From positions 1 to 59,694 of the forward strand of contig CAZYDJ010000003.1 in NCBI GenBank assembly GCA_964646035.1: a stretch of DNA of 59,694 nt, given 5' to 3'. How positions within the stretch are numbered: position 1 is the first letter of the stretch; every line of letters starts with the position of its first letter. Positions 1 to 59,694 of the stretch are shown here, one piece after another. The notes below the pieces were generated by a model, which worked only from the letters and a program-made list of their open reading frames with translations, was not told where the DNA came from and did not search any database. Source of the stretch: an uncultured Fibrobacteraceae bacterium (GTDB taxonomy: Bacteria; Krumholzibacteriota; Krumholzibacteriia; LZORAL124-64-63). A program made the translations under genes and the position numbers.

Positions 1-54
1 CGCGAGGGCGGCCGCACCGTCGGTGCCGGCGTCGTCGCCAAGATCATCGAATAG
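1..54 (+). CDS. tuf: Elongation factor Tu, last 17 codons (gene runs off the 5' edge)
   Basis: Frame 1 reads REGGRTVGAGVVAKIIE-TAG, the conserved EF-Tu C-terminus. It sits directly upstream of rpsJ, as in most bacteria. Confidence 0.9.
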   Translation, partial: REGGRTVGAGVVAKIIE

Positions 55-67
55 TGAATTGAATCCG

Positions 68-94
68 CGGCGGGAAGTGATTACCTTCCCGCCG
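68..94 (+). terminator. GC-rich hairpin between tuf and rpsJ (possible attenuator or processing site)
   Basis: 10-bp stem CGGCGGGAAG / CTTCCCGCCG with 7-nt loop TGATTAC. No U-tract follows, so termination is uncertain. Confidence 0.3.
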
Positions 95-184
95 GCACCA
101 TCCGGCAACGGGCCGGGATGCGAAAGGTGAGCAGGCGCCGCTGGACGGCGAAGCTGGAGTAACCATCGCGCGAAGGAGAGAAGA

Positions 185-493
185 TTGGCTAGGCAGAAGA
201 TCAAGATCAGACTCAAAGCCTACGAGCCGGCCGTACTGGACCGTTCGGCCCAGATGATCGTGCAGACGGCTTTGCGTACCGGAGCCCTGGTCCGGGGGCC
301 CGTGCCCCTGCCGACCCGGAGGACCATTTATACCGTCCTGCGCTCGCCGCACGTTGACAAGAAGTCGCGCGAGCAGTTTGAGATGCGCATTCACAAGCGC
401 CTCATCGAGATCGAGAACTCGACGCCGCAGACCACGGAATTCCTCAAGAAGCTGACGCTTCCCGCAAGCGTCGACGTGGAGATCAAGGTCTGA
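185..493 (+). CDS. rpsJ: 30S ribosomal protein S10
   Basis: TTG start 7 nt after [20 protein letters not shown]... is a typical S10 N-terminus. First gene of the S10 operon order. Confidence 0.97.
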
Positions 494-530
494 GCGTGGC
501 GCGTGAAAGCGACCCAGGGAGCGAGGAACA

Positions 531-1151
531 ATGACGGGACTTATCGGCAAGAAGATCGGGATGACGCGACTGTTCGACGAGAACGGCCTCCATATCCCGG
601 TGACGGTGATCGAGGCCGGTCCCTGCGTGGTTACGCAGATCAAGACCGCCAAGCATGATGGATACGACGCCGTCCAGTTGGGATTCGGGACCCGCAAGCC
701 CAAGAACACTCCGCTGCCCCAGCAGGGGCACTTCAACAAGGCCGGCTGCGCGCCGGTGCGGATAGTGCGCGAGTTCGCCCCCGCCGACGGTGACGCACTC
801 AACGCAGGCGACACCCTGGACGTCTCCATTTTCTCGGACGTCGAGATGGTGGATGTCACCGGCACCACCAAGGGCCGCGGCTTCTCGGGACGGATCAAGC
901 GCTGGGGACAGCACCGTGGACCGGACGGCCATGGCTCCAAGAACGTGCGTCAGTCGGGATCGATCGGCATGCACACCAAGCCGGGTCGGGTTCTGCCGGG
1001 GCACCACATGCCGGGACAGTACGGCAACAAACGCGAGACCAAGAAGAACCTCAAGGTCGTTCGCGTCGATCAGGATCGTAACCTTCTGATGGTCAGGGGC
1101 AGTGTCCCTGGCAGCCGGAACGGGATCGTCTTCATCAAGGTCAGCCGCTAG
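531..1151 (+). CDS. rplC: 50S ribosomal protein L3
   Basis: MTGLIGKKIGMTRLFDENG...VTVIEAGPC is the L3 signature. Operon position fits. Confidence 0.97.
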   Translation: MTGLIGKKIGMTRLFDENGLHIPVTVIEAGPCVVTQIKTAKHDGYDAVQLGFGTRKPKNTPLPQQGHFNKAGCAPVRIVREFAPADGDALNAGDTLDVSIFSDVEMVDVTGTTKGRGFSGRIKRWGQHRGPDGHGSKNVRQSGSIGMHTKPGRVLPGHHMPGQYGNKRETKKNLKVVRVDQDRNLLMVRGSVPGSRNGIVFIKVSR

Positions 1152-1193
1152 GGCGCTCCGGGCCCTCCGGAACAGACAGGCATGAGGTAAGCG

Positions 1194-1823
1194 ATGGCTA
1201 CGGCGAATTTATACAACAAGAGCGGCGAGACGGTCGGCACCGTCGAGCTTTCGGACGCGCTGTTCGCGCAGCCCGTCCACAAACAGGCCCTTTACGAGTC
1301 CGTTCGTTGCTATCTGGCCAACCAGCGCCAGGGCACGCACGACACCCAGACCAGGGCCGAGGTAGCATACTCGGGCTCCAAGCTGTATCGGCAGAAAGGC
1401 ACTGGACGGGCCCGCGCCGGCAGCGCCCGGTCGCCGCTGCGCGTCGGCGGCGGTACGGTCTTCGGACCGCACCCGCGCGATTACAGCTACCGGATCCCCA
1501 AGAAGGTGAAGCGGAAGGCCCTGCATTCCGCTCTGAGCGACCGGGCGACCAACGAGCGGATCTTCGTCATGGAGGACTTCCCGATGGAGGCCCCCCGTAC
1601 CACCGAGATGGCCAAGATGTTGGCCGGAATGGAATTGAGCGGCCGTCACACGCTGTTCGTTCTGCCGATGGATTCGGATACGCTCTACAAGTCCCTTCGC
1701 AACCTCAAGGGTGTCAGGGTCATGCGGCACACGGACCTCAACGCCTATACGGTCCTCTGGGCCGACAATCTGGTGTTCACCAAGAGTTCGTTGAGTGGCG
1801 CCGAGGAGGTGTTCGGATCATGA
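1194..1823 (+). CDS. rplD: 50S ribosomal protein L4
   Basis: ...RQGTHDTQTRAEVAYSGSKLYRQKGTGRARAGS... is the L4 core motif. Operon position fits. Confidence 0.97.
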   Translation: MATANLYNKSGETVGTVELSDALFAQPVHKQALYESVRCYLANQRQGTHDTQTRAEVAYSGSKLYRQKGTGRARAGSARSPLRVGGGTVFGPHPRDYSYRIPKKVKRKALHSALSDRATNERIFVMEDFPMEAPRTTEMAKMLAGMELSGRHTLFVLPMDSDTLYKSLRNLKGVRVMRHTDLNAYTVLWADNLVFTKSSLSGAEEVFGS

Positions 1824-2110
1824 AGGATCTGAGCCGGGTCATCGAGCGACCGCTGATCACCGAGCGCGGCACCGTCCTGAGGGATCTGGCCAACCAGTAT
1901 TTCTTTCAGGTCAATCCGGCCGCCAACAAGCACGAGATCAAGCAGGCCGTGGAACTCTACTTCGGGGTAAAGGTCGCTTCGGTTCGCACCATGAACATGC
2001 GCGGCAAGATCAAGCGGATGGGCCGTTTCCAGGGCAAGCGCTCCGATTGGAAAAAGGCTATCGTAACGCTTTCCGAGGGTGACACGATCGATATCTTCGA
2101 CAACGTCTAG
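1820..2110 (+). CDS. rplW: 50S ribosomal protein L23
   Basis: The ATG overlaps the rplD stop (ATGA). [17 protein letters not shown]...[18 protein letters not shown] is L23-like. The long track ORF 1307-2110 is this frame extended upstream. Confidence 0.95.
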
Positions 2111-2162
2111 GACGAGGGTTGCCGCTGCGCGGACGCAGTGGCTCGTGAGGAGTAGGGAACAG

Positions 2163-2990
2163 ATGGCTATCAAGAAGTTGAAGCCCCAGACGCCCGGACA
2201 GCGCTTCCGCACGGTCTCGGATTTCAGTGAGATCACGACGGACAGGCCTGAGAAATCGCTGCTCGAGCCCTTGACCAAGTCGGGCGGTCGCAACAACAAC
2301 GGCCGCGTGACAAGCCGTCACCGCGGCGGCGGCCACAAGCGACGCTACCGTCGTATCGACTTCAAGCGCGACAAGATGGGCGTTCCCGCCCGGGTCGCGA
2401 CGGTCGAATACGACCCGAACCGCAGCGCCCGGATCTCTCTGCTGGTCTACGCCGACGGCGAGAAGCGGTACATCATCTGGCCCAACGGCCTGAAGGTGAA
2501 CGATACCGTCATGGCCGGCGAGAAGGCCGGGTTCAACGTCGGCAACGCGCTTCCCCTGCGGTTGATCCCGCTGGGAACGTTGGTGCACAACGTCGAACTG
2601 CAGATCGGCCGCGGCGGCCAGATCGTGCGCAGCGCCGGTTCCTTCGCCCAGGTCATGGCCAAGGACGGCGACTACGTCACGCTGCGCCTGCCGAGCGGCG
2701 AGGTGCGGATGGTGCACCAGAACTGCTATGCGACAATCGGCGAGGTGGGCAATTCCGAGCACGAGAACATCGTGCTGGGCAAGGCCGGCAAGTCGCGTTG
2801 GCTCGGTCGTCGGCCCAAGGTTCGCGGCGTGGCCATGAACCCGGTCGACCATCCCCACGGCGGCGGCGAGGGCAAGACTTCGGGCGGCCGCCACCCGGTT
2901 TCTCCCTGGGGCACGCCGGCCAAGGGATTCAAGACCCGGACCAAGAAGCCTTCGGATCGATTCATCGTGCGCAGGCGCAAGAAGAAGTAG
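2163..2990 (+). CDS. rplB: 50S ribosomal protein L2
   Basis: [15 protein letters not shown]...GGGHKRRYR...[13 protein letters not shown] are L2 signatures. Internal ATG of track ORF 2079-2990. Confidence 0.97.
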
Positions 2991-3042
2991 CTGAACCCGC
3001 CGCGGGCCAGGCCGGCGGCGCTTGATGGAGGATGGGAGCAGC

Positions 3043-3318
3043 ATGGCTCGATCGATCAAAAAGGGACCCTACGTCGCAGATCACCTCGCCAAGAAGGTGA
3101 ACGACCTGAATTCCAGGGGCGAAAAGCGGGTCATCAAGACATGGTCCCGCAGGTCCACGATCATTCCGGACTTCCTGGGCCACACGATCGCCGTCCACAA
3201 CGGCAAGCAGTTCATACCCGTGTATGTCCAGGAGAACATGGTGGGGCATAAGTTCGGTGAATTTTCCCCCACGCGGACGTATCGCGGACATTCGAGCAGG
3301 GATAAGAAGAAGAAGTAG
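3043..3318 (+). CDS. rpsS: 30S ribosomal protein S19
   Basis: [11 protein letters not shown]...[15 protein letters not shown]...GHKFGEF. GGAGGA-like SD upstream. Confidence 0.97.
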
Positions 3319-3342
3319 CGCCCCAAACTCGGAGGCTTTGAG

Positions 3343-3690
3343 ATGAGCGGCCGTGCCGTTAGTCGTTACGTAAGGATTTCGCCCAGCAAGACCAGGCTCG
3401 TCGCCGATCTTGTCCGTGGCAAGCGTGTGGATAAGGCCTTGAACATCCTCGCCCTGACTCCCAGGAAGGCTTCGCCGATCCTGCGCAAGGCGATCATGTC
3501 CGCCGTCGCCAACGCCCGTAACACGGGCGAAGAAGGCGTTCGCCGCAATGATGCCGAATACGTCGTGTCCGAAGTCATGATCGACGAGGGACCGACCATG
3601 AAGCGGATCCGCCCGCGGGCCCAAGGGCGCGCTTACCGGATCCTGAAGCGAACCAGTCATATCCAGGTCAAGGTTTCCCCGGTCGATTAG
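3343..3690 (+). CDS. rplV: 50S ribosomal protein L22
   Basis: ...RYVRISPSKTRLVADLVRGKRVDKALNIL... is L22-like. Operon position fits. Confidence 0.96.
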   Translation: MSGRAVSRYVRISPSKTRLVADLVRGKRVDKALNILALTPRKASPILRKAIMSAVANARNTGEEGVRRNDAEYVVSEVMIDEGPTMKRIRPRAQGRAYRILKRTSHIQVKVSPVD

Positions 3691-3765
3691 ACCGGAGGGA
3701 TGCGGGGACCAGCGGCGCTTCTGCGCCGGCAGAAAAGGTCTTCCGCGGCTCCGAAAGGAAGATGA

Positions 3766-4440
3766 ATGGGTCAGAAGACACATCCTATCGGTTTCCGGCT
3801 GGGAATCGTAAAGGACTGGAACTCCTCCTGGTTCAGCACCAAGGAGTATGCTGACTGGCTGAGCGAGGATCTCCTCCTGCGGAAATACGTCATGACTCGC
3901 GTCGGCACCGCCGGTATCGCCGCAGTCAAGATCAAGCGGTTCCGCGAGAAGGTGAACGTCATCGTTTCCACGAGCCGGCCGGGCGTGGTCATCGGTCGTC
4001 GTGGAGCCCGCGCCGACGAATTGAAGGCCGAGCTCGAGGCGATGATCGGCAAGAAGGTCAAGCTGGACATCGAGGAGATCAAGAAGCCCGAGCTCAGCGC
4101 GCCTCTGGTGGCCGAGCACGTGGCAGCCCAGCTGAAGGGCCGCGTTTCCTTCCGTCGCGCCATGAAGAAGGCCATCGCCACCGCCATGCGGATGGGTGCG
4201 AAGGGCATCAAGATCAGGTGCGCCGGCCGCCTCGGCGGTTCGGAAATGGCCCGGATCGAGTCCTATCACGACGGTAGTGTGCCCCTGCACACCCTGCGTG
4301 CCGACATCGATTACGGAACGGCATTGGCCTGCACCACCTACGGCGCCATCGGCGTCAAAGTGTGGATCTGCCGCGGGGAGATCTTTCCCGCCGACTTCAA
4401 GGAGCAGCTGCGGGCGCAGGTCCATGAGGATCGAGCCTGA
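3766..4440 (+). CDS. rpsC: 30S ribosomal protein S3
   Basis: [23 protein letters not shown]... is the canonical S3 N-terminus. Confidence 0.97.
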
Positions 4441-4491
4441 CGGTCATCCGGCCCGCATGGAGCGTGAGCCGATTGGAGAGGACGACTAGTC

Positions 4492-4905
4492 ATGTTGATG
4501 CCGAAGAGAACAAAGTTCAGGAAGGCCCATAAGGGCCGCATGCGGGGCGTCGCGCACCGCGGCAGCTCGGTGGCCTTCGGCGATTACGGGTTGCAGGCCA
4601 TGGAGTGCGGCTGGATCAAGAGCCGCCAGATCGAGTCCGCCCGTGTGGCTATCACCCGTAGCATAAAGCGCCTGGGCAAGGTCTGGATCCGTGTCTTTCC
4701 GGACAAGCCCATTACTTTGAAGCCCGCCGAAACCCGAATGGGCAAGGGCAAGGGCAGCCCGGAATACTGGGTCGCCGTGGTCAAGCCGGGCCGCATCCTG
4801 TTCGAGATCAACGGCGTCACCCCGGACCTGGCCAAGAAGGCCCTAACTCTCGGTGCGGCCAAGCTGCCGTTCAAGACGCGCATCGTCAGCCGCCAGGGGG
4901 ACTAA
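4492..4905 (+). CDS. rplP: 50S ribosomal protein L16
   Basis: [19 protein letters not shown]... is the canonical L16 N-terminus. Confidence 0.97.
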
Positions 4906-4908
4906 GAG

Positions 4909-5106
4909 ATGAAGAAAGCCCACGAGTTGCGGGAAATGTCCGTCGAGGAGCTCGAGAGCCTCGTTACCGAAAAGTCGGAGGATTTCCTGAACATGAGGAT
5001 GCAGCTGAAGATGCGTCGCATCGACAATCCCTTGTCCGTCCGTATGGCGCGCAGGGAGTTGGCTGTCATCAAGACCGTGCTGAATGAGAAGAGAGCCGGC
5101 CTCTAG
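4909..5106 (+). CDS. rpmC: 50S ribosomal protein L29
   Basis: 65 aa, MKKAHELREMSVEELESLV..., located between rplP and rpsQ. Confidence 0.95.
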   Translation: MKKAHELREMSVEELESLVTEKSEDFLNMRMQLKMRRIDNPLSVRMARRELAVIKTVLNEKRAGL

Positions 5107-5158
5107 AGGCTCCGGCTAGCCGCCCGCGGCCAGTTCCGCTGGGCAGGGAGATGGAAGC

Positions 5159-5422
5159 ATGACGAATAGTGAGAGGAACCTGAGGGCTGTTCGGATCGGC
5201 ACGGTGGTGTCCGACAAGATGGACAAGACCGTCGTCGTCAAGATCGACCGGCGTTTCCCCCATCCTCTGTACAAGCGGATCATCACCCGCTCGGAGAAGC
5301 TGAGCGCGCACGACGAGACGAACGATTGCAATATCGGCGATGTCGTGAAGTTGATGGCAACGCGGCCCTACTCGAAGAGCAAGCGCTGGCGTGTCGCGGA
5401 GATACTGGAGCGGGCGAAGTAA
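5159..5422 (+). CDS. rpsQ: 30S ribosomal protein S17
   Basis: ...[31 protein letters not shown]...SKRWRV is the S17 signature. Confidence 0.96.
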
Positions 5423-5443
5423 CAGGCCCCCAAGGAGAAAGTC

Positions 5444-5812
5444 ATGATTCAGGAATACACGATGATGACCATCGCGGACAACTCGGGCGCCAAGACCGCC
5501 CAGTGCATCCGCATTCTCGGCGGAACCCGTCGCCGCTACGCGCGGGTCGGGGACGTCGTGGTCTGCGCGGTCAAGTCGGCGATCCCCAACGGGAACATGA
5601 AGAAGGGCACCGTCGTCAAGGCGGTCGTCGTTCGGACCCGCAAGGAGGTCGGCCGGCGCGACGGCTCGTACATCCGCTTCGGCGAGAACGCCGCCGTCAT
5701 CATCGGCGACGACGGGGAGCCCGTGGGCACCCGTATCTTCGGGCCGGTTGCCCGGGAGCTGCGCGAGAAGAAGTACATGAAGATCGTCTCGCTGGCTCCG
5801 GAGGTTCTGTGA
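5444..5812 (+). CDS. rplN: 50S ribosomal protein L14
   Basis: [27 protein letters not shown]... is the L14 signature. Confidence 0.97.
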
Positions 5813-6126
5813 TGCATATCCGCAAGAAGGACAAAGTCAAGGTCTTGGCCGGTAACGACCGCGGCAAGATCGGTGAAGTGTTGAAGGTGTTTCCCGACTC
5901 GAACCGCATCGTGGTCGAGAAGGTGAACATGATCAAACGCCACACCCGCAAGACGCAGCAGACGCCTCAGGGCGGCATCGTCGAGAAGGAGGCGCCCATC
6001 GCGGTCGCCAACGTGATGATGATCTGCCCGAAGTGCGGCAACCCGTCGCGGACCGGCACGGTCAAGCTCAACGACGGCAGCCGTGTGCGGACCTGCAAGA
6101 AGTGTGGCGAAATGCTGGCCAACTGA
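5812..6126 (+). CDS. rplX: 50S ribosomal protein L24 (with C-terminal CxxC...CxxC zinc-ribbon)
   Basis: The ATG overlaps the rplN stop (TGATG). [26 protein letters not shown] is the KOW motif. CPKCG...CKKCG lies near the C-terminus. In frame with track ORF 5326-6126, whose upstream part is spurious. Confidence 0.95.
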
Positions 6127-6151
6127 CGGCCGGCCTGGAGGACCTAGTAAA

Positions 6152-6703
6152 ATGGCGAAGAGCATGCCGAGAATGAGGGAATCCTACGAACAGGATATCC
6201 GGCCGGCCCTGAAGGAGAAATTCGGGTACGTCAACCCGATGATGATCCCGAAGCCGACCAAGATCGTCCTGAACGTGGGCGCCGGCCGCGCCATCCAGAA
6301 CCAGAAGATGCTGGAAAGCGCCGTCGTGGAACTGGAGACGATCACCGGCCAGAAGGCGGTCAAGGCCAGGGCCCGCAAATCCATCTCGAACTTCAAGCTC
6401 CGCGAGGGCATGGAGATCGGGGCCCGCGTCACGTTGCGCGGCGAGCGGATGTGGGAGTTCATGGACCGCTTCATCAACTTCACCCTGCCCCGCATCCGGG
6501 ATTTCCGCGGCGTGACGACCCGTTTGAGCGGCAGTGGCGACTACACTATCGGTTTGCGGGATCAGTTGGTGTTCCCGGAGATCGATTACGACAAGGTCGA
6601 TGAGCCGCGCGGAATGAATGTGACATTCGTGACGACCGCCAAGACCGATGAGGAAGGGCGCGAGTTGCTTCGGCTGCTGGGCATGCCTTTCCGACGTTCC
6701 TAG
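6152..6703 (+). CDS. rplE: 50S ribosomal protein L5
   Basis: ATG 9 nt after GGAGGA. ...[32 protein letters not shown]... is the L5 signature. Confidence 0.96.
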
Positions 6704-6714
6704 GAGGATTTGAG

Positions 6715-6900
6715 TTGGCTAAGAAGTCGCTGATCGCCAAGGCCAACCGGCCGCCGAAGTACAAGGTACGGGGTTATAACCGGTGCCGTCGCTGCGGGCG
6801 TCCCCGGGCCTACTACCGCAAGTTCGGCATCTGCAGGATTTGCTTCCGTGAGTTGGCCCTGCAGGGCGACTTGCCGGGCGTCGTCAAGTCGAGCTGGTAA
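6715..6900 (+). CDS. rpsN: 30S ribosomal protein S14, short zinc-binding type Z
   Basis: 61 aa, TTG start, [46 protein letters not shown] (CxxC...CxxC). Confidence 0.96.
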
Positions 6901-6924
6901 TACGCTGCGAGGAGCTTGAAAAAG

Positions 6925-7332
6925 ATGAGCATGACCGATCCCATTGCGGACATGTTGACGCGGATCAGAAACGCAGGGGTCGCCGGGCACCGCAAGGTTG
7001 ACCTCCCCGCGTCCAGAACAAAGAAGGCGATCGCCGAGCTTCTGATGAAGCAGGGCTATATCGCCGAGGTGAAGGAACTGGATGAGGGCGCCCAGGGCGT
7101 CATCAGGATCCAGTTGAAGTATTTCGAGATCGACGGCAAACAGGCCGGCGTAATCGAAGGTATTCGCCGAGTCAGTAAGCCGGGTCGCCGGGTCTACGCC
7201 GACAAGGACAACATTGCCAAGGTCCGGGGCGGCTATGGAATCGCGATCGTATCGACAAACCGGGGGATCATGACCGACCACCAATGCCGTATCAACGGCA
7301 TCGGCGGCGAGATCCTCTGTGAAGTCTGGTAA
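6925..7332 (+). CDS. rpsH: 30S ribosomal protein S8
   Basis: MSMTDPIADMLTRIRNA... ATG lies 10 nt after GAGGAG. The track ORF starts 9 nt earlier at a TTG that is too close to the SD. Confidence 0.95.
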   Translation: MSMTDPIADMLTRIRNAGVAGHRKVDLPASRTKKAIAELLMKQGYIAEVKELDEGAQGVIRIQLKYFEIDGKQAGVIEGIRRVSKPGRRVYADKDNIAKVRGGYGIAIVSTNRGIMTDHQCRINGIGGEILCEVW

Positions 7333-7356
7333 AGCCGAATCTGCGGAGGATAGAGG

Positions 7357-7896
7357 ATGTCGCGCGTAGGACTCAAGCCGATCCCCGTTCCGGATGGAAC
7401 CAAGATCACGATCGAGAAAGACTTCTCCGTCGTGAAGGGTCCCAAGGGTGAGTTGAAGCAGCATATCCCCGCTGGTCTCGCTTTCGAGCAGGCCGACGGC
7501 GAGTTGCGGATCTCTCGTCCGGATAACAGCCCGAAGATGCGGGCCAACCACGGCCTAGTTCGTGCCCTTATCGCCAACCAGGTGACGGGCGTGACCGATG
7601 GCTTCACCAAGTCGCTAGAGATCGTCGGCGTGGGCTATCGCGCCCAGGTCAAAGGGAATGTGCTCGATCTGCAGCTGCAGTTCAGCCACCCCCTGGAGTA
7701 CCCGATCCCCGACGGGATTACCATCAACTGCCCCGAGCCGACGCGGATCGATGTCAGCGGCATCGACAAGCAGCAGGTCGGCCAGGTGGCCGCCGAGATC
7801 CGCGCTTTCCGTAAGCCCGAACCATATAAGGGCAAGGGAATTCGCTACTTGGGTGAGCAGATTGTCAGGAAGGCCGGCAAGACGGCCGGCAAGTAA
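7357..7896 (+). CDS. rplF: 50S ribosomal protein L6
   Basis: MSRVGLKPIPVPDGTKITIE...VKGPKGEL... is the L6 signature. Confidence 0.97.
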   Translation: MSRVGLKPIPVPDGTKITIEKDFSVVKGPKGELKQHIPAGLAFEQADGELRISRPDNSPKMRANHGLVRALIANQVTGVTDGFTKSLEIVGVGYRAQVKGNVLDLQLQFSHPLEYPIPDGITINCPEPTRIDVSGIDKQQVGQVAAEIRAFRKPEPYKGKGIRYLGEQIVRKAGKTAGK

Positions 7897-7923
7897 CCCG
7901 GCCGTTTCTGGAGGATACGAGGC

Positions 7924-8298
7924 ATGAAAGACGTTGCACGAGATCGGAGAATCGCGCGAATGAAGCGGCGGGTCCGCGTTCGCAAGCATCTCTCCGGAAC
8001 GGCGGATCGCCCCCGGTTGGCTGTTTTTCGCAGCCATCAGGCGATGTACGCCCAGATGATCGACGATGCGGCCGGCCATACCATGGCTGCCGCGGACAGT
8101 CGCAAACCCTTCGAGATCGAGGTGCCCGAGGGCATCGGCGGCAAGTGCGCCCAGGCGTATCTCGTCGGTCGGGCGATTGCCGATTTGGCTCAAAAACAAG
8201 GTATCGAAACCGTTGTCTTCGACCGCGGTGGCTACCTATATCACGGTCGGGTCGCGGCCTTGGCCCGCGGGGCCAGGGACGGCGGACTGAAGTTCTAG
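7924..8298 (+). CDS. rplR: 50S ribosomal protein L18
   Basis: ...RVRKHLSGTADRPRLAVFRSHQAMYAQMIDD...FDRGGYLYHGRV is the L18 signature. Confidence 0.96.
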   Translation: MKDVARDRRIARMKRRVRVRKHLSGTADRPRLAVFRSHQAMYAQMIDDAAGHTMAAADSRKPFEIEVPEGIGGKCAQAYLVGRAIADLAQKQGIETVVFDRGGYLYHGRVAALARGARDGGLKF

Positions 8299-8330
8299 GT
8301 TAGAGTGGGTTTCAGGACAGGAGCAGTTCG

Positions 8331-9038
8331 ATGACCAACACGGGCAACAACACGGGTCCCAGCTCCGGCGGCAGCCGCCCCGGAGGCCCCGGCCAGCAGA
8401 ACCGCGGCGGTCGCGGCCAGGGTGGTTTCGGCCAGCGTGGCGGCGCACGTCCCGGCGGACGTCCCGGCGGACGCCCTGGTGGGCGCAACGACCGAGGTCG
8501 CGATCGCGATCGAGACATGGTCGATATGCTGGAGACCGTCATCACCATCAATCGAGTGGCGAAGGTCGTCAAGGGTGGTCGCCGGTTCAGCTTCAACGCG
8601 CTCGACACCGGCGGCGACGGCAAGGGCTAGGTTGGCGTGGCCCTCGGCAAGGCGAATGAAATCGCCGACGCCATCCGCAAGGCTTCCGAGGCGGCTCGGG
8701 CCGGCCAGTTCACGGTGCCGATCCTGAACGACACGATCCCTTACGGGGTTGTCGGCAGTTACGGCGCCAGCAAGGTAGTCCTGCGCCCCGCGGCGCCGGG
8801 CACCGGTGTCATCGCAGCCGGCGGAGTGCGTGCGATTCTCGAGGCTTCGGGAATCAAGAACATTCTGACCAAGCAGATGGGTTCGCGCAACCCCCACAAC
8901 GTCTGGAAGGCGACCGTGGACGGATTGCGCCAGCTGCGGTCGGTGCAGCAGGTCGCCGCCAAGCGCGGGATCTCGATCCCCGAGGTGTTCGGCCTGGCTC
9001 CGAAGCAGCCGGCCAAGGAGGCGACGGACAATGGCTAA
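8331..9038 (+). CDS. rpsE: 30S ribosomal protein S5, reading frame interrupted by an in-frame TAG at 8628-8630; Gly/Arg-rich N-terminal extension
   Basis: Track ORFs 8331-8630 and 8637-9038 share one frame. Joined, they read ...[45 protein letters not shown]...PGTGVIAGG...NPHNVWKAT, a full S5. AGGAGC lies 6 nt before the 8331 ATG. Confidence 0.85.
8442..8489 (+). repeat. Four tandem 12-nt units inside rpsE encoding (G-A/G-R-P)x3 + GGRN
   Basis: GGCGCACGTCCC GGCGGACGTCCC GGCGGACGCCCT GGTGGGCGCAAC, read directly. Followed by an (RD)n-coding CGCGATCGCGATCGAGAC. Confidence 0.8.
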
Positions 9039-9213
9039 GCTGAAGATTACCCAGGTGCGCAGCGTGATCGGGCGGCCGGAAAAGCACCGCCGCGTGGTCG
9101 CCGCACTGGGTCTCCGCAAGCGCGAGGCCACGGTCATTCATGAGGACACCCCGGCCATCAGGGGAATGGTTTTCAAGGTGCGCCACCTGGTTTCGGTGGA
9201 AGAGGTGAAGTGA
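9031..9213 (+). CDS. rpmD: 50S ribosomal protein L30
   Basis: [30 protein letters not shown]... Overlaps the rpsE end by 8 nt. Confidence 0.96.
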
Positions 9214-9215
9214 GC

Positions 9216-9665
9216 ATGCTGAAGTTGAACAATATCGGCGCTCCCAAGGGCGCCACGAAGAACCGCAAGCGGCTCGGTCGCGGCCCCGGCTCCGGCCAGG
9301 GCAAGACCGCCGGTCGCGGGCACAAGGGCCAGAAGGCTCGTTCGGGCGGCGGAATTCCTCCCTGGTTCGAGGGTGGACAGATGCCGATCAACCGCCGACT
9401 GCCCAAGCGCGGTTTCACGAACATCTTCAAGAAGGTCTATCAGTTGGTCAACCTGGACCAGTTGAACCGCTTCGAAGAGGGCAGCACCGTCGACGCCTCC
9501 GTCCTGGCGGGTGCCGGCCTGGTCAAGTATCTCGATCGTCCCATCAAATTGCTGGGCCGTGGTGATCTTGAGGCCAAGTCGCTGCAGGTGAAGGTGAACA
9601 AGGCCAGCCAGAGCGCCGTCTCGGCTGTCGAAGGCGCCGGTGGCAACGTCACCGTCGAAGGTTGA
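9216..9665 (+). CDS. rplO: 50S ribosomal protein L15
   Basis: MLKLNNIGAPKGATKNRKRLGRGPGSGQGKTAGRGHKGQKARSG. The track ORF starts 6 nt earlier at a GTG. Confidence 0.95.
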   Translation: MLKLNNIGAPKGATKNRKRLGRGPGSGQGKTAGRGHKGQKARSGGGIPPWFEGGQMPINRRLPKRGFTNIFKKVYQLVNLDQLNRFEEGSTVDASVLAGAGLVKYLDRPIKLLGRGDLEAKSLQVKVNKASQSAVSAVEGAGGNVTVEG

Positions 9666-9713
9666 TCACGGACGTGATTCTATGAAGGCAACGCATTCGA
9701 AAAGGAAGCCGCT

Positions 9714-11012
9714 TTGAACATCACGGGCAGCTACCAGAGCATGTTCAGGATCCCCGAGTTGAAGAGGAGAATCCTTTTCACGGCCATGATCCTGATTGTC
9801 TATCGATTGGGTGGTCACATCACCACCCCCGGCATCGACCTCGAAGCCATCAAGCAGTTCTTCGAGGGCCAGCAGGGGACTTTGGTGGGCCTCTACGATC
9901 TTTTCGCCGGCGGCAACCTGCGTCAGGCGACGATCTTCGCGCTGGGCATCATGCCTTATATCAGTGCGTCGATCATCTTCCAGCTTCTCCAGGCGGTCGT
10001 GCCGTACTTCGAGAAGCTGGCCAAGGAAGGCGACGAGGGACGCAAGAAGATCAACCAGTACACCCGTTACGGGACACTGCTCCTGGCTCTCGTGCAGTCC
10101 TTCGGTATCAGCTTCGCTCTCGAGGGCATGGGCGTCGTCCAGCACCCGGGAATGGCGTTCAAGCTGATGACGATGCTCACCCTGACCACCGGCACGATGT
10201 TCGTGATGTGGCTGGGCGAGCAGATCACCGAGCACGGCATCGGCAACGGGATCTCGCTGATCATCTTCATCGGCATCATCGCCCGTTATCCGACCGACGT
10301 GCTCAACACGATGCAGTCGTTGCGGACCGGCTCGATGCACTGGTTGACCGCGGTCCTGATCATGATCTTCATGGTCGCCGTGATCGCGGGCATCATCGCC
10401 ATCACGCAGGGGCAGCGGCGCATCCCGGTGCAGTACGCCAAGAAGATCGTCGGCCGCCGCATCTACGGCGGAGCCAACACGCATATCCCGCTGCGGGTGA
10501 ACACGGCGGGCGTGATTCCGATCATCTTCGCGCAGTCGATCATCATGTTCCCGGGCACCATCGGCGCGTTCTTCCAGAACAGCGGCGCGATGGAGGCTCT
10601 GGCCAACATGTTCCGGCCGCCGCACCCGGTCTACATCATCGTCTACTCGGCGTTGATCATACTGTTCACGTACTTCTACACCGCCGTGATCCTGAATCCC
10701 GTGGATCTGGCGGACAACATGAAGAAGAACAGCGGCTTCATTCCCGGCGTTCGTCCGGGGCGTAAGACCGCGGAATACATCGATCGGGTCCTGACCCGGG
10801 TGACGCTGCCGGGAGCCTTCTTCCTGGCCGCCATCGCCATCCTGCCGGACCTGATGATCAACTACCTGAACGTGCCGTTCTATTTCGGCGGTACGGGACT
10901 GCTCATCGTCGTCGGAGTCGGCCTGGACACGCTGCAGCAGATCGAGTCACATCTCGTGATGCGGCATTACGACGGATTCATGACGAAGGGCCGTTTGCGC
11001 GCCCGGAGGTAG
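9714..11012 (+). CDS. secY: Preprotein translocase subunit SecY
   Basis: ...FRIPELKRRILFTAMILIVYRLGGHITTPGID...GIMPYISASII... 10-TM pattern. TTG start after AAGGAAG; ATG 9741 is an alternative start. Confidence 0.95.
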   Translation: MNITGSYQSMFRIPELKRRILFTAMILIVYRLGGHITTPGIDLEAIKQFFEGQQGTLVGLYDLFAGGNLRQATIFALGIMPYISASIIFQLLQAVVPYFEKLAKEGDEGRKKINQYTRYGTLLLALVQSFGISFALEGMGVVQHPGMAFKLMTMLTLTTGTMFVMWLGEQITEHGIGNGISLIIFIGIIARYPTDVLNTMQSLRTGSMHWLTAVLIMIFMVAVIAGIIAITQGQRRIPVQYAKKIVGRRIYGGANTHIPLRVNTAGVIPIIFAQSIIMFPGTIGAFFQNSGAMEALANMFRPPHPVYIIVYSALIILFTYFYTAVILNPVDLADNMKKNSGFIPGVRPGRKTAEYIDRVLTRVTLPGAFFLAAIAILPDLMINYLNVPFYFGGTGLLIVVGVGLDTLQQIESHLVMRHYDGFMTKGRLRARR

Positions 11013-11014
11013 TC

Positions 11015-11653
11015 GTGAACGTAATAATCATGGGCCCTCCCGGATGCGGGAAGGGCACCCAGGCGGAGATGCTCGTCTCGGCCAAGGGTCTGGCCCATGT
11101 ATCGACCGGAAACATCCTGCGCTCAGCGGTGCGCAGGGACAGCGGACTGGGCCGGAAGGTCGAGTCGATCCTCGAAACCGGGGAGCTGGTTTCCGACGAC
11201 CTGATGGTGGAAGTGATGCGGGACGCCCTTTCCGCAGTGAAGCCCGACCAGGGCTGGCTGCTGGACGGATACCCGCGGAACGCGGCGCAGGCCGAGACGC
11301 TCGTCGAATTGCTGGACGAGTTGGGACAGGTCGCCGACGTGGTGATCGTGATCCGGGTCCCGGACGAGGAGATCGTCTCGCGGTTGGCCGGTCGGCTGAC
11401 CTGCACGGCCTGCGGATTCGTGACCGGCCGCACCGCCCACGAGCCGGGCGACGAATGTCCCAAGTGCGGACACGAGATGGTGGTCCGCGACGATGACCGG
11501 CCGGAGACGGTGCGTAACCGCCTGCGGGTCTTCAACAAGAGGACCAACCCGGCGGTGGAGATTCTGAAACGGCGTTACCCGGTCTCTGTCGTCGACGGAG
11601 TGGGTTCGCCGGTGGAAATTTCTCAGAAGGTGGCACTTGTCCTGGCGGATTGA
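11015..11653 (+). CDS. adk: Adenylate kinase (Cys4 zinc lid)
   Basis: GTG start. VNVIIMGPPGCGKGTQA is the P-loop. The lid is CTACG...CPKCG. Confidence 0.95.
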   Translation: MNVIIMGPPGCGKGTQAEMLVSAKGLAHVSTGNILRSAVRRDSGLGRKVESILETGELVSDDLMVEVMRDALSAVKPDQGWLLDGYPRNAAQAETLVELLDELGQVADVVIVIRVPDEEIVSRLAGRLTCTACGFVTGRTAHEPGDECPKCGHEMVVRDDDRPETVRNRLRVFNKRTNPAVEILKRRYPVSVVDGVGSPVEISQKVALVLAD

Positions 11654-12401
11654 CATCAAGCTGAAATCGCCTGCCGAGATCGACAAGATGGCGGCCAGCG
11701 CGAAAATATTGGCGGATGTCTTTCGCGGGCTGAGGCCGCTGGTGGTGCCGGGGGCGACGACCCTGGAAATAGACATCGCCGCCGAGAAGATGATCCGAGA
11801 CGCGGGGTGTGTCCCCTCGTTCAAGGGTTATAACGGATTTCCCGGAACGTGCTGCATCTCGGTCAACGAGGAAGTCGTGCACGGAATTCCGGGGCCGCGG
11901 GAATTGGTCGAGGGCGACATCGTCGGCGTCGATTGCGGGCTGGTCAAGGATGGCTGGCATTCGGATTCCGCGGAGACCTTCCCGGTGGGGAAGATCGCGC
12001 CCGAGGCCGGCAAGTTGTTGCGGGTGACCCGGGAGTGCCTGGAGCTGGGCATCGCCCAGGCCCAGGTCGGCAAGCGGATCTCGGATATCGGGATCGCCGT
12101 CCAGGAGCACGCCCGGAGCGCCGGGTTCTCGGTGGTCGAGACGTTGGTCGGTCACGGTATCGGCAGATCGCTGCACGAGGATCCGCAGGTGCCGAACTAC
12201 CGCAGCTTCTCGATGCCGGACCCGCGTCTGGCGGAGGGACTGGTCATCGCCATCGAGCCGATGATCAACGCGGGCACCAAACGGGTGGTGACCGCCGCGG
12301 ACGATTGGACGATCCGCACCGCGGACCGTGGCCTGTCCGCCCATTTCGAGCATACTGTGGCCGTCACGAAAGACGGGCCGCTGATTTTGACGGCGCGTTG
12401 A
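11637..12401 (+). CDS. map: Methionine aminopeptidase type I
   Basis: ...[15 protein letters not shown]...HGIPG...GDIVGVDCG...GHGIG..HE...EP.. are the metal ligand motifs. The TTG start overlaps the adk end by 17 nt, so the exact start is uncertain. Confidence 0.92.
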
Positions 12402-12429
12402 CGCGCCGGCCGCCGACGGGAGAGGGCTG

Positions 12430-12648
12430 ATGGCCAAGGAAGAAGGAATCACCGTAGAAGGCACGGTCGTCGAGGCCCTGCCGAACGCGATGTTCCGTGT
12501 CGAGCTCGAGAATCAGCACGTGGTGCTGGCTCATGTTTCCGGCAAGATGCGAATGCATTTCATCCGCATCCTGCCCGGCGACAAGGTGACCGTTGAATTA
12601 TCTCCTTATGATCTGACCCGCGGTCGGATCACGTACAGGTACAAGTGA
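12430..12648 (+). CDS. infA: Translation initiation factor IF-1
   Basis: [72 protein letters not shown]. Confidence 0.98.
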
Positions 12649-12682
12649 GAACGTCCCCGCGGGGGTCGCACAAGGAGCCGAG

Positions 12683-12796
12683 ATGAAAGTTCGCGCTTCA
12701 GTGAAGAAGATTTGCGACAAGTGCAAGATCATTCGTCGGAAGGGTGTCGTGCGGGTGATCTGCGTCAACCGTCGCCACAACCAGCGTCAGGGTTAG
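12683..12796 (+). CDS. rpmJ: 50S ribosomal protein L36 (zinc-binding form)
   Basis: Hand-translated because it falls below the ORF-track cutoff: [46 protein letters not shown] lies 5 nt upstream. Confidence 0.95.
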
Positions 12797-12862
12797 GAAT
12801 CCGCGGCCGAGTTCCACCGCGAGGGTGGGACGCCGGGCCGCTGTCAGTCGAAAGGAGCCGAG

Positions 12863-13234
12863 GTGGCCAGAATTGCAGGTGTTGACATCCCGAATGAGAA
12901 GCGGATCAGCACTTCTCTGACCTACATCTACGGGATCGGACCGCACCGCGCACTCCGGATCTGTGATAAGGCCAAGATCGATCCCGACAAGAAGACGCGC
13001 GATCTCTCCGAGGAGGAGTCGCGGCGGGTCATCGGGATCATCGACAAGGACTATCAGGTCGAGGGAACTCTGCGCACCGAGACGAGCCTTAATGTGCAGC
13101 GTCTGATGGACATCGGCAGTTACCGAGGTCTGCGCCATCGACGCAAGCTGCCCTGCCACGGGCAGAACACCAAGAACAATGCCCGGACCCGGAAGGGCCC
13201 CAAGGCCCGCCCCGGGGCGCGGAAGAAGAAGTAG
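12863..13234 (+). CDS. rpsM: 30S ribosomal protein S13
   Basis: GTG start after [32 protein letters not shown]... Confidence 0.97.
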
Positions 13235-13252
13235 ATCTGAGGAGGTCGGAGC

Positions 13253-13651
13253 GTGGCAGGTCCCAAGGACAAGCGCAAGTCACGGAAAACCAAGAAGAAG
13301 CTAGATTTGCTGGGCGTCGCCCATGTGAAATCCAGCTTCAACAATACCATTATCACCATGACCGATACCGGTGGCAACGTGATCACCTGGTCGTCGGGCG
13401 GACATCAGGGCAGGTACAAGGGCAGTCGCAAATCGACCGCTTTCGCCGCCCAGCTTGCTGCCCGGTTCTGTGCCCAGGAGGTCATGAACGGGGGCATGCG
13501 CAAGGTCGAGGTATGGGTGCGAGGTCCCGGATCTGGCCGCGAGGCCGCCGTTCGGACCCTGCGCGCCGAGGGACTCGACGTGACGCGTATCAAGGACGTC
13601 ACGCGCCTCCCGCATAACGGCTGCAGGCCGAAGAAGCGCCGTCGCATGTAA
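13253..13651 (+). CDS. rpsK: 30S ribosomal protein S11
   Basis: ...[30 protein letters not shown]...[12 protein letters not shown]... Confidence 0.97.
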
Positions 13652-13737
13652 TCAGCTGGCGACGCTGCGGGAATCGGGTCCGCTGATCGTGCCAGTCAAC
13701 GCCCATAATTGCCAAGTGGCAGGGGGTAGTCCAGGCC

Positions 13738-14739
13738 ATGAAATGGATCAACATGATGATGCCTGACGGTGTTCAGGCAGTCAAAGAGAGCCAGAACGAT
13801 ATGTTCGCCGAGTTGGTCATCGCGCCTCTGGAGCGCGGTTTCGGCCATACGCTCGGTACGGCTCTGCGCCGCACTTTGCTGTCCTCGATCCACGGCCATG
13901 CCATCACGGCCGTCCAGATCGACGGCGTAAAGCATGAGATGAGCACCGTGGGTAACGTTCTCGAGGACGTCACCGACATCGTGCTCAACCTGAAACAGGT
14001 CGTATTCGGACTCAGCGATGTTCCGGCCCACTGGGCCACCATCGAGGCCACCGGCCTCGGCTCCGTTACCGCGGGCATGATCAAGGGCCACCCGGATCTC
14101 GAGGTCGTCAACCCCGACCACGTGATCTGCACCCTGACCGAGCCCGGCGATTTCAGCGGACGGATCTACATCGACATGGGCCGGGGTTATATCGACCGCG
14201 AACAGCACGAAGTGCCCGACGAGGTCATCGGCGTGATCCGCATGGACGCCAACTTCTCGCCCATCAAGAAGGTGAGTTACCGCGTCGAGGATACCCGCGT
14301 GGGTCAGCGCACCGACTACGACAAGCTGGTCGTGGGCATCGAGAGCGACGGCAGCGTCCGCCCCGAGGATGCGGTGGCTTTCGCCTCCAAGATCCTCAAG
14401 GATCACTTCCAGTTGTTCATAAACTTCGACGAGGCTCCCATCGACGCCCAGGAAGAGGATGTCGACGAGGAGATGGAGCGGCGCATCGAGCTGCTCTCGC
14501 GCAGCGTCGAGGAACTGGAGCTTTCGGTCCGGTCGGCCAACTGCCTCAAGTCGGGCAAGATCGACACCCTGTTCGATCTGGTGACCAAGTCCGAGCAGGA
14601 GATGCTGAAGTTCCGCAACTTCGGCCGCAAGAGCCTCAACGAGATCCAGGAGATTCTCGAGGGCATGGATCTCGGGTTCGGCATGAACTTCGAGCCGGAG
14701 ATCACAGAGTTGGTAAAGGCGAAAACCAGCAAAGACTGA
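13738..14739 (+). CDS. rpoA: DNA-directed RNA polymerase subunit alpha
   Basis: ...[40 protein letters not shown]... plus the alpha-CTD ...[12 protein letters not shown]...L..KSE.E.L...N.G.KSL.EI. Confidence 0.97.
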
Positions 14740-14824
14740 GCAGGTCCGCGCCGACCCGATCCGGGCGGCGAAGGTACCGATAGCGATGTTCGGCCAGGAC
14801 CGGACTTGCAAAGGATGGAAACCA

Positions 14825-15421
14825 ATGCGTCACAACGTCAGCGGGCGTAAGCTCAACAGGACAGCGAGCCACCGGAAGATGATGTTCCGGAACATGGTGA
14901 CGGATCTCTTCCGCCACGGCCGCATCCGCACGACCACCACCAAGGCCAAGGAAGCGCGTTCGCTGGCAGAGCGGTTGATCACGTACGCCAAGGCGGGCGA
15001 CCTCAATTCCCGTCGTCAGGCCGCCAAGCGCATCAACGATCCCGAGGTGCTGCAGAAGCTCTTCAATGAGATCGGGCCTTCCTTCGCCGATCGTCCGGGC
15101 GGTTATACCCGGATCCTGAAGATCGACGGTGTCCGCAAGGGGGACAACGCCGAGCTGTCCATCCTCGAGCTGGTCGGCGAGGGCCAGGAGCGTGTCAAAT
15201 CCAAGGGCCGCTCTTCCCGGTATCCCAAGCGCCTCGCCGCCGTCGCCTCAGCGGTCGCGGCCGCCGAGCCCGAGGCCAAGGAGGCTCCGGTAGAGGAGAC
15301 TCCGGTCGACGCTGCTCCGGAAGCCGAGGCAGCAGCGGCGGAGGAACCCGCCGCCGAGGCCGACCCTGAATCCGCGGCGGCAGCCGAGGATCCGGACGCC
15401 GGGGACGGGAAAGACAAGTAA
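14825..15421 (+). CDS. rplQ: 50S ribosomal protein L17 with Ala/Glu/Pro-rich acidic C-terminal tail
   Basis: [42 protein letters not shown]... Internal ATG of track ORF 14786-15421. Confidence 0.96.
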
Positions 15422-15441
15422 CTATCGCGCAGACTCTTGAC

Positions 15442-15469
15442 GGGCCCCCGACCGGGGGCCCGTTTTTCA
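15442..15469 (+). terminator. Intrinsic terminator of the ribosomal superoperon
   Basis: CGGGCCCCC-GACC-GGGGGCCCG perfect 9-bp GC stem followed by TTTTT, 20 nt after the rplQ stop. Confidence 0.85.
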
Positions 15470-15536
15470 ATCCGTCCCTTGTTGACAGACCAGCCCTCAA
15501 GGCTTTGGATTGGGTAATTGGGTACTTCGATTCAAC

Positions 15537-15561
15537 GCGGTTTCCGGGGGACGGAAGCCGC
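15537..15561 (+). other. Stem-loop in the fabH 5' leader
   Basis: GCGGTTTCCG-GGGGA-CGGAAGCCGC, 10 bp with one G-U, located 30 nt upstream of the fabH ATG. A consensus TTGACA lies at 15482-15487 but has no good -10 element. Confidence 0.3.
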
Positions 15562-15591
15562 ATCCGACTCCGCGAGCAAAGGATTGATGCA

Positions 15592-16599
<1,008 letters not shown>

Positions 16600-16610
16600 G
16601 CGGAGTTTTT

Positions 16611-17567
16611 ATGATCGAGGCGGCGGGACTGACGCGTTATTTCGGAACGAACAAGGCGTTGAGCGATCTCAGCTTCCGGGTCGAGCCCGGCGAGATCGTC
16701 GGCTTTCTCGGTCCTAACGGCGCCGGCAAGACGACCACGATGCGCATCCTCACCTGCACCCTGCCCCCGTCGGCGGGCAGGGCCGCGGTGGCGGGATTCG
16801 ATGTCGTGACCGAGGCCGATGCAGTACGCTCCCGCGTCGGTTTCATGCCCGAGAACGTTCCTCTTTACGGCGATGCGACCATCGACGAACTGCTGCGTTT
16901 CGTGGCGGATCTGAAGGGCGTGCCCCGGGCCGGACGCGGGTCGCATATCGACGGCGTGATCGAGCGCGTAGGCGTCGCCGAGGTCCGCAGCCGCCTGGTC
17001 GGCAATCTCTCCAAGGGATATCGTCAACGGGTGGGTCTGGCCCAGGCGCTGATCGGCGACCCCGACATCCTGATCCTGGACGAGCCCTCCGTCGGACTCG
17101 ACCCCCACCAGATAGTCGAGGTCCGCGAATTGATCCGCGGCTTCAGGGGCGAAAAGACCGTCCTGCTGAGCAGCCACATCCTCAACGAAGTCAGCCTCAT
17201 CTGCAGCCGGGTGATGATCCTGGACCGCGGGCGTCTGGTCGCCGAGGAATCACCCGCCGCGATGGCCCGGCGCAAAGCCGAGGGGCCCAGGATCGCCCTG
17301 GCCTGGAGCGGTGACCGGAGCAGGACGATCGCGGCTTTGGCCGGACTGCCCGGAGTGGGGGGGGTCTTGCCGACCGCGGACGGAGCCGAAATAGTCTGCA
17401 GCGGCGACGCGAACGAGTTGCGGCCGCGGCTGGCCGCCGCAGTCATCGAGTCCGGAGCCGGCCTGCAGTCCATGCGCGACATCGAGACTTCCCTGGAGGA
17501 CCTCTTCCTGGAGCTGACCGGATCCGGCGGCGATAAGGCGTCCGGCGCAGGGGAGGACGCGTCATGA
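16611..17567 (+). CDS. ABC transporter ATP-binding protein (GldA / ABC-2 type)
   Basis: Walker A GPNGAGKTTT, signature LSKGYRQR, Walker B ILILDEP. Only the 3' part of track ORF 15702-17567 is genuine. Confidence 0.9.
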   Translation: MIEAAGLTRYFGTNKALSDLSFRVEPGEIVGFLGPNGAGKTTTMRILTCTLPPSAGRAAVAGFDVVTEADAVRSRVGFMPENVPLYGDATIDELLRFVADLKGVPRAGRGSHIDGVIERVGVAEVRSRLVGNLSKGYRQRVGLAQALIGDPDILILDEPSVGLDPHQIVEVRELIRGFRGEKTVLLSSHILNEVSLICSRVMILDRGRLVAEESPAAMARRKAEGPRIALAWSGDRSRTIAALAGLPGVGGVLPTADGAEIVCSGDANELRPRLAAAVIESGAGLQSMRDIETSLEDLFLELTGSGGDKASGAGEDAS

Positions 17568-19810
17568 CCAGGTTGAAGGCCATCTTCCTGCGGGAGCTGG
17601 ACTCGTTCCGCCACAGCGCCGTTTCGCCGGTGGTGCTGTCGGTATTCCTGGTCCTTTCCGGATTCTTCTTCACCCAGGTCCTCTTCGCCTACAGCGAGCT
17701 GTCCCTGGCGGCCACCCGGGCCGGCGGGGCGGCCACCGTCGCGCTGACAATTTCCGACGGGGTATTCCACCCGCTGTCGTCCAACATGTCCCTCTTCCTG
17801 ATGTTCCTGCTGCCGGCGGTCTCGATGCGGATCTTCTCCGAGGAATACCGCTCCGGCCGGTACGGCCTGGTGATGACCTACCCGGTGGCCGAACACGTCT
17901 GGGTGCTGGGCAAGTTCGGCGCCGTGCTGGCGGTCGGCATCGCCATGCTGATCCTGTCCTGGGCCTTCTACGGAGTGGCGGCCGTGCTGGGAAATCCCGA
18001 GCCGGGACCATTCTTCGCGGTGCAGATCGGCCTGCTGCTGGTGGCGGGCATGGTGGCGGCATGGGGCACGTTCTTTTCCTCGCTGGTGCCGTACCAGGTG
18101 GTCTGTTACATCCTCTCATTCGCCTTCGTGCTGGTGCTGTACACCGTCGGCAGCCTCGAGCCCTTCCTGCCCGGCGCGCTGGGCAGGTTGGCGATCATGC
18201 TCTCGCTGCCGGAGCATTTCATCCGCTTCTCGCGGGGGCTGGTCGACAGCCGCGACATCGTTTATTTCCTGGCCTGGACAGCTATGGGACTCGCGGCGGC
18301 GACCGCTTCCCTGTCCGGCCGCCGCCTCGCCGGAGCTCGCCGACTCGCCCGCTGGACGCCGCTGCTGGCGTTGGCCGGGATCACGATCGTGGCGGGCTTC
18401 CTGGCCGAGCGCCGGCCCTTGACCGCGGACTGGACCAGCAACAGCCGTTATAGCCTGTCGCCGCAGACGGTCCAGGTGCTGCGCAGCCTCGATCAGGATG
18501 TCGAGGTGCGGGCCTATTTCCAGCGCATGGATCCCAATCGCAAGACCGCCGAGGTGCTGCTCAGCTCCTTCCGCGACAACAACACCCATCTGCGGTACAG
18601 CTTCTTCGACCCCGACCGCGACGTGGGCCAGGTGCGGCGCGACGGGGTGACGACGGTCCGCTCGGTCGTGATCGAGTCCGGCGATCGCCGCCGGCAGCTC
18701 CTCGACCCGGACGAATCGACCCTGGTCAACGCCGTCTACCGGGTCGTCCTCGGCGAGCAGCCCGTGGTCTATTATCTGCTCGGACACGGCGAACCCTCGC
18801 TCGACGGCGAAGGCCGCGACGGATTCCTGGCCTGCGACGCGGCGCTTGCGGAGCAGGGCTACATCGTCAGGCCTTTGCTGCTGGCGGATGCTCCGCAGGT
18901 TCCCGGCGACGCGGCACTGGTGATGATCGTCCGCCCGGTCCGCGACTTCCGGCCGGCGGAGATCGAGGCGATCGATACCTATCTGGCCCGCGGCGGATCG
19001 GTGCTGACCCTGCTCGACCCCGGCAGCCCCGCCTCGATCAACGAATGGACATCCCGCTATAACGTCGGTCTGGGCGATGATATCCTCGTATCCCGTTCGG
19101 GAGCCGCACAGAGCTTCGGCGTCGACGACCGCGTGATCATCCTCTTCAGCTACGGGCCGCACGGCGTGACCAAGGGCCTCGACGGTCTGGCCACCTTCTT
19201 CCCCTTCGCCCAGTCGCTGCGCCCGATCCATTCGGCGATGCGGGGCCTGACGGCCAAGACGGTCCTGATGACCGACAACCGCAGTTGGGCCGAGACCGAT
19301 CTCGAATCGGTGGCCGCGGGAGAGATGTCTTTCACCGAGGGCGAGGATTTCCCGGGCCCGATCCCGTTCGGCGTGGCTTTGGAGATCGATCGGGCCGAGT
19401 TCTACGGGCAGGGCGAGGGATCGGTCCGCGCCGGATTCCAGCAGGACAAGACTGTGGACGATCCGGTCCTGCAGTCGATGCAGAAGGTTCAGGATTCCCG
19501 CCAGGGACAGCCGCAGTCCATCTTCGACATCAACCGCCGGTCGCGGCTGATCATCGTCGGCGACGCCGGCTTCGCCGCTAACGAACACATCAACCTCTAC
19601 GGCAATCGGGATCTGTTGCTGAACATGGTCAGCTGGCTGGCGCGCGAGCAGATCCTGATCGCGCAGAGGGCCCGGGCCGATGTCAGCGAACTGCTCGTAC
19701 TCGGCCCCGCCAAGAGGCGCCTGATCGGCTGGGGCTGCTCCCTGGGCTGGCCGCTGCTGGTCGGAGCCGTCGGCACGATGGTCGTGTTGCGCCGACGCCG
19801 GCACGCCTGA
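17564..19810 (+). CDS. Fusion protein: ABC-2 family permease (GldF-like, ~250 aa) + GldG-like 'ABC-type uncharacterized transport system' domain (~490 aa)
   Basis: The N-terminal part has 6 hydrophobic segments and the FSEEYRSGRYGLVMTYPV motif. Next comes ...LTADWTSNSRYSLSPQTVQVLRSLDQDVEVRAYF..., a GldG-type start. A C-terminal TM anchor follows. The start overlaps the ATPase stop (ATGA). Confidence 0.8.
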   Translation: MTRLKAIFLRELDSFRHSAVSPVVLSVFLVLSGFFFTQVLFAYSELSLAATRAGGAATVALTISDGVFHPLSSNMSLFLMFLLPAVSMRIFSEEYRSGRYGLVMTYPVAEHVWVLGKFGAVLAVGIAMLILSWAFYGVAAVLGNPEPGPFFAVQIGLLLVAGMVAAWGTFFSSLVPYQVVCYILSFAFVLVLYTVGSLEPFLPGALGRLAIMLSLPEHFIRFSRGLVDSRDIVYFLAWTAMGLAAATASLSGRRLAGARRLARWTPLLALAGITIVAGFLAERRPLTADWTSNSRYSLSPQTVQVLRSLDQDVEVRAYFQRMDPNRKTAEVLLSSFRDNNTHLRYSFFDPDRDVGQVRRDGVTTVRSVVIESGDRRRQLLDPDESTLVNAVYRVVLGEQPVVYYLLGHGEPSLDGEGRDGFLACDAALAEQGYIVRPLLLADAPQVPGDAALVMIVRPVRDFRPAEIEAIDTYLARGGSVLTLLDPGSPASINEWTSRYNVGLGDDILVSRSGAAQSFGVDDRVIILFSYGPHGVTKGLDGLATFFPFAQSLRPIHSAMRGLTAKTVLMTDNRSWAETDLESVAAGEMSFTEGEDFPGPIPFGVALEIDRAEFYGQGEGSVRAGFQQDKTVDDPVLQSMQKVQDSRQGQPQSIFDINRRSRLIIVGDAGFAANEHINLYGNRDLLLNMVSWLAREQILIAQRARADVSELLVLGPAKRRLIGWGCSLGWPLLVGAVGTMVVLRRRRHA

Positions 19811-19839
19811 GCGTCCCTGTCCGTTTCCGGGAGAAGATC

Positions 19840-21309
19840 ATGGCCAGAGGTACCGGCTTGCTACCCCGCAGCTTCCTGCCCTTGTTGGCGGTCCTCGCGG
19901 CCGCCGTCATCTGGCTTCTGGTCGATCGGGGACCGGAACCGCCCGGGGCGGAAAAGGCCGGCCCTCTCTTTCCGGTCGCCGCCGATTCCGTCGCCGCAGT
20001 CGAAGTCGAGAATTCCACGTCCGTCATGCGTCTCGAACGCGGGCCTGACGGTTGGGCGCTTTCCGGCACCTTGTCGGATCTGGTGGAGCCGAAGGCCGCC
20101 GACGACATGGTGGCGGCCCTGCTCGACCAGAAAGGGTCGGACGCCATCGACGCTCCGGTGGATTGGCGCGCGCAACTGGCCGATTACAGGCTGGATCCCG
20201 AGCGCGTCACGATCCTGACCGTCATCGCGCGCGACGGGCGGGAGTTCGTCCTGCGGATCGGAGGCGCCAATCCCGCCTCGGGCTTGATCTACGCCACCGG
20301 CGCCGGGCGTGATCGGCTTTTCTACGTCGACCCCCGGCTGGCCGATCGCCTGGGCAAGCTGCCCAACGCCCTGCGGCTGGTGAAGCTGTGTCCGGAGTTC
20401 CATCCCCTGGATGTCGATACCCTGACTCTGCGGTTGCGGGATGAACCCCTGGATGTCTTCGCCCGCGACGAAGTGGGACGGTGGTGGCTGCGCGAACCCG
20501 CTGACGGATTCGACCGCATCGACGACGTCGCCGCCGGCTATCACCGGATCTACTCCGACCGCCGCCGTCTTTCCGGAGGCGTCGAATGGCTGCGGGCGTC
20601 GGACGCCAAGCTGGCCAACATGCTCTTCTTCATCGCCGAGGCCAACATCCACGAGTTCGACCCGGTCACTGTCCGCGAGCCCGCCCCCCAATCCGAGACC
20701 CTGTTGATCGGTGTCTCCTTCTCGGGGAAGAATCCTCCGGTCAGCATCGGGATCGGTCCGGTGGTCGGCAAGGACGCCGTGGCGGCCGGCCGCAACGATT
20801 CTCCGTACCGCTTCCGGATCCTGAAGAGACTGCTCGACGCAGGCGATGTGCCCCTGGCGGATTTTCTCGAAACCACGGTGTTGAGCGATCCGGCCGGAGC
20901 CGCCGATTCCATCGTCCTGACTCGGATCGGCGAGGAACCGATCCGGATGGGCCGCGAAAGTGATGGATGGGTTTTGCGGGGGGATTACTCGTGGTCGGGC
21001 ACCGGGCCGACTCCTGATGAACTGGCCGCCGATATGGTGCCCCGCCTGGATCGTCTGGCGATCGAGCGGGCGCTGCAGCCGGCAGTCGCCGGCGAGGATC
21101 CCCTGCAGTCGGCGTACCGGACCGACATCGTTCTCGGCTACAGCCTGCCTGGATTTCCCGATCGGATCGAAATGATCGTTGGAGTGCTGGCCGACGGCAG
21201 CGGCGCGGGCGCCTGGTTCCCCGACAGCGGCGCCCTGTTCGAAGTCGACCGCAACATCCTCTCGACGTTGCGGTCGTTGTTCATGGTGCTGGGTTCCCCG
21301 GCCCGCTGA
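19840..21309 (+). CDS. DUF4340-like protein (usual partner of GldG-type ABC systems)
   Basis: N-terminal TM anchor, then repeated modules (...VEVENSTSVMRLERGPDGWAL...). Located directly after the GldFG-like gene. Confidence 0.6.
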   Translation: MARGTGLLPRSFLPLLAVLAAAVIWLLVDRGPEPPGAEKAGPLFPVAADSVAAVEVENSTSVMRLERGPDGWALSGTLSDLVEPKAADDMVAALLDQKGSDAIDAPVDWRAQLADYRLDPERVTILTVIARDGREFVLRIGGANPASGLIYATGAGRDRLFYVDPRLADRLGKLPNALRLVKLCPEFHPLDVDTLTLRLRDEPLDVFARDEVGRWWLREPADGFDRIDDVAAGYHRIYSDRRRLSGGVEWLRASDAKLANMLFFIAEANIHEFDPVTVREPAPQSETLLIGVSFSGKNPPVSIGIGPVVGKDAVAAGRNDSPYRFRILKRLLDAGDVPLADFLETTVLSDPAGAADSIVLTRIGEEPIRMGRESDGWVLRGDYSWSGTGPTPDELAADMVPRLDRLAIERALQPAVAGEDPLQSAYRTDIVLGYSLPGFPDRIEMIVGVLADGSGAGAWFPDSGALFEVDRNILSTLRSLFMVLGSPAR

Positions 21310-22789
21310 TCCCGCCGCCGAGGCTGGTGGACGCGAAGGCCACCGGACCGATGTTGGACGGGGCCGACGCCTGCAGCGGGATGAGCATGGCTATCCGGTG
21401 CGGCGGCGATTCCGGGGGCATGGCGGCCATCGTGTAGCTGTAGAGGGCCACCGTGGCCAGGAAGGCGTCCCGCTCGGAATCGGGAATGGGCGCCGACGCC
21501 GGCAGCTTCAGGGTGCGCGGATTGACGAAGGTGCCGTCCTTCTTCACCCGGTAGTCGAGATGCGGCCCGGTGGCGGTGCCCGATGCTCCGACGTAGCCGA
21601 TGATCTGGCCCTGGGTCACCCGGGTGCCGTTCGCGATTCCCCGGGCATAGCGCGACAGGTGCAGGTAGTAGGTCTGGTAGGACTGGTTGGTATGCTGGAT
21701 CTTGATGTACCGCCCGTTGGAGCGGCTATAGGCCTTGTCCACCACACGGCCCGATCCGCCGGCCCTGACCGGGGTCCCCACCGGCGCGGCGTAGTCCACT
21801 CCCAGATGGGGCATATAACGCTTGTGCACCGGGTGCAGGCGGCGGTGGCTGAAGCCGCTCGACACGCGTGAATATTCCAGCGGCGCGCGCATCAACTGTT
21901 TTTCCAGGTTGCGTCCGGTCTCGTCGTAATAGCAGGGACGGCCCTCGCCGTCGACGTAGCGGAACCCGCGGTGGGCGTCGCCCCGATTGACGTATTCCAT
22001 CGCCAGGATCGAGCCGGTGCGCACGAAGGTGCTGTCGCGCCGGACTTCCTCGTAGATGATGCTGAAGGTGTCGCCGGGACGCACATCCCGGCGGAAATCC
22101 ACGTCCCAGCCGAGGATGTCGTTCATCTTGGAAGCCAGGGCCGGCGGGGCGCCGACATCGCTGAGGCTCTCGTAGAGTGAAATCGAAACCGATCCGCTCA
22201 CCGAACAGGTGCGCCGCTCCACCGGATGCGAAAGCTGGTGCACCTTGAAGCGGCCGTCCGCCAGACCCTCGAAGGCCAGGAAGGATTCGCCGTCCCTGAG
22301 ATCGAAGCAAAGCCGTTTGATGTCGCCCTGCTCGTCTATGGCGATGCGGAAAGTGTCGCCGCCGCGAACCCGCCTCAGGTTGCGATACGGCTTGCAGGCC
22401 TTGACCATGGCCATGATGCTGGTGTGGTTCACGCCGCGCTCGCTCAACGAGGCGTAGAAGGACTGGTCGCGGCCGATCACGATCTCGCTCTCGACAGATC
22501 CGGCCGGCAGCGCGGGCATGCCGGGGATCTCTTCGGATCCCTCGAGGACCAGGCCCGGTGCGGGGAAGCTCAGGCTGTCGGGCGCGTCCTGGTCCAGAAT
22601 AGCGGCGTGGTCCGGCAGATCGACGGCCGGCGATTCGGATCCGCTGCGATAGGAAGGCAGCAGGACCACCGCGGCCAGCAGGGCTGCGGCGGTGAGCACG
22701 GCCATCAACGCGCGAAGTGTTTTAGGCGGTAGCGTCTTCAGGTCTGGGCCCTTTCGTCCGGGTATCGAGTACTCCACCCAAAATGGCAA
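21281..22789 (-). CDS. M23 family peptidoglycan metalloendopeptidase (MepM/OapA-like architecture)
   Basis: HLGVDYAAPVGTPV (HxxxD), ...YLHLS..., GPHLDYRV where HxH is usual. N-terminal membrane anchor. The start is uncertain: TTG at 22789 or ATG at 22705. Confidence 0.85.
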   Translation of the reverse strand: MPFWVEYSIPGRKGPDLKTLPPKTLRALMAVLTAAALLAAVVLLPSYRSGSESPAVDLPDHAAILDQDAPDSLSFPAPGLVLEGSEEIPGMPALPAGSVESEIVIGRDQSFYASLSERGVNHTSIMAMVKACKPYRNLRRVRGGDTFRIAIDEQGDIKRLCFDLRDGESFLAFEGLADGRFKVHQLSHPVERRTCSVSGSVSISLYESLSDVGAPPALASKMNDILGWDVDFRRDVRPGDTFSIIYEEVRRDSTFVRTGSILAMEYVNRGDAHRGFRYVDGEGRPCYYDETGRNLEKQLMRAPLEYSRVSSGFSHRRLHPVHKRYMPHLGVDYAAPVGTPVRAGGSGRVVDKAYSRSNGRYIKIQHTNQSYQTYYLHLSRYARGIANGTRVTQGQIIGYVGASGTATGPHLDYRVKKDGTFVNPRTLKLPASAPIPDSERDAFLATVALYSYTMAAMPPESPPHRIAMLIPLQASAPSNIGPVAFASTSLGGGISGPGNPAP

Positions 22790-22880
22790 GGCACCCCGGG
22801 TTCAATCAAGACATTTCTTGGCCGGGCGATGCGGGTTATCCTTGTAGCGTCTTCGGTCGACCCGGACGAGGGGAGTAGTA

Positions 22881-23870
22881 TTGAGTCCGTATCCCGCCGT
22901 GGAACTGCATCGACATCTCGAAGGTTCCGTCCGGCCGTCCCGTTTGATCGGGTTGGCCGCCAAGCACGGACTTCCGGAAGTCGCCGTCGCCTGTCTGGAC
23001 GCTTCCGGGGATTCATACCTCCCTTCTGGTGATTTCGGCGAATTTCTGGAGAGGTTTAAGGCGGTTTGCGCCGTCCTGGTCACTCCCGCCGATTATCATG
23101 CCGTCGCGATGGATCTGATCGAGGACCTGGCCGCCGAAGGCGTTGTCTGTGCTGAGATTATAATTTCCTACGGCGGGATGTTGAAGCTGGGGCGGAATCC
23201 CGCGCCCATCCAGGCAGCGTTGGCGGAAGCCGCCGCGGCCGCCCGGCAGGAGCAGGGAATCGTCCTGGGCTGGCTGCCCGACGCGGTGAGGCATTTCGGA
23301 CCCGACGCCGCCTGGCGCGTGTTGGAGGCGGCCGCGAAGGCGGGGCGCTCCGGCGGGGTTGTCGGTTTCGGCCTCGGCGGGGATGAGATGGCCGCTCCCG
23401 CGAGGGATTTCGCCGAGCACTGCGCCGCCGCCGGCCGCGAGGGACTGGGAGTGGCGATCCACGCCGGCGAGACAGCCGGGCCCGAGTCGGTGCGCGAGGT
23501 GGTCGCCGTCTGCGGCGCCGGTCGGATCGGGCATGGGCTGAGCGCCGCGGCCGATCCCGAAGTGATGAAGCTGCTCGCCGAACGGAATGTCCTGGTGGAA
23601 TTATGCCCGGGCAGCAATCTGGCCACCGGCGTCTTGTCCGCCGCCGCCGACCACCCCCTGCGGTCGTTTCTCGCAGCCGGCATTCCCTGCTGCCTCAACA
23701 CCGACGATCCCGCCATATTCGGGCTGACCCTGCGCGGAGAATACGAGCAGGCCGCGCGGGTCCACGGCCTGAAGACGGAAGAGGCCCGCCGCATGCAGCG
23801 GCAGGCCCTGGAGGCTTCCTTCATCGATTCCGGCGAGCGGGATCTTCTGGCCGGTTCGTTCGCGGACTAG
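22881..23870 (+). CDS. add: Adenosine deaminase family protein
   Basis: VELHRHLEGSVRP, IHAGE, LNTDDPAIF are the metal-binding motifs. TTG start. Confidence 0.85.
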   Translation: MSPYPAVELHRHLEGSVRPSRLIGLAAKHGLPEVAVACLDASGDSYLPSGDFGEFLERFKAVCAVLVTPADYHAVAMDLIEDLAAEGVVCAEIIISYGGMLKLGRNPAPIQAALAEAAAAARQEQGIVLGWLPDAVRHFGPDAAWRVLEAAAKAGRSGGVVGFGLGGDEMAAPARDFAEHCAAAGREGLGVAIHAGETAGPESVREVVAVCGAGRIGHGLSAAADPEVMKLLAERNVLVELCPGSNLATGVLSAAADHPLRSFLAAGIPCCLNTDDPAIFGLTLRGEYEQAARVHGLKTEEARRMQRQALEASFIDSGERDLLAGSFAD

Positions 23871-25567
23871 TCCGGATCGCTCATCTTCTCCAGCCGCTCG
23901 ATTTCCGCCGCTATGTCTTCGTCCTCGATGCGGGGATACAGGATTTCCTGCTTGCCCAGTTCGCGTCCGGCGGGCAGGGGCTTCATCCCCTCGTCCCAGC
24001 CGCCGCGGGCAGTGTCGCCGACGATACCCAGCCAGTTCCAGACCTTCGCCATGCCGAACGGGACTACCGGCGTCAGCATCAACATGACCTGGCGCACTAT
24101 CTGCAGGGCCACCGCGATCGAAACGCCGCAGCGATCCATGTCCGTCTTGCGCGTGCGGAACGGGGCCGACTCGTCGAAGTAGCGGTTGCCCGCCTTGCCG
24201 GCGAGCAGCGCCTGCTCGACCGCGGCCCGGATCTCGAACCGCTCCAGATGCTGCACGTAGCGATCGAGGCAAAGGGCTACCTCGTCCAGTGAAGCACGGT
24301 CCAGATCCGTCAGATCGGCCGGGGTCCAGGCCGGCACCTTCCCGTCGAAATACTTGTGGACGAAGGTGAACACCCGGTTGATCAGATTGCCGAAGTTGTT
24401 GCCCAGCTCTCCGTTATGACGTTCCTGCAGGCCTTCCCAGGAGAAGTTGGTGTCCTTGGTCTCGGGCAGGCTGCGCGCCAAGGCGTAGCGCAGGGTGTCG
24501 GCGGGGAATTTCTCCAGGAATTCGGGCAGCCAGACGGCGTAGCCGCGGCTGGTGGACAGCTTCCTGCCCTCGAGATTGAGGAACTCGTTCGCGGGCACGT
24601 TGTCCGGCAGCACCCAGTCGTCGGAGTGATGCATCAGCATGCCGGGGAACATGATGGCGTGGAAGACGATGTTGTCCTTGCCGATGAAATGGATCAGGCG
24701 GGTGCCCTTGTCCTGCCACCAGGTGCGCCAGGAATCGGGATCGCCCTGCGCCGCCGCCCATTCGCGGGTGGCGGAGATATATCCGATGGGGGCGTCGAAC
24801 CACACGTAGAAGACCTTGCCGTCGTGGCCCTCGAGCGGCACCGGAACTCCCCAGTGCAGATCGCGGGTGGCGGCGCGCGGGGCCAGGCCGTTCTTGAACC
24901 AGCCGCGGCAGTAGTTCAGGACGTTTTCCTTCCAGTGGGGCTTGCCGGCCAGCCACTGCTCGAGCTCCGGCTGCCACTGGTCCAGCGGGAGGTACCAGTG
25001 GGTCGTCTCGCGCTTCTCCAGCGGGCTGTTGTCGGTCACGCTGTGGGGATCCACCAGCTCGTCGGGGCTCAGATCGGCTCCGCAATTCTCGCATTGGTCG
25101 CCCCGGGCGCCCTCGGATCCGCAGCGGGGACATGTGCCTTCGATATAGCGGTCGGCCAGGAAACGGTTCTGGCCCGGGCTGAAGAACTGCTCGGTAGTCC
25201 GTTGGACCAACAGTCCTTGCCGATGCAGGTCGAGGAAGAATTCCTGGCTGGTCTCGGTGTGGATCTCGCGGCTGGTCTGGGAGAAATTATCGAAGGACAT
25301 GCCGAAATCGTTGAAGGATCGGCTGATCGAATCGTGGTTGCGGTCGACCAGTTCCTTCGGCGAAATCCCCATCTTCTCGGCGGTCAGCGTGATCGGAACC
25401 CCGTACTCGTCGGTGCCGCAGATGAACAGGACGTCGCGGCCGCGCAGCCGCAGATAGCGGACGTAGATGTCTGCCGGCAGATAGGCTCCCGCCAGATGTC
25501 CGAGGTGGATGTCGCCGTTGGCATAGGGCAGAGCCGCGGTGACCAGGGTCCGCTTGAAGTCGCTCAC
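23867..25567 (-). CDS. metG: Methionine--tRNA ligase (no C-terminal tRNA-binding appendage)
   Basis: ...VTAALPYANGDIHLGHLAG (HIGH), zinc knuckle CPRCG...CENCG, KLSTSRG (KMSKS-like). GTG start at 25567, 9 nt after GGAGG. The track ORF extends 132 nt further upstream. Confidence 0.93.
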   Translation of the reverse strand: MSDFKRTLVTAALPYANGDIHLGHLAGAYLPADIYVRYLRLRGRDVLFICGTDEYGVPITLTAEKMGISPKELVDRNHDSISRSFNDFGMSFDNFSQTSREIHTETSQEFFLDLHRQGLLVQRTTEQFFSPGQNRFLADRYIEGTCPRCGSEGARGDQCENCGADLSPDELVDPHSVTDNSPLEKRETTHWYLPLDQWQPELEQWLAGKPHWKENVLNYCRGWFKNGLAPRAATRDLHWGVPVPLEGHDGKVFYVWFDAPIGYISATREWAAAQGDPDSWRTWWQDKGTRLIHFIGKDNIVFHAIMFPGMLMHHSDDWVLPDNVPANEFLNLEGRKLSTSRGYAVWLPEFLEKFPADTLRYALARSLPETKDTNFSWEGLQERHNGELGNNFGNLINRVFTFVHKYFDGKVPAWTPADLTDLDRASLDEVALCLDRYVQHLERFEIRAAVEQALLAGKAGNRYFDESAPFRTRKTDMDRCGVSIAVALQIVRQVMLMLTPVVPFGMAKVWNWLGIVGDTARGGWDEGMKPLPAGRELGKQEILYPRIEDEDIAAEIERLEKMSDPD

Positions 25568-25698
25568 GTGGAGTCGCCTCCGGAAATAGGGATGGGCGGA
25601 ATCGGAATCAAGGGGCAAACTTAAGGCATTGGGCCGCGCCGCCGCAAGGACGGCCTGTTCGGCAGGGGACGGGATCAAAACCAAAAGCGAGGGACGCA

Positions 25699-26487
25699 AT
25701 GGAGCTGGGACTCGGCGGACGTACTGCTCTGGTGATGGCGGGATCGCGGGGATTCGGCCGGGCGGTGGCCGCCGGCATGGCCGCCGAGGGAGTCAAGCTG
25801 GGGGTCTGCGCCCGGGGGGCCGACGATCTGGCGGAGGCCGAGCGCGCGATCCGGGACGCCGGAGGCGAGGTGCTGGCCCGACCGCTCGATGTTACCGACG
25901 GACCGGCGGTGACCGGGTTCGTGGCCGAAGTGGAGCGCGAGCTGGGCCCGATCGATCTGCTGCTGCTCAACGCCGGCGGCCCTCCCGCGGGCACGCTCGC
26001 GGACATCGACCTGCCGACCTGGGAATCCGCCTACCGTCTCAACCTCGAGAGCATGGTGCGGATGCTGCGCCTGGTCCTGCCGGGGATGCGTCGCCGGCGC
26101 TGGGGAAGAGTGGTCCAGATAACTTCGATCACGGTCCGCCAGCCGGTGGAGAACCTGCTGCTCTCGAACGTGATGCGCCCGGCCGCCCACGCCCTGATCC
26201 ACGATCTGGCCCTGCAATGCGCCGCGGACGGAGTGACCCTCAATTCGGTCGCGCCGGGATTCCATCACACCAGCGCCGTCGACCGCCTGATCGCCCGCAA
26301 GATCGAGCAGGGGGCCGCTTCGCGGGAATCGGTGCTGCAGCAATGGGAAAGCGAGATCCCGGCCGGCCGGCTCGGCAAGGCGGAGGAACTGGCGGCCCTG
26401 GTGTTGTTCCTGATGTCGGAGCAGGCGGGTTATATCACCGGACAGAACATCGTGTCCGACGGCGGATGGACCCGCGGCACTTTCTGA
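25699..26487 (+). CDS. Short-chain dehydrogenase/reductase family protein, non-canonical active site
   Basis: Rossmann ALVMAGSRGFG, NAGG. The region aligned to the catalytic YxxxK reads LLLSNVMRPAAHAL. Confidence 0.75.
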   Translation: MELGLGGRTALVMAGSRGFGRAVAAGMAAEGVKLGVCARGADDLAEAERAIRDAGGEVLARPLDVTDGPAVTGFVAEVERELGPIDLLLLNAGGPPAGTLADIDLPTWESAYRLNLESMVRMLRLVLPGMRRRRWGRVVQITSITVRQPVENLLLSNVMRPAAHALIHDLALQCAADGVTLNSVAPGFHHTSAVDRLIARKIEQGAASRESVLQQWESEIPAGRLGKAEELAALVLFLMSEQAGYITGQNIVSDGGWTRGTF

Positions 26488-26510
26488 TGTCGCAGCGGGC
26501 GGGGGGTGGC

Positions 26511-26538
26511 TTGACGCTGCGGCGGGAATGATTATATT
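26511..26538 (+). promoter_or_regulatory. Sigma70-like promoter in AT-rich island
   Basis: TTGACG, 16 nt, TATATT. Followed by two direct CAACTAA repeats at 26547-26553 and 26559-26565. Confidence 0.45.
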
Positions 26539-26585
26539 CTAACTGTCAACTAATTTCGCAACTAAGTTAATACTTGGGGTAAACA

Positions 26586-26666
26586 ATGATCGAAATCATC
26601 GCCGGACTGGTCATCTACTTCGCCTTGGTGCGCTTCGTGCTGCCCCGGCTGGGAGTTCCGACCTGA
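26586..26666 (+). CDS. 26-aa hydrophobic peptide (single predicted TM helix)
   Basis: Hand-translated: MIEIIAGLVIYFALVRFVLPRLGVPT-TGA. A GGGG lies 7 nt upstream and the promoter about 50 nt upstream. Below the ORF-track cutoff. Confidence 0.4.
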   Translation: MIEIIAGLVIYFALVRFVLPRLGVPT

Positions 26667-26755
26667 GCATCCGCTTCATGCGCGGTCGGTGACCGCCCCG
26701 GTAGCGAGGACAAAAAAACCGAATCCGATTCCTGATCCCGATAGAGGTGCCGGAA

Positions 26756-26968
26756 ATGCCGATGTTCGAGTTCGTCTGCAGTGAATGCGGCGAGATATTC
26801 GAGGAGTTGATGAGCCGAGCCGAGGTCGAGGCGGGTAAGGTGGCCTGCCCGAAATGCGGTGGCGCCAAGGTCGATCGCCGGATGTCCGGCTTCGCCACTG
26901 CCGGCGACGCGGGCGGGGGATATGGCGGCGGAGGCTGCGGCTCCGGCGGCTCCGGCGGATTCACCTGA
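26756..26968 (+). CDS. FmdB-family zinc-ribbon protein with Gly-rich C-terminal tail
   Basis: MPMFEFVCSECGEIFEEL...VACPKCGG matches the FmdB pattern (CxxC...CPxCG). Tail is GDAGGGYGGGGCGSGGSGGFT. ATG lies 8 nt after AGAGG. The track ORF begins 9 nt earlier at a GTG. Confidence 0.8.
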   Translation: MPMFEFVCSECGEIFEELMSRAEVEAGKVACPKCGGAKVDRRMSGFATAGDAGGGYGGGGCGSGGSGGFT

Positions 26969-26980
26969 GCTTCATAGTCC

Positions 26981-26999
26981 GCGCGACCGTCGGTCGCGC
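26981..26999. terminator. Short GC hairpin between convergent genes
   Basis: GCGCGACC-GTC-GGTCGCGC between the FmdB-like stop (26968) and the PAP2 stop (27004). No clear U-tract. Confidence 0.3.
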
Positions 27000-27003
27000 C
27001 CCA

Positions 27004-27942
27004 TCACCGCCGCGGCAGCGAGAATTTCCGCCGCGGCGTCCGCGGCAGACGCCGCCCCTCTTCGCCGAACATATGGCCCAGCCACAGGATCAGCCCGCCG
27101 AGCAGCAACCCGCCGACGACATCCACCACATAGTGATAGCGGCAGTACACGGTCGCCGCGCCCAGCAGGGTGAACAGCACCGTCACCCATAGCCTGTGCT
27201 TCGGGAAAGACTTCCAGATATGCCACCAGCTGACCATGGTCGCCGCCACGTGGCTGGACGGGAAAGCCGCGCCCAGGATCGCGCCGGTAGAGTGGATATG
27301 CTCCATGATCCGGGTGAAGATCCATCCCGGCACCGCGATCGGCCCGGTGCGGAAGTACTTGGGCCCCCAGGCGGGGAAGAAGGTGTAGAGGGTGTAGCAG
27401 ACCAGCATGACCGCGCCCAGATCACGGATGAACGCCCTCAGAGCCGGCCATCGCTCAGCGTCGGCCAGACCGCGTCCCTTGAGGATGAGGTACATGGCCA
27501 CGCAGGCGAACAGATAGTAGGAGAAGTAGGCGAATTCCATCAGCTCGTGGAACCAGGGCCAGGGCCAGGCCCGCGACCACCTGAGGCTGGGCTGGAAACC
27601 GAAGATCGATTCCTCGAGACTGATCAGCCAGGGATCGAAGGAATCGTGGAAGCCGTGGAAGATGATTCCGAGATGCGCCATCTCGCTGTAGAAAAGCGGA
27701 AACAGCAGGGGCGGATAGATCTCGCCGATGAACTGCAGGATCGTGGGACGGGATCCGCGCAGCAAAGGCGGCAGGAACCACACGGCCAAAGCCAGGGCCA
27801 GGTGCATCAGCAGGTGCAGTTCCGGTTTCGTGCTCACTTCCGGCCTCAGCAGGGGATAGCACCCGCTGCCCACGAGGTAGACCACCGCCCACCGATCGAG
27901 GTCCAGACGGTAGATGGCCAGTTCGGCGAGCTTACGTCGCAT
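27004..27942 (-). CDS. PAP2-superfamily integral membrane protein, IPC-synthase / sphingomyelin-synthase-like
   Basis: Multi-TM. FPSSHVA and YCRYHYVVDVVGG resemble the SGH(T) and HYxxDV motifs of LPP-type phosphotransferases. The start overlaps the upstream gene by 11 nt. Confidence 0.7.
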   Translation of the reverse strand: MRRKLAELAIYRLDLDRWAVVYLVGSGCYPLLRPEVSTKPELHLLMHLALALAVWFLPPLLRGSRPTILQFIGEIYPPLLFPLFYSEMAHLGIIFHGFHDSFDPWLISLEESIFGFQPSLRWSRAWPWPWFHELMEFAYFSYYLFACVAMYLILKGRGLADAERWPALRAFIRDLGAVMLVCYTLYTFFPAWGPKYFRTGPIAVPGWIFTRIMEHIHSTGAILGAAFPSSHVAATMVSWWHIWKSFPKHRLWVTVLFTLLGAATVYCRYHYVVDVVGGLLLGGLILWLGHMFGEEGRRLPRTPRRKFSLPRR

Positions 27943-28960
27943 CCAGCCACCCCGTCTCCAGATAGAAGGTCAACGACTCGCGGAACCCCCGTTCCAGATT
28001 CCGCTTCGCGGCGAATCCCAGTTCGCGTCGTATCTTCTGGCCGTTGCAGACCCAGCCCGGGGCCGTGATGTCGGCCATGCGCTCGCGACCGAGCACCGGG
28101 AAACGGTCTCCCGCCACGGCTTGCAGGACACGCGCCAAAGCCAGCACCGGCGCGGCGGGGATCCGCAGTGAACGCACCGGATGCTCCCAGGCCGCGGCCA
28201 GGGCCGCGGCGACGTCGCGGTGGCTGTACCAATGGCCGTCGTCGATGCAGTAGGGTCCCTGCGCCCGCTCGTCGGACATCAGCAGGACCGCCGCCGCGGC
28301 CGCGTCCCTGCCGTCGACCATCGAGATGCCGGCGACCGGTCCCGGCCACGGGGTCCAGCCCCGGCGCGCGTAGCGGAAAAGGGTCAAGAAGGCGTTGTCG
28401 CGGGGGCCGTAGAGAGCCGGTGGGCGCAGGGCAGTGGTGCGGAAGCCCAGGCTGGAGTCGTGCAGCAGCTGTTCCGCCTCGCGCTTGGAACGGCCGTAGC
28501 CCGAGATGGGGTTCAGCGGCGATCTCTCGTCGACCGGGCTGAGCGGAGAGGCCGGTCCGACGGCGGCCAGGCTCGAGATCAGGACGAAGGATTTCATCCC
28601 GCCGCCGCGGCGCGCGGCGGCGAGCAACAGGCGGGTGCTCGTGACGTTGGCCCGGCGGAATGCTTCCTCGTCCGGCGCCTTGATGGCTCCGGCGCAGTGG
28701 ATCAGATGGGAGGCCCCGTCGACGAAGGCGTCGAGACCGGCCGCGACGGCGTCCGTGTCGGAATCGGCGGTCGGGGCGATAGGAGTCTCGATGATCTCGA
28801 TATCCTTGCCCGCGATCCACCGTCTGTCGCTGGTCGGGCGCACGCTGGCCCTTACCCGGAACCCGCGGTCGAGCAGAGTGTCGGCGATGTGGCTGCCCAG
28901 GAATCCGGTGGCGCCGGTCAGCGCTACCAACGGCCGTTCGGTTCTTGTTTCCACGTTCAT
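27932..28960 (-). CDS. NAD(P)-dependent epimerase/dehydratase-fold reductase (extended SDR); candidate ceramide reductase
   Basis: GATGFLGSHI Rossmann motif, YGRSK catalytic pair. ATGA overlap with the upstream GNAT-like gene. Confidence 0.8.
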   Translation of the reverse strand: MNVETRTERPLVALTGATGFLGSHIADTLLDRGFRVRASVRPTSDRRWIAGKDIEIIETPIAPTADSDTDAVAAGLDAFVDGASHLIHCAGAIKAPDEEAFRRANVTSTRLLLAAARRGGGMKSFVLISSLAAVGPASPLSPVDERSPLNPISGYGRSKREAEQLLHDSSLGFRTTALRPPALYGPRDNAFLTLFRYARRGWTPWPGPVAGISMVDGRDAAAAAVLLMSDERAQGPYCIDDGHWYSHRDVAAALAAAWEHPVRSLRIPAAPVLALARVLQAVAGDRFPVLGRERMADITAPGWVCNGQKIRRELGFAAKRNLERGFRESLTFYLETGWLDAT

Positions 28961-30081
28961 TTCAGCGGCAGGTCATAGACCCGGTAGGTCTTGTACTTGT
29001 CGCCGCCCATGCCCGATAGGATTCTGTTCATCGGCTCGTTGTCCTCGAGGCTCCAACTGCATTCCCCGGAAGTGATCCCGCCCTTGAATCCGGCCTTGAA
29101 CGTGTAGAAGACCAGCAGCACGTCCAGGCCGCGATGCCTGGCCTCGGGCAAAACACCGAGCAACAGCGTGCGGGCGTACTTGATCTTCTTGCGGTTGGCC
29201 AGGAATTTCAGGAAACCGAAGGGGAACAGCCTGCCCTTGCAGGGTTTCAGGGCGATGTTGAAGTCGGGCACCGTCATGCAGAATCCCACCGGCTTGCCCT
29301 TGTACTCGGCGATGGGAATGAAGTGCTTGTTGACCATGCGCTTCATCTCCTTGGCCGAGAAGCGGAACTCCTCGGGATCCATCGGAATGAAGCCCCAGTT
29401 GCCGGACCAGGAGTCGTTGTAGATCCGGCGGATCGTCTCGACCTCTTCGTCGAATCGATCCATGTCGATCGGCCGGATCTTGATGTCGCCGTGCCTTTTG
29501 ATGACGTCGATGCTGCGGGTCACCCGGTCGGGTATCTGCATATCGTCGGCCCGGATGCGCCAGGCCCACAGATCCTTGGATTTGACCAGGCCGAAGGCGT
29601 CGAGATGTTTCTCGTAGTAGGCCGGGTTGTAGGCCATCCCGGTGACCGGCGAAGTCCGCTCTCCCGCAATCTGGATTCCCGGACCGTCGTGGTTGGTCGT
29701 GAAGGAGAGGGGGCCGCGCATGGTCTCCATGCCCTGCTCGGCCAGCCAGTCGCGGGCGGTCTGGAGCAGCGCCGCGGAAGCCTCGGGATCGTCGTCGCAT
29801 TCGTAGAAACCGAAGAATCCGGTCAGCTCGCCGTGATGATCGTTGTGGTAGCGGTCGACACAGGCGCCGATCCTGCCTACGACCTCGCCGTCGCTGCGCG
29901 CGAGCCAGAGCCGGGTCACCGCGTGGGCGTGGAAGGGATTCCGGGCCGGGTCCAGGAACTCCCGCTGCTGCGTGAGCAGGGGACGGACGTAATGGGGGTC
30001 GTCGGCATAGATGCGCCCGGGGACGGCCAGGAAACGTTCAAGATCCTTCTTCCCCGCCACGGGGGATACGCTAACCGACAT
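28957..30081 (-). CDS. GNAT-like acyl-CoA N-acyltransferase fold protein (~374 aa); candidate bacterial ceramide synthase
   Basis: The size and two-lobed sequence (...FFGFYECDDDPEA... and ...LLLGVLPEARHRGLDVLL...) are typical of uncharacterised GNAT-like proteins. Lies between the AOS and the reductase, 21 nt after the AOS stop. Confidence 0.55.
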   Translation of the reverse strand: MSVSVSPVAGKKDLERFLAVPGRIYADDPHYVRPLLTQQREFLDPARNPFHAHAVTRLWLARSDGEVVGRIGACVDRYHNDHHGELTGFFGFYECDDDPEASAALLQTARDWLAEQGMETMRGPLSFTTNHDGPGIQIAGERTSPVTGMAYNPAYYEKHLDAFGLVKSKDLWAWRIRADDMQIPDRVTRSIDVIKRHGDIKIRPIDMDRFDEEVETIRRIYNDSWSGNWGFIPMDPEEFRFSAKEMKRMVNKHFIPIAEYKGKPVGFCMTVPDFNIALKPCKGRLFPFGFLKFLANRKKIKYARTLLLGVLPEARHRGLDVLLVFYTFKAGFKGGITSGECSWSLEDNEPMNRILSGMGGDKYKTYRVYDLPLK

Positions 30082-30102
30082 CTTAGCCTTTCCGGATTGA
30101 TC

Positions 30103-31293
30103 CTACGCGGTGCGGGCCACTACTCCGAGGTCCCGGCCGACCTTTTCCATCAGGTCCATCGCGCGGTGTATCTCGTCCTCGGTGTGGGTGGCCATCAGGC
30201 TGAGCCTGATCAGGGCGCCGCCCTTGTCCACCGCGGGCGATACGACCGGATTGACGAAGACGCCTTCGGCCGCCAGCCGGCGGCACATCTCGAAGGCCAT
30301 TGCGTCCTCGCCGATGACGACGGGGATGATGGGCGTGTCGGAGATGCCGGTGTCGAATCCCGCGCCCTGCAGGCGGTCCATCAGGATCCGGGTGTTGCGC
30401 CAGAGATGGTCCAGGCGCCAGGTCTCCTCGAGCATGACGTCGACCGCGGCCGAAACCGAGGCGCAGGAAGCCGGAGGCATGCTGGCGGCGAACATCATGG
30501 CGCGCGCCACATGCTTGATGTAGTGGATGGTGTCGGCGTCGGAGGCGATGAAACCGCCGACTCCCGCCAGCGATTTGCTGAAGGTGCCCATGATCAGGCC
30601 GATGTCGTCGGTTAAGCCGAAGTGGTCGGAGGTTCCCCGGCCCTGCTTGCCCAGGACGCCGATGCCGTGGGCGTCGTCGACCATGACTATCGCGTCGTGC
30701 TTCTTGGCCAGGCGGACTATCTCCGGAACGTTGGCGATGTCGCCGTGCATCGAGAAGACGCCGTCGACGGCTATCAGCTTGCCGTTGTCGGGGCAGGTCG
30801 ACAGGACGTGGTCCAGCGACTCCATGTCGTTGTGCTTGTACTTCTTGACCTCGCCGAAGCAGAGGCGGGCGCCGTCCAGGATTGATGCGTGATCGGTGCG
30901 GTCGACGATGATCACGTCGTTGCGGCCGACCATGGCGGTGATGGTGCCCTGGTTGACCAGGAAGCCGGCGGTGAAGACCAGAGCGGCCTCCTTGCCGACG
31001 AGCCGCGCCAACTTCTCCTCGAGCTCGATGTGGATGTCGAGGGTTCCGTTCAGGAAGCGGGATCCGGTGCAGCCGGAGCCGTATTTGTCGATGGCGGCCT
31101 TGGCGGCTTCCTTGACCTTCGGGTGGTTGGTCAGGCCCAGGTAGTTGTTGCTCCCGAGCATGATCACTTCCTTGCCGTCGATGCGCACGGTGTTTTCCTG
31201 CGCGGACTCGATAACCCGGAAGTAGGGATATATCCCCGCTGCCTGGAGTTCCTTCGCGGCTGTGAACTGAGCAACCTTATCGAGTAAGCCCAT
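30103..31293 (-). CDS. PLP-dependent alpha-oxoamine synthase, serine palmitoyltransferase-like
   Basis: ...YPYFRVIES...MLGSNNYLGL...GSGCTGSRFLNGT...DDAHG...GTFSKSL (PLP Lys)...ASMPPAS resembles bacterial Spt, KBL and BioF. Start at internal ATG 31293 (MGLLDKV...). Confidence 0.85.
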   Translation of the reverse strand: MGLLDKVAQFTAAKELQAAGIYPYFRVIESAQENTVRIDGKEVIMLGSNNYLGLTNHPKVKEAAKAAIDKYGSGCTGSRFLNGTLDIHIELEEKLARLVGKEAALVFTAGFLVNQGTITAMVGRNDVIIVDRTDHASILDGARLCFGEVKKYKHNDMESLDHVLSTCPDNGKLIAVDGVFSMHGDIANVPEIVRLAKKHDAIVMVDDAHGIGVLGKQGRGTSDHFGLTDDIGLIMGTFSKSLAGVGGFIASDADTIHYIKHVARAMMFAASMPPASCASVSAAVDVMLEETWRLDHLWRNTRILMDRLQGAGFDTGISDTPIIPVVIGEDAMAFEMCRRLAAEGVFVNPVVSPAVDKGGALIRLSLMATHTEDEIHRAMDLMEKVGRDLGVVARTA

Positions 31294-31462
31294 GATTCTC
31301 GCTGATCCTGTTTCAGGGGAAGGCAATGGCGCGTACGCTCCACACCCGGTCGTAATCGCAGGTTTGAAGCTGCCAAAAATAGGCGACCCAGCCAACAGTA
31401 CCAATCTTTTTCCATAGCGGCCAGAGAAATGTCCCCGGCAGCTTTAGGGCCGCTGACAGCCA

Positions 31463-33112
31463 TCAGGGCCGATTGCGCAGCAATCCCCGCGCTTCCCAGG
31501 CTATGAACAGCGCCAGGCAGACCAGCCCCGCCGCGATGGCGGCCATCGACAGGTGGCCGTCGACGATAAATCCCCGCACCTGCCAGCACAGGGCCGCAAT
31601 CGACGTTACCAGCATGAACAGGGCGGGTATCAGAGTGTAGAGCCGCGGCTTGCGCATACCGACCAGCCAGCTCGAAACCACGATCAGCGACAAGGCGGCC
31701 ACCAGCTGGTTCGTGGCGCCGAATAACGGCCAGATCCGGGTGTAGTTGCCGCTGGCTCCCAGCCATCCCGCGGCCAGGACCGTCACCACGGTGGCGCCCG
31801 TCCTTCCGCCGAGCCAGGGAATCCCGCCGCCGAGTTCCTGCATGATGAACCGGGCCAGGCGGGTCGAGGTATCCAGGGTAGTCATGACGAAGGCGTTGAT
31901 CATCAGGATCCCGAAGAACAGACCGGCCTGGGCCGTCACCAGCGGGATTTTTTCGACGACGTGCGACAGGCTGGTGGCGAAGGCCATGATCGCTCCGCCG
32001 CCGCCGGTCATCAGGTTCTGCAGACTGCCCGCCGCGGGATCGGTCGACTGGTCCCAGGGCAGGGCCCCGGCGGCCAGCAGCACGACCATCCCGGCCAGGG
32101 CCGCCTCCAGGATCATCGCGCCGTAGCCGATCTTCATCCCGTCGGATTCGCGGGACAACTGCTTGCTGCTGGTGCCGCTGGCCACGAGGGAGTGGAAGCC
32201 CGAGATGGCGCCGCAGGCGATCAGCACGAAGAGCATCGGGAACATCGGTCCCTGGCCCTGGCCGACGAACCCGATCGTCGCCGGGGCGTCCAGGTGGGGA
32301 TGGGAGACGATCAGGCCGATGAATCCTCCGGCGAGGCCCACGTAGAGGATCCAGGTGCTGATGTAGTCGCGCGGTTGCAGCAACAGCCAGACCGGCAGCA
32401 CCGAAGCCGCCACGCAATAGACCATCAGGATCCAGAACCACAGGGTGATCGCGGGAATACCGGCTACGGCATCCGGCAGTTGGAGGGGGAATGCGCCGCC
32501 GAGGCGGATCAGCAGGGCCAGGATCACCAGAGCGGCCAGGGTCGACGGCATCAGGGGCAGGCGGCCGCGCAGCACGAACCGGCCGAAGAAGGCCGCCAGC
32601 AGGATCAACCCGAAGGTCGGCAGCACGATCTCGGGTTGGCTGATGAAGGTGCGGGAGGTCAGCACGCCGAATACGGCGATGACCAGCACCAATGCGCACC
32701 ACATGAATATCGACATCACGGTGCGGGCGCGGCGGCCGAGCGTCTTCTCGGCGATCTCGCCTACCGAGTGGCCCCGGTTGCGGACCGAAGCCATCAGCGA
32801 CGTGTAGTCGTGGACGGCGCCGATGAATACCGAGCCGAGGGCGATCCAGAGCAGCGAAGCGAGCCAGCCGAAGGTCGCCACGCCGATCAGGGGGCCCACG
32901 ATGGGGCCGGCTCCGGCTATCGAGGAGAAGTGATGTCCGAAAAGCACGGGCGAGCGGGTGGGCTGGAAATCCATTCCGTCCTGCTGCGCCACGCTCGGTG
33001 TCGGGCGGGAGTCGTCGGGTCCGATGAGCCGCCGGGAAATCCGGCGGCCGTAGAAGCGATAGCCCAGCGCCAGCCAGGCGAAGAAGACTGCTCCGATGAC
33101 CAGGGAATTCAT
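31463..33112 (-). CDS. cstA: Carbon starvation protein A family transporter
   Basis: ...PVLFGHHFSSIAGAGPIVGPLIG...GAVHDYTSLMASVRNRGHS.GEIA... is the CstA signature. Internal ATG 33112 (MNSLVIG...). Confidence 0.9.
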   Translation of the reverse strand: MNSLVIGAVFFAWLALGYRFYGRRISRRLIGPDDSRPTPSVAQQDGMDFQPTRSPVLFGHHFSSIAGAGPIVGPLIGVATFGWLASLLWIALGSVFIGAVHDYTSLMASVRNRGHSVGEIAEKTLGRRARTVMSIFMWCALVLVIAVFGVLTSRTFISQPEIVLPTFGLILLAAFFGRFVLRGRLPLMPSTLAALVILALLIRLGGAFPLQLPDAVAGIPAITLWFWILMVYCVAASVLPVWLLLQPRDYISTWILYVGLAGGFIGLIVSHPHLDAPATIGFVGQGQGPMFPMLFVLIACGAISGFHSLVASGTSSKQLSRESDGMKIGYGAMILEAALAGMVVLLAAGALPWDQSTDPAAGSLQNLMTGGGGAIMAFATSLSHVVEKIPLVTAQAGLFFGILMINAFVMTTLDTSTRLARFIMQELGGGIPWLGGRTGATVVTVLAAGWLGASGNYTRIWPLFGATNQLVAALSLIVVSSWLVGMRKPRLYTLIPALFMLVTSIAALCWQVRGFIVDGHLSMAAIAAGLVCLALFIAWEARGLLRNRP

Positions 33113-33143
33113 GCGTATCCTTTCGGCCGCTGCGGGACGGTCC

Positions 33144-33743
33144 CTAGACGGCGGCATCCTCTGCCATGATCTCCGCGGTGAAGATCTGGAATTCGGTTCC
33201 CTCCTCCCGCCAGTCGTTCGCGGACAATCCGGCCTTGAGGGCGAGATGGTCGAGGGTCGTGGGCAGATCCCAGCCCTGTTCGGGGGCGACCTGGGGGAGG
33301 AATACGGCGCGGGCTCCACCTCTGGCGAGCAGGATCCCGTGTCTGCCGATCTCTATGTCCCGGGGACCGGCGACCGAACGCAGCGGGGAGAGCACCGATA
33401 TCTCGATGCGCAGTCCGTCGAGTTCGTCCGCGGTCAGAGGGGCGAAACGGGGATCGCGAAAAGCCGCTGCCAGGGCGTTCTCACGCACGACTTCGATCAA
33501 TGGTGCGATCCCGACGATGGTGCCGATACAGCCGCGCAGGCGGCCGCCGAGGGTCAGTGTCACGAACGCGCCGCGATCCTGCAGCAGGGCCGCGGTGGGC
33601 TCGAATCCGATTCCGGCGGCGTAGGCCTCCGGATCCGGGGGCGGTTCGTCGGCGACGGCGGCGCAGATGGTCTCCCGCGCCAGTTCGAGCAGGAAACGTG
33701 ATTCGGGCGGTGTCAATCCGGGAGCGTCGCCTCGGTCAGTCAT
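33144..33743 (-). CDS. AMMECR1-domain protein (AmmeMemoRadiSam system protein A-like)
   Basis: ...GAFVTLTLGGRLRGCIGT...LSPL...AVFLPQV... are AMMECR1 motifs. Overlaps the upstream MEMO-like gene by 8 nt. Confidence 0.85.
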   Translation of the reverse strand: MTDRGDAPGLTPPESRFLLELARETICAAVADEPPPDPEAYAAGIGFEPTAALLQDRGAFVTLTLGGRLRGCIGTIVGIAPLIEVVRENALAAAFRDPRFAPLTADELDGLRIEISVLSPLRSVAGPRDIEIGRHGILLARGGARAVFLPQVAPEQGWDLPTTLDHLALKAGLSANDWREEGTEFQIFTAEIMAEDAAV

Positions 33744-34632
33744 GATCGTTCTCCTGGCCGCGGCGGAGCGATGTCGCCAGAATCAGGGCGGCGTAGCTCA
33801 CGGAAAGCGAGTAGTCGCCGTCGCGGTCACCGCTGCGGGCGTAGGCCACCCTGCGGGCGCCGCCGCCGGACAAGGGAGCACTCAGCAGGAGCGCGGCCGC
33901 CTCCATCCCGCACATGGTGATGCCGGTCCGGCGGCCGTAGTCGAGCAGGCCGTCGGCGTCCCCGGCGAGCAGCAGTTCGATCGCTCCTGCGTCCAGGTCG
34001 GCCAGGCGTTCGGGCACCCGGTCGGTGAAGGGGACGTAGCCGTATGACTCGCCGTAGTGGGTGAAGTCGCTGGAAACGATGAACAGGCTGCGGCCGTCGC
34101 ACCAGGGAGCCAGCGCGGCGGCGGCCCCGCGGCGCCGGTCCGCGTCCAGATGAGGCACGAGCAGGGGGACCACCTTCAGGCCTTCGCCGAGGACGATCTG
34201 CAGGAACGGCAGTTGGATTTCCACTGAATGCTCCACGGCGTCGGCTTCGGCGTCCGGGAGGAAGAACGGGTCGTCGGCAAGGGCGTCGGCCGTTTCGCGA
34301 TCCACCGGCACGTCGCCCAGAGGCGTCCGGTAGGCGGCGAAAGGCGAGGGGGAGACCATCGTCAGCCAGGCCCGGTGGCTCGGCGCGAGGATGAAGACGC
34401 GATCGTAGCTCAGGCCTCGCAGCAGCCCGTAGCCGGCTCCTGCGACCGGGCCGCTGTAGGCGTAGCCGGCGTGGGGTACCACCATCGCCGTCGGCCGTTC
34501 GTCCGGGTCGGGGGCGGCGGCGGCCGCCAGGTGGGCCGTCACAGCCGCGGCCAGCGAATCCGGGGACGCGGGATACCAACTCCCGGCCAGGATCGCAGGG
34601 CGGACAGCGGGAATTTCACTTCGACCGGACAT
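33736..34632 (-). CDS. MEMO1-family protein (AmmeMemoRadiSam system protein B-like)
   Basis: ...AGSWYPA...VVPHAGYAYSG...ILAPSH...EHSVEIQLPFLQ...SSDFTHYG... ATG 34632 lies 5 nt after GAGGAGG. Confidence 0.85.
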   Translation of the reverse strand: MSGRSEIPAVRPAILAGSWYPASPDSLAAAVTAHLAAAAAPDPDERPTAMVVPHAGYAYSGPVAGAGYGLLRGLSYDRVFILAPSHRAWLTMVSPSPFAAYRTPLGDVPVDRETADALADDPFFLPDAEADAVEHSVEIQLPFLQIVLGEGLKVVPLLVPHLDADRRRGAAAALAPWCDGRSLFIVSSDFTHYGESYGYVPFTDRVPERLADLDAGAIELLLAGDADGLLDYGRRTGITMCGMEAAALLLSAPLSGGGARRVAYARSGDRDGDYSLSVSYAALILATSLRRGQENDHD

Positions 34633-34751
34633 GATCGCCTCCTCGCGGATCACCCGCGGCGCTCGTCCAAAATCGAACGTGAAGCCGCTGGATGCAACCA
34701 GATGTATGAATTAACATTATCTGCGATATCACTTCATGAGTCACCTCAGGC

Positions 34752-34779
34752 TTGCAATCGGCCGAGGTGGGTATATTCT
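34752..34779 (+). promoter_or_regulatory. Possible promoter for the STAS gene
   Basis: TTGCAA, 16 nt, TATTCT. The TATATTCT octamer is shared with the 26.5 kb promoter. AT-rich surroundings. Confidence 0.3.
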
Positions 34780-34840
34780 GGTCTATAAGAGGAAAGCCTC
34801 GGTCAGCAGCCAGCCAAATTCCATTGAGGAGGAACCGGCT

Positions 34841-35185
34841 TTGAAGATCAGCGAGAAAGCCCAAGACGATGTCATGGTCCTGAACCTTTCGGGCAAGATC
34901 ATGGGAGGCGACGATCACGATACCTTCCATTCTGAAATCAAGACCTTGATCAGCGAAGGTTACGTCGATGTCGTGCTGAACATGAACAAGGTCAACTGGA
35001 TCAACTCCACGGGTCTGGGCGTCCTCGTCTCCGGTTACCACACTCTGAAGAAGAACGGCGGGCAGATGAAGATCTGCACCGTCAGTGACCGGATCGACAA
35101 CATCCTTAACGTCACCCAGCTGAAATTGGTCTTCGAGACATACGACAACGAGGCCGAAGCCATCGCGTCCTTCGCGCAGCCCTGA
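34841..35185 (+). CDS. STAS-domain anti-sigma-factor antagonist (SpoIIAA/RsbV-like)
   Basis: TTG start 8 nt after GAGGAGG. ...VMVLNLSGKI...VVLNMNKVNWINSTGLGVLVSGY..., with the phosphorylatable Ser in the NSTGLG context. Confidence 0.85.
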   Translation: MKISEKAQDDVMVLNLSGKIMGGDDHDTFHSEIKTLISEGYVDVVLNMNKVNWINSTGLGVLVSGYHTLKKNGGQMKICTVSDRIDNILNVTQLKLVFETYDNEAEAIASFAQP

Positions 35186-35202
35186 TCCGAACTGGAGGGG
35201 AT

Positions 35203-35664
35203 ATGACCGGCCAGAGCGTCAGCGGAATCAAGACGCCCGTCGTCGCCGTGGACGGCGTGGTGCTCTGCCGCAACGACGCCGACCCCGGTCGCTCCCATTG
35301 GAAAGTACTGCTGGTTCGCCGTGCCAATCCCCCGTTCCAGGGGGATTGGGCTTTTCCGGGGGGTTTCGTGGATGTCGGGGAGGGCTTGGCCGCCGCCGTG
35401 GGGCGGGAGGTCGAGGAGGAGACCGGTCTGCGCAACCTGCCTTTCCGCCAGTTCCGCAGCTACGGCAACCCCCACCGGGATCCCCGGGGGCACACCGTTT
35501 CGGTCGTGCATGTGGCCGAGTTGTCCGGCTGTCCGCCGGATGTCGTGGGCGGGGATGACGCCGCCGAGGCCCGCTGGTTCGCACTCGACGGGCTGCCGGA
35601 TCTGGCCTTCGACCACCACGAGATCCTCGACGAGATCATGATCTATCGCCGCGAAACCATCTGA
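35203..35664 (+). CDS. NUDIX hydrolase
   Basis: Nudix box GGFVDVGEGLAAAVGREVEEETGL. Confidence 0.9.
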   Translation: MTGQSVSGIKTPVVAVDGVVLCRNDADPGRSHWKVLLVRRANPPFQGDWAFPGGFVDVGEGLAAAVGREVEEETGLRNLPFRQFRSYGNPHRDPRGHTVSVVHVAELSGCPPDVVGGDDAAEARWFALDGLPDLAFDHHEILDEIMIYRRETI

Positions 35665-35665
35665 T

Positions 35666-36451
35666 TCATCCCCATCTGCGCCGCCAAGCCCTTTTCATCA
35701 GCTTCCAATCCCTTAGCGTGGCCGACCAGGCCGACGTCGCCGCCCAGACGAAACCGGGCCAGCCGTCGCGGATTCCGGTCCGGGCGAAGTATTGCCGCCA
35801 GAACGCCGAGGCGCCGGTAAAGAGCATATGCAGGGGGTTGAAGCTGCGGTCGCCGGCGCGGACGTCGAGAGTGGTGTAGAGGTCCACCTTCTTGAGATAG
35901 AGCCGCCAGCTGGTCATGGTGTCGTGGTACAGGGGTTGTTCGAGACGGCCGAGAGTGCAGCCGGGGTCCATCTCGATTCCTTCGTGGACCAGGGAACGGG
36001 TGACCTTGCCGCGGGCGCTGCGGAAAAGGCGCAGGGCGTATTGTCCGCTGAGGTTGCGCCCCTTCATCACCCTGCCCAGCACCCGGTTGACCCGATGCAG
36101 CTCCCAGGAGTCCCTTTCCTCGAAGGCGCCCCCGTCCCGCAGTTGGACGATCTCTGCGCGCAGTTCGGGCGAGACGGTCTCGTCGGCGCTCATCCACAGG
36201 GCCCATTCGGTGTCGACGCGGTCGAGAGCCTGCTGCTGCGCCGAGCCGAAATCGCGGAACTCGATCTCATCCCAGCGGAAATCCTCGAACCGGCCGGTGG
36301 CGGCGGTCTCCTTGAGGAAATCGATCGTACCGTCGACGCTGCCGGTGTCCAGGACCGCAACCTGATCCACTACGCCGACCAGGCTTTCGATGCATGCCGG
36401 CAATAGGAGTTCCTCATTGCGGACGATCATGAAAGCCGTTATTTTCCCCAT
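35666..36451 (-). CDS. Family 2 glycosyltransferase
   Basis: MGKITAFMIVRNEELLLPACIESL...VAVLDTGSVDGT... ATG 36451 follows GGAGCGG. Confidence 0.8.
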   Translation of the reverse strand: MGKITAFMIVRNEELLLPACIESLVGVVDQVAVLDTGSVDGTIDFLKETAATGRFEDFRWDEIEFRDFGSAQQQALDRVDTEWALWMSADETVSPELRAEIVQLRDGGAFEERDSWELHRVNRVLGRVMKGRNLSGQYALRLFRSARGKVTRSLVHEGIEMDPGCTLGRLEQPLYHDTMTSWRLYLKKVDLYTTLDVRAGDRSFNPLHMLFTGASAFWRQYFARTGIRDGWPGFVWAATSAWSATLRDWKLMKRAWRRRWG

Positions 36452-36564
36452 GGTTTCCGCTCCAGCGTTCGCATCGTTCCCGTCTTCCGCGGACCGGGCG
36501 CAAACTAACACAGAGCCGCCCGCTTGCCCATTTCTCTTTGATATAACCCAACGGAGGTGCGCCC

Positions 36565-37641
36565 GTGACGGATGCGCGTGCTCTTTCACCCGAGGCGATC
36601 AGGTCGGCCCTCGCCGAGATCACCTGCCCTGGAACCAAAGTCGACATTGTTAAGATCAACCTCGTCGGCGATGTCCGGGTCGACGGCGATTCGGTCTCCG
36701 TGGAGATCGTTCGCACCAGCGAGAAGCCCGAGACCATCGCCGCGGTCAAGGAGCTGGTCGAAAAGAAGTTGGCCGGGATGCCGGGCGTCGGCTCGGCCGC
36801 GGTCCGGGTCACCGAACCCGAGGCACCCGCCGCCAAGACGGCCAAGGCCGCTCCAGATCCCTGGGCCGAGCGTTGTTCCCTCGCGGGCGTCAAGAAGATC
36901 GTCGCCGTGGCCAGCGGCAAGGGCGGAGTCGGCAAATCGACCGTCGCCGTGAATCTGGCCCTGGCGCTCAAGCAGAAGGGACATCGGGTCGGTTTGCTGG
37001 ACGCCGATATCTACGGCCCTTCGCTGCCGACGATGCTCGGCACCGAGGAACACCCCCAGGCCATCAGCGATACGGCCATCCTGCCGGTGGAATCCCACGG
37101 TCTGCAGGTCATCTCGATGGGGCTGCTGGTGCCCCCCGGCCAGGCCGTGGTCTGGCGCGGCCCGATGGTCATGGCCGCCATCCGCCAGTTCCTGAAGGAT
37201 GTGCAGTGGAACGACCTGGACTATCTGGTGGTGGACATGCCGCCCGGAACAGGCGACGCTCAGCTCACGCTGGTCCAGCAGGTGCCTGTCGACGGCGTGG
37301 TGATGGTGACCACGCCCCAGGAATTGGCGCTGGCCGACGTGCGGCGCGGAATCCAGATGTTCGGCCACGTTCGCGTGCCGGTCCTGGGCGTTGTGGAGAA
37401 CATGAGCTTCTTCCTCTGCCCGGACAACGGCAAGCGTTACGAGATCTTCGGCAGCGGCGGCGGCGCGGCGGTAGCCGAGCAGTTCGGGGTGCCCCTGCTG
37501 GGCCAGATCCCGATCGAGCCCGCCGTGCGGGCCGGCGGCGACAGCGGCGTGCCCGCGGTCGAAAGCGGCGAGGGAGAGGCCCGCTCCGCGTTCCTCGACC
37601 TGGCGGCGAAGGTGGCAGACGCACTCGAGTCCCAGGACTGA
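36565..37641 (+). CDS. apbC: Fe-S cluster carrier ATPase Mrp/ApbC (DUF59 + ParA-type P-loop)
   Basis: N-terminal ...ITCPGTKVDIVKINLV..., P-loop ASGKGGVGKST, ...MSFFLCPDNGKRYEIFG... Confidence 0.9.
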   Translation: MTDARALSPEAIRSALAEITCPGTKVDIVKINLVGDVRVDGDSVSVEIVRTSEKPETIAAVKELVEKKLAGMPGVGSAAVRVTEPEAPAAKTAKAAPDPWAERCSLAGVKKIVAVASGKGGVGKSTVAVNLALALKQKGHRVGLLDADIYGPSLPTMLGTEEHPQAISDTAILPVESHGLQVISMGLLVPPGQAVVWRGPMVMAAIRQFLKDVQWNDLDYLVVDMPPGTGDAQLTLVQQVPVDGVVMVTTPQELALADVRRGIQMFGHVRVPVLGVVENMSFFLCPDNGKRYEIFGSGGGAAVAEQFGVPLLGQIPIEPAVRAGGDSGVPAVESGEGEARSAFLDLAAKVADALESQD

Positions 37642-37644
37642 CGG

Positions 37645-38877
37645 ATGATTGATCGAATCCGGAATCTCGATGCGACCGGCTGGGCCGGCGTCAGCCTGGG
37701 CATCCTGGCCCTGACGTCGACCCTGTCCATCTCCATCAGCCAGATCGCGCTGGGTTTGTGCCTGGTGTCGATGCTGTGGCTCCGGCGCACCGGTCGGATC
37801 GCCGGAGGAATCGGCCTGGGCCCGATAGCGGCGGCCCTGATCATCTGGGCGGTGGCGATGATCCCGCTCTCGACCGACGTCCACCAGAGCCTCGTATTCT
37901 CGCGGCGCTGGTACCTGCTGGGCGGGGTCTGGGCCGGCTATTGCCTCTGCCGCGGCGAGACGATGCGGCGTCGCATCTACGCTATGATGATCCTCGGCGC
38001 CTTGTCCCTCGCGATCGTGGGATTTTTCCAGGTATTCCGATACGGCCTTCCCAACATCGACTCTTTCGGCAAGTTGATCCGCCGCATCGAGTTGCTGCAG
38101 AACTACATGACCGGCGGCGGATTGTTGATGATGACGGGGTTGGCCGCACTGGCCGGCGTCCTGGCGCTGCCTCGCGGCCGGATGCGGTGGGCGTTGATCG
38201 TGATCCTGTTCCCGATTCTCCTGTCCCTGCTGCTGACGATGACGCGAAGCGCCTGGCTGGGCTTCATCGCCGGCTCGGCCGTCATCCTGAGGCTGAAGTA
38301 CCGGCGAGGCGGCATCCTGATCCTGGTCGTGGCGGCGGTCTTCTACTTTCTGCTGCCGGGCGTGATGAAGGAGAGGCTGGGCTCGATCCTCGATCCGCAG
38401 TACAGCAGCAACTACGAGCGCATCGCGATGTGGGAGAAGGGCCTGGATCTGGTGGGCCGGCATCCGCTGCTCGGGGTCGGAGACCGGGATCTGGCGCGGA
38501 TCAGCGAGGATGATTGGCAGGAGCCTCTGGGCTGGGGCCATCTCCACGATAATTTCCTGATGTTCGCGGTCATCTGGGGCCTGCCCGGGTTGATCCTCGG
38601 CTCGGCCCTGCTGTTGTGGGCGGGATGGTTGTTGTTGCGCGCCTGGCAGAGTCTGCCGCGACCGGGGATCGGCGCCGATCCGCCGGCGGACGAACCGTAT
38701 CGCCGTGTCTGGGTCCTTTCCGGAATCGGGGTCTGGACCGGGTTCATGGTGTTGGGGCTTTTCGATTGGAATTTCGGCGACGCGGAGCCGGTGCTGTTGC
38801 TCTGGCTGGTTACAGGCATCGCCTTATCCGCGGGAATTCGTCCCGTACCGCTGGACAGCGGTAGTGCTAATTCATAG
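37645..38877 (+). CDS. O-antigen ligase-like (Wzy_C domain) polytopic membrane protein
   Basis: About 10 hydrophobic segments, ...LLLTMTRSAWLGF... motif. Starts 3 nt after the mrp stop. Confidence 0.7.
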   Translation: MIDRIRNLDATGWAGVSLGILALTSTLSISISQIALGLCLVSMLWLRRTGRIAGGIGLGPIAAALIIWAVAMIPLSTDVHQSLVFSRRWYLLGGVWAGYCLCRGETMRRRIYAMMILGALSLAIVGFFQVFRYGLPNIDSFGKLIRRIELLQNYMTGGGLLMMTGLAALAGVLALPRGRMRWALIVILFPILLSLLLTMTRSAWLGFIAGSAVILRLKYRRGGILILVVAAVFYFLLPGVMKERLGSILDPQYSSNYERIAMWEKGLDLVGRHPLLGVGDRDLARISEDDWQEPLGWGHLHDNFLMFAVIWGLPGLILGSALLLWAGWLLLRAWQSLPRPGIGADPPADEPYRRVWVLSGIGVWTGFMVLGLFDWNFGDAEPVLLLWLVTGIALSAGIRPVPLDSGSANS

Positions 38878-38887
38878 AGTTGCTGTC

Positions 38888-39349
38888 ATGAATCTGACCG
38901 ACTACATGACCGAATACCGGATGCTGCCCCGCCTCGACTGCCGCGACAAGCGCGAGATCGTGGCGCGGATGGTGGAGGCGCTTTCAGTGGAGGGATCGGT
39001 TTCCTCGGCGGCGGGTCTGGCCGCCGACATCCTGCGTCGCGAGGACGAGGAGCCGACCGCCCTGGGACTCGGCCTGGCGCTGCCCCATGCCCGTTCGGCA
39101 AAGATCGACGGGATAGCGGTCGTCGTCGCCACTCTCGCCGAACCTCTCGATATGGGCGCCGCAGACGGCAGGCCGGTCGACGTCGTGATTCTCAGTGTCG
39201 GCCCGCTTGAAGACCCGCGCGGGATGCTGCGCGTGCTGGCGAAACTGGCCCGCGTCGTGAAGCAGCGCGGCTTTCTCGATTCGCTTCGTCTCGCCGCCGG
39301 GCCTCAGCAGATGCTGATGACCGTTGAAAGAGCCGAATCAAATATCTAA
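38888..39349 (+). CDS. PTS EIIA(Ntr)-like regulatory protein (PtsN family), paralog 1
   Basis: ...LGLGLALPHARS (His site)...VDVVILSVGP... Internal ATG of track ORF 38705-39349. Confidence 0.75.
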   Translation: MNLTDYMTEYRMLPRLDCRDKREIVARMVEALSVEGSVSSAAGLAADILRREDEEPTALGLGLALPHARSAKIDGIAVVVATLAEPLDMGAADGRPVDVVILSVGPLEDPRGMLRVLAKLARVVKQRGFLDSLRLAAGPQQMLMTVERAESNI

Positions 39350-39377
39350 ATAGATAATTTCTTCCCAGTGAGCGCCC

Positions 39378-39406
39378 TTGCTCCCCCCGTCGGCATGGGT
39401 TATTGT
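39378..39406 (+). promoter_or_regulatory. Possible promoter of the 39.5-49.7 kb envelope operon
   Basis: TTGCTC, 17 nt, TATTGT. Preceded by an AT-rich stretch AATATCTAAATAGATAATTTC. Confidence 0.3.
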
Positions 39407-39478
39407 GAACGGCCAAGTCAAAGCCTTTAGCCGTCTTTCCCGAAGACTTCCGGAGTCTCTCCCGAAGGGAGCGAACAG

Positions 39479-41827
39479 ATGTCCAGTCCTCTCCAGCGGG
39501 TCCTATCCATTTTCTGGCTGGCCTTGTTGGCCGTTGCCGTGATGGCCCCCGCCTGTCTCGCCCAGGATCACATCGTCTTTACCGAGGTGGTGCTGACCGA
39601 GCGTTCAGGTGTGCCCGGTCTCGGGTGCGAGTACATCGAACTCGCCAACCCCGGCGCCACCGAAGTGGATCTGTCGGATGTGTTCCTCACCGATGCCACC
39701 CGCATCACCCAGCCCACCCAGTACTACGAGATCGTCACCGGCTCCGCCGCCGGCGGCGGGGGAACCGCCGGCGATTTCCACTGCCGTTTCCCGCAGGGCG
39801 CCACGATCGCTCCGGGAGACACGATCCTGATCTCGGTCGTGGGCAGCAACGCCTTCTTCGCCTCCTACCAGCGCCTGCCGGATTTCGAGCTTTTCGAGGA
39901 CGGGCTCACGCCTGATACCATCCCCGAAATGGTCGAGGTCTTTCCCGGCAGCGTGGGCTACGGCCTGGGCTCGGGCGGCACCAACACCCTCAGCGCCGAG
40001 CAGTGGCTGGGCGACACCAACGGCGCGCTGCTGCTCTACACCTGGGACGGGGAGTCGGATCTGGTCTCCGATCTGGACTATGTGCATTGGGGAGCCTTGA
40101 GCACGGTCCGCATCGACAAGTCGGGCGTGGCTGTCGACGGCCCTGACGCCGACGGGGAATCGTCTGCCTATGCCGCGGACACTCCGGCTTCATCCCAGCA
40201 GCCGATCAGCACCGCCACCTTCAGGTTCGGCGATTCCTTCCAGAGGAACGCATTCGCCGAAGGAGCGGAAATCGCGACCGGCGGCAACGGGATTTCGGGC
40301 CACGACGAGACCAGCGAACCGCTGGCCTCGACCTGGACCCAGTTCACCGGCAGCCAGGATCCGGCCGCTTCGCCCGTTGTCAACCTGCCGCCCGCGCCGA
40401 TCATCATCGCGACGGAATTGTCTCCCGCCGTTCCGCGGGAGAACCAGGGCGCGACCGTGACGGTCACGGCCCTGGCCGCTGACGGCGTGGCGACGATGAC
40501 TATCTGGTACAGGGTGGACGGGGGCGCCTTCATCGACGTCGCCTGCTCCGACAACGGCGACGACACCTGGGACGGAACGATACCCGGCCAGGCTCTCGAC
40601 GCCGTAGTCGACTGGTATCTGTCCACTACGGGCACCGGCGGCGGAGTCGCCCACCGGCCCGTCGCGGCGCCCACCTACGTGGAAACCTACACCGTCGTCG
40701 CCGCGCCCGAACCCGGCGAGGGTCCGGCCAAGCTGCTGCTGACCGAGATCTGCACCAAGGGCTCGGCCGGCGAATTCATCGAGATCATGAATCCCAACGA
40801 TTTCGACGTGAACCTCGGCGACTACTATCTCACCGACGCGGTCTACTACGAGCAGGGCTACTTCAAGATCGCCGCCGGCGCCACCCAGACGACCGTCGGC
40901 GGCGGCGCGTTCTACGACTTCAACGCCCGCTTCCCCGAGGACGCGGTCCTGCCCGCCGGCGAGTCGACCACCATCTCGGTCCCGGGCAGCAACAGTTTCG
41001 CCGATACCTATCTGGGATCCATCCCCGGTTACGAGCTCTTCGAGGACGGAGATTTCGCCGACCAGGTGCCGGATATGCGCGAGATATTCCCCGGCAGCAT
41101 CCGCGGCACCGACATCCCGTCGTTGACCAACATCAACCTCGATACGAGCGGTGGCGAGATCGTCGTCCTCTATTACTGGGACGGCGTCAGCGACCTGACC
41201 GTCGATATCGACGCCTTCGCCTGGGGCGACGGCAACAGCTACCGCTACAACAAGAGCGGCTTGACGGTCCTGTCCAGCAGCTACGCTCCCGAGGCCGGCT
41301 ATCCCAACCCGTATATGGCCGACCACGGTTTCGAGGAGTCGTTCCAGCGGGTCGACTTCACCGAGGGGACCCAGACCGCCGTCGGCAGCAACGGTGTCGA
41401 CGGCCGGGACGAGACCAGCGAGAACCTGCCCCTGACCTGGGGCGTCGCTCCGGTCGATCCCGCTTCGCCGCCGCTGCCCGAGGGCGCCGGCGTGGTTACC
41501 CTGAGCACTCCGCCGCGCACCTTCCTGCCGACCATGGCGGAGGGATTCCCGGTGAGCTTCTCTTCGGCGCCGGGCAGCCTGACCATCCTGCGGATCTTCG
41601 ATCTCGACGGTCGTCTCGTGCGCACGCTCTACCACAGCCAGTTCGACGGTCCCGCCTCGGTCGATCCCGAGCACCCGACCGAGATGTTCTGGGACGGTCG
41701 TAACGACGAATTCGAGCTGGTCAAGGCCGGCATGTACATCGTGCACCTTTCGGTGCGGAATTCCGAGAACGGCGACTCCGAGACGAAGACAGCGCCCGCG
41801 GTCGTCGCGACTCGGCTGAGCAAGTGA
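39479..41827 (+). CDS. Secreted protein with two lamin-tail-domain (LTD) modules, a central Ig-like region and a FlgD-Ig / T9SS-type C-terminal domain
   Basis: Signal peptide ...VMAPACLA. LTD-like ...FTEVVL...CEYIELANPGATEVDLSDVFLTD... and ...LLLTEIC...GEFIEIMNPNDFDVNLGDYYLTD... C-terminus is ...LTILRIFDLDGRLVRTLYH...FWDGRND..ELVKAGMYIVHL... Confidence 0.75.
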   Translation: MSSPLQRVLSIFWLALLAVAVMAPACLAQDHIVFTEVVLTERSGVPGLGCEYIELANPGATEVDLSDVFLTDATRITQPTQYYEIVTGSAAGGGGTAGDFHCRFPQGATIAPGDTILISVVGSNAFFASYQRLPDFELFEDGLTPDTIPEMVEVFPGSVGYGLGSGGTNTLSAEQWLGDTNGALLLYTWDGESDLVSDLDYVHWGALSTVRIDKSGVAVDGPDADGESSAYAADTPASSQQPISTATFRFGDSFQRNAFAEGAEIATGGNGISGHDETSEPLASTWTQFTGSQDPAASPVVNLPPAPIIIATELSPAVPRENQGATVTVTALAADGVATMTIWYRVDGGAFIDVACSDNGDDTWDGTIPGQALDAVVDWYLSTTGTGGGVAHRPVAAPTYVETYTVVAAPEPGEGPAKLLLTEICTKGSAGEFIEIMNPNDFDVNLGDYYLTDAVYYEQGYFKIAAGATQTTVGGGAFYDFNARFPEDAVLPAGESTTISVPGSNSFADTYLGSIPGYELFEDGDFADQVPDMREIFPGSIRGTDIPSLTNINLDTSGGEIVVLYYWDGVSDLTVDIDAFAWGDGNSYRYNKSGLTVLSSSYAPEAGYPNPYMADHGFEESFQRVDFTEGTQTAVGSNGVDGRDETSENLPLTWGVAPVDPASPPLPEGAGVVTLSTPPRTFLPTMAEGFPVSFSSAPGSLTILRIFDLDGRLVRTLYHSQFDGPASVDPEHPTEMFWDGRNDEFELVKAGMYIVHLSVRNSENGDSETKTAPAVVATRLSK
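39566..41447 (+). repeat. Internal duplication: two ~240-260 aa LTD-containing modules (39566-40347 and 40728-41447)
   Basis: Collinear matches: YELFEDG/FELFEDG, VFPGS/IFPGS, LLLYTWDGESDLVSDLDYVHWG vs VVLYYWDGVSDLTVDIDAFAWG, FQRNAFAEG vs FQRVDFTEG, NGISGHDETSEPLASTW vs NGVDGRDETSENLPLTW. Confidence 0.8.
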
Positions 41828-41841
41828 GAGAGGTGTAAACG

Positions 41842-42753
41842 ATGACACGGAAAATGATGCTGTTCGGCGTCGCTTTGGTTCTCGGCCTCTCCGCGTTGCC
41901 TGCGTTCGCGGCCTTCGAGAACGTCGACATCAGCCCCCGGGCCCGGGCCATGGGCGGCGCGGGCGCGGCGGTCGCCGACGACGCCTTCGCCCCTTATTTC
42001 AACCCTGCCGGAATCATGTTGCAGGAGGATATCGCCCTCGGCACCAGCTATGTCCGGCCTTACGGTCTCGACTTCACCGATCTCGTCTATCTGGGCGCGG
42101 TCGTCCCGCTGAGCGGGAAATCGGGCGGCTTCGGTTTCGGCCTGCGCCGGTTCGCGGTCGAATACCAGGATGTCGATCTCACCACCGAGACCACCATCAC
42201 CGCGTCCTATGCGGCCAAGGTCTACGAGGATCTCCACTCGTCGGTCACCTTCGGATCGAGCCTCAACTTCAATCACCTGGAGTTCGGCGAGTCGATCGGC
42301 TCCGGCATGGAAGCTGACGATTCCATCGATCCCGGTGATGACTGGGCGGTCGGTCTCGACGTCGGCATGATGGTGACCCTGCACGAGCGCACTCGTCTCG
42401 GAGTGATGGTCAAGAACCTGAACAACCCGCAGATCGGCATCGACGAGGAAGAGCTCGGACAACGCCTGATCGGCGGCGTCAGCTATCTGCCGTACGACGG
42501 GGTAGTCACGACGTTCGAGTTCGAGAACGCCCTCGACGGCGAACTGCAGTACCACGGCGGCGTCGAGATGACCGCCATGGAGAATCTGTTCCTGCGTTGC
42601 GGCGTGGCTACCAACCCGCAGAAGCTTACAGCGGGATTCGGCTACGGCATGGAAGGTCTGATAGTCAACTACGGCTTCTCGACCGGTGGCGGAACCCTCG
42701 ATTCCTCCCACCAGTTCGGGCTGACCTTCACCTGGGGTGGTGAAGCGCCGTGA
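41842..42753 (+). CDS. PorV/PorQ- or FadL-like outer-membrane beta-barrel
   Basis: Signal peptide ...ALPAFA. ...SPRARAMGGAGAAVADDAFAPYFNPAGI... is typical of the PorV/UPF0164/FadL N-terminal motif. Alternating beta pattern. Confidence 0.65.
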   Translation: MTRKMMLFGVALVLGLSALPAFAAFENVDISPRARAMGGAGAAVADDAFAPYFNPAGIMLQEDIALGTSYVRPYGLDFTDLVYLGAVVPLSGKSGGFGFGLRRFAVEYQDVDLTTETTITASYAAKVYEDLHSSVTFGSSLNFNHLEFGESIGSGMEADDSIDPGDDWAVGLDVGMMVTLHERTRLGVMVKNLNNPQIGIDEEELGQRLIGGVSYLPYDGVVTTFEFENALDGELQYHGGVEMTAMENLFLRCGVATNPQKLTAGFGYGMEGLIVNYGFSTGGGTLDSSHQFGLTFTWGGEAP

Positions 42754-45251
42754 GAAATACCTGGATTATTCCCGCGATAGCGCTGCTGCTGCTTGGCGCC
42801 GCGATGGCGCCTGCCGGCGCCGCCGATCAGCAGGAACCGCTGGATCTCAACCGGGCCGTCCTGGAAGAGGTCGCGGCCCTGCCGATACCGGCGGAGTTGG
42901 CTCGCAGCATCATCGACTATCGCACTTATGTCCGATTCTTCGCCAGCGTCTACGACCTGATGGAGGTCGAGGGGATGACCGCCGATTATCTGGCGGTCCT
43001 GCGGCCCCTGGTCTCGACGCTGCCGCCGGATGTGGGCGACGCCTCGATGGCCCGTCTGACCGCCAGCTACCGGCAGGCGGCCAGGTATCTGGGCCAGGAA
43101 GGCGCCAGCGAGGGTTTGGTCGATGAGTACCTGGACATGCTGCGGGATCCGGTCGATGTCAACGACCTGGATATATTCGACCTGCAGAGCTTCCAGAACG
43201 TGTCGCCGGTCGACGCCAAGAACATCCTCAAATCGCGCAATCGGCTGGGTCGTTTCGACGAAGCCCGGCAGCTGCGCGCCAGCGAGAATCTGCGCTACTG
43301 GGCCTATCGGAACATCCGGGATTTCGTCTATTACACCGATGCGGAGAAGGACGAACTCCAGGACAAGATCCACGGCAACTACCAGGTGCGTTACTACGAT
43401 TCGCCGTACATGCTCGACGACGAGGAGATCACGGCCGATTCCGACCGCAGTCTGCAGCAGCGGCTGATCATGGGCGATCCGCACATGACCCACAAGCTGA
43501 CGCTGAATCTCGGCGGCGGGGTGCGCGCGGGTCTGCTCACCCACCGCAACATGGGCGAGCAGTCCTGGAGCGAGACGCTCAAGGGCTATTACGGCGTCGA
43601 CAACCAGCACTTCGGCCCCTTCCACCTGAAGAGGCTCTACTTCGGCAACTACCGGCTCTCCTTCGGGCAGGGCCTGATCATGGACAACACCGATTTCGCC
43701 ATGTACCGCAAGACCGGCTACGGTTGGAACAAGCGTCCTCAGGGAGTGCGCGGCGATCTGAGCCGCAGCCATGAATACGCTTTGACCGGAGTCGCGGTCG
43801 AAGGCGCAGCCGGACCGATCCACGCCACCTTCTTCAGCTCCTGGGAAAAGAAGGACGGCATCCTCAATACGCCCGATCCGGTTACCGGCGATGTCACGGT
43901 CAACCGTTACGTCACGATGGAGCCCCGGCTCGAGAACAGCCTGCTCGACAACAGGCTGACCGACACCTTCGAGCCCACGGGCCTGCGTCGCGACGCCTTC
44001 GAAGAGGACATCGTCGGCGGCAACATCAAGCTGATGCTCGGGACGGCGACCTACGTCGGGATCACCGGATACGAGGCCAAGTACGACAAGGCCTTCTCTC
44101 CGGATCCGGCGACGCTGGTGGCCGACCTCGGCAAGCTCGAGACCCGCGACAGCGAGATCCTCGCCGGCTACAACAGCGTCGAGATCGATCCCGAAAGCGG
44201 CGAACGCACGTTCCACAAGTTTCGCCGGGTCTACGGCGCCGAGTTCCAGACCGTCTTCGACAACGTGGCCTTCCAGGGCGAATACGGAGTCCTGCAGGAT
44301 CCGAAGTCGAACCTGTTCCACGGCGACAACAAGGACGCCCTGGTCCTCAACGGCTACGCCCAGTGGGACGACCTGCACCTGCTGGGAATCTTCCGCGACT
44401 ACGACCTGGGCTACGACAACCCGTATAACCGGGCCTTCGCCAACGACAACCGCTACGAGCAGACGCTGCTCGACGCGCCGTACCGGATGAAGGACGACCT
44501 CTACAGCTGGCTGTCGCTCAACGAGCCCCAGCCCAAGCCGGAGAAGGGCATCTTCCTCCAGACCCGTTATCGGATCAGCCGCAGCCTGATCCTCAACGGT
44601 CTCGAGTACGACCAGTGGCAGCGGCAGGCCGACGGCACCGATCTGACCCGCTACACGGTCAAGGTCGAGTACCAGCCCATCTTCAATCTGCGTTTGCGGA
44701 TGCGGCATCGCTACAGCAGCCGTTCCGAGAGCGACATCTCGGACGTGCGCTGGTTCCAGTCGTGGGAGAGCAGGTGGGAACTGATCTCGATGCTTTCCAA
44801 CTACGACCGGCTGAAGTTCATGTATATGACCAGCAACGTGTGGTTCCCGCCGCGGCAGCGTCTCAGCGGGACACCCGAGCCCGGTTCCACTGGCAGCGGT
44901 CTCGGCACCGCGGCCATTCCGGCGCACGCGTTCCAGGTGATGTACGAGCACCACTTCACTCCGTATGTCAGGCTGCTTGTCAGCACCGAGATGTACGACG
45001 GATTCCTCTGGAACTTCGAGGGGAACGAGTTCGTGGTGGTGGACGGGCGGGGATTCCGCAACTGGGCCAAGATCGAGAGCCGGGTTTCCGAGCGGCTCCT
45101 GTTCCAACTCAAGGTGATGCGGGACCACAACCTGCCCCTGACGTATCTCGACGTCCGCGAGTACGGCGACGTCTACGGACCCGAACCGGAGAGTTCCTAC
45201 GTCCCGAACGACTGGACGACTTTCCGGATGCAGCTCGACTATTCCTTCTGA
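42750..45251 (+). CDS. 833-aa predicted outer-membrane protein: signal peptide + two ComEA-like helix-hairpin-helix motifs + ~650-aa beta-rich (barrel-like) region
   Basis: The GTG start overlaps the upstream stop (GTGA). ...LDLNRAVLEEVAALPIPAELARSIIDYR... and ...VDVNDLDIFDLQSFQNVSPVDAKNILKSRNRLGRF... Aromatic-rich alternating pattern. C-terminus is ...FRMQLDYSF. Confidence 0.6.
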   Translation: MRNTWIIPAIALLLLGAAMAPAGAADQQEPLDLNRAVLEEVAALPIPAELARSIIDYRTYVRFFASVYDLMEVEGMTADYLAVLRPLVSTLPPDVGDASMARLTASYRQAARYLGQEGASEGLVDEYLDMLRDPVDVNDLDIFDLQSFQNVSPVDAKNILKSRNRLGRFDEARQLRASENLRYWAYRNIRDFVYYTDAEKDELQDKIHGNYQVRYYDSPYMLDDEEITADSDRSLQQRLIMGDPHMTHKLTLNLGGGVRAGLLTHRNMGEQSWSETLKGYYGVDNQHFGPFHLKRLYFGNYRLSFGQGLIMDNTDFAMYRKTGYGWNKRPQGVRGDLSRSHEYALTGVAVEGAAGPIHATFFSSWEKKDGILNTPDPVTGDVTVNRYVTMEPRLENSLLDNRLTDTFEPTGLRRDAFEEDIVGGNIKLMLGTATYVGITGYEAKYDKAFSPDPATLVADLGKLETRDSEILAGYNSVEIDPESGERTFHKFRRVYGAEFQTVFDNVAFQGEYGVLQDPKSNLFHGDNKDALVLNGYAQWDDLHLLGIFRDYDLGYDNPYNRAFANDNRYEQTLLDAPYRMKDDLYSWLSLNEPQPKPEKGIFLQTRYRISRSLILNGLEYDQWQRQADGTDLTRYTVKVEYQPIFNLRLRMRHRYSSRSESDISDVRWFQSWESRWELISMLSNYDRLKFMYMTSNVWFPPRQRLSGTPEPGSTGSGLGTAAIPAHAFQVMYEHHFTPYVRLLVSTEMYDGFLWNFEGNEFVVVDGRGFRNWAKIESRVSERLLFQLKVMRDHNLPLTYLDVREYGDVYGPEPESSYVPNDWTTFRMQLDYSF

Positions 45252-45267
45252 CGGGGAGACCGAAGAT

Positions 45268-46566
45268 ATGATGACACGTTCCGACAAGCGCGACCTGCGG
45301 CGGTTCATCGCCGTCTTCGCCTGCGGGGCGGCGCTCGGCCTGATGGCTCCCGCCGCACTGGCCGGTTCGGCGCTGAATTTCCTCTACGGCGAGCCTGAGA
45401 CATTCCTCGGCGCCGAGATCAACGCCATGGGGAGCACCGGAGCCGCGGTTTTCCGCGGCGGCGCTTCCAACGTCCTGAACCCCGCAATGCTGGCCGACGT
45501 CGAGGGATTCCGCATCGATGCGGGGCTGTCCCTCGACCAGCGCCACGAGGATAGGTTCACCCCGTTGTGGGACAGCTTCGGCAACTATGTTGTCGATACC
45601 GCGATCGCATCCAACCGCGAGCACGGTTTCGGAACCGGATTCGGCTTCGCCGCCGATCTGGAGGGTTACGGCGTGCCTTTGGCCTGCGGCGTGTCCCTTA
45701 CCGACCGCTATTCGTTCGGATACGATTTCCAGGAGGACATCCGCAACCCGACGACGTATACCGACGGGCGCGACCTCATTATCGAGGAGAGGGAGTTGGA
45801 TGTCGCCGGCACCCTGCGTGATCTCTCGCTGGGCCTGGCCTATGCATCGGATCCCCGTTTCTCGTTCGGCGCCGCGGTGCATTACGCCTTCGGCAACCGT
45901 GACGAGCATCGTCTGTCGCGCGACTACGAGACCCCGGCCAACAGCACCGACGAGCGCCAGGAGTTCGACATGGACGGTGTCAACTTCTCCCTCGGCGCGC
46001 GGTTCACGCCGGACGACCGGCTGACCTTCGGCTTCTCCTGGGAAACCCCGCTGACCGTCGACGGCGACACCGACACGACGATCACGCCGTACTCCGGTGC
46101 CCGCGAGGTCTATTCCGGCACGGCCGAGGTCGAGTATCCTTCCCGGTACAGTTTCGGGATGGCCTACTATCCCCGCAACGAGTTGCGGACCGTGTTCACG
46201 GTCGATATGGTCATTTCCAACTGGAGCGACCTGACCGATAACCGTTTCGCCGAGGATCCGGTCCTCGAGGATACCTACGACGTGCGGATCGGACTGCAGC
46301 ACACCTTCTACAACGGTGTGCCGATGCGCTTCGGCTTCCGGCACGTGGACAGCTACGCCGACGTCGAGACCGGCCGCTCCTCCTTCTCGGCGGGCATCGG
46401 CAAGCCGCTGGCGAAGGGCATGATCGATGTCTCGGTCGAGCTGGGCAAGGTCTCCTTCGTCCAGGAACATTGGTTCGATTATCCCGCGGGATACGAATCC
46501 GCGGAGAGCGCCCGGGTCGAGGAGACCCACTTCCGGCTGGGCGTAGGTTACGTCCTGGAATTCTAG
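45268..46566 (+). CDS. FadL/PorV-like outer-membrane beta-barrel (second copy)
   Basis: Signal peptide ...PAALAGS. ...INAMGSTGAAVFRGGASNVLNPAMLA... C-terminus is ...FRLGVGYVLEF. Confidence 0.6.
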   Translation: MMTRSDKRDLRRFIAVFACGAALGLMAPAALAGSALNFLYGEPETFLGAEINAMGSTGAAVFRGGASNVLNPAMLADVEGFRIDAGLSLDQRHEDRFTPLWDSFGNYVVDTAIASNREHGFGTGFGFAADLEGYGVPLACGVSLTDRYSFGYDFQEDIRNPTTYTDGRDLIIEERELDVAGTLRDLSLGLAYASDPRFSFGAAVHYAFGNRDEHRLSRDYETPANSTDERQEFDMDGVNFSLGARFTPDDRLTFGFSWETPLTVDGDTDTTITPYSGAREVYSGTAEVEYPSRYSFGMAYYPRNELRTVFTVDMVISNWSDLTDNRFAEDPVLEDTYDVRIGLQHTFYNGVPMRFGFRHVDSYADVETGRSSFSAGIGKPLAKGMIDVSVELGKVSFVQEHWFDYPAGYESAESARVEETHFRLGVGYVLEF

Positions 46567-46629
46567 GATCACCGGCCTGCCGCCGGCTCAGGCGGACGGC
46601 CGGATCTTCCTCCCGGACAGGGGTGCGGG

Positions 46630-47970
46630 ATGTTCCCGCTCCGATCGTGCGGCCGCCGAAGCCGCTGCCGGCCGGTTCCGATTCCGGCGATCTGCCTGGT
46701 GGTCCTGGCCGCGGGTTGCGGCGGACCCGCCGCGCCGCCCGAACTCCTGCAGTCGCCGCTCGGCGACGTGACCGGAGCGGTGGTGCGCTGGACGACTTCC
46801 CGGCCTGCGCGGGCCGCCGTCCGCTACGGATTCGTTTCCGGTCGTTACGATCGGTTGGCCTATCCCGCCGCGGGCGGGGGAGACGACAAGGCCCGGCGGA
46901 CTGAACACGCGGTGCCGCTGCTGGCGCTTCCGCCGCGGACTCCGGTCTTCATCCGCAGGGTGAACACCGAGCCGGGGCTGGCCGCGGCCGTGGCCGCGCA
47001 GGAGACTCTGTTCTTCGCCGAGCCTCCGGCCTGTGCCCGGTTGCTGCGGTTCACCTCGGTGGATGTGCAGTTCGGCGACGCCCTGGTCCTGGAATGTCCC
47101 TCGGGAGCGGTTGTCCTGATCGACGCCGGTGATCCCGAGGAGGGCCGCGCCGGCGAAGCGGCTCCCGCGCATCTGATGCGCTGGCTCGATGACCACGGAG
47201 TCGATGGTTTGGCCGCGGCGGCCCTGACCCACGCGCATCGCGATCACGTCGGCGGTTTCGTCCGCGGCGGTATCGACGGCGTGGGGGTGGTCGACACCCG
47301 CGGCATCGGGGTTTTCCTGGACCTGCCCGCCCACTCGGGGGAGCGTCCGGACCACCGGACCCTGGTTGCGCGGCTGGAGGAACTCGGCGTACCCCGTCTG
47401 GCCGTTGCCCCGGGGATGACCGACGGATCGCATCCCGACCGTCTCGGCTGGGATCCCGCCCTGAGGGTTGAAGTGCTCCACGGCGGAGCCGAACCGGGCT
47501 GGAGCGATCTGAACAATGACTCGTTGGCCCTGCGCGTCGGCTACGGCGACGTGGACTTCCTGACCGTCGGGGACTGTGAGGCGGCGGCCGAAGAGCTGAT
47601 GCTCGAACGGTTTCCGGGGAAACTGGCGGGGATCGAGGTGCTCAAGGCGGGACATCACGGCCGCTCCGACGCCAGCGGCGGGTTGTTCCTCGACGCGGTG
47701 CTGCCCCGCACGGCTCTGGTGACGGTGGCATTTGCGGCTTATCGTGAAGGTGTAGCCGCGGGGGCCGAAGCCACCGCTCCGGTCCTGGCCCGGTTCGCGG
47801 CGCGGGGAACGGACGTTTTCCGGTTCGATGACGCGGAGCCGCTCGGCGAGCCCGCCGACACGCGAACTTTCTGGCATACGACCCTGGTCACCGACGGGGT
47901 CAGCTACGAGATCCGATTGGAACCGTCGGTCTGGGGTCTAACGAGATCCATCCCGGACGGACAGCCCTGA
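46630..47970 (+). CDS. Lipoprotein with ComEC/Rec2-type metallo-beta-lactamase domain
   Basis: Lipobox LAAGC. N-terminal beta-sandwich-like ...VVRWTTSRPARAAVRYG... MBL motifs ...VLIDAGD...LTHAHRDHVGG...LKAGHHGRSD... Confidence 0.75.
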   Translation: MFPLRSCGRRSRCRPVPIPAICLVVLAAGCGGPAAPPELLQSPLGDVTGAVVRWTTSRPARAAVRYGFVSGRYDRLAYPAAGGGDDKARRTEHAVPLLALPPRTPVFIRRVNTEPGLAAAVAAQETLFFAEPPACARLLRFTSVDVQFGDALVLECPSGAVVLIDAGDPEEGRAGEAAPAHLMRWLDDHGVDGLAAAALTHAHRDHVGGFVRGGIDGVGVVDTRGIGVFLDLPAHSGERPDHRTLVARLEELGVPRLAVAPGMTDGSHPDRLGWDPALRVEVLHGGAEPGWSDLNNDSLALRVGYGDVDFLTVGDCEAAAEELMLERFPGKLAGIEVLKAGHHGRSDASGGLFLDAVLPRTALVTVAFAAYREGVAAGAEATAPVLARFAARGTDVFRFDDAEPLGEPADTRTFWHTTLVTDGVSYEIRLEPSVWGLTRSIPDGQP

Positions 47971-47981
47971 GGAGAGGGGAT

Positions 47982-49721
47982 ATGAACCTGATGCGCAACG
48001 CCCTCCGCAACTCCGTGCCGCTGGCGGCGGCGCTGGTCCTGGCGGCGACGATCGTTTCCTTGCCCGGGACCGCCCTCTGCGGCGACGCCGACCAGGTGCG
48101 GCTGCACCTGATATGGACCAACGACGTGCACGGCCACGTCGCTCCCGAACCCGCCCGCTTCATGAACCCCAATTTCCCGCCCCCGCTGGGCGGCGGTGCG
48201 TCCATGGCGGCCTACATCAAGGGTATCCGGGAAGAAGCAGCCGCCGCCGGCGACGACGTCCTGCTGCTCGACGCCGGCGACTTCTTCCAGGGCGCTCCGG
48301 TCGGCTCCAAGACCCGCGGCGACGCCATGGTCGATTTCTATGACACCCTCGAATACGACGCCCTGGTTCCGGGCAACCATGATTTCGACATGGGACGCGA
48401 CAACACCGAGCGTCTGGCCGGGATGATGGACGTGCCCTGGGTCTGCGCCAACCTGCGCGAGGAGAGCACCGGCGAGATCGTCTCCTGGTGTCGTCCGACC
48501 CTGATGATCGAGAAGGCCGGGCTGAAGATCGGCGTCATCGGCATCATCACTCCCGGAACCGTCATCATGTCCTTCCCCGACAACATCAAGGGCTTGATCT
48601 TCGACCCCATGGCGCCGGTGATCGAACGCTATCGCGACGAATTGCTGGAGCAGGGAGCCGACCTGATCTGCCTGCTGATCCACGAGGGCCTGCCCTATGA
48701 CAAGGACAAGGCCTGGCGACAGTTGGCCAAGTCCGGCGATGAAGCCGACGACAACTCCCGCCAGGACTCGGGCGGGGCCTACGGCAGCGTCACCGGCGGC
48801 GCCATGGACCTGATGGAGCTGATGAACGTCGTTCCCGGCATCGACTTCGCCGTCGGCGGGCATTCCCACGTGGGATACCAGGAACCCTGGATCGATCCCG
48901 TCAACCACACTCTCTGCTTCGAGACCTACGGCAACGGATCGAGCGTCGGCCACTGCATCCTGAAGATCGATCGGCCCACCAAGCAGATCATCGGCTACGA
49001 CGCTCCGCATGATCGCGGAGTTCTCGTCACCCTCTTCGAGGACGAGTTGTGGCCAGACGCCGAGATGACAGCGGTCCTGCGTCCCCACATCGAGAAGACC
49101 GACGCCGAGATGGACGCCATTCTCGGCAGCTCCAGCATCAACCTCAATCGCGGCGGCCCCGGCAGCAACCTGGTGGGCAACCTGGTCACCGACGCGATGT
49201 GCGAGTATTTCGACGCTGATTTCTCGTTCCAGAACCTGGGTGGACTGCGCGCCAACATCTCGAGCGGCAACATCACCGCCCGTGACGTCTTCTCGGTCCT
49301 GCCCTTCGGCAACGAACTGGTCCTGGTGCAGATGAAGGGTTCGATGTTGCGCCGCATCGTCGAGCGGAAGGTCCGAGGCATGTCCGGCGGCATCTGCGTA
49401 TCCGGCGTGGAGGTCACGTTCAACAAGAATCGCCCCGACATGGACCGGGTCTGCAGCTTCCTGGTCGGCGGCGAGCCCCTGGATCACGAGAAGATCTACA
49501 GGGTCGTCTGCACCAGCTTCCTGATGGAGGGGAACAGCGGCCTCGATTTCCTCACCCAGATCAGCGCCGAGAACATCGAACTGACGCAGATCACGACCGC
49601 CGAATCGGTCGAGCGTTATCTCAAGCTGCACAGCCCCGTCCGCCCGCGGATCGACAACCGCTGGGTCGAGGACGGAAAGGCCGAACAGCAGCCTTATCTC
49701 GCGGTCCGGTACCTGCCCTGA
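47982..49721 (+). CDS. Secreted bifunctional metallophosphatase / 5'-nucleotidase
   Basis: Signal peptide. ...TNDVHGH...LLLDAGDFFQG...VPGNHDFD...GGHSH... plus a 5'-nucleotidase C-terminal-like ...FQNLGGLRA...FSVLPFGN... Confidence 0.85.
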   Translation: MNLMRNALRNSVPLAAALVLAATIVSLPGTALCGDADQVRLHLIWTNDVHGHVAPEPARFMNPNFPPPLGGGASMAAYIKGIREEAAAAGDDVLLLDAGDFFQGAPVGSKTRGDAMVDFYDTLEYDALVPGNHDFDMGRDNTERLAGMMDVPWVCANLREESTGEIVSWCRPTLMIEKAGLKIGVIGIITPGTVIMSFPDNIKGLIFDPMAPVIERYRDELLEQGADLICLLIHEGLPYDKDKAWRQLAKSGDEADDNSRQDSGGAYGSVTGGAMDLMELMNVVPGIDFAVGGHSHVGYQEPWIDPVNHTLCFETYGNGSSVGHCILKIDRPTKQIIGYDAPHDRGVLVTLFEDELWPDAEMTAVLRPHIEKTDAEMDAILGSSSINLNRGGPGSNLVGNLVTDAMCEYFDADFSFQNLGGLRANISSGNITARDVFSVLPFGNELVLVQMKGSMLRRIVERKVRGMSGGICVSGVEVTFNKNRPDMDRVCSFLVGGEPLDHEKIYRVVCTSFLMEGNSGLDFLTQISAENIELTQITTAESVERYLKLHSPVRPRIDNRWVEDGKAEQQPYLAVRYLP

Positions 49722-49868
49722 CATCGGCCCGAAATCGTTGGCTCCTTTTGCCTCAAGCCCGCCCGGGACCGACCGATACAAGGTTCCAGGCGGGCTTCGG
49801 TCCGCCGGCCCAGAAGCCGCAAAACCGCCCGGCACGGATGCCGGGGTTGAAAGCCGAAGGAGCAGAAG

Positions 49869-51116
<1,248 letters not shown>

Positions 51117-51123
51117 CGGATCA

Positions 51124-51176
51124 GCGTTCCCCCCCGGAACGCCGAGAGGGACGATGCCGTCGGCGTCGTCCCTCTC
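51124..51176. terminator. Two tandem hairpins between convergent genes (likely bidirectional terminator)
   Basis: GCGTTCC-CCCCC-GGAACGC (51124-51142) and GAGAGGGACGA-11 nt-TCGTCCCTCTC (51144-51176). Confidence 0.5.
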
Positions 51177-51204
51177 TCAATTCCAGCATCATTCCCGGCC
51201 GGGG

Positions 51205-51549
51205 CTACGGCCAGTAGAGAATGCGTCCGCAGCTCTCGCAGTGCAGCACCTTGTTCTCGTTGACCGTCGAGGTGAAGGAGAAGGGGATGTTGGCGAAACA
51301 GCCGGTGCAGAAGTTGTTCAGAACCGGGACCACGGCCCGGTCGTAGCGGGTGGCGAGTCGCTGGTAGTAGCCGCGGTGGCGGGACTCGATCTGGCCGAGC
51401 AGGTCTTCCCGGGCCTGCTTCAGCTTCTGCAGGCCGGGCATCTCGAAACCCATGTCCTGTTCCTGCTTCGACTGGAAATCATCTTCGGCCTCGAGGACCA
51501 TCTGGTCGAGATCCTGAAGCGTGACGAGGAACTGCACCTGCTGATTCAT
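51205..51549 (-). CDS. Coiled-coil + C4 zinc-ribbon protein (short COG1579-like)
   Basis: ...CTGCFANIP...CESCGRILY. The N-terminal half is heptad-rich. Confidence 0.65.
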   Translation of the reverse strand: MNQQVQFLVTLQDLDQMVLEAEDDFQSKQEQDMGFEMPGLQKLKQAREDLLGQIESRHRGYYQRLATRYDRAVVPVLNNFCTGCFANIPFSFTSTVNENKVLHCESCGRILYWP

Positions 51550-51553
51550 TTGC

Positions 51554-52015
51554 CTAGCCCTCCATCAATACCTGGCGGAAACCATCGTAGTCCTCGGCGG
51601 CCGAGGCGGCGTCGCGGAGTTCTGCGTTCTGGAGTTTGTCGGTCAGCACTGCCAGCGACTGGATGTACTGGTTGCCGGAATCCTGTGGAGGAGCCACGAG
51701 CATGAAGAACAGATGCGTCGGCTCACCGTCGATGGAATCGAAGGCGACACCCTTCCGGGAGCGGGCCGTGACGATGACCAGGTCCTGGGTGGCCAGGGTG
51801 CGTCCGTGGGGGAAGGCGACGCCGGGCCCGACAGCGGTGCTGCCGAGGGCTTCGCGGTTGATCAGCATCTGCAACAGCGTTTCCTTATCCTGGATGGAAG
51901 AGCCGGAAACCAGAACATCGACCATTTCCGCGAGAACGCCTTCCTTGTCGGAAGCGGCGAGGTCCTTGATGAAGAGATCAGGAGAAGTAAGTTCCAGGAC
52001 TGTCTGCATGTCCAT
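51554..52015 (-). CDS. PTS EIIA(Ntr)-like regulatory protein (PtsN family), paralog 2
   Basis: MDMQTVLELTSPDLFIKDL...GSTAVGPGVAFPHGRT (His site)...LFFMLVAPP... Internal ATG 52015; the track ORF extends to 52153. Confidence 0.8.
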   Translation of the reverse strand: MDMQTVLELTSPDLFIKDLAASDKEGVLAEMVDVLVSGSSIQDKETLLQMLINREALGSTAVGPGVAFPHGRTLATQDLVIVTARSRKGVAFDSIDGEPTHLFFMLVAPPQDSGNQYIQSLAVLTDKLQNAELRDAASAAEDYDGFRQVLMEG

Positions 52016-52110
52016 CAGGGAGACCACCTTGAGAACCGGGAGGAATTGTGCTACCACCACAACATCCGGTAACCTAAACAATAGGTCATCGATCCTCAAG
52101 CAACGATTTG

Positions 52111-52133
52111 GCGTCCGTGTCCAGAACGGACGC
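52111..52133. other. Hairpin in the divergent ptsN-like / rsgA intergenic region
   Basis: GCGTCCGT-GTCCAGA-ACGGACGC, 8-bp perfect stem. Confidence 0.3.
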
Positions 52134-52190
52134 GACAGGGAGTGATTCGACATAGTATCGCAACGGGAAGACGGGCCTGTCGTCGAGGGA

Positions 52191-53147
52191 GTGGTTCTGC
52201 GTGCCCAGAGCGGTCATTGCCGAGTAATCACTAGCGATGGCACGGTATACCACTGCCGTCTGCGCGGCCGTCTGAAGCAGGGACGGCAGGAGTCCCGCAC
52301 GGTGGCGGTGGCCGGCGATCGCGTCAGCTTCCGCACCGCTCCGGCCACCGACAGCAGCTTGCCCGCAGGGGTGATCGAAGAGATTCTGCCCCGCCGCAAC
52401 AAGATATCGAGATTCTCATCCCGCCGTGGCGGCAACCGTCTGGAACAGGTGATGATGGCCAATCTCGACCAGATGGTCGTCGTCCAATCGGTCCGCCGGC
52501 CGGATCCCGCCCAGGGATTCGTAGATCGCGTGCTGGCCGCCGCCGAGAAGTACGAGGTGGAGGGCGTCATCTGTCTGAACAAATGCGATCTGGACCCTGC
52601 CGGCGCCGCTGATCCCCGGTGGGACTACTACGGCGGACTCGGGTACCGGATCCTGCGCACCTCGGCCGAGACCGGCGCGGGAGTCGACGAGCTGCGCGAT
52701 GTCCTGCGGGGGAGGATATCCCTGTTGCTGGGCGCTTCCGGCGTCGGCAAGAGTTCTCTGCTGCAGTTGATCCAGCCCGGGCTGAAGCTGCGCACCGGCG
52801 AAGTCACCGACAAGACCGGGCTCGGCCGCCACATCACCACCCGCACCGACCTCTTCGCCCTTGACGGCGGCGGATTCATTGCCGATTCACCCGGTATCCG
52901 CGGCTTCGATCCCGGGAACGTCGAACCGGCGGATCTGCGCCTCTACTTCCCCGACATGGAGGAGCCGGGACTGCACTGCCGCTTTTCGACCTGCCTGCAC
53001 CGGGATGAGCCTGACTGCGGGGTCAAGCTCGCCGTGGCTTCGGGGGAACTGCCGGCTTGGCGGCACGAGGCGTACCTCGGCCTGCTGCGGGATATCGAGG
53101 GAAGGGATTCGGGCCGGGGAGGGCGTCAGGATACCAGCCGGCGGTAG
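52191..53147 (+). CDS. rsgA: Ribosome small-subunit-dependent GTPase A
   Basis: GTG start. OB-fold N-terminus. NKCDL, GASGVGKSSL, DSPGIRGF. Zinc finger CRFSTCLHRDEPDCGV. Confidence 0.92.
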   Translation: MVLRAQSGHCRVITSDGTVYHCRLRGRLKQGRQESRTVAVAGDRVSFRTAPATDSSLPAGVIEEILPRRNKISRFSSRRGGNRLEQVMMANLDQMVVVQSVRRPDPAQGFVDRVLAAAEKYEVEGVICLNKCDLDPAGAADPRWDYYGGLGYRILRTSAETGAGVDELRDVLRGRISLLLGASGVGKSSLLQLIQPGLKLRTGEVTDKTGLGRHITTRTDLFALDGGGFIADSPGIRGFDPGNVEPADLRLYFPDMEEPGLHCRFSTCLHRDEPDCGVKLAVASGELPAWRHEAYLGLLRDIEGRDSGRGGRQDTSRR

Positions 53148-53368
53148 AACTCGACGGCTTCCAGGCTTTCGTGGAGCAATCTGTCCACTGCGCTGACACC
53201 GGTGGCGTGGCGGTAGTCCACTACCCGGTCCACGCGACGGGCCAGACGCCAGCCGGGAAGCGGGGCGCCGAGCAGTTCGGGCGACTTGGCTACTGTCTCG
53301 TAGTTGACCAGCGCGCTGAAGACCAGAGCGACAATGATCATGGCGGCATTCTGCATGATGCGCGTCAT
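53126..53368 (-). CDS. 80-aa hypothetical membrane-anchored protein
   Basis: ATG 5 nt after GGAGG. MTRIMQNAAMIIVALVFSALV... is a TM helix. The 3' end overlaps the rsgA 3' end by 22 nt. Confidence 0.45.
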   Translation of the reverse strand: MTRIMQNAAMIIVALVFSALVNYETVAKSPELLGAPLPGWRLARRVDRVVDYRHATGVSAVDRLLHESLEAVEFYRRLVS

Positions 53369-53421
53369 CTGAACCTCCGTTGCGCCGGACGGCTGCAACC
53401 GGGGTGCCAGGAGGCCTCAGG

Positions 53422-54576
53422 ATGGCGAGTTCTTCCCGAAAAGGTGTCAAACGTCTGATTTCGGGCTTGATCGCCCGTCTGTGGCGTAAGCCGGATCTCA
53501 CCCCGGAGCAGATCCTGGGCTGCGATCCGCAACGGATACTCATCGTCAGACAGCATAACCAGATGGGCGATATGGTCTGCGCCACGCCGTCGTTCCGGGC
53601 GTTGCGCGAAGCCTACCCGCGGGCCCGGATGGCGCTGGTCTGCTCGCCGGTCAACCGGGATGTCGTGCTGCATAATCCCCATCTGGACGAGATCTTCATC
53701 TACGACAAGCGGGCCTGTCGCAACCCGATGCGCTTGCTGGATTTTCTGCGGGTCCTGCGTCGCTTCCGACCCGATCTGGCCTTCGTGCTCAACAGCGTCT
53801 CGTTCTCGGTCACCAGCGCCGCCTTCGCCGCGATTTCGGGCGCCGACGCCATCGTCGGCGGCGACAGCCGGCCCTTCGGCTACGACATCAGCCGCCACGC
53901 CTTTTCCCTGGAGATGCCCTCGCGGCCGGAGCTCGACCGCCATGCCGTCGAGCATTGCCTCGCGCCCCTGGCGGCGATCGGCATCGACACCGACGATCTG
54001 GGCACGGTGGTGACGGCTTCGGATGCGGAGCGGGCGCGGGCGGCTGCGGTCATGAGGGAACTGCCGGGAGAGGGGCCGCTCTGGGTGATGCATCCCGGCG
54101 CCGGCAAGGTGCAGAATCTGTGGCCGGCCGATCGCTTCGCCGAGCTGGCCCTGCTCGCCGCCGCTGTCCCGGCCCGGGTGCTGGTGCTGCAGGGGCCGGC
54201 CGACGCCGAGGTGACGGCCGAATTCGAATCGGCTCTGCATGCGGCCGCCGGCGGATCCTGGCCGGCGGGAATCACGCTGGCTCCGCCGTCGCCGGTGGGC
54301 ACCTGTGTGGCTTTGCTGGAATCAGCGGACCGCTTTCTTTGTAACGATACCGGCCTGACCCATGTGGCGGGAGCGGTGGGAGTGCCTACACTGGCCTTGT
54401 TCGGGCCCACGGATCCGGAGCTCTGGCTGCCCCGCGCCGCGAACGTGGAATGCCTGCGCGGAGCGGACGGAGACCTCGCGTCCATCACCGCGGCAGCGGC
54501 GTGGGCCCGCTGGCGCGATCTGAAAGCCCGCGGAAACGATAACGAAACCGGAAATGACTTTGCAGCGGAGGATTGA
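53422..54576 (+). CDS. Family 9 glycosyltransferase (heptosyltransferase-like)
   Basis: ATG 6-7 nt after AGGAGG. ...ILIVRQHNQMGDMVCATPSFRALREAYP...FLCNDTGLTHVAGAVGVPTLALFGPT... are GT9 motifs. Confidence 0.85.
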   Translation: MASSSRKGVKRLISGLIARLWRKPDLTPEQILGCDPQRILIVRQHNQMGDMVCATPSFRALREAYPRARMALVCSPVNRDVVLHNPHLDEIFIYDKRACRNPMRLLDFLRVLRRFRPDLAFVLNSVSFSVTSAAFAAISGADAIVGGDSRPFGYDISRHAFSLEMPSRPELDRHAVEHCLAPLAAIGIDTDDLGTVVTASDAERARAAAVMRELPGEGPLWVMHPGAGKVQNLWPADRFAELALLAAAVPARVLVLQGPADAEVTAEFESALHAAAGGSWPAGITLAPPSPVGTCVALLESADRFLCNDTGLTHVAGAVGVPTLALFGPTDPELWLPRAANVECLRGADGDLASITAAAAWARWRDLKARGNDNETGNDFAAED

Positions 54577-55253
54577 GATTGGACATTCCCATTCTGATAG
54601 TGGTTCTGCTCTTCTCCATCATCGTGCACGAATGCGCCCACGGAGTGGCCGCCCTGCGCTTCGGAGACGACACGGCTTTGCGCATGGGGCGTCTGACCCT
54701 GAACCCCATCAAGCATATCGATCCTCTCGGAACGATCATAGTGCCGCTGCTGATGGCCCTCGCTCCCGGCGGGATGCTTTTCGGATGGGCCAAACCGGTG
54801 CCTGTCGATTCCGGGCGGTTCGCCAACCCCCGCCGCGATCAGGCCTTCGTCGCCGCGGCTGGCCCGGCCAGCAACCTGTTGCTGGCCCTGATCTGCTCGA
54901 TCGCCCTCGGCGTGGTGGCGGGTATCGCCCATTCCCGGATGTCGGGCTCCGGAGGCTCGCCGGTGGCTTTTCTCGAGTTCCTGCGGCTGCTGTTCTGGGA
55001 CGGCGTCCGTATCAACGTGCTGCTGGCCCTGTTCAACCTCATCCCGTTGCCGCCGCTGGACGGCAGCTGGATCCTCTTCGGGGTGCTCAGGGGAGAGGTC
55101 GCCGTCGGATACGCGCGTCTGCGCCCATACGGCTTCATCCTTTTGTTGGGATTGCTGTTCCTGGGGTTGGGCGGGTTCCTGGGCAGGGCTGTTTCCGGAG
55201 TCAGCGAGATCTTCCTGTCGGTAGCCTACCGGGTCGCCCTGATCGTTTCCTGA
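54573..55253 (+). CDS. M50-family (site-2 protease-like) membrane metallopeptidase
   Basis: HECAHG (HExxH), ...NLIPLPPLDG... The TTG start overlaps the GT9 stop. TTG 54579 is a better-spaced alternative. Confidence 0.85.
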   Translation: MRLDIPILIVVLLFSIIVHECAHGVAALRFGDDTALRMGRLTLNPIKHIDPLGTIIVPLLMALAPGGMLFGWAKPVPVDSGRFANPRRDQAFVAAAGPASNLLLALICSIALGVVAGIAHSRMSGSGGSPVAFLEFLRLLFWDGVRINVLLALFNLIPLPPLDGSWILFGVLRGEVAVGYARLRPYGFILLLGLLFLGLGGFLGRAVSGVSEIFLSVAYRVALIVS

Positions 55254-55358
55254 GCGACACTGCCAGACGCGACGAAGCCCCCGCCGCCGCGGAGGCCTCG
55301 TCCTCTTGTGCTCGGGCCCGCCCATCGGGTCCTGAGCCGGGCGCCTGTCTCGCCCTAC

Positions 55359-55766
55359 TTACTCGCGCCGGAAGTTCTTCGGCTCCTGGATCTCTACGTT
55401 CAGGAAGGCCGCGGCGCTCTCGTTGCCGGAATAGTCGACCGAGGTGACCATGTATTCGTTCCTGCACCCGGCCAACGGCGCGGAATGGACGTACCAGTTG
55501 TTGGGCTGGGGATCTTCGACCAGGGTGTAGCTGTTGTCCGCGACCCGGAAGTAGACCCGGAATCCCCTGAGATCGGCGTCCATGTTGTTGGGTTCCCACC
55601 GCAGGGTGAGGCCGCTGGAGTACACGGTCGCCATCAGCCCGGTCGGGACTGCGGGAGGAGCGGTATCCACGGCGGTGGGAGAATCACTGTCGCTGCTGCA
55701 GCCGGCCATAAGCGCGCCGCAGGCGATCAGGGCGATGATGATCAGATAATTCTTCTTGGCTGCCAC
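55359..55766 (-). CDS. Small lipoprotein with fibronectin-type-III-like domain
   Basis: GTG start 7 nt after AAGGAGG. Lipobox LMAGC. ...PAVPTGLMATVYSSGLTLRWEPN...GFRVYF... Confidence 0.7.
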   Translation of the reverse strand: MAAKKNYLIIIALIACGALMAGCSSDSDSPTAVDTAPPAVPTGLMATVYSSGLTLRWEPNNMDADLRGFRVYFRVADNSYTLVEDPQPNNWYVHSAPLAGCRNEYMVTSVDYSGNESAAAFLNVEIQEPKNFRRE

Positions 55767-56176
55767 TGGAGGTCCTCCTTGGGTGGTCTCTGCTGCTCCG
55801 GCTTGCGGAGAATCGGTTGTTTGGATCTGCCGGTGACGGGATTCCGTTCCCGACCCGTCCCCCGCCGGTGTTCAGCAATGCGGATGCCAGCCCGGCCCAA
55901 GGCTCCGACGGTAATATCTAGATTCAATCCGGACTTTGACTTGTATGATTTCCGATCCCGCCCGGGAGTTCCTTGTCGTGCCCCATGGCTCCCCGTCATT
56001 CCCTGAAATAATCTCGTACTGCCATCAACTCGGATGGGAGGATTGTATTCTGCACGATCGGGGCGCCGCGGGATGGGTCGAGGGCCACAATCTCCTTGAC
56101 GTACAGTCAGTTATCCTGGAATATGGGCTGCAATCGGTTCTGTTGGTGGAGGTGATGTTCCAAGGGAGGGGTCGCG

Positions 56177-56458
56177 ATGACCAAGGCAGATATCGTCGAG
56201 GATGTGGCGCAACGCACGGGACTGACCAAGAAAGAGGTCGGCGAGACCGTCGATCTGTTCCTGCAGAAGGTCGGCGATCTGCTCTCGGATGGGAAACACC
56301 TGGAGATTCGTGGTTTCGGGACTTTCAAGGTCAAAGAGCGAAAAGCACGAATGGCGCGTAATCCCCGCACGGGAGAGACAGTGCCGGTGCCCGCTCGCCG
56401 GGTCCCTGTCTTCAAGGTTTCCAAGATGTTGAAGGACAAGGTAGCCTTGTCCTCCTGA
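56177..56458 (+). CDS. HU/IHF-family DNA-binding protein
   Basis: MTKADIVEDVAQRTGLTKKEVGETVD...LEIRGFGTFKVKERKARMARNPRTGETVPVPARRVPVFK. Confidence 0.93.
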   Translation: MTKADIVEDVAQRTGLTKKEVGETVDLFLQKVGDLLSDGKHLEIRGFGTFKVKERKARMARNPRTGETVPVPARRVPVFKVSKMLKDKVALSS

Positions 56459-56501
56459 TCCCACTGGAGCCGAGAGCCCGCAACGAATTGAAAGCGGTCC
56501 A

Positions 56502-56541
56502 GCACCGGCCTTTCCCCGAATATGACGGGAAGGGCCGGTGC
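56502..56541 (+). terminator. Long hairpin after the HU/IHF gene
   Basis: GCACCGGCCTTTCCC-10 nt-GGGAAGGGCCGGTGC, 15 bp with one G-U. The downstream GTTGTG is only weakly U-rich. Confidence 0.45.
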
Positions 56542-56569
56542 GTTGTGACGGAAAGGGGGAGCCTGCCCG

Positions 56570-57601
56570 ATGCTCCGAGTGGACCTGAGAAGCGATACCA
56601 TCACCGAGCCTGATGCCGCGATGCGTGCGGCCATGGCCGGGGCCGTGGTCGGCGACGACGTTTTCGGCGACGATCCCACGGTCAACATCCTGCAGGACAG
56701 GGTGGCGGATCTGCTGGGCAAGGAAGCGGCTCTCTACGTGCCGAGCGGAACGATGAGCAACCAGATCGCTCTGCGCGCCCAGACCCGGCCGGGACAGCAG
56801 ATCATCTGTGAGCGGGACGCCCACATCTATCATTACGAAGCGGGCGGGCCGGCCGTGTTGTCGGGATTGATGGTGACCCGGGTTCGCGGTGAAGGCGGCA
56901 TGCCCGCCTGGCCGGATATAGAGGCCGAGATCAATCCCGACGACATCCACAGCGCTTCTCCGGCGATGATCTGTCTCGAGAACACCCACAACCGGGCCGG
57001 AGGGCGGGTGCTGCGGCAGGAAGATGTCGTGGCTGTCGGCGAGGCGGCGCATGCCCTCGGTCTGCGCGTCCATCTGGACGGAGCGAGGCTGTGGAACGCC
57101 CACGTCGCCACCGGTATCCCGCTGGATGTCCTGGCGGCTCCGGCCGATACGGTGAGTGTCTGTTTTTCCAAGGGCATGGGGGCTCCGGTCGGATCGGCCC
57201 TGGTCGGCGACGCTGAGACGATCGAGAGGGGCCGCAACATCCGCAAGCTCTTCGGCGGCGGGATGAGACAGGCCGGGATCCTGGCCGCGGCCTGTGTTCA
57301 CGCCCTGGACCACAACCTGCCGCTGCTGGCGGCCGATCACGTACACGCCCGGCGGCTGGCCGAAGGCCTGGACAACCCGGTCCTGGGAGTAGGTCATCCG
57401 GTCGATACCAACATCGTGGTCTTCGACGTCGCTGCGCCGGCCACGCCGGAAGCCCTGCTCGATCATCTGGCTGCCCGGGGGATCCTGGCGGTGCCGTTCG
57501 GCAGGGGCCGGGTGCGGATGGTCACAAACCTGATGGTGGGCCCGGAAGGCGTCGAGGCGGCGCTCGAGGCCCTTAACGATTTTCGGGGGTTTCAGCTTTG
57601 A
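56570..57601 (+). CDS. ltaE: Low-specificity L-threonine aldolase
   Basis: ...DLRSDTITEP...GDDVFGDDPTVN...SGTMSNQIALR...FSKGMGAPVGS (PLP Lys)... Confidence 0.88.
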   Translation: MLRVDLRSDTITEPDAAMRAAMAGAVVGDDVFGDDPTVNILQDRVADLLGKEAALYVPSGTMSNQIALRAQTRPGQQIICERDAHIYHYEAGGPAVLSGLMVTRVRGEGGMPAWPDIEAEINPDDIHSASPAMICLENTHNRAGGRVLRQEDVVAVGEAAHALGLRVHLDGARLWNAHVATGIPLDVLAAPADTVSVCFSKGMGAPVGSALVGDAETIERGRNIRKLFGGGMRQAGILAAACVHALDHNLPLLAADHVHARRLAEGLDNPVLGVGHPVDTNIVVFDVAAPATPEALLDHLAARGILAVPFGRGRVRMVTNLMVGPEGVEAALEALNDFRGFQL

Positions 57602-58938
57602 AGATCGTGATAGTGGGCGCCGGGGCGGTCGGTTTCGACCTGGCCCGGACCCTGAGCCGACGCGACCACGACGTTGTCGTCGTGGAACGTGATACCGAGC
57701 GACTGGGCGAACTCACCAACACGCTCGACTGCCGCTCCCTGGCGGGCAACGGGGTCGACGCGTCGGTCCTGGAAGGGATCGGCATGACCGACTGCGAACT
57801 CTTCGCCGCGGTCACCGACAGCGACGAGACCAACATCATCGCCTGCCTCACCGCGCAGAAGCTCGGCGCCGGGATGAGGGTGGCCCGGGTTCGCGACTCC
57901 GCCTACTACCGCAACGGCGTGCTGGCCCTCGACGGCATCGACCTGGCGATCAACCCGGATCTCGAGGCGGTGCGGTCGATCAGCCGCATCCTCTGGCAGA
58001 GTTCGGCTTCGGACGTGCAGGAGTTCGCCGGCGGCCGGGTGCGGGTGGTGGCCGCCAAGGTGGACGCCGAATCGTTCGTGGCGGGACGGACCCTGGCCGA
58101 AGTGGAAAAGGATCTGGGGTCGCGCTGGGCCCTGGTCATCACGATTCTGCGCGAAGGAAAAACGCTGATTCCCCGCGGCGACACCGTCATCGAAACGAAC
58201 GACCAGATCTATCTGGCCGGCGCCCGCGGCCTGGTCGACAAGGCATTGACCTACGTCCATGATTCCGGCGAACGTCTGGGCAACGTGATGATCATCGGCG
58301 CCAACGCGATGGGCGTCGGCCTGGCCCGCGACCTGGAATCTCTCGGCATCAAGGTCAAGCTCATCGACCGCAACGAGGAGCGGTGCCAGCTGGCCGCGGA
58401 GCAGCTTCACCGGGCCCTGGTGCTTCACGGCGACGGCACGGACGTCGAACTGCTGCAGAGCGAGGGAGTCTCGGAGATGGACGGCTTCGTGGCGATCTCC
58501 AAGGACGAGGAGACCAACGTCATGGCCTGTCTCCTGGCCCACCACAACGGAGCCGGCAAGACGATCTGCCTGGTGAACCGTCCCGATTACGTACCCCTGC
58601 TGCCGCTGCTCGGGGTCGACGCGGCGGTATCGCCGCGGTTGGCCGCCGCCGACGCCATCGCCCGCTTCGTCAAGCGCGGCGCTGTCATCAGCACGCACAG
58701 CCTGAGCTTCAGCGGTTCCGAGATCATGCAGGTCCAGATCGCGAAGGGCTGCCGCTGCATCGGCCGCACTCTCGCCGAGGTTGAATTTCCCCGTGACGCG
58801 GTCATCGGCGCGATCATCAAGCGGGGTAGAGTGGTTACTCCCCGGGGCGATACGGTGCTCCAGGCCGGGGACGAGGCTGTCGTTTTCGCACTTCCCTCGG
58901 GATTGCCCGAGGTCGAGAAGTTCTTCGCCGCGGAGTGA
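57598..58938 (+). CDS. trkA: Trk system potassium uptake protein TrkA (two RCK-N/RCK-C repeats)
   Basis: The TTG start overlaps the ltaE stop. MKIVIVGAGAVG and a second IIGANAMGVG Rossmann motif. Confidence 0.9.
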   Translation: MKIVIVGAGAVGFDLARTLSRRDHDVVVVERDTERLGELTNTLDCRSLAGNGVDASVLEGIGMTDCELFAAVTDSDETNIIACLTAQKLGAGMRVARVRDSAYYRNGVLALDGIDLAINPDLEAVRSISRILWQSSASDVQEFAGGRVRVVAAKVDAESFVAGRTLAEVEKDLGSRWALVITILREGKTLIPRGDTVIETNDQIYLAGARGLVDKALTYVHDSGERLGNVMIIGANAMGVGLARDLESLGIKVKLIDRNEERCQLAAEQLHRALVLHGDGTDVELLQSEGVSEMDGFVAISKDEETNVMACLLAHHNGAGKTICLVNRPDYVPLLPLLGVDAAVSPRLAAADAIARFVKRGAVISTHSLSFSGSEIMQVQIAKGCRCIGRTLAEVEFPRDAVIGAIIKRGRVVTPRGDTVLQAGDEAVVFALPSGLPEVEKFFAAE

Positions 58939-58942
58939 GTTG

Positions 58943-59694
58943 ATGAATCTGCGCGGAATCTGCAGAGTCCTCGGATTTCTCCTGGTGGTCGTATCCATCT
59001 CCCTGATGCTGCCGTTGATCGTCGATCTGATCTATCGCGAAGGCGATTGGCCCCACTTCCTGATCTCGGCCCTGATCGGCGCGGTGACCGGCGCACTGTT
59101 GATGATGCTGGGGCGCGGCGCTCCCGAACTGCGTGTCCGCGAGGGATTCGCCATCGTCACCCTGGGCTGGTTCTCGGCCGGTCTTCTCGGTGCGGTCCCC
59201 TTCATGTTGACCGGCGCCATACCCGCCTTCACCGACGCCGTATTCGAATCGATCTCCGGATTCACGACCACCGGATCGACCATCATGACCGCCATCGAAT
59301 CGGTCGGCCGCCTCCATCACGGAGTGCTGTTCTGGCGCTCGCTGACCCAATGGCTGGGCGGCATGGGGATCGTGGTGCTGGCCCTGGCGGTCCTGCCCCT
59401 GCTCGGGATCGGCGGCATGCAGCTGTTCAGGGCAGAGGCGCCGGGACCTTCTCCGGACCGGCTCACGCCCCGCATCAGGGAGACCGCCAGATTGCTCTGG
59501 GGGGTCTACGTGCTGATCACCGGCGCCGAGATCCTGTTGCTGGCCACCGTGGGCCGGATGGGGATCTTCGACTCCGTCTGCCACTCCCTGACCACCATGG
59601 CCACCGGCGGTTTCTCCACCCGCGACGCCAGCGTGGGCGGTTTCGGCTCGCCCGCGGTGGAGTGGATCATCACCCTGTTCATGTTCCTGGCGGG
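58943..59694 (+). CDS. trkH: Trk system potassium uptake protein TrkH, N-terminal ~250 aa (runs off the 3' edge)
   Basis: Hand-translated; absent from the track because it has no stop: MNLRGICRVLGFLL...REGFAIVTLGW...DAVFESISGFTTTGST...MATGGFST... Confidence 0.88.
   Translation, partial: MNLRGICRVLGFLLVVVSISLMLPLIVDLIYREGDWPHFLISALIGAVTGALLMMLGRGAPELRVREGFAIVTLGWFSAGLLGAVPFMLTGAIPAFTDAVFESISGFTTTGSTIMTAIESVGRLHHGVLFWRSLTQWLGGMGIVVLALAVLPLLGIGGMQLFRAEAPGPSPDRLTPRIRETARLLWGVYVLITGAEILLLATVGRMGIFDSVCHSLTTMATGGFSTRDASVGGFGSPAVEWIITLFMFLA

Follow-up and report, generated by a model that had tools for sequence, protein, structure and literature searches.

Bacterial ceramide synthesis has been described in two settings that bear closely on the locus reported here. 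Caulobacter crescentus and E. coli B use Spt (CC_1162), the bacterial ceramide synthase bCerS (CC_1154 = CCNA_01212; yghO in E. coli) and the reductase CerR (CC_1164 = CCNA_01222, of one family with ECD_02852). The literature treats YghO as equivalent to CC_1154, the legend of Fig. 9 in PMC9386255 giving yghO (ECD_02850) alongside CC_1154. Proteobacterial bcerS is said always to occupy a separate transcription unit (PMC11324152), and Caulobacter CerR has been reported to be periplasmic and associated with the inner membrane (PMC11087976). The corresponding Bacteroidales genes encode Spt (BT_0870/PcSPT), CerS (BF9343_4218) and CerR (BF9343_4240). Knock-outs of the B. fragilis cerS and cerR homologues accumulate 3-KDS and keto-dihydroceramide, respectively, showing the function of CerS and CerR (bioRxiv 10.1101/2023.05.23.541633). 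Beyond these organisms, a Black Sea survey (ISME J 2024) found Spt-like proteins encoded in 1271 MAGs, which span 38 phyla, and bCerS and CerR were often encoded close by (PMC11334938). That survey makes no mention of a PAP2 or phosphotransferase partner, and Krumholzibacteria are not named in its main text or in a portion of its supplement. For the head-group step, BT_1522, a PI-DHC synthase, is the only characterized bacterial AUR1-like enzyme.

Organization of the operon

Four tightly coupled genes were present on the minus strand at positions 27004–31293 of the window, by which we mean the whole 59,694 nt stretch of DNA that was analysed, in the order spt, bcerS, cerR and PAP2_3 (Table 1). 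Base-by-base reading of the junctions revealed a 21-nt gap between spt and bcerS with GGAAAGG before the ATG, an ATGA overlap between bcerS and cerR, and an 11-nt overlap (ATGcgacgTAA) between cerR and the PAP2_3 gene. Coordinates and junctions thus read out as an earlier note on this DNA had described them, and the motifs it listed (SRFLNGT, GTFSKSL, ASMPPAS, GATGFLG and YGRSK) are all found in the translations. The spt reading frame is open further upstream to a TTG at 31404, and alignments with homologues begin at the ATG.

Table 1. Features of the candidate sphingolipid operon, with positions in the window
Feature	Position	Strand	Length	Description
spt (AOS)	30103..31293	-	396 aa	counted from ATG
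bcerS candidate (GNAT-like)	28957..30081	-	374 aa	putative YghO-family tandem-GNAT N-acyltransferase
cerR candidate (extended SDR)	27932..28960	-	342 aa	epimerase/dehydratase fold, putative ceramide (3-keto) reductase
PAP2_3 integral membrane protein	27004..27942	-	312 aa	AUR1/IPC-synthase-like, candidate ceramide phospho-head-group transferase
Intergenic region upstream of spt	31294..31462	-	169 nt	after cstA stop; possible promoter region

That the four ORFs are real genes rather than chance reading frames is indicated by their codon positions (GC3 of 0.85–0.86 vs GC2 of 0.41–0.55), by Pfam matches exceeding the curated cut-off for all four proteins, by hundreds of homologues in searches with the GNAT-like and PAP2_3 proteins, and by the recurrence of the gene cluster in other genomes. 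A search of the intergenic region upstream of spt for a sigma-70-type site on this strand found none. The region does contain one TAnnTTTG box (a Bacteroidetes-type -7 element) at 31374–31381, 81 nt before the spt ATG, although this motif was not enriched across the whole window.

The first three genes and a probable route to ceramide

Homology supports the assignment of gene 1 as a predicted Spt of the CFB/Bacteroidetes/delta-proteobacterial, acyl-CoA-using type, and not as Kbl, BioF or CapB. The AOS protein matched PF00155 (201 bits), and its PLP fold-type I motifs (the catalytic Lys in a GTFSKS-type motif, DxAHG and SRFLNGT) align one-to-one with those of the experimentally validated Prevotella copri PcSPT1, with which it shares 50 % identity (E 6e-146). 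The best NCBIfam model was serine palmitoyltransferase (CFB) (NF047600) at 588 bits, compared to 431 for the BioF/Kbl subfamily, 401 for Kbl, 383 for BioF and 258 for ALAS. This score falls under the curated equivalog cut-off of 640 bits for CFB-type Spt, as expected for a lineage outside Bacteroidota. Amongst solved structures the Sphingobacterium multivorum SPT (3a2b/8guh; 459.5 bits) led by 135 bits, the next match scoring 324, Kbl 285 and CapB 238. A neighbour-joining tree, constructed without bootstrap, also grouped the AOS with validated Spt and left Kbl and BioF outside.

Gene 2 is supported by homology as a member of the YghO/CC_1154 bCerS family, with N-acylation as its candidate function. 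The GNAT-like protein matched E. coli YghO along its full length (residues 1–370; 35 % identity, 235 bits, E 7e-79) and the N-acetyltransferase of a Sphingomonas sphingolipid locus at the same identity (E 4e-71), in addition to PF00583 (29.9 bits). Its AF2 model (pLDDT 88.9) displayed a tandem-GNAT fold with matches to 2wpw, 5kf1 and MshD (E 1e-11 to 5e-14).

Gene 3 is likewise supported as a member of the CerR family of epimerase-fold reductases, reductase activity being the candidate function. The SDR matched PF01370 (89 bits), the E. coli epimerase-family protein of the aasR-cerR-acpR-spt locus (31 % identity, E 6e-35), the Sphingomonas protein encoded upstream of acpR-spt (30 % identity, E 8e-35) and a Bacteroides finegoldii homologue (28 % identity, E 2e-43). 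The E. coli and Sphingomonas cluster proteins outscored both the NCBIfam models, of which HpnA came highest at 85 bits, and the PDB chains (up to 70.7 bits). The Rossmann motif begins at residue 12, with GATGFLG at residues 15–21, and YGRSK, which holds the YxxxK pair, is aligned with YANSK in the E. coli homologue. No signal peptide was visible at the N-terminus, and the E. coli and Sphingomonas homologues similarly begin at the Rossmann motif. For both genes 2 and 3, the link to Caulobacter runs via the E. coli and Sphingomonas orthologues named in PMC9386255, and not via CCNA_01212 and CCNA_01222 themselves.

The three enzyme classes named in the earlier note, an Spt-like AOS, a bCerS-type GNAT and a CerR-type extended SDR, were therefore each borne out. 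In comparisons with KBL, BioF, HemA, CqsA and CapB the scores side with Spt, as does the tree in relation to Kbl and BioF; the second protein does have a relationship to bCerS, and the third is tied to CerR by both motifs and homologues.

From the sequence, the operon very probably encodes the known bacterial route to ceramide, and the reading as a whole, a de novo sphingolipid operon in which Spt, bCerS and CerR are followed by AUR1-like head-group transfer, is a likely one. The host would be a diderm FCB-group bacterium related to Candidatus Krumholzibacteria. The following activities, substrates and order of reactions are suggested by what was observed: the structure of the genes, the families to which homology assigns them and their conserved linkage across genomes. 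Spt would convert serine and acyl-CoA to 3-ketosphinganine. The operon contains neither a dedicated ACP gene nor one for an acyl-ACP synthetase, as fits the Bacteroidetes-type Spt enzymes. The YghO-family tandem-GNAT enzyme (bCerS) would then N-acylate the 3-ketosphinganine, and the extended-SDR CerR would use NAD(P)H to reduce the 3-keto group, giving dihydroceramide.

The placement of acylation before reduction is borrowed from the Caulobacter/B. fragilis model. For Caulobacter, Olea-Ozuna et al. proposed a eukaryote-like order, in which the SDR first reduces 3-ketosphinganine to sphinganine and the GNAT enzyme acylates sphinganine afterwards. This order apparently operates in B. thetaiotaomicron, where the KDSR is separate. 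It would suit the SDR described here, which, lacking a visible signal peptide ahead of its Rossmann motif, could work in the cytoplasm beside Spt. However, the intermediates accumulated by the B. fragilis knock-outs and the periplasmic location reported for Caulobacter CerR argue against it, and the gene order spt-bcerS-cerR-PAP2_3 mirrors acylation followed by reduction, albeit as a weak indication. Reduction ahead of acylation is unlikely, and acylation ahead of reduction is the order we adopt.

An AUR1-like membrane protein encoded by gene 4

The fourth protein matched PF14378 (PAP2_3; 55 bits). PAP2 proteins are phosphatases in most cases, and the public annotation of this one is 'phosphatase PAP2 family protein'. 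When the PAP2_3 family profile was compared with the PDB, the best match was yeast AUR1, the inositol-phosphorylceramide synthase (E 4e-7), across profile positions 62–280 (~220 positions), whereas PAP2 phosphatases matched in the C2–C3 region only, corresponding to the last ~70 residues. The AF2 model (pLDDT 84) likewise gave IPC synthase as its best Foldseek matches (9vj4_A, E 4.9e-4, TM 0.54/0.59; 9ivc_A, TM 0.58/0.55), in comparison to TM values of 0.37 for PgpB and 0.34 for SMSr. The likeness to AUR1 is remote (16–18 % identity, rmsd about 7 Å, TM 0.54–0.59), yet it extends along the whole length by both profile and fold, in agreement with the initial description of a PAP2/IPC-synthase-like protein. 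The predicted catalytic His-His-Asp core comprises F227-P-S-x-H231 (C2) with H270 and D274 (C3), and these residues were invariant in 15 cluster-linked homologues. Neither the C1 motif K...RP (KxxxxxxRP) nor the C3 arginine, through which hydrolytic PAP2 enzymes bind phosphate, was conserved among these 15 sequences. The protein fell outside the BT_1522 PI-DHC synthase equivalog (NF052609; 20 bits vs a cut-off of 480), and the cerR-adjacent PAP2_3 protein of B. finegoldii had zero NCBIfam matches.

Head-group transfer is what we infer as the best reading of gene 4. Its His-His-Asp site, predicted to face the periplasm, would most likely take a phospho-alcohol head group off a glycerophospholipid and attach it to the C1-OH of ceramide, with PE or PG as the likeliest donors in bacteria and diacylglycerol and a phosphosphingolipid as the outputs. 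No inositol-phosphate synthase or PI synthase gene was found in the window, which leaves room for a head group other than inositol.

Alternatively, genes 1–3 might make dihydroceramide whilst the PAP2_3 protein acts as a lipid-phosphate phosphatase that trims or recycles phosphorylated intermediates, possibly ceramide-1-phosphate, sphinganine-1-phosphate or phosphatidylglycerophosphate. Besides the annotation, the C2/C3 His-His-Asp core is common to PgpB and LpxE, both of which were among the profile and fold matches, and phosphorylated substrates are plausible, since kinases for ceramide and for sphingoid bases are known from bacteria (PMC10331486, PMC9045371). The short phosphatase alignment, the higher TM-scores to AUR1 and the lack of conservation of the phosphate-binding C1 motif and C3 arginine all count against hydrolysis, as does the absence of a kinase gene from the operon and the surroundings scanned. 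We consider a phosphatase unlikely and retain the transferase.

It is very unlikely that the AOS takes alanine, glycine or cysteate instead of serine and so yields 1-deoxyceramide-like lipids or sulfonolipids of the capnine/sulfobacin type. In favour of such a reading, alanine is a possible substrate for enzymes of the Spt clade and 1-deoxyceramides abound in nature (PMC11334938), the score is short of the Spt equivalog cut-off and substrate choice is not readable from sequence with the tools used. Against it, CapB, the cysteate acyltransferase, scored barely half as many bits as SPT, the neighbours scanned included no cysteate synthase gene, and the conserved PAP2_3 partner implies a head-group step that requires the C1-OH derived from serine.

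Recurrence of the cluster in other genomes

Linkage was counted across the 80 best-matching species loci retained from a genome scan. The spt gene lay directly upstream of the acyltransferase gene on the same strand in 52/80 of these loci and within 8 kb in 62, and a CerR-like SDR was present in 47. YghO-family genes with no nearby spt were observed in 15 of the 80, and there were also plasmid matches to this family. The PAP2_3 gene was more restricted, accompanying the ceramide genes at 17 of the 80 best-matching loci, in several gene orders, and missing from the other 63; all four genes occurred together in 14. Relatives carry the same four genes at 45–60 % identity, in the same order or rearranged. 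Pairs of cerR and PAP2_3 genes were also found in Bacteroides and Prevotella, and the B. finegoldii pair overlaps by 10 nt.

This pairing is the one fresh element of the locus and makes gene 4 a candidate for an uncharacterized ceramide phospho-head-group transferase. Possibly, though we advance this tentatively and as the less probable outcome, the cerR-coupled PAP2_3 proteins define an orthologous group of such transferases, distinct from BT_1522, that extends from Bacteroides and Prevotella to Krumholzibacteria, Eisenbacteria, Gemmatimonadota and Acidobacteriota. Such a group could represent the long-missing PE-DHC or phosphoglycerol-ceramide synthase, with an active site facing the periplasm, the compartment reported for CerR. 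The literature searched identified no enzyme that makes the ubiquitous phosphoethanolamine dihydroceramide of gut and oral Bacteroidales. The main value of the locus is as a lead, in that an AUR1-like gene recurs beside cerR in several phyla, gut and oral Bacteroidales included.

Comparison with known systems

Clusters of spt-bcerS(-cerR) are already known to be widespread, and the operon is not a new kind of system. The suggestion that its arrangement is tidier than in the model organisms holds true relative to those organisms; otherwise, beyond the Proteobacteria and Bacteroidales, collinear arrangements of spt-bcerS(-cerR) are common, and co-localization of these genes has been published (PMC11334938). 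The clusters of the Black Sea survey, co-localized in uncultured lineages, are of the same kind as the one described here. For a candidate phylum that has no cultured, lipid-profiled members, the operon provides a clean and compact instance of the bacterial ceramide pathway, and it could be introduced into E. coli as a single fragment.

The same three enzyme families are used in Caulobacter and E. coli B, from which the operon differs in several respects. It lacks a specialized ACP (acpR) and acyl-ACP synthetase (aasR), its Spt is of the CFB/delta type and not the rhodobacterial type (33–36 % identity), and bcerS forms part of the operon, flanked by spt and cerR. A further difference concerns the head-group genes, with PAP2_3 here in contrast to the CpgABC/ceramide kinase route in Caulobacter. 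Gene 4 has in common with AUR1 and BT_1522 the PAP2_3 family, a His-His-Asp C2/C3 core without the C1 motif and a multi-pass membrane build, but its identity to AUR1 is low, as given above, and no Kei1-like partner is present here. The Bacteroidales hold the closest validated Spt, that of P. copri. The three core genes lie apart from one another in Bacteroidota isolates (PMC11334938), in contrast to their collinear, translationally coupled arrangement here; the CerR-like SDR gene of B. finegoldii, like the one in this operon, is followed by an overlapping PAP2_3 gene.

Operon structure and genomic surroundings

Four minus-strand ORFs were recovered at the coordinates proposed in the earlier note, together with the sequence motifs, the gap and the two overlaps it had cited. 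The junction sequences place a 21-nt spacer containing GGAAAGG between the spt TAG and gene 2, an ATGA stop/start overlap between genes 2 and 3, and an 11-nt overlap (ATGcgacgTAA) between genes 3 and 4. The alpha-oxoamine synthase (AOS) reading frame is open upstream as far as a TTG at 31404; the tabulated ATG is its likely start, since alignments with validated homologues begin at residue 3-4 when translation is taken from this codon. All four genes displayed a GC3 of 0.85-0.86 against a GC2 of 0.41-0.55, indicating that they are real genes. The window, a complete 59,694-bp contig, also encodes ribosomal proteins, secY, rpoA, fabH, LPS genes and T9SS-type genes, indicating that it is part of a diderm bacterium's core chromosome. 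The few homologues that carry a name (53-66 % identity) all come from Candidatus Krumholzibacteria/-iia.

Features of the four-gene operon and its surroundings
Feature	Position	Strand	Remarks
Gene 1, AOS (spt)	30103..31293	-	ORF from ATG at 31293
Gene 2, GNAT-like protein (bcerS)	28957..30081	-	ORF, 374 aa
Gene 3, extended SDR (cerR)	27932..28960	-	ORF, 342 aa
Gene 4, PAP2 protein	27004..27942	-	ORF, 312 aa
CstA	31463..33319	-	
AMMECR1	33144..33743	-	
Memo-like	33736..34653	-	
Zinc-ribbon ORF	26747..26968	+	73 aa; CxxC...CxxC, glycine-rich tail
FabG-like classical SDR	25699..26487	+	adh_short_C2
TAnnTTTG copy	31374..31381	-	81 nt 5' of spt ATG
TAnnTTTG copy	25616..25623	-	just 5' of probable true start of metG

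Scans for sigma-70 promoters and terminators gave no usable match on the operon strand. The box TAnnTTTG, a -7 promoter element of Bacteroidetes type, is present three times in the whole window, which is chance level; the positions of the copies near spt and metG hint at FCB-type promoters in this lineage. Directly 5' of spt, on the same strand, lie the Memo-like, AMMECR1 and CstA genes. Memo and AMMECR1 are kept 5' of spt in three Krumholzibacteria-like loci (L001, L004 and L018) and are fused in L001, where they abut spt; their proximity may reflect synteny kept within the lineage or an extended transcription unit. At the other end, the zinc-ribbon ORF is convergent with the operon and separated by 35 nt from the PAP2_3 stop, and a PF09723 Zn_ribbon_8 gene occupies the equivalent position in L001. 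In Bacteroides, reduction of 3-ketosphinganine can be carried out by a classical SDR (BT_0972). The FabG-like SDR was considered as a pathway gene and rejected, its location beside the cluster not being conserved in relatives, and it is probably unrelated to the pathway.

Genes 1-3 resemble the Spt-bCerS-CerR pathway

The best NCBIfam model for gene 1 was CFB-type Spt (NF047600; 588 bits, under the equivalog cut-off of 640), compared with 401 for Kbl, 383 for BioF, 258 for ALAS, and 381 and 320 for the beta- and alpha-proteobacterial Spt models. Among solved structures the SPT of Sphingobacterium multivorum scored highest (459.5 bits), against 324 for Thermus Kbl/BioF, 285 for E. coli Kbl, 272-285 for Sphingomonas SPTs and 238 for the cysteate-C-fatty acyltransferase CapB. 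The protein aligned over its full length with Prevotella copri PcSPT1 (50 % identity, E 6e-146), which makes 3-ketosphinganine when expressed in E. coli (PMC10865984). In a neighbour-joining tree without bootstrap, gene 1 grouped with PcSPT1 and with Spt-like genes from further phyla; their sister group comprised the proteobacterial Spts, whilst Kbl and BioF fell outside. Scores and tree thus contradict a Kbl or BioF assignment, and the scores contradict the sulfonolipid (CapB) reading; these were the groupings that the earlier note had named as refuting its proposal. No acpR or aasR gene is present in the window, which fits the Bacteroidetes/delta-type Spts that use acyl-CoA (PMC11324152; PMC9386255). 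By homology, gene 1 is a predicted serine palmitoyltransferase, as the earlier note had suggested.

Gene 2 contained only a weak GNAT domain in Pfam and matched nothing in NCBIfam or, by sequence search, in the PDB. NCBIfam holds no model for bCerS or CerR; E. coli YghO is itself unmatched there, so missing matches for the window proteins are uninformative, and the E. coli CerR-type protein matches HpnA only. Orthologues from E. coli and Sphingomonas, obtained via PLSDB, stood in for Caulobacter CCNA_01212 and CCNA_01222. A tblastn search with gene 2 recovered YghO and an N-acetyltransferase of Sphingomonas parapaucimobilis, each at 35 % identity by BLASTP (E 7e-79 over residues 1-370, and E 4e-71, respectively). 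In the E. coli record, yghO is divergent from genes for a fatty acyl-AMP ligase, an epimerase-family protein, an ACP and a class I/II aminotransferase, with lptF/G paralogues also in the cluster; in the Sphingomonas record, a unit of NAD(P)H-binding protein, ACP and aminotransferase genes is found five genes away from the acyltransferase. The legend to Fig. 9 of PMC9386255 includes CC_1154, yghO (ECD_02850) and Swit_3908 as aca, and CC_1164 and ECD_02852 as epi, among the genes needed to make dihydroceramide. E. coli B strains such as BL21 have an spt cluster of their own, which K-12 lacks (PMC9386255). CC_1154 is CCNA_01212 (bCerS) and CC_1164 is CCNA_01222 (CerR). An AlphaFold model of gene 2 (pLDDT 88.9) displayed a tandem GNAT fold like that of MshD and glucosamine N-acetyltransferase. 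Its full-length homology to YghO bears out the proposed relationship to bCerS, and gene 2 is accordingly classed as a bCerS-family acyltransferase and candidate ceramide synthase.

YghO/bCerS-family genes were also found elsewhere. They lacked spt within 8 kb in 15 of 80 species loci and were present on PLSDB plasmids of Roseomonas, Pseudomonas, Klebsiella and Diaphorobacter, adjoining NTP-transferase or dATP-pyrophosphohydrolase genes in Roseomonas; the family may not be confined to ceramide synthesis. Several PLSDB 'plasmid' records, E. coli NZ_MG591698.1 and S. parapaucimobilis NZ_CP155753.1 among them, hold genes of the core chromosome (glc operon, obgE, proB) as well as a full sphingolipid cluster; they resemble chromids or pieces of chromosome labelled in error. 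In both named records lptF/G paralogues adjoin spt, which fits the title of a 2026 preprint reportedly on Lpt-like sphingolipid transport.

For gene 3, similarity extended to the epimerase-family protein of the E. coli yghO cluster (31 % identity, E 6e-35), the Sphingomonas NAD(P)H-binding protein (30 %, E 8e-35) and a Bacteroides finegoldii homologue (28 %, E 2e-43), all scoring above its best NCBIfam (HpnA, 85 bits) and PDB (70.7 bits) matches. Its Rossmann motif and YxxxK pair align with those of the CerR-type homologues. This homology agrees with the CerR-like assignment made previously and marks gene 3 as a CerR-family protein and candidate ceramide reductase. In B. fragilis, knock-out of the homologous cerS leads to accumulation of 3-KDS and knock-out of cerR to accumulation of keto-dihydroceramide (bioRxiv 10.1101/2023.05.23.541633), providing a functional anchor for the CerS/CerR family and for acylation preceding reduction.

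Recurrence of the cluster

Two relatives with GNAT identities of 53 % and 60 % carried all four genes in the order seen in the window, and in a third (45 %) all four were present but rearranged. A scan with a GNAT alignment, run on a single genome for each GTDB species, identified at least 591 positive species. The best 80 were all MAGs and spanned many lineages, among them Krumholzibacteriia, Eisenbacteria, Zixibacteria, Latescibacterota, Gemmatimonadota, Acidobacteriota, Ignavibacteria, Bacteroidota, Calditrichia, Binatia and Bacteriovorax. In these best 80 loci, at a distance of up to 8 kb from the GNAT gene, an Spt homologue was present in 62 (immediately upstream on the same strand in 52), a CerR-like SDR in 47 and PAP2_3 in 17, with the SDR followed by PAP2_3 on the same strand in 10 of the 17. 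All four genes were present in 14 of the 80 loci, six of which displayed the exact gene order of the window. These counts indicate that the operon is a recurrent unit rather than an oddity; the earlier note's view of it as tidier than in model organisms holds, its compactness standing out against those organisms only. Spt-like proteins are encoded by 1271 MAGs from 38 phyla, and uncultured bacteria with Spt-like, bCerS and CerR genes close together have already been described (PMC11334938). In sum, the observation of the operon is confirmed and its interpretation supported, and the Spt-bCerS-CerR core belongs to a known, already widely catalogued pathway.

Gene 4 as a putative head-group transferase

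Gene 4 matched PAP2_3 (PF14378) at 55 bits and passed the PAP2 cut-off (31.2 against 27.2 bits), just missing that of PAP2_C (26.2 against 27). In NCBIfam it matched only the BT_1522 model (PI-DHC synthase), scoring 20 bits where the cut-off is 480. An alignment of 15 cluster-linked homologues from several phyla revealed invariant D103, Y139, Y183, P190, G193, P194, F227-P-S-x-H231, Y266, H270, Y271, D274 and G278, comprising the PAP2 C2/C3 His-His-Asp core. This core is compatible with the main rival reading, a phosphatase; neither a C1 K...RP motif nor the C3 arginine, however, was conserved across the 15 homologues, a pattern typical of AUR1/SMS transferases and not of hydrolases. Yeast AUR1 was likewise the best PDB match of the family profile (E 4e-7, positions 62-280), whereas PgpB, LpxE and acid phosphatases matched only its last ~70 residues. 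An AlphaFold model built from database homologues (pLDDT 84, pTM 0.85) gave IPC synthases 9vj4 and 9ivc as top Foldseek matches (TM 0.54-0.59), compared with 0.37 for Bacillus subtilis PgpB and 0.34 for human SMSr. Profile, fold and Pfam family thus uphold the description of the fourth gene as PAP2/IPC-synthase-like. Arg/Lys-rich segments at both termini and in short loops (62-66, 155-160 and 246-250) suggest, under the positive-inside rule, that the catalytic residues would face the periplasm. Neither an inositol-phosphate synthase nor a CDP-alcohol phosphatidyltransferase is encoded in the window; in bacteria the usual head-group donors are PE and PG. From remote homology, motif pattern and recurrent linkage, the favoured reading of gene 4 is an AUR1-like transferase that would add a phospho head group to ceramide.

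Searching PLSDB with the SDR and PAP2_3 proteins by tblastn also matched Bacteroidales records. SDR and PAP2_3 matches were adjacent in Prevotella sp. oral taxon 299 (NC_022111.1, 1338200-1340131), and Parabacteroides distasonis carried the SDR without an adjoining PAP2 gene. In B. finegoldii (NZ_OY725910.1), a CerR-like oxidoreductase gene (7992-8999) overlaps by 10 nt a gene (8990-9955; UHF62_RS05335) annotated 'phosphatase PAP2 family protein', which we assigned to PAP2_3. Its product shares 26 % identity (E 1e-12) and the AAFPSSHV and HYVxD motifs with the window protein. It matched no NCBIfam model, indicating that it is not an orthologue of BT_1522. A limited literature search found no paper naming a bacterial PE-DHC/CPE synthase or tying PAP2 to bacterial dihydroceramide; the cerR-paired Bacteroides PAP2_3 protein is a candidate PE-DHC synthase. 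The B. finegoldii arrangement is like the cerR-PAP2_3 overlap of the window, and this pairing of gene 4 with cerR across phyla, Bacteroidales included, is the part that deserves experimental pursuit.

What the first reader, a model, noticed from the sequence alone, without database searches (positions are those of the whole stretch)
39479..49721. Six-gene outer-membrane operon combining LTD, HhH, three beta-barrels, a ComEC-type MBL and a 5'-nucleotidase: candidate extracellular-DNA capture/degradation/salvage machine
Six co-directional genes are separated by -4 to +64 nt, so they probably form one transcript. Gene 1 is a secreted double lamin-tail-domain protein with a FlgD-Ig/T9SS-like C-terminal domain. 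Gene 2 is a PorV/FadL-like barrel. Gene 3 is an 833-aa protein with two ComEA-like helix-hairpin-helix motifs fused to a very large beta-rich region ending in an OMP-type ...DYSF. Gene 4 is a second FadL/PorV-like barrel. Gene 5 is a lipoprotein with a ComEC/Rec2-type metallo-beta-lactamase domain (HAHRDH). Gene 6 is a secreted 5'-nucleotidase (GNHDFD). Established knowledge supports each link: bacterial LTDs are recurrently fused to extracellular nucleases and phosphoesterases, ComEA HhH motifs bind dsDNA non-specifically, ComEC MBL domains are proposed nucleases, and 5'-nucleotidases convert nucleotides to importable nucleosides. The combination suggests a dedicated surface system that binds extracellular DNA, degrades it and moves products, or DNA itself, across the outer membrane. 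I do not know of a characterised system with this composition.
Basis: partly seen in the sequence, partly recalled or inferred. Interest (0 to 1): 0.8.

Follow-up and report, generated by a model that had tools for sequence, protein, structure and literature searches.

The report
Conserved outer-membrane nucleic-acid scavenging operon
This operon, from an uncultured Krumholzibacteriota bacterium, encodes three outer-membrane barrels, a surface lamin-tail protein and nucleotide-cleaving enzymes, and it recurs in hundreds of related species always beside nucleic-acid enzymes, so it is probably an undescribed machine for capturing and using environmental DNA or RNA.

Summary
The six genes are real and lie at the stated coordinates, and nearly all the domain calls hold. 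The order LTD protein, PorV-like barrel, HhH+24-strand barrel, FadL/BamG-like barrel and 5'-nucleotidase is kept in every one of 80 species-level genomes of Krumholzibacteriota and Eisenbacteria that had enough flanking DNA. Relatives with only 24-31% identity keep the LTD/three-barrel core. They swap in other nucleic-acid enzymes: Endonuclease I with an OB fold, an EEP nuclease, or another MBL. This supports a nucleic-acid function.

Four points need correcting:
- The ComEC-type MBL lipoprotein is an accessory gene, present in 7 of 55 loci.
- The HhH domains are acidic and lack Gly-x-Gly hairpins, so ComEA-like DNA binding is doubtful.
- The 5'-nucleotidase is a soluble periplasmic enzyme. 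Its substrate must therefore cross the outer membrane, and the large barrel has a conserved basic lumen.
- The LTD protein carries a specialised C-terminal domain and always sits just before the PorV-like barrel. This resembles a T9SS cargo paired with its shuttle.

My best reading is a surface capture, import and salvage system for extracellular nucleic acid. Whether the large barrel imports or exports is not resolved. I found no published description.

The parts
39378..39406 (+). Promoter-like element: TTGCTC, 17 nt spacer, TATTGT, 72 nt upstream of the g1 start codon.
   Evidence: Read from the sequence. The related motif CTTGA[AT]-N16-19-TAnn[GT]T lies 50-68 nt upstream of g1 homologues in 13 relatives, against 0.08 expected from shuffles. 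The consensus scan did not report it.
39464..39471 (+). Shine-Dalgarno sequence GAAGGGAG, 7 nt before the g1 ATG.
   Evidence: Read from the sequence. An AAGGGAG-type site lies in the last 25 nt before the start in 25 of 68 relatives.
39479..41827 (+). g1: secreted protein with two lamin-tail domains (each with a large insert), a central Ig-like region and a C-terminal sorting or docking domain. No catalytic domain was found.
   Evidence: LTD PF00932 5e-16, two stretches. Both halves align to the same LTD module in L090 and L091. A homologue lies upstream of g2 in 63 of 63 loci.
41510..41824 (+). g1 C-terminal domain (about 105 aa). It is a specialised member of the FlgD_ig/T9SS-type CTD superfamily and always sits at the extreme C-terminus of the protein encoded just before g2.
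   Evidence: An HMM built from it scores 1e-24 to 1e-46 on the protein(s) before g2 in all loci, whose stop-to-stop ORFs run from about 370 to 1810 aa. It scores only 1e-4 to 1e-11 on other FlgD_ig/Por_Secre_tail proteins (Pfam calls in 43, 44).
41842..42753 (+). g2: 14-strand PorV/FadL-fold outer-membrane barrel with an N-terminal hatch (RARAMGGAGAA...NPAG).
   Evidence: PorV_fam 2e-18; PorP_SprF above its gathering score. AlphaFold pLDDT 81 with 14 strands. Best Foldseek hit is PorV in the substrate-bound T9SS translocon, 8gl6_F, TM 0.70. The profile hits PorV at 9e-9. It lies next to g3 in 75 of 75 loci.
42750..45251 (+). g3: signal peptide, a tandem HhH (HHH_3) domain and an outer-membrane barrel of about 24 strands from a family with no Pfam model. 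It ends in the beta-signal ...LDYSF.
   Evidence: The family has 606 cluster representatives at E<=1e-3 and is found in 460 species genomes.
42831..43349 (+). g3 N-terminal region: HhH1 (aa 28-95), a conserved acidic helical linker, and HhH2 (aa 132-200). It is presumed to be periplasmic.
   Evidence: HHH_3, two stretches. Helical in the model. HhH1 has pI 4.3 and the hairpins read LPIPAE, EGMTAD, QNVSPVDA and SENLRY, not G-h-G. The relative P0207 has TPR repeats in front of the HhH domain.
43371..45248 (+). g3 barrel (aa 208-833), with highly conserved loops FGQGLIMDNTDF...RGDLSRS and YDLGYDNPYNRAFANDNRYE (family consensus FDNPYNRAFS).
   Evidence: 24 strands of at least 7 residues. Foldseek finds only generic large barrels at TM 0.2-0.28. 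Lumen-facing residues carry a net charge of +5 to +18 in all 25 diverse members, while the whole proteins are mostly net negative.
44688..44723 (+). Basic ladder LRLRMRHRYSSR: alternating Arg residues on the lumen face of one strand.
   Evidence: Positions 648, 650, 652, 654 and 658 are Arg or Lys in 16-24 of 25 diverse relatives.
45268..46566 (+). g4: FadL-family outer-membrane barrel, closest to BamG of Bacteroidota. It has an N-terminal AMGSTGAA...NPAM hatch motif and a C-terminal Phe.
   Evidence: NCBIfam BamG 2e-26 (93 bits, cut-off 250). The profile hits B. thetaiotaomicron BamG 9hiv_F at 9e-18, TodX at 7e-15 and F. johnsoniae BamG at 9e-7. It is homologous to g2, hhalign probability 98.7%. 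It is present downstream of g3 in 68 of 68 loci with room, including three where the HSP overlaps the end of g3.
46630..47970 (+). g5: lipoprotein (lipobox LAAGC, Cys30) with a ComEC-type metallo-beta-lactamase domain (HAHRDH at 47230-47247; GHHG at 47650-47661). It is an accessory member of the operon.
   Evidence: PDB ComEC 30bt_A 1.7e-19; TIGR00361 1e-16 over the MBL part only. The lipobox Cys is conserved in all 9 homologues. The gene is present in 7 of 55 loci with room, spread over both phyla, and a homologous MBL lies upstream of g2 in L088.
47982..49721 (+). g6: UshA-family 5'-nucleotidase with a Sec signal peptide, predicted to be soluble in the periplasm. The subfamily motif is FMNPNFPPPLGGGAS.
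   Evidence: Metallophos plus 5_nucleotid_C 3e-33. Catalytic motifs are intact. No Cys or lipobox is conserved in the N-termini of about 65 homologues. It lies downstream in 55 of 55 loci and is also present in L087, L088 and L090.

Best explanation
The operon encodes a cell-envelope module for scavenging extracellular nucleic acid. It is built around a complex of three outer-membrane barrels.

**Step 1, inferred.** The LTD protein g1 is exported and displayed on the cell surface. It is held through its specialised C-terminal domain by the PorV-like barrel g2, in the way T9SS cargo CTDs are held by PorV or by PorP/SprF-like shuttles.

**Step 2, inferred.** The LTD modules capture DNA or RNA. 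In other lineages they are fused or linked to OB folds, Endonuclease I or EEP nucleases. The captured polymer is cut, here by the ComEC-type MBL lipoprotein g5 where it is present, or by nucleases encoded elsewhere.

**Step 3, inferred from the anatomy.** The anionic products pass the outer membrane through the 24-strand barrel g3, whose lumen is lined with conserved Arg and Lys. The FadL/BamG-like barrel g4 acts as an accessory subunit, possibly docking a lipoprotein.

**Step 4, shown by sequence features.** In the periplasm the soluble 5'-nucleotidase g6 has intact catalytic motifs. It would convert nucleotides to nucleosides and phosphate for uptake across the inner membrane.

The tandem HhH domain of g3 is periplasmic. 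It more likely serves as a docking, gating or plug element than as a ComEA-type DNA clamp.
For: **Conserved gene order.** In 80 species-level genomes of Krumholzibacteriota and Eisenbacteria (g3 identity 37-75%), g2 is present in 75 of 75 loci with room, g4 in 68 of 68, g1 in 63 of 63 and g6 in 55 of 55. The downstream ClpX-like neighbour is lost in Eisenbacteria, so this is more than inherited synteny.

**Distant relatives keep the core and change the enzyme.** At 24-31% identity the LTD/g2/g3/g4 core remains, with different nucleic-acid enzymes beside it:
- L088: a 5'-nucleotidase, a protein of more than 2381 aa with Endonuclease I (3e-56) and an OB fold, and an upstream MBL homologous to g5.
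- L087: a 5'-nucleotidase and a giant protein with two LTDs.
- L090: an LTD protein and a fusion of a metallophosphatase with an EEP nuclease domain.
- L091: an LTD protein with an OB fold (5e-15).

This is the same domain set (LTD, OB fold, EEP, Endonuclease I, UshA-type nucleotidase) that acts in eDNA utilisation by Shewanella ExeM and Vibrio (PMC6085458; PMC4714964). LTDs are known to accompany MBL, EEP and calcineurin-like hydrolases.

**Need for import.** g6 has a signal peptide, no conserved lipobox and no CTD. It is therefore periplasmic, and its substrate must enter the periplasm.

**A channel suited to anions.** The g3 lumen carries a net charge of +5 to +18 in all 25 diverse members, with a conserved basic ladder.

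**The enzymes look active.** g5 matches the ComEC MBL domain at 1.7e-19, has an intact HxHxDH motif and has a conserved lipobox.

**Partner barrels.** g2 is structurally closest to cargo-bound PorV. g4 is closest to BamG, a FadL-type barrel that docks a lipoprotein onto a larger barrel.
Against: **No function has been measured.** The argument rests on association with genes of known function and on anatomy.

**The HhH domains lack the hallmarks of DNA binding.** HhH1 is acidic and all four hairpins lack G-h-G.

**Many operons have no polymer-cleaving nuclease.** Most Krumholzibacteriota versions lack g5, leaving only a nucleotidase.

**The LTD role is unproven.** DNA binding by LTDs has not been established. 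In ExeM the LTD was dispensable for extracellular DNA degradation.

**The direction of transport is unknown.** The PorV/PorP-like barrel, the CTD pairing and a TPR-HhH-barrel variant resemble export or display machinery as much as import machinery.

**The lumen charge has no control.** I did not compare it with a set of unrelated large barrels.

**The conservation is unusual for a nutrient system.** g3 is universal in two phyla and highly conserved (median 55% identity), which is more typical of a housekeeping function.

**No inner-membrane transporter is linked.** No nucleoside or phosphate transporter is consistently encoded nearby.
Confidence: 0.5

Rival explanations
1. **Export and display module.** In this reading g2, g3 and g4 form a dedicated outer-membrane secretion or anchoring complex for the adjacent LTD and nuclease proteins, related to or dependent on the T9SS. 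g3 is an export or attachment pore and not an import channel. Nucleic acid is still the target, but degradation happens outside the cell and the products enter through ordinary porins.
For: - g2 matches PorP_SprF, PorV and PorQ, and is structurally closest to cargo-bound PorV.
- The specialised g1 CTD always lies immediately upstream of g2. This mirrors type B CTD cargo and their cognate PorP/SprF shuttles or anchors (PMC9143113; PMC12618676).
- The partner proteins vary greatly in size, from about 460 aa to more than 3000 aa, as secretion cargoes do.
- The variant P0207 has TPR repeats in front of the barrel, as polymer-export porins do.
- Universal presence and high conservation fit a secretion component.
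Against: - It does not explain why a periplasmic 5'-nucleotidase without a CTD is co-conserved in 55 of 55 loci.
- It does not explain the basic lumen.
- g3 shows no similarity to SprA or any other known translocon.
- No energising component is encoded in the operon.
Confidence: 0.22
2. **DNA uptake for natural transformation.** This would be a pilus-independent route. Surface LTD proteins bind dsDNA, g3 conducts it across the outer membrane, and the periplasmic HhH domain receives it before it is handed to ComEC.
For: - g3 has a ComEA-type HHH_3 fold and the operon includes a ComEC-type MBL nuclease.
- In Riemerella, which also belongs to the FCB group, transformation needs an outer-membrane barrel, a surface protein encoded beside it and a periplasmic HhH protein, and no known pilus (PMC8459023).
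Against: - The HhH domains are acidic and lack G-h-G hairpins.
- The enzyme that is invariably linked is a nucleotidase, and relatives add Endonuclease I or EEP nucleases. These destroy DNA rather than preserve it.
- No ComEC channel, DprA or ComF gene lies in any of the neighbourhoods examined.
Confidence: 0.08
3. **Matrix anchoring.** The surface LTD proteins tie cells to eDNA in flocs or biofilms. The nucleases and the nucleotidase remodel that matrix, and the barrels are only anchors.
For: - The LTD proteins have no catalytic domain in this lineage.
- ExeM-type LTD nucleases affect biofilm formation.
- The organisms come from sludge and sediments, where eDNA is structural.
Against: - A conserved 24-strand barrel with a basic lumen and a periplasmic nucleotidase are not needed for anchoring.
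Confidence: 0.07
4. **Housekeeping outer-membrane biogenesis.** In this reading g4 is the BamG of the lineage and g3 is a BAM-associated or envelope-assembly barrel. The linkage to the nucleotidase and the LTD protein would be incidental.
For: - The best family hit for g4 is BamG.
- g3 is universal and slowly evolving in these phyla.
Against: - g4 scores 93 bits against a BamG cut-off of 250 and hits TodX nearly as well.
- No BamA, BamD or BamH gene lies nearby.
- Nucleases are recruited to the core repeatedly and independently in distant lineages.
Confidence: 0.05

Closest known systems
eDNA utilisation pathway of Vibrio cholerae and Shewanella (Xds/ExeM, Dns/EndA, UshA/CpdB)
   Same: It uses the same enzyme and domain set. 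LTD, OB-fold and EEP domains occur in ExeM, Endonuclease I is involved, and a periplasmic UshA-family 5'-nucleotidase releases phosphate and nucleosides.
   Different: In those bacteria the genes are scattered and no dedicated outer-membrane component is known. Here the enzymes are organised in one operon around three barrels. In this lineage the LTD protein is a separate, non-catalytic surface protein.
T9SS cargo handling: PorV with SprA, and type B CTD cargo with cognate PorP/SprF-like shuttles or anchors
   Same: g2 has the PorV fold (TM 0.70 to cargo-bound PorV) and passes the PorP_SprF gathering score. It is always encoded right after a protein that ends in a conserved CTD, as with cargo and shuttle pairs in Flavobacterium and Porphyromonas.
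   Different: g2 is about 100 residues shorter than PorV and falls below the NCBIfam cut-offs for PorV, PorQ and PorP. g3 is not SprA. The CTD is a distinct subfamily. Whether these phyla have T9SS core genes was not tested.
Barrel-based natural transformation genes of Riemerella anatipestifer (RA0C_RS04915, RS04920, RS02645)
   Same: It is an FCB-group, pilus-independent scheme that needs an outer-membrane barrel, a surface protein encoded beside it and a periplasmic HhH protein for DNA uptake.
   Different: [quoted passage not shown] Its HhH protein is a separate polypeptide. No nucleotidase is linked. No homology to g3 was tested or seen.
BamA-BamG-BamH of the Bacteroidota BAM complex
   Same: It shows a FadL-family 14-strand barrel acting as a structural partner of a larger barrel and as a dock for a lipoprotein. 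g4 is closest in sequence to BamG.
   Different: g4 is well below the BamG family cut-off. The partner barrel is g3 and not an Omp85 protein. The neighbouring genes concern nucleic acid, not outer-membrane protein assembly.
Sus-like polysaccharide utilisation loci (SusC/SusD)
   Same: The logic is the same: a surface binding protein, surface and periplasmic hydrolases, and a dedicated outer-membrane conduit, all in one operon.
   Different: There is no TonB-dependent transporter, plug domain or SusD homologue. The substrate is nucleic acid and not glycan.
ComEA and ComEC competence proteins
   Same: g3 has the HHH_3 fold and g5 has the ComEC-type MBL domain.
   Different: The g3 HhH domains are acidic, lack G-h-G hairpins and are fused to a barrel. 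g5 lacks the ComEC membrane channel and OB domain and is a lipoprotein.

Membership tests
ComEA (DNA-binding HhH receptor) | HHH_3 helix-hairpin-helix fold | tested here: met
   PF12836 scores 56 bits against a gathering score of 27, in two stretches. All 25 diverse relatives match it. The region is helical in the AlphaFold model.
ComEA (DNA-binding HhH receptor) | Canonical G-h-G hairpins and a basic DNA-binding surface; family model TIGR01259 above its cut-off | tested here: not met
   The hairpins read LPIPAE, EGMTAD, QNVSPVDA and SENLRY. HhH1 has pI 4.1-5.7 in nearly all of 59 sequences; three distant members are near neutral, up to 6.9. TIGR01259 scores 28.9 against a cut-off of 152.
ComEA (DNA-binding HhH receptor) | Binds dsDNA non-specifically | not testable with these tools
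   This needs an EMSA or similar assay on residues 25-205 of g3.
ComEC/Rec2 | MBL domain with the HxHxDH metal site | tested here: met
   HAHRDH at aa 201-206. PDB ComEC 30bt_A 1.7e-19 over aa 102-367.
ComEC/Rec2 | Polytopic competence channel domain and N-terminal OB domain; TIGR00361 above its cut-off | tested here: not met
   Only the MBL part matches, and TIGR00361 scores 60 against a cut-off of 190. No competence-domain Pfam hit was found. The protein is a 446-aa lipoprotein.
PorV/PorQ (T9SS shuttle barrels) | 14-strand FadL-type barrel with an N-terminal hatch | tested here: met
   The AlphaFold model has 14 strands and pLDDT 81. Foldseek gives 8gl6_F PorV at TM 0.70 and 1.8e-10.
PorV/PorQ (T9SS shuttle barrels) | Family and equivalog model scores above the curated cut-offs | tested here: not met
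   NF033709 scores 66.9 against 90, PorV NF033710 scores 20 against 250 and PorQ scores 17 against 220.
PorP/SprF-like shuttles or anchors | Pfam PF11751 above its gathering score | tested here: met
   It scores 26.3 bits against 22.3, which is marginal. TIGR03519 scores 23 against 90.55, so that model is not met.
PorP/SprF-like shuttles or anchors | Encoded next to its cognate CTD-bearing cargo | tested here: met
   A protein ending in the conserved CTD lies immediately upstream of g2 in every locus with room.
PorP/SprF-like shuttles or anchors | Physically binds the cargo CTD; depends on the T9SS core | not testable with these tools
   This needs pull-downs or complex prediction. Whether SprA and PorKLMN are present in these genomes was not examined.
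BamG (Bacteroidota BAM subunit) | NF053685 above its cut-off | tested here: not met
   It scores 93 bits against 250. The profile hits B. thetaiotaomicron BamG at 9e-18 but also TodX at 7e-15.
BamG (Bacteroidota BAM subunit) | Associates with BamA and docks BamH | not testable with these tools
   No BamA, BamD or BamH gene lies in any neighbourhood examined.
UshA-type periplasmic 5'-nucleotidase | Metallophos and 5_nucleotid_C domains with catalytic motifs and a signal peptide | tested here: met
   PF02872 scores 115.7 bits and PF00149 scores 33.7 bits. The motifs were located. The signal peptide is conserved and there is no lipobox.
UshA-type periplasmic 5'-nucleotidase | Equivalog-level identity to UshA, CpdB or NadN | tested here: not met
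   The best hits score 174 against 1646 (PRK09419) and 156 against 600 (UshA). This is a distinct subfamily with an FMNPxFPPPLGGGAS insert.
Lamin-tail-domain proteins | PF00932 above its gathering score | tested here: met
   It scores 59.4 bits against 34.3, in two copies.
T9SS cargo (type A or type B CTD) | C-terminal domain matching Por_Secre_tail, CHU_C or FlgD_ig | tested here: inconclusive
   The g1 tail alone gives FlgD_ig E = 0.14. The Eisenbacteria homologue gives 4.6e-4, and the g1-CTD HMM cross-hits genuine FlgD_ig/CHU_C/Por_Secre_tail tails at 1e-6 to 1e-11.
TonB-dependent transporter / SusC | Plug domain, TonB box and a 22-strand barrel | tested here: not met
   No Plug or TonB_dep_Rec hit was found in g3 or in 25 relatives, even at E<=1. 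Foldseek TM to TonB-dependent transporters is about 0.23.
SprA/Sov T9SS translocon | 36-strand barrel of about 2400 aa | tested here: not met
   g3 is 833 aa with about 24 strands, and SprA is not among the top 50 Foldseek hits.

The most novel reading that the evidence does not exclude
g3 may define a new class of outer-membrane nucleic-acid translocon. It would be a 24-strand, basic-lumen barrel that needs neither TonB nor a pilus, is flanked by two FadL-fold partner barrels, and imports oligonucleotides or DNA captured by CTD-docked LTD proteins. Its acidic tandem HhH domain would act as a gate or as a mimic of the substrate. If so, it would be the first dedicated outer-membrane import channel for nucleic acid. 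It would also be a genomic marker for eDNA foragers in uncultured phyla of the FCB superphylum.
Probability: 0.3. Interest if true: 0.9.

Novelty: new variant of a known kind. Interest (0 to 1): 0.72.

Why it matters
**Ecology.** Extracellular DNA is a major pool of phosphorus, nitrogen and carbon in sediments and sludge. How Gram-negative bacteria move nucleic-acid fragments across the outer membrane is poorly defined.

**What the operon offers.** It supplies a concrete, testable candidate:
- a barrel family with no Pfam model, conserved in at least 460 species;
- two PorV/BamG-like partner barrels;
- a surface LTD protein that may be docked through its C-terminal domain.

**Wider consequences if the model holds.**
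- The use of FadL-fold barrels as partner subunits would extend beyond the T9SS and BAM.
- The long-unexplained link between bacterial LTDs and phosphoesterases would gain a functional context.
- Metagenomic surveys would gain a marker for eDNA foraging in Krumholzibacteriota, Eisenbacteria and related uncultured lineages.

Tried and rejected
- **Foldseek of the g3 model against the PDB.** It returned only generic large barrels (SlpA, TonB-dependent transporters, LptD, ushers, MtrB) at TM 0.2-0.28. No family could be assigned.
- **Permissive Pfam scan of 25 diverse g3 relatives.** It found nothing for the barrel, only HHH_3, HHH and weak T2SSK hits.
- **Sigma-70 promoter and terminator scan of 38.6-51.3 kb.** It found nothing above chance inside the operon and missed the conserved promoter upstream of g1.
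- **Naming the organisms of the distant low-GC relatives.** The cluster look-up gave no taxon names. The search with P0245 gave only 4 proteins.
- **Record titles.** Many of the 80 genome records carry titles such as "Fibrobacteraceae", "Gemmatimonas" or "Saccharimonadales" despite 43-75% identity and full synteny. I therefore did not use the titles as evidence of wide phyletic spread.
- **Treating g5 as a core member.** Rejected, because it is present in only 7 of 55 loci.
- **Treating g6 as a lipoprotein or a secreted enzyme.** Rejected, because the Cys in its signal peptide is not conserved.
- **Literature searches.** None returned a description of an operon combining HhH barrels, LTDs and the T9SS, of eDNA outer-membrane channels, or of nucleases in Krumholzibacteriota or Eisenbacteria in this arrangement.
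- **Position of the HhH domain.** I could not determine whether it sits below or inside the barrel, because the tool returns no coordinates or PAE.

Full report
**Source and observation**

The window equals positions 1-59694 of scaffold_10 (128.5 kb) of ENA metagenome assembly ERZ23495388. The closest homologues that carry names come from Candidatus Krumholzibacteria.

Profile searches confirm the domain calls:
- g1 has two LTDs.
- g2 matches the PorV/PorQ family (2e-18) and passes the PorP_SprF gathering score.
- g3 has two HHH_3 units and no other Pfam domain.
- g4 matches BamG (2e-26), below that model's cut-off.
- g5 has a lipobox and HAHRDH. Its best match among solved structures is the ComEC MBL domain (1.7e-19).
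- g6 is a Metallophos plus 5_nucleotid_C enzyme with all catalytic motifs intact.

No internal promoter or terminator stands out. A promoter-like TTGCTC-17-TATTGT element and a GAAGGGAG ribosome-binding site precede g1. A matching CTTGAA-N17-TAttGT motif lies at the same distance in at least 13 relatives, against 0.08 expected by chance. This fits g1 being the first gene of a single transcript.

**Structures of the barrels**

- **g3.** With 34 homologues, AlphaFold gives pLDDT 73 and pTM 0.69. The model has a helical N-terminal region (aa 30-200) followed by 24 long strands. Foldseek finds only generic large barrels at TM 0.2-0.28. Permissive Pfam scans of 25 diverse relatives find nothing for the barrel. 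It is therefore a barrel family without a model.
- **g2.** The model has pLDDT 81, with 14 strands and an N-terminal hatch. Its best structural match is PorV in the substrate-bound T9SS translocon (8gl6_F, TM 0.70), followed by FadL.
- **g4.** No structure was predicted. Its profile hits Bacteroides BamG (9e-18), TodX (7e-15) and Flavobacterium BamG (9e-7). It is homologous to g2, with hhalign probability 98.7%.

The claim of three barrels therefore holds. The two small barrels are closest to PorV and BamG. These FadL-fold proteins are known as partner subunits of larger barrels that hold a cargo CTD or a lipoprotein.

**Conservation of the operon**

A pattern scan of 185,579 species genomes found g3 relatives in 460 of them. 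The 80 best loci are Krumholzibacteriota and Eisenbacteria, with g3 identity of 37-75%. Among loci with enough flanking DNA:

| Gene | Loci with the gene / loci with room |
|---|---|
| g2, directly upstream of g3 | 75 / 75 |
| g4, directly downstream of g3 | 68 / 68 |
| LTD protein g1, upstream | 63 / 63 |
| 5'-nucleotidase g6, downstream | 55 / 55 |
| MBL g5 | 7 / 55 |
| ClpX-like neighbour g7 | 38 / 51 |

The g5 loci fall in both phyla. The ClpX-like neighbour follows only in Krumholzibacteriota. The conserved unit is therefore g1-g2-g3-g4-g6, with g5 as an old but frequently lost accessory.

**Distant relatives give the strongest evidence**

Members with 24-31% identity to g3, from marine and digester metagenomes, keep the g2-g3-g4 barrel core, with an LTD protein alongside in three of the four contexts. 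Their partner enzymes differ:
- **L088 and L089 (the same locus from two records).** They carry a 5'-nucleotidase and a protein of more than 2381 aa with Endonuclease I (3e-56) and an OB fold. Upstream lies an MBL homologous to g5.
- **L087.** It carries a 5'-nucleotidase and a giant protein with two LTDs.
- **L090.** It carries an LTD protein and a fusion of the nucleotidase's metallophosphatase domain with an EEP nuclease domain.
- **L091.** It carries an LTD protein with an OB fold.

These are the domain families that carry out eDNA utilisation in Shewanella and Vibrio. They are also the hydrolase superfamilies that LTDs are known to accompany. Repeated recruitment of different nucleic-acid enzymes to the same barrel core is hard to explain unless the core handles nucleic acid or its products.

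- **The HhH domains are unlikely to act like ComEA.** HhH1 has pI 4.1-5.7 in nearly all of 59 sequences (three distant members are near neutral), and the linker is acidic. All four hairpins lack the G-h-G motif. The ComEA family model is far below its cut-off. The variant P0207 places TPR repeats in front of the HhH domain, which suggests the whole N-terminal region is periplasmic.
- **The 5'-nucleotidase is periplasmic.** Across about 65 homologues it has a signal peptide but no conserved Cys, and it has no CTD. Its substrates must therefore cross the outer membrane.
- **The g3 lumen is basic.** Residues on the polar face of the strands carry a net charge of +5 to +18 in all 25 diverse members, although the proteins are mostly net acidic. 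A ladder of alternating Arg and Lys (aa 648-658) is conserved. This fits a channel for anions or polyanions. I did not run a control on unrelated barrels.
- **The g1 tail is a specialised docking domain.** The last 100 or so residues of g1 form a CTD subfamily that always lies at the very end of the protein encoded just before g2. This holds whatever the length or N-terminal architecture of that protein (E 1e-24 to 1e-46). Ordinary FlgD_ig/Por_Secre_tail tails score only 1e-4 to 1e-11. The arrangement mirrors T9SS type B cargo and their cognate PorP/SprF-like shuttles or anchors.

**Proposed mechanism**

I commit to a system for capturing extracellular nucleic acid, processing it and importing the products.
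1. The LTD protein is displayed on the surface, docked to g2 through its CTD.
2. Nucleic acid is captured and cleaved, by the ComEC-type MBL lipoprotein where present or by nucleases encoded elsewhere.
3. The anionic products pass through g3, with g4 as an accessory barrel.
4. The periplasmic 5'-nucleotidase completes conversion to nucleosides and phosphate.

What is shown and what is inferred:
- **Shown:** the domain identities, the intact motifs, the predicted locations and the genomic linkage.
- **Inferred:** binding of nucleic acid, the direction of transport, and assembly of the barrels into a complex.

I give the full model a confidence of 0.5. The narrower claim that the module is nucleic-acid related is considerably more likely than that.

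**Rival explanations**

- **Export or display module (0.22).** g2-g3-g4 would export or anchor the LTD and nuclease cargo. The PorV/PorP resemblance and the CTD pairing support this. It leaves the invariant periplasmic nucleotidase and the basic lumen unexplained.
- **Uptake for transformation (0.08).** Riemerella offers a precedent based on an outer-membrane barrel and a periplasmic HhH protein. The degenerate HhH domains and the degradative partner enzymes argue against it.
- **Anchoring to an eDNA matrix (0.07).**
- **A BAM-like housekeeping role (0.05).**

**Novelty**

None of the nine literature searches I ran returned a description of this operon or of the g3 family. The general logic is known: a surface binder, a dedicated outer-membrane conduit and periplasmic hydrolases, acting on eDNA for salvage. 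The machinery is not known from any characterised system:
- a 24-strand barrel fused to HhH domains and independent of TonB;
- two FadL-fold partner barrels;
- a CTD-docked LTD protein.

I therefore rate it a new variant of a known kind, with high interest. The more novel reading, a dedicated outer-membrane nucleic-acid translocon, remains open at a probability of about 0.3.

Noticed in passing
window 39340-39478: A sigma-70-like promoter (TTGCTC-17-TATTGT) is followed by a 5' leader of about 70 nt and a strong GAAGGGAG ribosome-binding site. The promoter motif and its distance from the start codon recur upstream of g1 homologues in many Krumholzibacteriota. The leader was not examined for structure or for a regulatory site such as a Pho box.
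   Followed up: partly
window 49869-51116: A ClpX-like AAA_2/ClpB_D2-small ATPase (415 aa) follows the operon in 38 of 51 loci, all of them Krumholzibacteriota. It is absent after the operon in Eisenbacteria. It may be simple synteny or a lineage-specific partner.
   Followed up: partly
window 38889-39349 (+) and about 51554-52057 (-): Two PTS_EIIA_2 (PtsN-like) genes flank the operon. The same arrangement appears in other Krumholzibacteriota contigs (L003, L005). A regulatory link to nutrient status is possible but was not examined.
   Followed up: no
window 22881-23870 (+): An adenosine deaminase gene (PF00962, 2e-75) lies about 16 kb upstream. It encodes a nucleoside-catabolic enzyme that could act downstream of the 5'-nucleotidase. 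Its linkage in relatives was not checked.
   Followed up: no
window 17564-21309 (+): A GldG-like ABC_transp_aux/DUF7088 protein (748 aa) is followed by a DUF4340 protein (489 aa). In Bacteroidota this pairing belongs to the gliding-associated ABC transporter.
   Followed up: no
L091 16807-18672: A second, unrelated HHH_3-containing protein (621 aa, 7.6e-11) lies 4 kb downstream of the g3 homologue. It is not similar to g3 at E<1e-3. It may represent another HhH-fused envelope protein family.
   Followed up: partly
L090 13799-15718: A fusion protein (639 aa) joins a metallophosphatase domain homologous to g6 (31% identity, 2e-50) to an EEP nuclease domain (PF03372, 2.6e-10). It occupies the position of the 5'-nucleotidase.
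   Followed up: yes
P0207 (1251 aa; not in the window): This g3-family member has an N-terminal extension of about 430 aa that includes TPR repeats (TPR_2, 7e-21), ahead of the HhH domain and the barrel. It also shows a faint TPR_Slam hit.
   Followed up: partly
L007-L086 (record titles): Many genome records that carry this fully syntenic operon are titled "uncultured Fibrobacteraceae", "Gemmatimonas sp.", "Gemmatimonadales", "Latescibacterota" or "Saccharimonadales". These titles look like misassigned MAG taxonomy and not true breadth.
   Followed up: no
L010 and L016 (both from MAG CAYMCR01): Two separate contigs of one MAG each carry a g1-g2-g3 block (65% and 64% identity to the window's g3). 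This indicates either two copies in one genome or a bin that mixes strains.
   Followed up: no
L080, L082-L084, L086 (Eisenbacteria), about 2400-7000 and 13800-16900: In these Eisenbacteria loci two consecutive proteins that bear the g1-type CTD precede g2. In L080, L082, L083 and L086 a third LTD protein with an ordinary FlgD_ig/CHU_C/Por_Secre_tail tail follows the 5'-nucleotidase.
   Followed up: partly

What the first reader, a model, noticed from the sequence alone, without database searches (positions are those of the whole stretch)
42750..45251. Helix-hairpin-helix domains fused to a giant predicted outer-membrane beta-barrel
After a signal peptide (…APAGA/ADQQ) come two segments with the ComEA/HHH_3 pattern: LDLNRAVLEEVAALPIPAELARSIIDYR and VDVNDLDIFDLQSFQNVSPVDAKNILKSRNRLGRF. 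About 650 aa follow, rich in alternating aromatic and polar residues, Gly/Asn/Asp turns and a terminal Phe (...RMQLDYSF), the usual BAM-recognition signature. A DNA-binding module covalently attached to an OM barrel is an unusual architecture. It would fit a DNA receptor or porin. The gene is translationally coupled (GTGA overlap) to the upstream PorV-like barrel.
Basis: partly seen in the sequence, partly recalled or inferred. Interest (0 to 1): 0.7.

Follow-up and report, generated by a model that had tools for sequence, protein, structure and literature searches.

The report
ComEA-like domains fused to outer-membrane barrel
This gene encodes an undescribed outer-membrane protein, two ComEA-type helix-hairpin-helix modules fused to a predicted 24-strand barrel, that sits in an operon conserved across uncultured FCB-group phyla together with nucleic-acid-binding surface proteins and nucleotide-degrading enzymes, so it is probably the outer-membrane gate of a new kind of DNA/RNA scavenging system.

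Summary
ORF 42750-45251 (+, GTG, 833 aa) has a signal peptide and two modules that each pass Pfam HHH_3 on their own. The modules superimpose on ComEA at about 2 Å. About 625 aa follow, modelled as 24 long antiparallel strands ending in an invariant C-terminal Phe. Foldseek matches only large outer-membrane barrels, and family-averaged strand amphipathicity is 7 SD above shuffles. No Pfam or NCBIfam model covers the barrel.

The family occurs only in uncultured FCB-superphylum lineages (Krumholzibacteriota, WOR-3, TA06, Cloacimonadota, Edwardsbacteria, Fermentibacteria). The gene is always preceded by a small PorP/PorV-like barrel (76/76 loci). It is usually followed by a FadL/BamG-like barrel (67/67) and a 5'-nucleotidase (55/55). 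Upstream lies a T9SS-tailed surface protein with LTD domains, or OB-fold/DUF5689-like domains in other phyla. Accessory genes are nuclease-like (ComEC-type MBL, NucT-type PLD, DHH).

Best reading (about 0.5): a TonB- and pilus-independent outer-membrane conduit for extracellular nucleic acid. It would be analogous, but not homologous, to Bacteroidota DdbCD and the Riemerella transformation barrel plus HhH protein.

Caveats: the HhH hairpins lack the canonical Gly-x-Gly, and the N-terminal region is acidic, so DNA binding is unproven.

The parts
42750..45251 (+). HhH-barrel gene (833 aa): signal peptide, two (HhH)2 modules, then a 24-strand outer-membrane barrel
   Evidence: ORF; HHH_3; AF2 model; Foldseek; more than 250 homologues
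42750..42821 (+). Signal peptide (aa 1-24, cleavage after AGA)
   Evidence: Read from the sequence. A hydrophobic N-terminus is conserved in alignment A1. No predictor was run.
42831..43025 (+). HhH module 1 (aa 28-92). Acidic, with the non-canonical hairpins LP-IP and G-M-T.
   Evidence: HHH_3 at 34.8 bits on its own; alignment to ComEA 2duy; pI about 4.3-4.5; fold match to ComEA
43026..43145 (+). Inter-module linker (aa 93-132): a long helix plus a low-confidence acidic stretch with many invariant residues (Q116 E117 G118 E121 L123 D125 E126 Y127 D129)
   Evidence: Invariant columns in A1; pLDDT 39-47. Function unexplained.
43146..43334 (+). HhH module 2 (aa 133-195), containing NVSPVDAxxI and an Arg-rich C-terminal half
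   Evidence: HHH_3 at 32.4 bits on its own. It is the most conserved N-terminal segment in distant homologues and is basic in them, with median pI 9.1.
43371..45248 (+). 24-strand beta-barrel (aa 208-833) with a C-terminal QLDYSF beta-signal
   Evidence: DSSP strands; alternation of long loops and 2-5 residue turns; amphipathicity z=7.1; Foldseek to outer-membrane barrels; weak Pfam MtrB_PioB hit, 16 bits against a cutoff of 23
43662..43781 (+). Outward loop L3 (aa 305-344), GQGLxMDNTD...R..G..GDL. A conserved candidate constriction or binding loop.
   Evidence: Conservation map on distant alignment A2; invariant residues
44403..44540 (+). Outward loop L7 (aa 552-597), YDNPYxRxF... The most conserved loop.
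   Evidence: mean top-residue frequency 0.56, with 9 positions at or above 0.8
41842..42753 (+). Small PorP/PorV/FadL-superfamily barrel (303 aa), overlapping the HhH-barrel gene by 4 nt
   Evidence: Pfam PorP_SprF above cutoff and NCBIfam PorV_fam below cutoff. Present upstream in 76/76 species-representative loci and 8/8 distant loci.
39479..41827 (+). Secreted protein (782 aa) with two lamin-tail domains and a T9SS-type C-terminal sorting domain. Putative surface nucleic-acid binder.
   Evidence: LTD E=5e-16. The C-terminus matches the PorU C-terminal region and is homologous to the sorting tail of the WOR-3 OB-fold cargo, E=6e-11. Present in 61/64 loci.
45268..46566 (+). FadL/BamG-like outer-membrane barrel (432 aa)
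   Evidence: NCBIfam BamG at 93 bits (cutoff 250) and Pfam Toluene_X at 24.8 bits (cutoff 29.7). Present in 67/67 loci.
46630..47970 (+). Accessory metallo-beta-lactamase-fold protein (446 aa, lipoprotein-like N-terminus) resembling the ComEC/Rec2 nuclease domain
   Evidence: TIGR00361 E=1e-16, 60 bits against a cutoff of 190. Present in only 12/55 loci.
47982..49721 (+). Secreted 5'-nucleotidase / 2',3'-cyclic phosphodiesterase family enzyme (579 aa)
   Evidence: Pfam Metallophos plus 5_nucleotid_C, E=3e-33; UshA/CpdB-type NCBIfam hits. Present in 55/55 loci and 6/9 distant loci.
49869..51116 (+). Single-ring ClpB-D2-like AAA+ protein (415 aa). A conserved neighbour of unknown relation to the system.
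   Evidence: AAA_2 plus ClpB_D2-small. Present in 47/53 Krumholzibacteriota loci and absent from distant loci.

Best explanation
The gene encodes the central outer-membrane subunit of a conserved envelope system for capturing and importing extracellular nucleic acid.

Shown:
- After Sec export the protein consists of two ComEA-type (HhH)2 modules followed by a predicted 24-strand barrel.
- The gene always travels with a small PorP/PorV-like barrel.
- It usually also travels with a FadL/BamG-like barrel, a T9SS-tailed protein carrying LTD or OB-fold/DUF5689-like domains, and a secreted 5'-nucleotidase.

Inferred:
- The T9SS-exported LTD protein is held on the cell surface, perhaps by the small barrel, as PorP/SprF proteins hold their cognate cargo. 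There it binds DNA or RNA.
- The polymer, or fragments of it, passes through the 24-strand barrel. Two selectively conserved outward loops (L3 and L7) would form the specificity or constriction site.
- The HhH modules sit on the periplasmic face, as judged from strand topology. They would receive the incoming chain at the exit, as free ComEA does in competent bacteria.
- Periplasmic enzymes then reduce the chain to nucleosides and phosphate: always the 5'-nucleotidase, and in this window also a ComEC-like MBL protein.

The system would work like the Bacteroidota DdbCD DNA-utilisation transporter, or like the Riemerella transformation barrel plus its separate HhH protein. It would do so without a TonB-dependent plug and without a pilus.
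For: - Architecture: HHH_3 matches twice. The N-terminal model has pLDDT 83.8 and matches ComEA 8dss/2duy at 1.9-2.2 Å. The profile search against PDB hits EEPD1 tandem HhH (7e-22) and ComEA (2e-12).
- Barrel: 24 strands at pTM 0.70. Only outer-membrane barrels appear in Foldseek. Amphipathicity is at z=7.1 with 0 of 500 shuffles reaching it. The C-terminal Phe is invariant.
- Topology: connections alternate between long loops (5-46 aa) and 2-5 residue turns. This places the N-terminal domain and the C-terminus on the short-turn, periplasmic side.
- Conservation: it is focused on loops L3 and L7 and on HhH module 2.
- Synteny over GTDB species representatives: small barrel 76/76, LTD 61/64, third barrel 67/67, 5'-nucleotidase 55/55.
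- Non-orthologous partners with the same theme in other phyla: OB-fold / ExeM-NucH N-terminal-like / DUF5689-like cargo with T9SS tails; NucT-like PLD nucleases; a DHH phosphoesterase; a ComEC-like MBL in the window.
- Tight coupling (overlaps of 1-11 nt, or a gap of a few nt) between the small barrel and the HhH barrel in six of the eight distant loci where the junction can be read.
- Precedent: Riemerella transformation needs a DUF5689 surface protein, an outer-membrane barrel and a periplasmic HhH protein (PMC8459023). B. thetaiotaomicron ddbABCDEF combines a DdbC barrel, a DdbD DUF5689 DNA binder and nucleases for DNA utilisation (PMC12478041).
Against: - No HhH hairpin keeps the canonical Gly-hydrophobic-Gly. 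Hairpin 1 is one residue shorter than in ComEA.
- The N-terminal region is acidic: median pI 4.7, net charge -9, and -12 in this protein. That is unlike what is expected of basic ComEA DNA-binding domains (from general knowledge, not computed here). The same fold also serves non-DNA roles, as in PsbU and GspK, which appear among the hits.
- No unambiguous nuclease is encoded in this window. The MBL match is below cutoff and the gene is present in only 12/55 loci.
- In two distant lineages only the small-barrel plus HhH-barrel pair remains. One of them, L090, has no nucleic-acid gene nearby.
- Foldseek TM-scores are low (0.2-0.3).
- All functional evidence is by association. Every organism concerned is uncultured.
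Confidence: 0.5

Rival explanations
1. The three barrels form a T9SS-associated anchoring or sorting platform. Their job is to receive and hold the upstream CTD-bearing cargo on the cell surface, as PorV/PorQ/PorP-SprF do in Bacteroidota. The HhH modules would be a structural or protein-binding periplasmic domain. Any nucleic-acid function would belong only to the cargo and the enzymes.
For: - The upstream gene nearly always carries a T9SS-type C-terminal domain.
- The small barrel passes Pfam PorP_SprF and resembles PorV/PorQ.
- The third barrel's best matches are BamG and PorV/PorQ.
- The acidic, Gly-less HhH modules fit a non-DNA role.
- PorP/SprF-like genes are known to sit next to their cognate cargo genes (general T9SS knowledge).
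Against: - No known T9SS component has HhH domains or a 24-strand barrel.
- No core T9SS gene (sprA, porK/L/M/N, porU) lies beside the cluster in about 90 loci.
- The 5'-nucleotidase has no recognisable sorting tail, yet it is conserved in 55/55 loci.
- In L087, L090 and L092 the pair occurs without a recognisable CTD cargo immediately upstream.
Confidence: 0.2
2. It is a DNA-uptake pore for natural transformation. The barrel would replace the PilQ secretin and pilus, and the fused HhH modules would replace free ComEA. Intact DNA would be handed on to ComEC rather than degraded for food.
For: - The HhH modules are of ComEA type.
- The window's accessory MBL protein resembles the ComEC nuclease domain.
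- The Riemerella precedent for barrel-based, pilus-free transformation in the FCB group (PMC8459023).
Against: - The universally linked enzyme is a 5'-nucleotidase/CpdB-type phosphoesterase, which points to breakdown to nucleosides.
- Other partners are degradative: NucT-like PLD, DHH, and an adjacent adenosine deaminase in L093.
- No comEC, dprA or comF lies in any of the loci.
- Two tethered HhH modules cannot accumulate along DNA as free ComEA does.
Confidence: 0.12
3. It is an export or general-diffusion barrel unrelated to nucleic acid. One example would be a polymer-export porin with a periplasmic helical domain, in the manner of PgaA, BcsC or AlgE. Another would be a sheath-type barrel like MtrB/PioB. 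The nucleotidase linkage would then be incidental.
For: - O-antigen ligase and glycosyltransferase genes lie upstream in the window. Sugar-nucleotide and Bac_transf genes lie near the pair in L089 and L090.
- There is a weak sub-threshold MtrB_PioB match, E=0.0045.
Against: - The polysaccharide genes are not conserved neighbours, whereas the nucleic-acid-related partners recur across phyla in non-orthologous forms.
- No Wza, Wzc, TPR or synthase partners are present.
- Conservation is concentrated in two outward loops, which is typical of substrate-specific channels.
Confidence: 0.08
4. The topology is reversed. The HhH modules would be threaded to the cell surface, like an autotransporter passenger, and act as an exposed DNA receptor.
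For: A 24-strand lumen is wide enough to pass a small helical domain.
Against: - Only about 12 residues, partly helical, link HhH module 2 to strand 1.
- The even strand count, the C-terminal beta-signal and the loop/turn alternation place the N-terminus in the periplasm.
- The operon already encodes a dedicated surface binder, the LTD or OB-fold cargo.
Confidence: 0.05

Closest known systems
Bacteroidota DNA-utilisation / transformation outer-membrane system: DdbC-DdbD of B. thetaiotaomicron ddbABCDEF, and Riemerella anatipestifer RA0C_RS04915, RS04920 and the HhH protein RA0C_RS02645 (PMC12478041, PMC8459023)
   Same: - Both belong to the FCB superphylum.
- Both are operons that combine a large outer-membrane barrel, a surface nucleic-acid-binding protein and secreted or periplasmic nucleic-acid hydrolases. 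In WOR-3 loci the surface binder is an OB-fold/DUF5689-like protein.
- Both involve a periplasmic HhH element.
- Neither uses a pilus.
   Different: - The barrel here has no Plug, TonB_dep_Rec or CarboxypepD_reg match. It has 24 modelled strands, not 22.
- The HhH element is fused to the barrel rather than being a separate protein.
- The surface binder is a T9SS-tailed protein, not a lipoprotein.
- Two extra FadL/PorV-type barrels are obligatory partners.
- No detectable sequence homology to a TonB-dependent transporter family (no Plug, TonB_dep_Rec or CarboxypepD_reg match); DdbC itself was not compared directly.
ComEA (periplasmic or membrane-anchored competence DNA receptor; PDB 8dss, 8dfk, 2duy)
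   Same: The same HHH_3 (HhH)2 fold, at 36-41% identity and about 2 Å rmsd. The inferred location is also periplasmic.
   Different: - Two tandem modules are covalently tethered to a barrel.
- The Gly-x-Gly hairpins are lost and the net charge is acidic.
- TIGR01259 scores 28.9 bits against a cutoff of 152.
Chaperone-usher pore PapC/FimD
   Same: A 24-strand barrel with an N-terminal periplasmic domain that receives the substrate. These are among the Foldseek hits.
   Different: - No Usher, plug or C-terminal domains, and no chaperone gene nearby.
- TM-score is only about 0.27-0.30.
- The substrate is unrelated.
T9SS PorV/PorQ/PorP-SprF outer-membrane partners of CTD cargo
   Same: The adjacent small barrel passes Pfam PorP_SprF. 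The upstream gene is a CTD-bearing cargo. The arrangement of a cargo gene followed by its PorP-like gene matches the SprB-SprF logic.
   Different: The HhH barrel itself has no counterpart in described T9SS machinery. The PorV-family and BamG matches are below NCBIfam cutoffs.
PilQ secretin plus free ComEA (the classical Gram-negative DNA-uptake route)
   Same: The proposed division of labour is the same: an outer-membrane channel plus a periplasmic HhH DNA-binding element.
   Different: There is no secretin, pilus or ATPase. The channel is a monomeric beta-barrel, and the HhH element is in cis.

Membership tests
HHH_3 / ComEA-type (HhH)2 domain | Sequence match to Pfam PF12836 above the gathering score | tested here: met
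   The whole protein scores 56 bits. Module 1 alone scores 34.8 bits and module 2 alone 32.4 bits, against a cutoff of 27.
HHH_3 / ComEA-type (HhH)2 domain | Five-helix (HhH)2 fold | tested here: met
   The AF2 N-terminal model has pLDDT 83.8. Foldseek matches 8dss_B at rmsd 1.9 Å and 2duy at rmsd 2.2 Å with TM 0.81.
ComEA (functional DNA receptor) | Canonical Gly-hydrophobic-Gly hairpins that contact the DNA backbone | tested here: not met
   The hairpins read LP-IPAELA, VEGMTADYL and NVSPVDAKNI. No G-h-G is present in any hairpin across 49 close and 35 distant homologues.
ComEA (functional DNA receptor) | Basic DNA-binding surface | tested here: inconclusive
   The N-terminal region is acidic overall (pI 4.5, net charge -12). 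However, the C-terminal half of module 2 is Arg-rich, and module 2 is basic in distant members, with median pI 9.1.
ComEA (functional DNA receptor) | NCBIfam TIGR01259 / TIGR00426 trusted cutoff | tested here: not met
   28.9 bits against 152, and 21.7 bits against 53.
ComEA (functional DNA receptor) | Binds DNA in vitro | not testable with these tools
   Needs EMSA or anisotropy on aa 25-205.
Outer-membrane beta-barrel protein (BAM substrate) | Even number of long antiparallel strands, with long outward loops alternating with short periplasmic turns | tested here: met
   There are 24 strands. The loops measure 28, 11, 40, 39, 45, 12, 46, 5, 10, 27, 6 and 27 aa. The turns measure 2-5 aa.
Outer-membrane beta-barrel protein (BAM substrate) | Dyad-repeat amphipathic strands (a lipid face and a lumen face) | tested here: met
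   With family-averaged hydrophobicity, 20/24 strands qualify: 2.93 against 1.72 ± 0.17, z=7.1. The single-sequence version is weak, at about 1.9 SD.
Outer-membrane beta-barrel protein (BAM substrate) | C-terminal aromatic beta-signal and an N-terminal signal peptide | tested here: met
   The protein ends ...QLDYSF and F833 is invariant. The signal peptide was read from the sequence.
Outer-membrane beta-barrel protein (BAM substrate) | Structural similarity to solved outer-membrane barrels | tested here: met
   The top 50 Foldseek hits are all outer-membrane barrels, at probability 1.00 and E down to 1.5e-8. TM-scores are only 0.2-0.3.
Outer-membrane beta-barrel protein (BAM substrate) | Closed barrel (strand 1 pairs with strand 24) | not testable with these tools
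   Model coordinates are not exposed.
TonB-dependent transporter / DdbC | N-terminal plug with TonB box; TonB_dep_Rec barrel of 22 strands | tested here: not met
   There is no Plug, TonB_dep_Rec or CarboxypepD_reg hit, even at E<=10 on the barrel alone. The model has 24 strands.
Chaperone-usher pore | Usher Pfam domains, a mid-barrel plug, C-terminal domains and an adjacent chaperone gene | tested here: not met
   No such Pfam hits and no chaperone gene in the locus.
ddb-like DNA-utilisation locus (system level) | An outer-membrane transporter gene next to a surface DNA-binding protein gene (DUF5689) | tested here: inconclusive
   In the window the upstream partner is an LTD protein, with no DUF5689 hit. 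In WOR-3 loci the upstream cargo hits DUF5689 below threshold, at 20.6 and 23.9 bits against 28.6, together with an OB-fold.
ddb-like DNA-utilisation locus (system level) | Secreted or periplasmic nucleic-acid hydrolases in the locus | tested here: met
   5'-nucleotidase in 55/55 loci. ComEC-like MBL in the window. NucT-like PLD in L085 and DHH in L091.
ddb-like DNA-utilisation locus (system level) | Locus required for depletion of exogenous DNA | not testable with these tools
   All the organisms are uncultured.
T9SS PorP/SprF-PorV family (upstream 303-aa gene) | Family HMM cutoffs | tested here: inconclusive
   Pfam PorP_SprF scores 26.3 bits against a cutoff of 22.3, so that test is met. 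NCBIfam PorV_fam scores 66.9 against 90, and T9SS_PorP_fam scores 23.1 against 90.6, so those are not met.

The most novel reading that the evidence does not exclude
This would be a third, previously unrecognised route for polymeric DNA across a Gram-negative outer membrane. It is neither a secretin with a pilus nor a TonB-dependent transporter. Instead, a monomeric 24-strand barrel has a ComEA-like receiver built into its periplasmic face. It would be fed by a T9SS-anchored surface DNA binder and flanked by two FadL/PorV-type barrels. The system is conserved across at least six uncultured FCB phyla.
Probability: 0.3. Interest if true: 0.85.

Novelty: new variant of a known kind. Interest (0 to 1): 0.68.

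Why it matters
How nucleic acids cross the outer membrane without a type IV pilus is only beginning to be understood. The Bacteroidota answer, a TonB-dependent barrel with a DUF5689 partner, was published only in 2021-2025. This family suggests that the sister candidate phyla of the FCB group solved the same problem differently. These phyla are abundant in sediments, sludge and soils. Their solution would be an energy-independent module with a fused ComEA-like domain.

If confirmed, three things would follow:
- It would give a genomic marker for extracellular-DNA scavenging, which is a large phosphorus and nitrogen flux in sediments, in lineages that have no cultured members.
- It would provide a compact barrel-plus-receiver protein for studying DNA translocation.
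- It would be a new example of T9SS cargo being built into a nutrient-uptake machine.

Tried and rejected
- The genome scan with the diverse alignment A2 failed because it had no conserved stretch to search with. It was repeated with A1.
- Searches of PDB by single sequence and by family profile found only HhH relatives and no barrel family.
- Pfam and NCBIfam give nothing for the barrel except a sub-threshold MtrB_PioB hit.
- Foldseek TM-scores were too low to assign the barrel to the TBDT, usher, LptD or SlpA class.
- The single-sequence amphipathicity test was only about 1.9 SD above shuffles. It was replaced by the family-averaged test.
- The promoter and terminator scan gave counts no higher than in shuffles. 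The sigma-70 consensus is probably not applicable to this phylum.
- Literature searches for HhH plus outer-membrane barrel plus T9SS, and for eDNA plus T9SS plus nuclease plus nucleotidase, returned nothing.
- BamG identity for the downstream barrel was considered and not adopted: it scores 93 bits against a cutoff of 250 (PMC12611786).
- The MAG labels 'Fibrobacteraceae', 'Gemmatimonas' and 'Saccharimonadaceae' were treated as unreliable automatic names, because the best-named relatives are Krumholzibacteriota.
- Barrel closure, plug content and the HhH position could not be read, because model coordinates are not returned.

Full report
**1.

- The ORF listing gives an ORF at 42750..45251 (+), with a GTG start and 833 aa.
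- Its third-position GC is 0.87, which marks it as the coding frame. The 879-aa ORF on the opposite strand (42669..45308) is a high-GC shadow.
- The N-terminus (MRNTWIIPAIALLLLGAAMAPAGA/ADQQ) has the n-, h- and c-regions of a Sec signal peptide. This is read from the sequence.
- The upstream ORF's TGA stop at 42751-42753 overlaps the GTG start at 42750, so the GTGA overlap is real.
- Pfam HHH_3 matches at E=4e-15 with two stretches. Scanned separately, aa 25-97 score 34.8 bits and aa 125-205 score 32.4 bits, both above the 27-bit gathering score.
- Nothing in Pfam or NCBIfam covers aa ~206-833. At a permissive threshold the barrel alone gives only a sub-threshold MtrB_PioB porin hit, at 16 bits against a cutoff of 23.

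**2. Structure**

- An AF2 model built on 49 homologues has pLDDT 73.6 and pTM 0.70. It shows a helical N-terminal region (aa 30-205) followed by 24 long antiparallel strands between aa 208 and 831.
- Foldseek against the PDB returns only large outer-membrane barrels. These are Deinococcus SlpA (E=1.5e-8), TonB-dependent transporters, PapC/FimD ushers, LptD and Occ porins, all at probability 1.00.
- TM-scores are only 0.2-0.3. The fold class is therefore supported, but no specific family is.
- The connections between strands alternate strictly. The long loops measure 28, 11, 40, 39, 45, 12, 46, 5, 10, 27, 6 and 27 aa. The turns measure 2-5 aa. This is the classic outer-membrane-protein pattern. 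It places the N-terminal domain and the C-terminal Phe on the short-turn, periplasmic side.
- I tested membrane character with hydrophobicity averaged over 36 diverse homologues. 20 of 24 strands contain a 9-residue window with a hydrophobic face opposite a polar face. The mean difference is 2.93, against 1.72 ± 0.17 for shuffled columns (z=7.1, 0 of 500 shuffles reach it).
- The single-sequence version of this test is weak, at about 1.9 SD.
- F833, D830, Q828 and R826 are invariant.
- A separate model of aa 25-205 has pLDDT 83.8. It shows two five-helix modules joined by a long helix.
- The best Foldseek matches of that model are ComEA. 8dss matches at rmsd 1.9 Å and 36% identity. 2duy matches at rmsd 2.2 Å, TM 0.81 and 41% identity. 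PsbU, KIF22, Tex and TEFM follow.

**3. Caveat on DNA binding**

- Aligned to ComEA, hairpin 1 is one residue shorter and reads LP-IPAELA, where ComEA has LPGIGPVLA. Hairpin 2 reads VEGMT. The module 2 hairpin reads NVSPVDA. No Gly-hydrophobic-Gly is present in any of the 49 close or 35 distant homologues.
- The N-terminal region is acidic, with median pI 4.7 and net charge -9, and -12 in this protein. However, the C-terminal half of module 2 is Arg-rich, and module 2 is basic in distant members, with median pI 9.1.
- The same fold serves non-DNA roles in PsbU and GspK, which appear among the weaker hits.
- The fold is therefore established, but DNA binding is not.
- An acidic, low-confidence linker at aa ~104-129 carries a striking run of invariant residues. 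This remains unexplained.

**4. Family and distribution**

- More than 250 close homologues exist. [quoted passage not shown]
- A profile search of 1.84 billion cluster representatives finds 133 at E<1e-30. Full-length members of about 800 aa are found down to about 25% identity.
- All of the examined full-length members keep both HhH modules, the conserved loop motifs and the C-terminal QLDYxF.
- Source names place these members in WOR-3, TA06, Cloacimonadota, Edwardsbacteria and Fermentibacteraceae, and in MAGs labelled Gemmatimonadota, Elusimicrobiota or Eisenbacteria.
- Every one is a MAG from the FCB-superphylum neighbourhood. No named member comes from a cultured organism.
- In distant homologues conservation is not uniform. 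Outward loops L3 (aa 305-344, GQGLxMDNTD...) and L7 (aa 552-597, YDNPYxRxF) and HhH module 2 are the most conserved. The other long loops vary freely. This is the pattern expected of a substrate-specific channel.

**5. Gene context**

- The window itself is ordinary chromosome. It carries ribosomal protein L2, SecY, RpoA, FabH, MetRS and others.
- Around the gene, all on the + strand with gaps of -4 to 63 nt, lie the following genes:
  - an LTDx2 protein with a T9SS-type C-terminal domain (39479-41827);
  - a 303-aa PorP/PorV-like barrel (41842-42753);
  - the HhH barrel;
  - a 432-aa FadL/BamG-like barrel (45268-46566);
  - a ComEC-nuclease-like MBL lipoprotein (46630-47970);
  - a 5'-nucleotidase/CpdB-type enzyme (47982-49721).
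  A ClpB-D2-like AAA+ gene follows after a 147-nt gap.
- I scored 80 GTDB species-representative loci with phmmer. Counts are given for loci with enough flank:

| Neighbour | Present |
|---|---|
| Small barrel, upstream | 76/76 |
| LTD protein | 61/64 |
| Third barrel, downstream | 67/67 |
| 5'-nucleotidase | 55/55 |
| MBL | 12/55 |
| AAA+ | 47/53 |

- Nine loci from more distant phyla gave the following:
  - The small barrel is present in 8 of the 8 loci where the upstream DNA exists.
  - The third barrel is present in 6/9.
  - A 5'-nucleotidase-type enzyme is present in 6/9.
- In five of eight of those loci the upstream gene is again a T9SS-tailed protein, but with different nucleic-acid-type domains. 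These are OB-fold, the N-terminal part of ExeM/NucH extracellular endonucleases (E about 3e-18), and sub-threshold DUF5689.
- The C-terminal domain of the window's LTD protein is homologous to the tail of the WOR-3 OB-fold cargo, at E=6e-11.
- Other partners in the distant loci are two NucT-like PLD nucleases (L085), a DHH phosphoesterase (L091) and an adjacent adenosine deaminase (L093).
- In two lineages (L089, L090) only the pair of small barrel plus HhH barrel remains. That pair is therefore the strict core.

**6. Interpretation**

- The same theme recurs across phyla, built from non-orthologous parts: surface nucleic-acid-binding folds, nucleases and nucleotidases. This is the strongest evidence that the barrel trio handles extracellular nucleic acid.
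- The literature gives a close functional precedent inside the same superphylum.
  - Riemerella natural transformation requires a DUF5689 surface protein, an outer-membrane barrel and a separate periplasmic HhH protein (PMC8459023).
  - B. thetaiotaomicron ddbABCDEF combines the TonB-dependent barrel DdbC, the DUF5689 DNA binder DdbD and nucleases. It forms a PUL-like DNA-utilisation locus (PMC12478041).
- The present system has the same logic but different hardware:
  - it has no plug or TonB box;
  - it has 24 rather than 22 strands;
  - the HhH element is fused in cis;
  - its surface binders are T9SS-tailed;
  - it has two obligatory FadL/PorV-type partner barrels.
- The universal 5'-nucleotidase favours nutritional breakdown over transformation.
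- I put about 0.5 on this nucleic-acid import reading. The rivals are:
  - about 0.2 on a T9SS cargo-anchoring platform with a structural HhH domain;
  - about 0.12 on a competence pore;
  - smaller weights on an unrelated export or diffusion barrel and on a surface-exposed HhH receptor.

**7. Novelty and limits**

- The protein family is undescribed. No curated model exists for the barrel, and no paper was found. It is not homologous to the known DNA-transporting barrels.
- At system level it is a new variant of the recently recognised FCB DNA-utilisation and uptake loci.
- Three things limit the conclusion. All functional inference is by association. Model coordinates could not be inspected. 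All hosts are uncultured.

Noticed in passing
window 42669-45308 (-): An 879-aa ORF runs antisense across the whole HhH-barrel gene. It is a high-GC shadow ORF: the + frame has GC3 of 0.87, Pfam hits and hundreds of homologues. Similar long shadow ORFs cover most genes in the window (for example 36586-38547 on the - strand and 47904-50945 on the - strand).
   Followed up: partly
window 43059-43136 (aa ~104-129 of the HhH-barrel protein): The linker between the two HhH modules is acidic and has low pLDDT (39-47). Yet it carries one of the densest runs of invariant residues in the protein (Q116 E117 G118 E121 L123 D125 E126 Y127 D129). It could be a partner-binding or lumen-inserting segment. 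This remains unexplained.
   Followed up: partly
window 49869-51116 (+): A 415-aa protein consists only of a ClpB-D2-like AAA+ ring and the D2-small domain. It has no N-domain, no D1 ring and no middle domain. It follows the 5'-nucleotidase in 47/53 Krumholzibacteriota loci but not in other phyla. Its relation to the cluster is unknown.
   Followed up: partly
window 38705-39349 (+) and 51554-52153 (-): Two PTS EIIA-2 (nitrogen-regulatory type) genes bracket the cluster. Both positions recur in most related loci, in the order EIIA, LTD ... AAA+, EIIA on the opposite strand. This suggests a conserved regulatory neighbourhood.
   Followed up: partly
window 46630-47970 (+): The MBL-fold protein has a lipoprotein-like N-terminus (…VVLAAGC). 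It resembles the nuclease domain of ComEC/Rec2 (E=1e-16, below cutoff). It is an accessory insertion found in only 12/55 related loci.
   Followed up: partly
window 22881-23870 (+); L093 3539-4648: An adenosine deaminase gene lies about 20 kb upstream in the window. In one distant lineage (L093) an adenosine deaminase sits immediately next to the OB-fold cargo gene of the cluster. This may be a downstream nucleoside-catabolism link, or it may be coincidence.
   Followed up: no
L007, L012, L018 (MAG CAYMCR01): One MAG carries three copies of the LTD / small-barrel / HhH-barrel cluster on different contigs, at 64-68% identity to the query. These are either true paralogous clusters or a mixed bin.
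   Followed up: no
window 17564-21309 (+): Adjacent genes carry ABC_transp_aux/DUF7088 and DUF4340 domains. This is a GldG-like auxiliary pair of an uncharacterised ABC transport system, typical of FCB-group genomes.
   Followed up: no
L005-L084 record titles: Many MAGs that carry the cluster are labelled 'uncultured Fibrobacteraceae', 'Gemmatimonas sp.', 'Saccharimonadaceae' or 'Latescibacterota'. Their cluster proteins are nevertheless 45-75% identical to Krumholzibacteriota ones and fully syntenic. The public taxonomic labels of these bins look unreliable.
   Followed up: no
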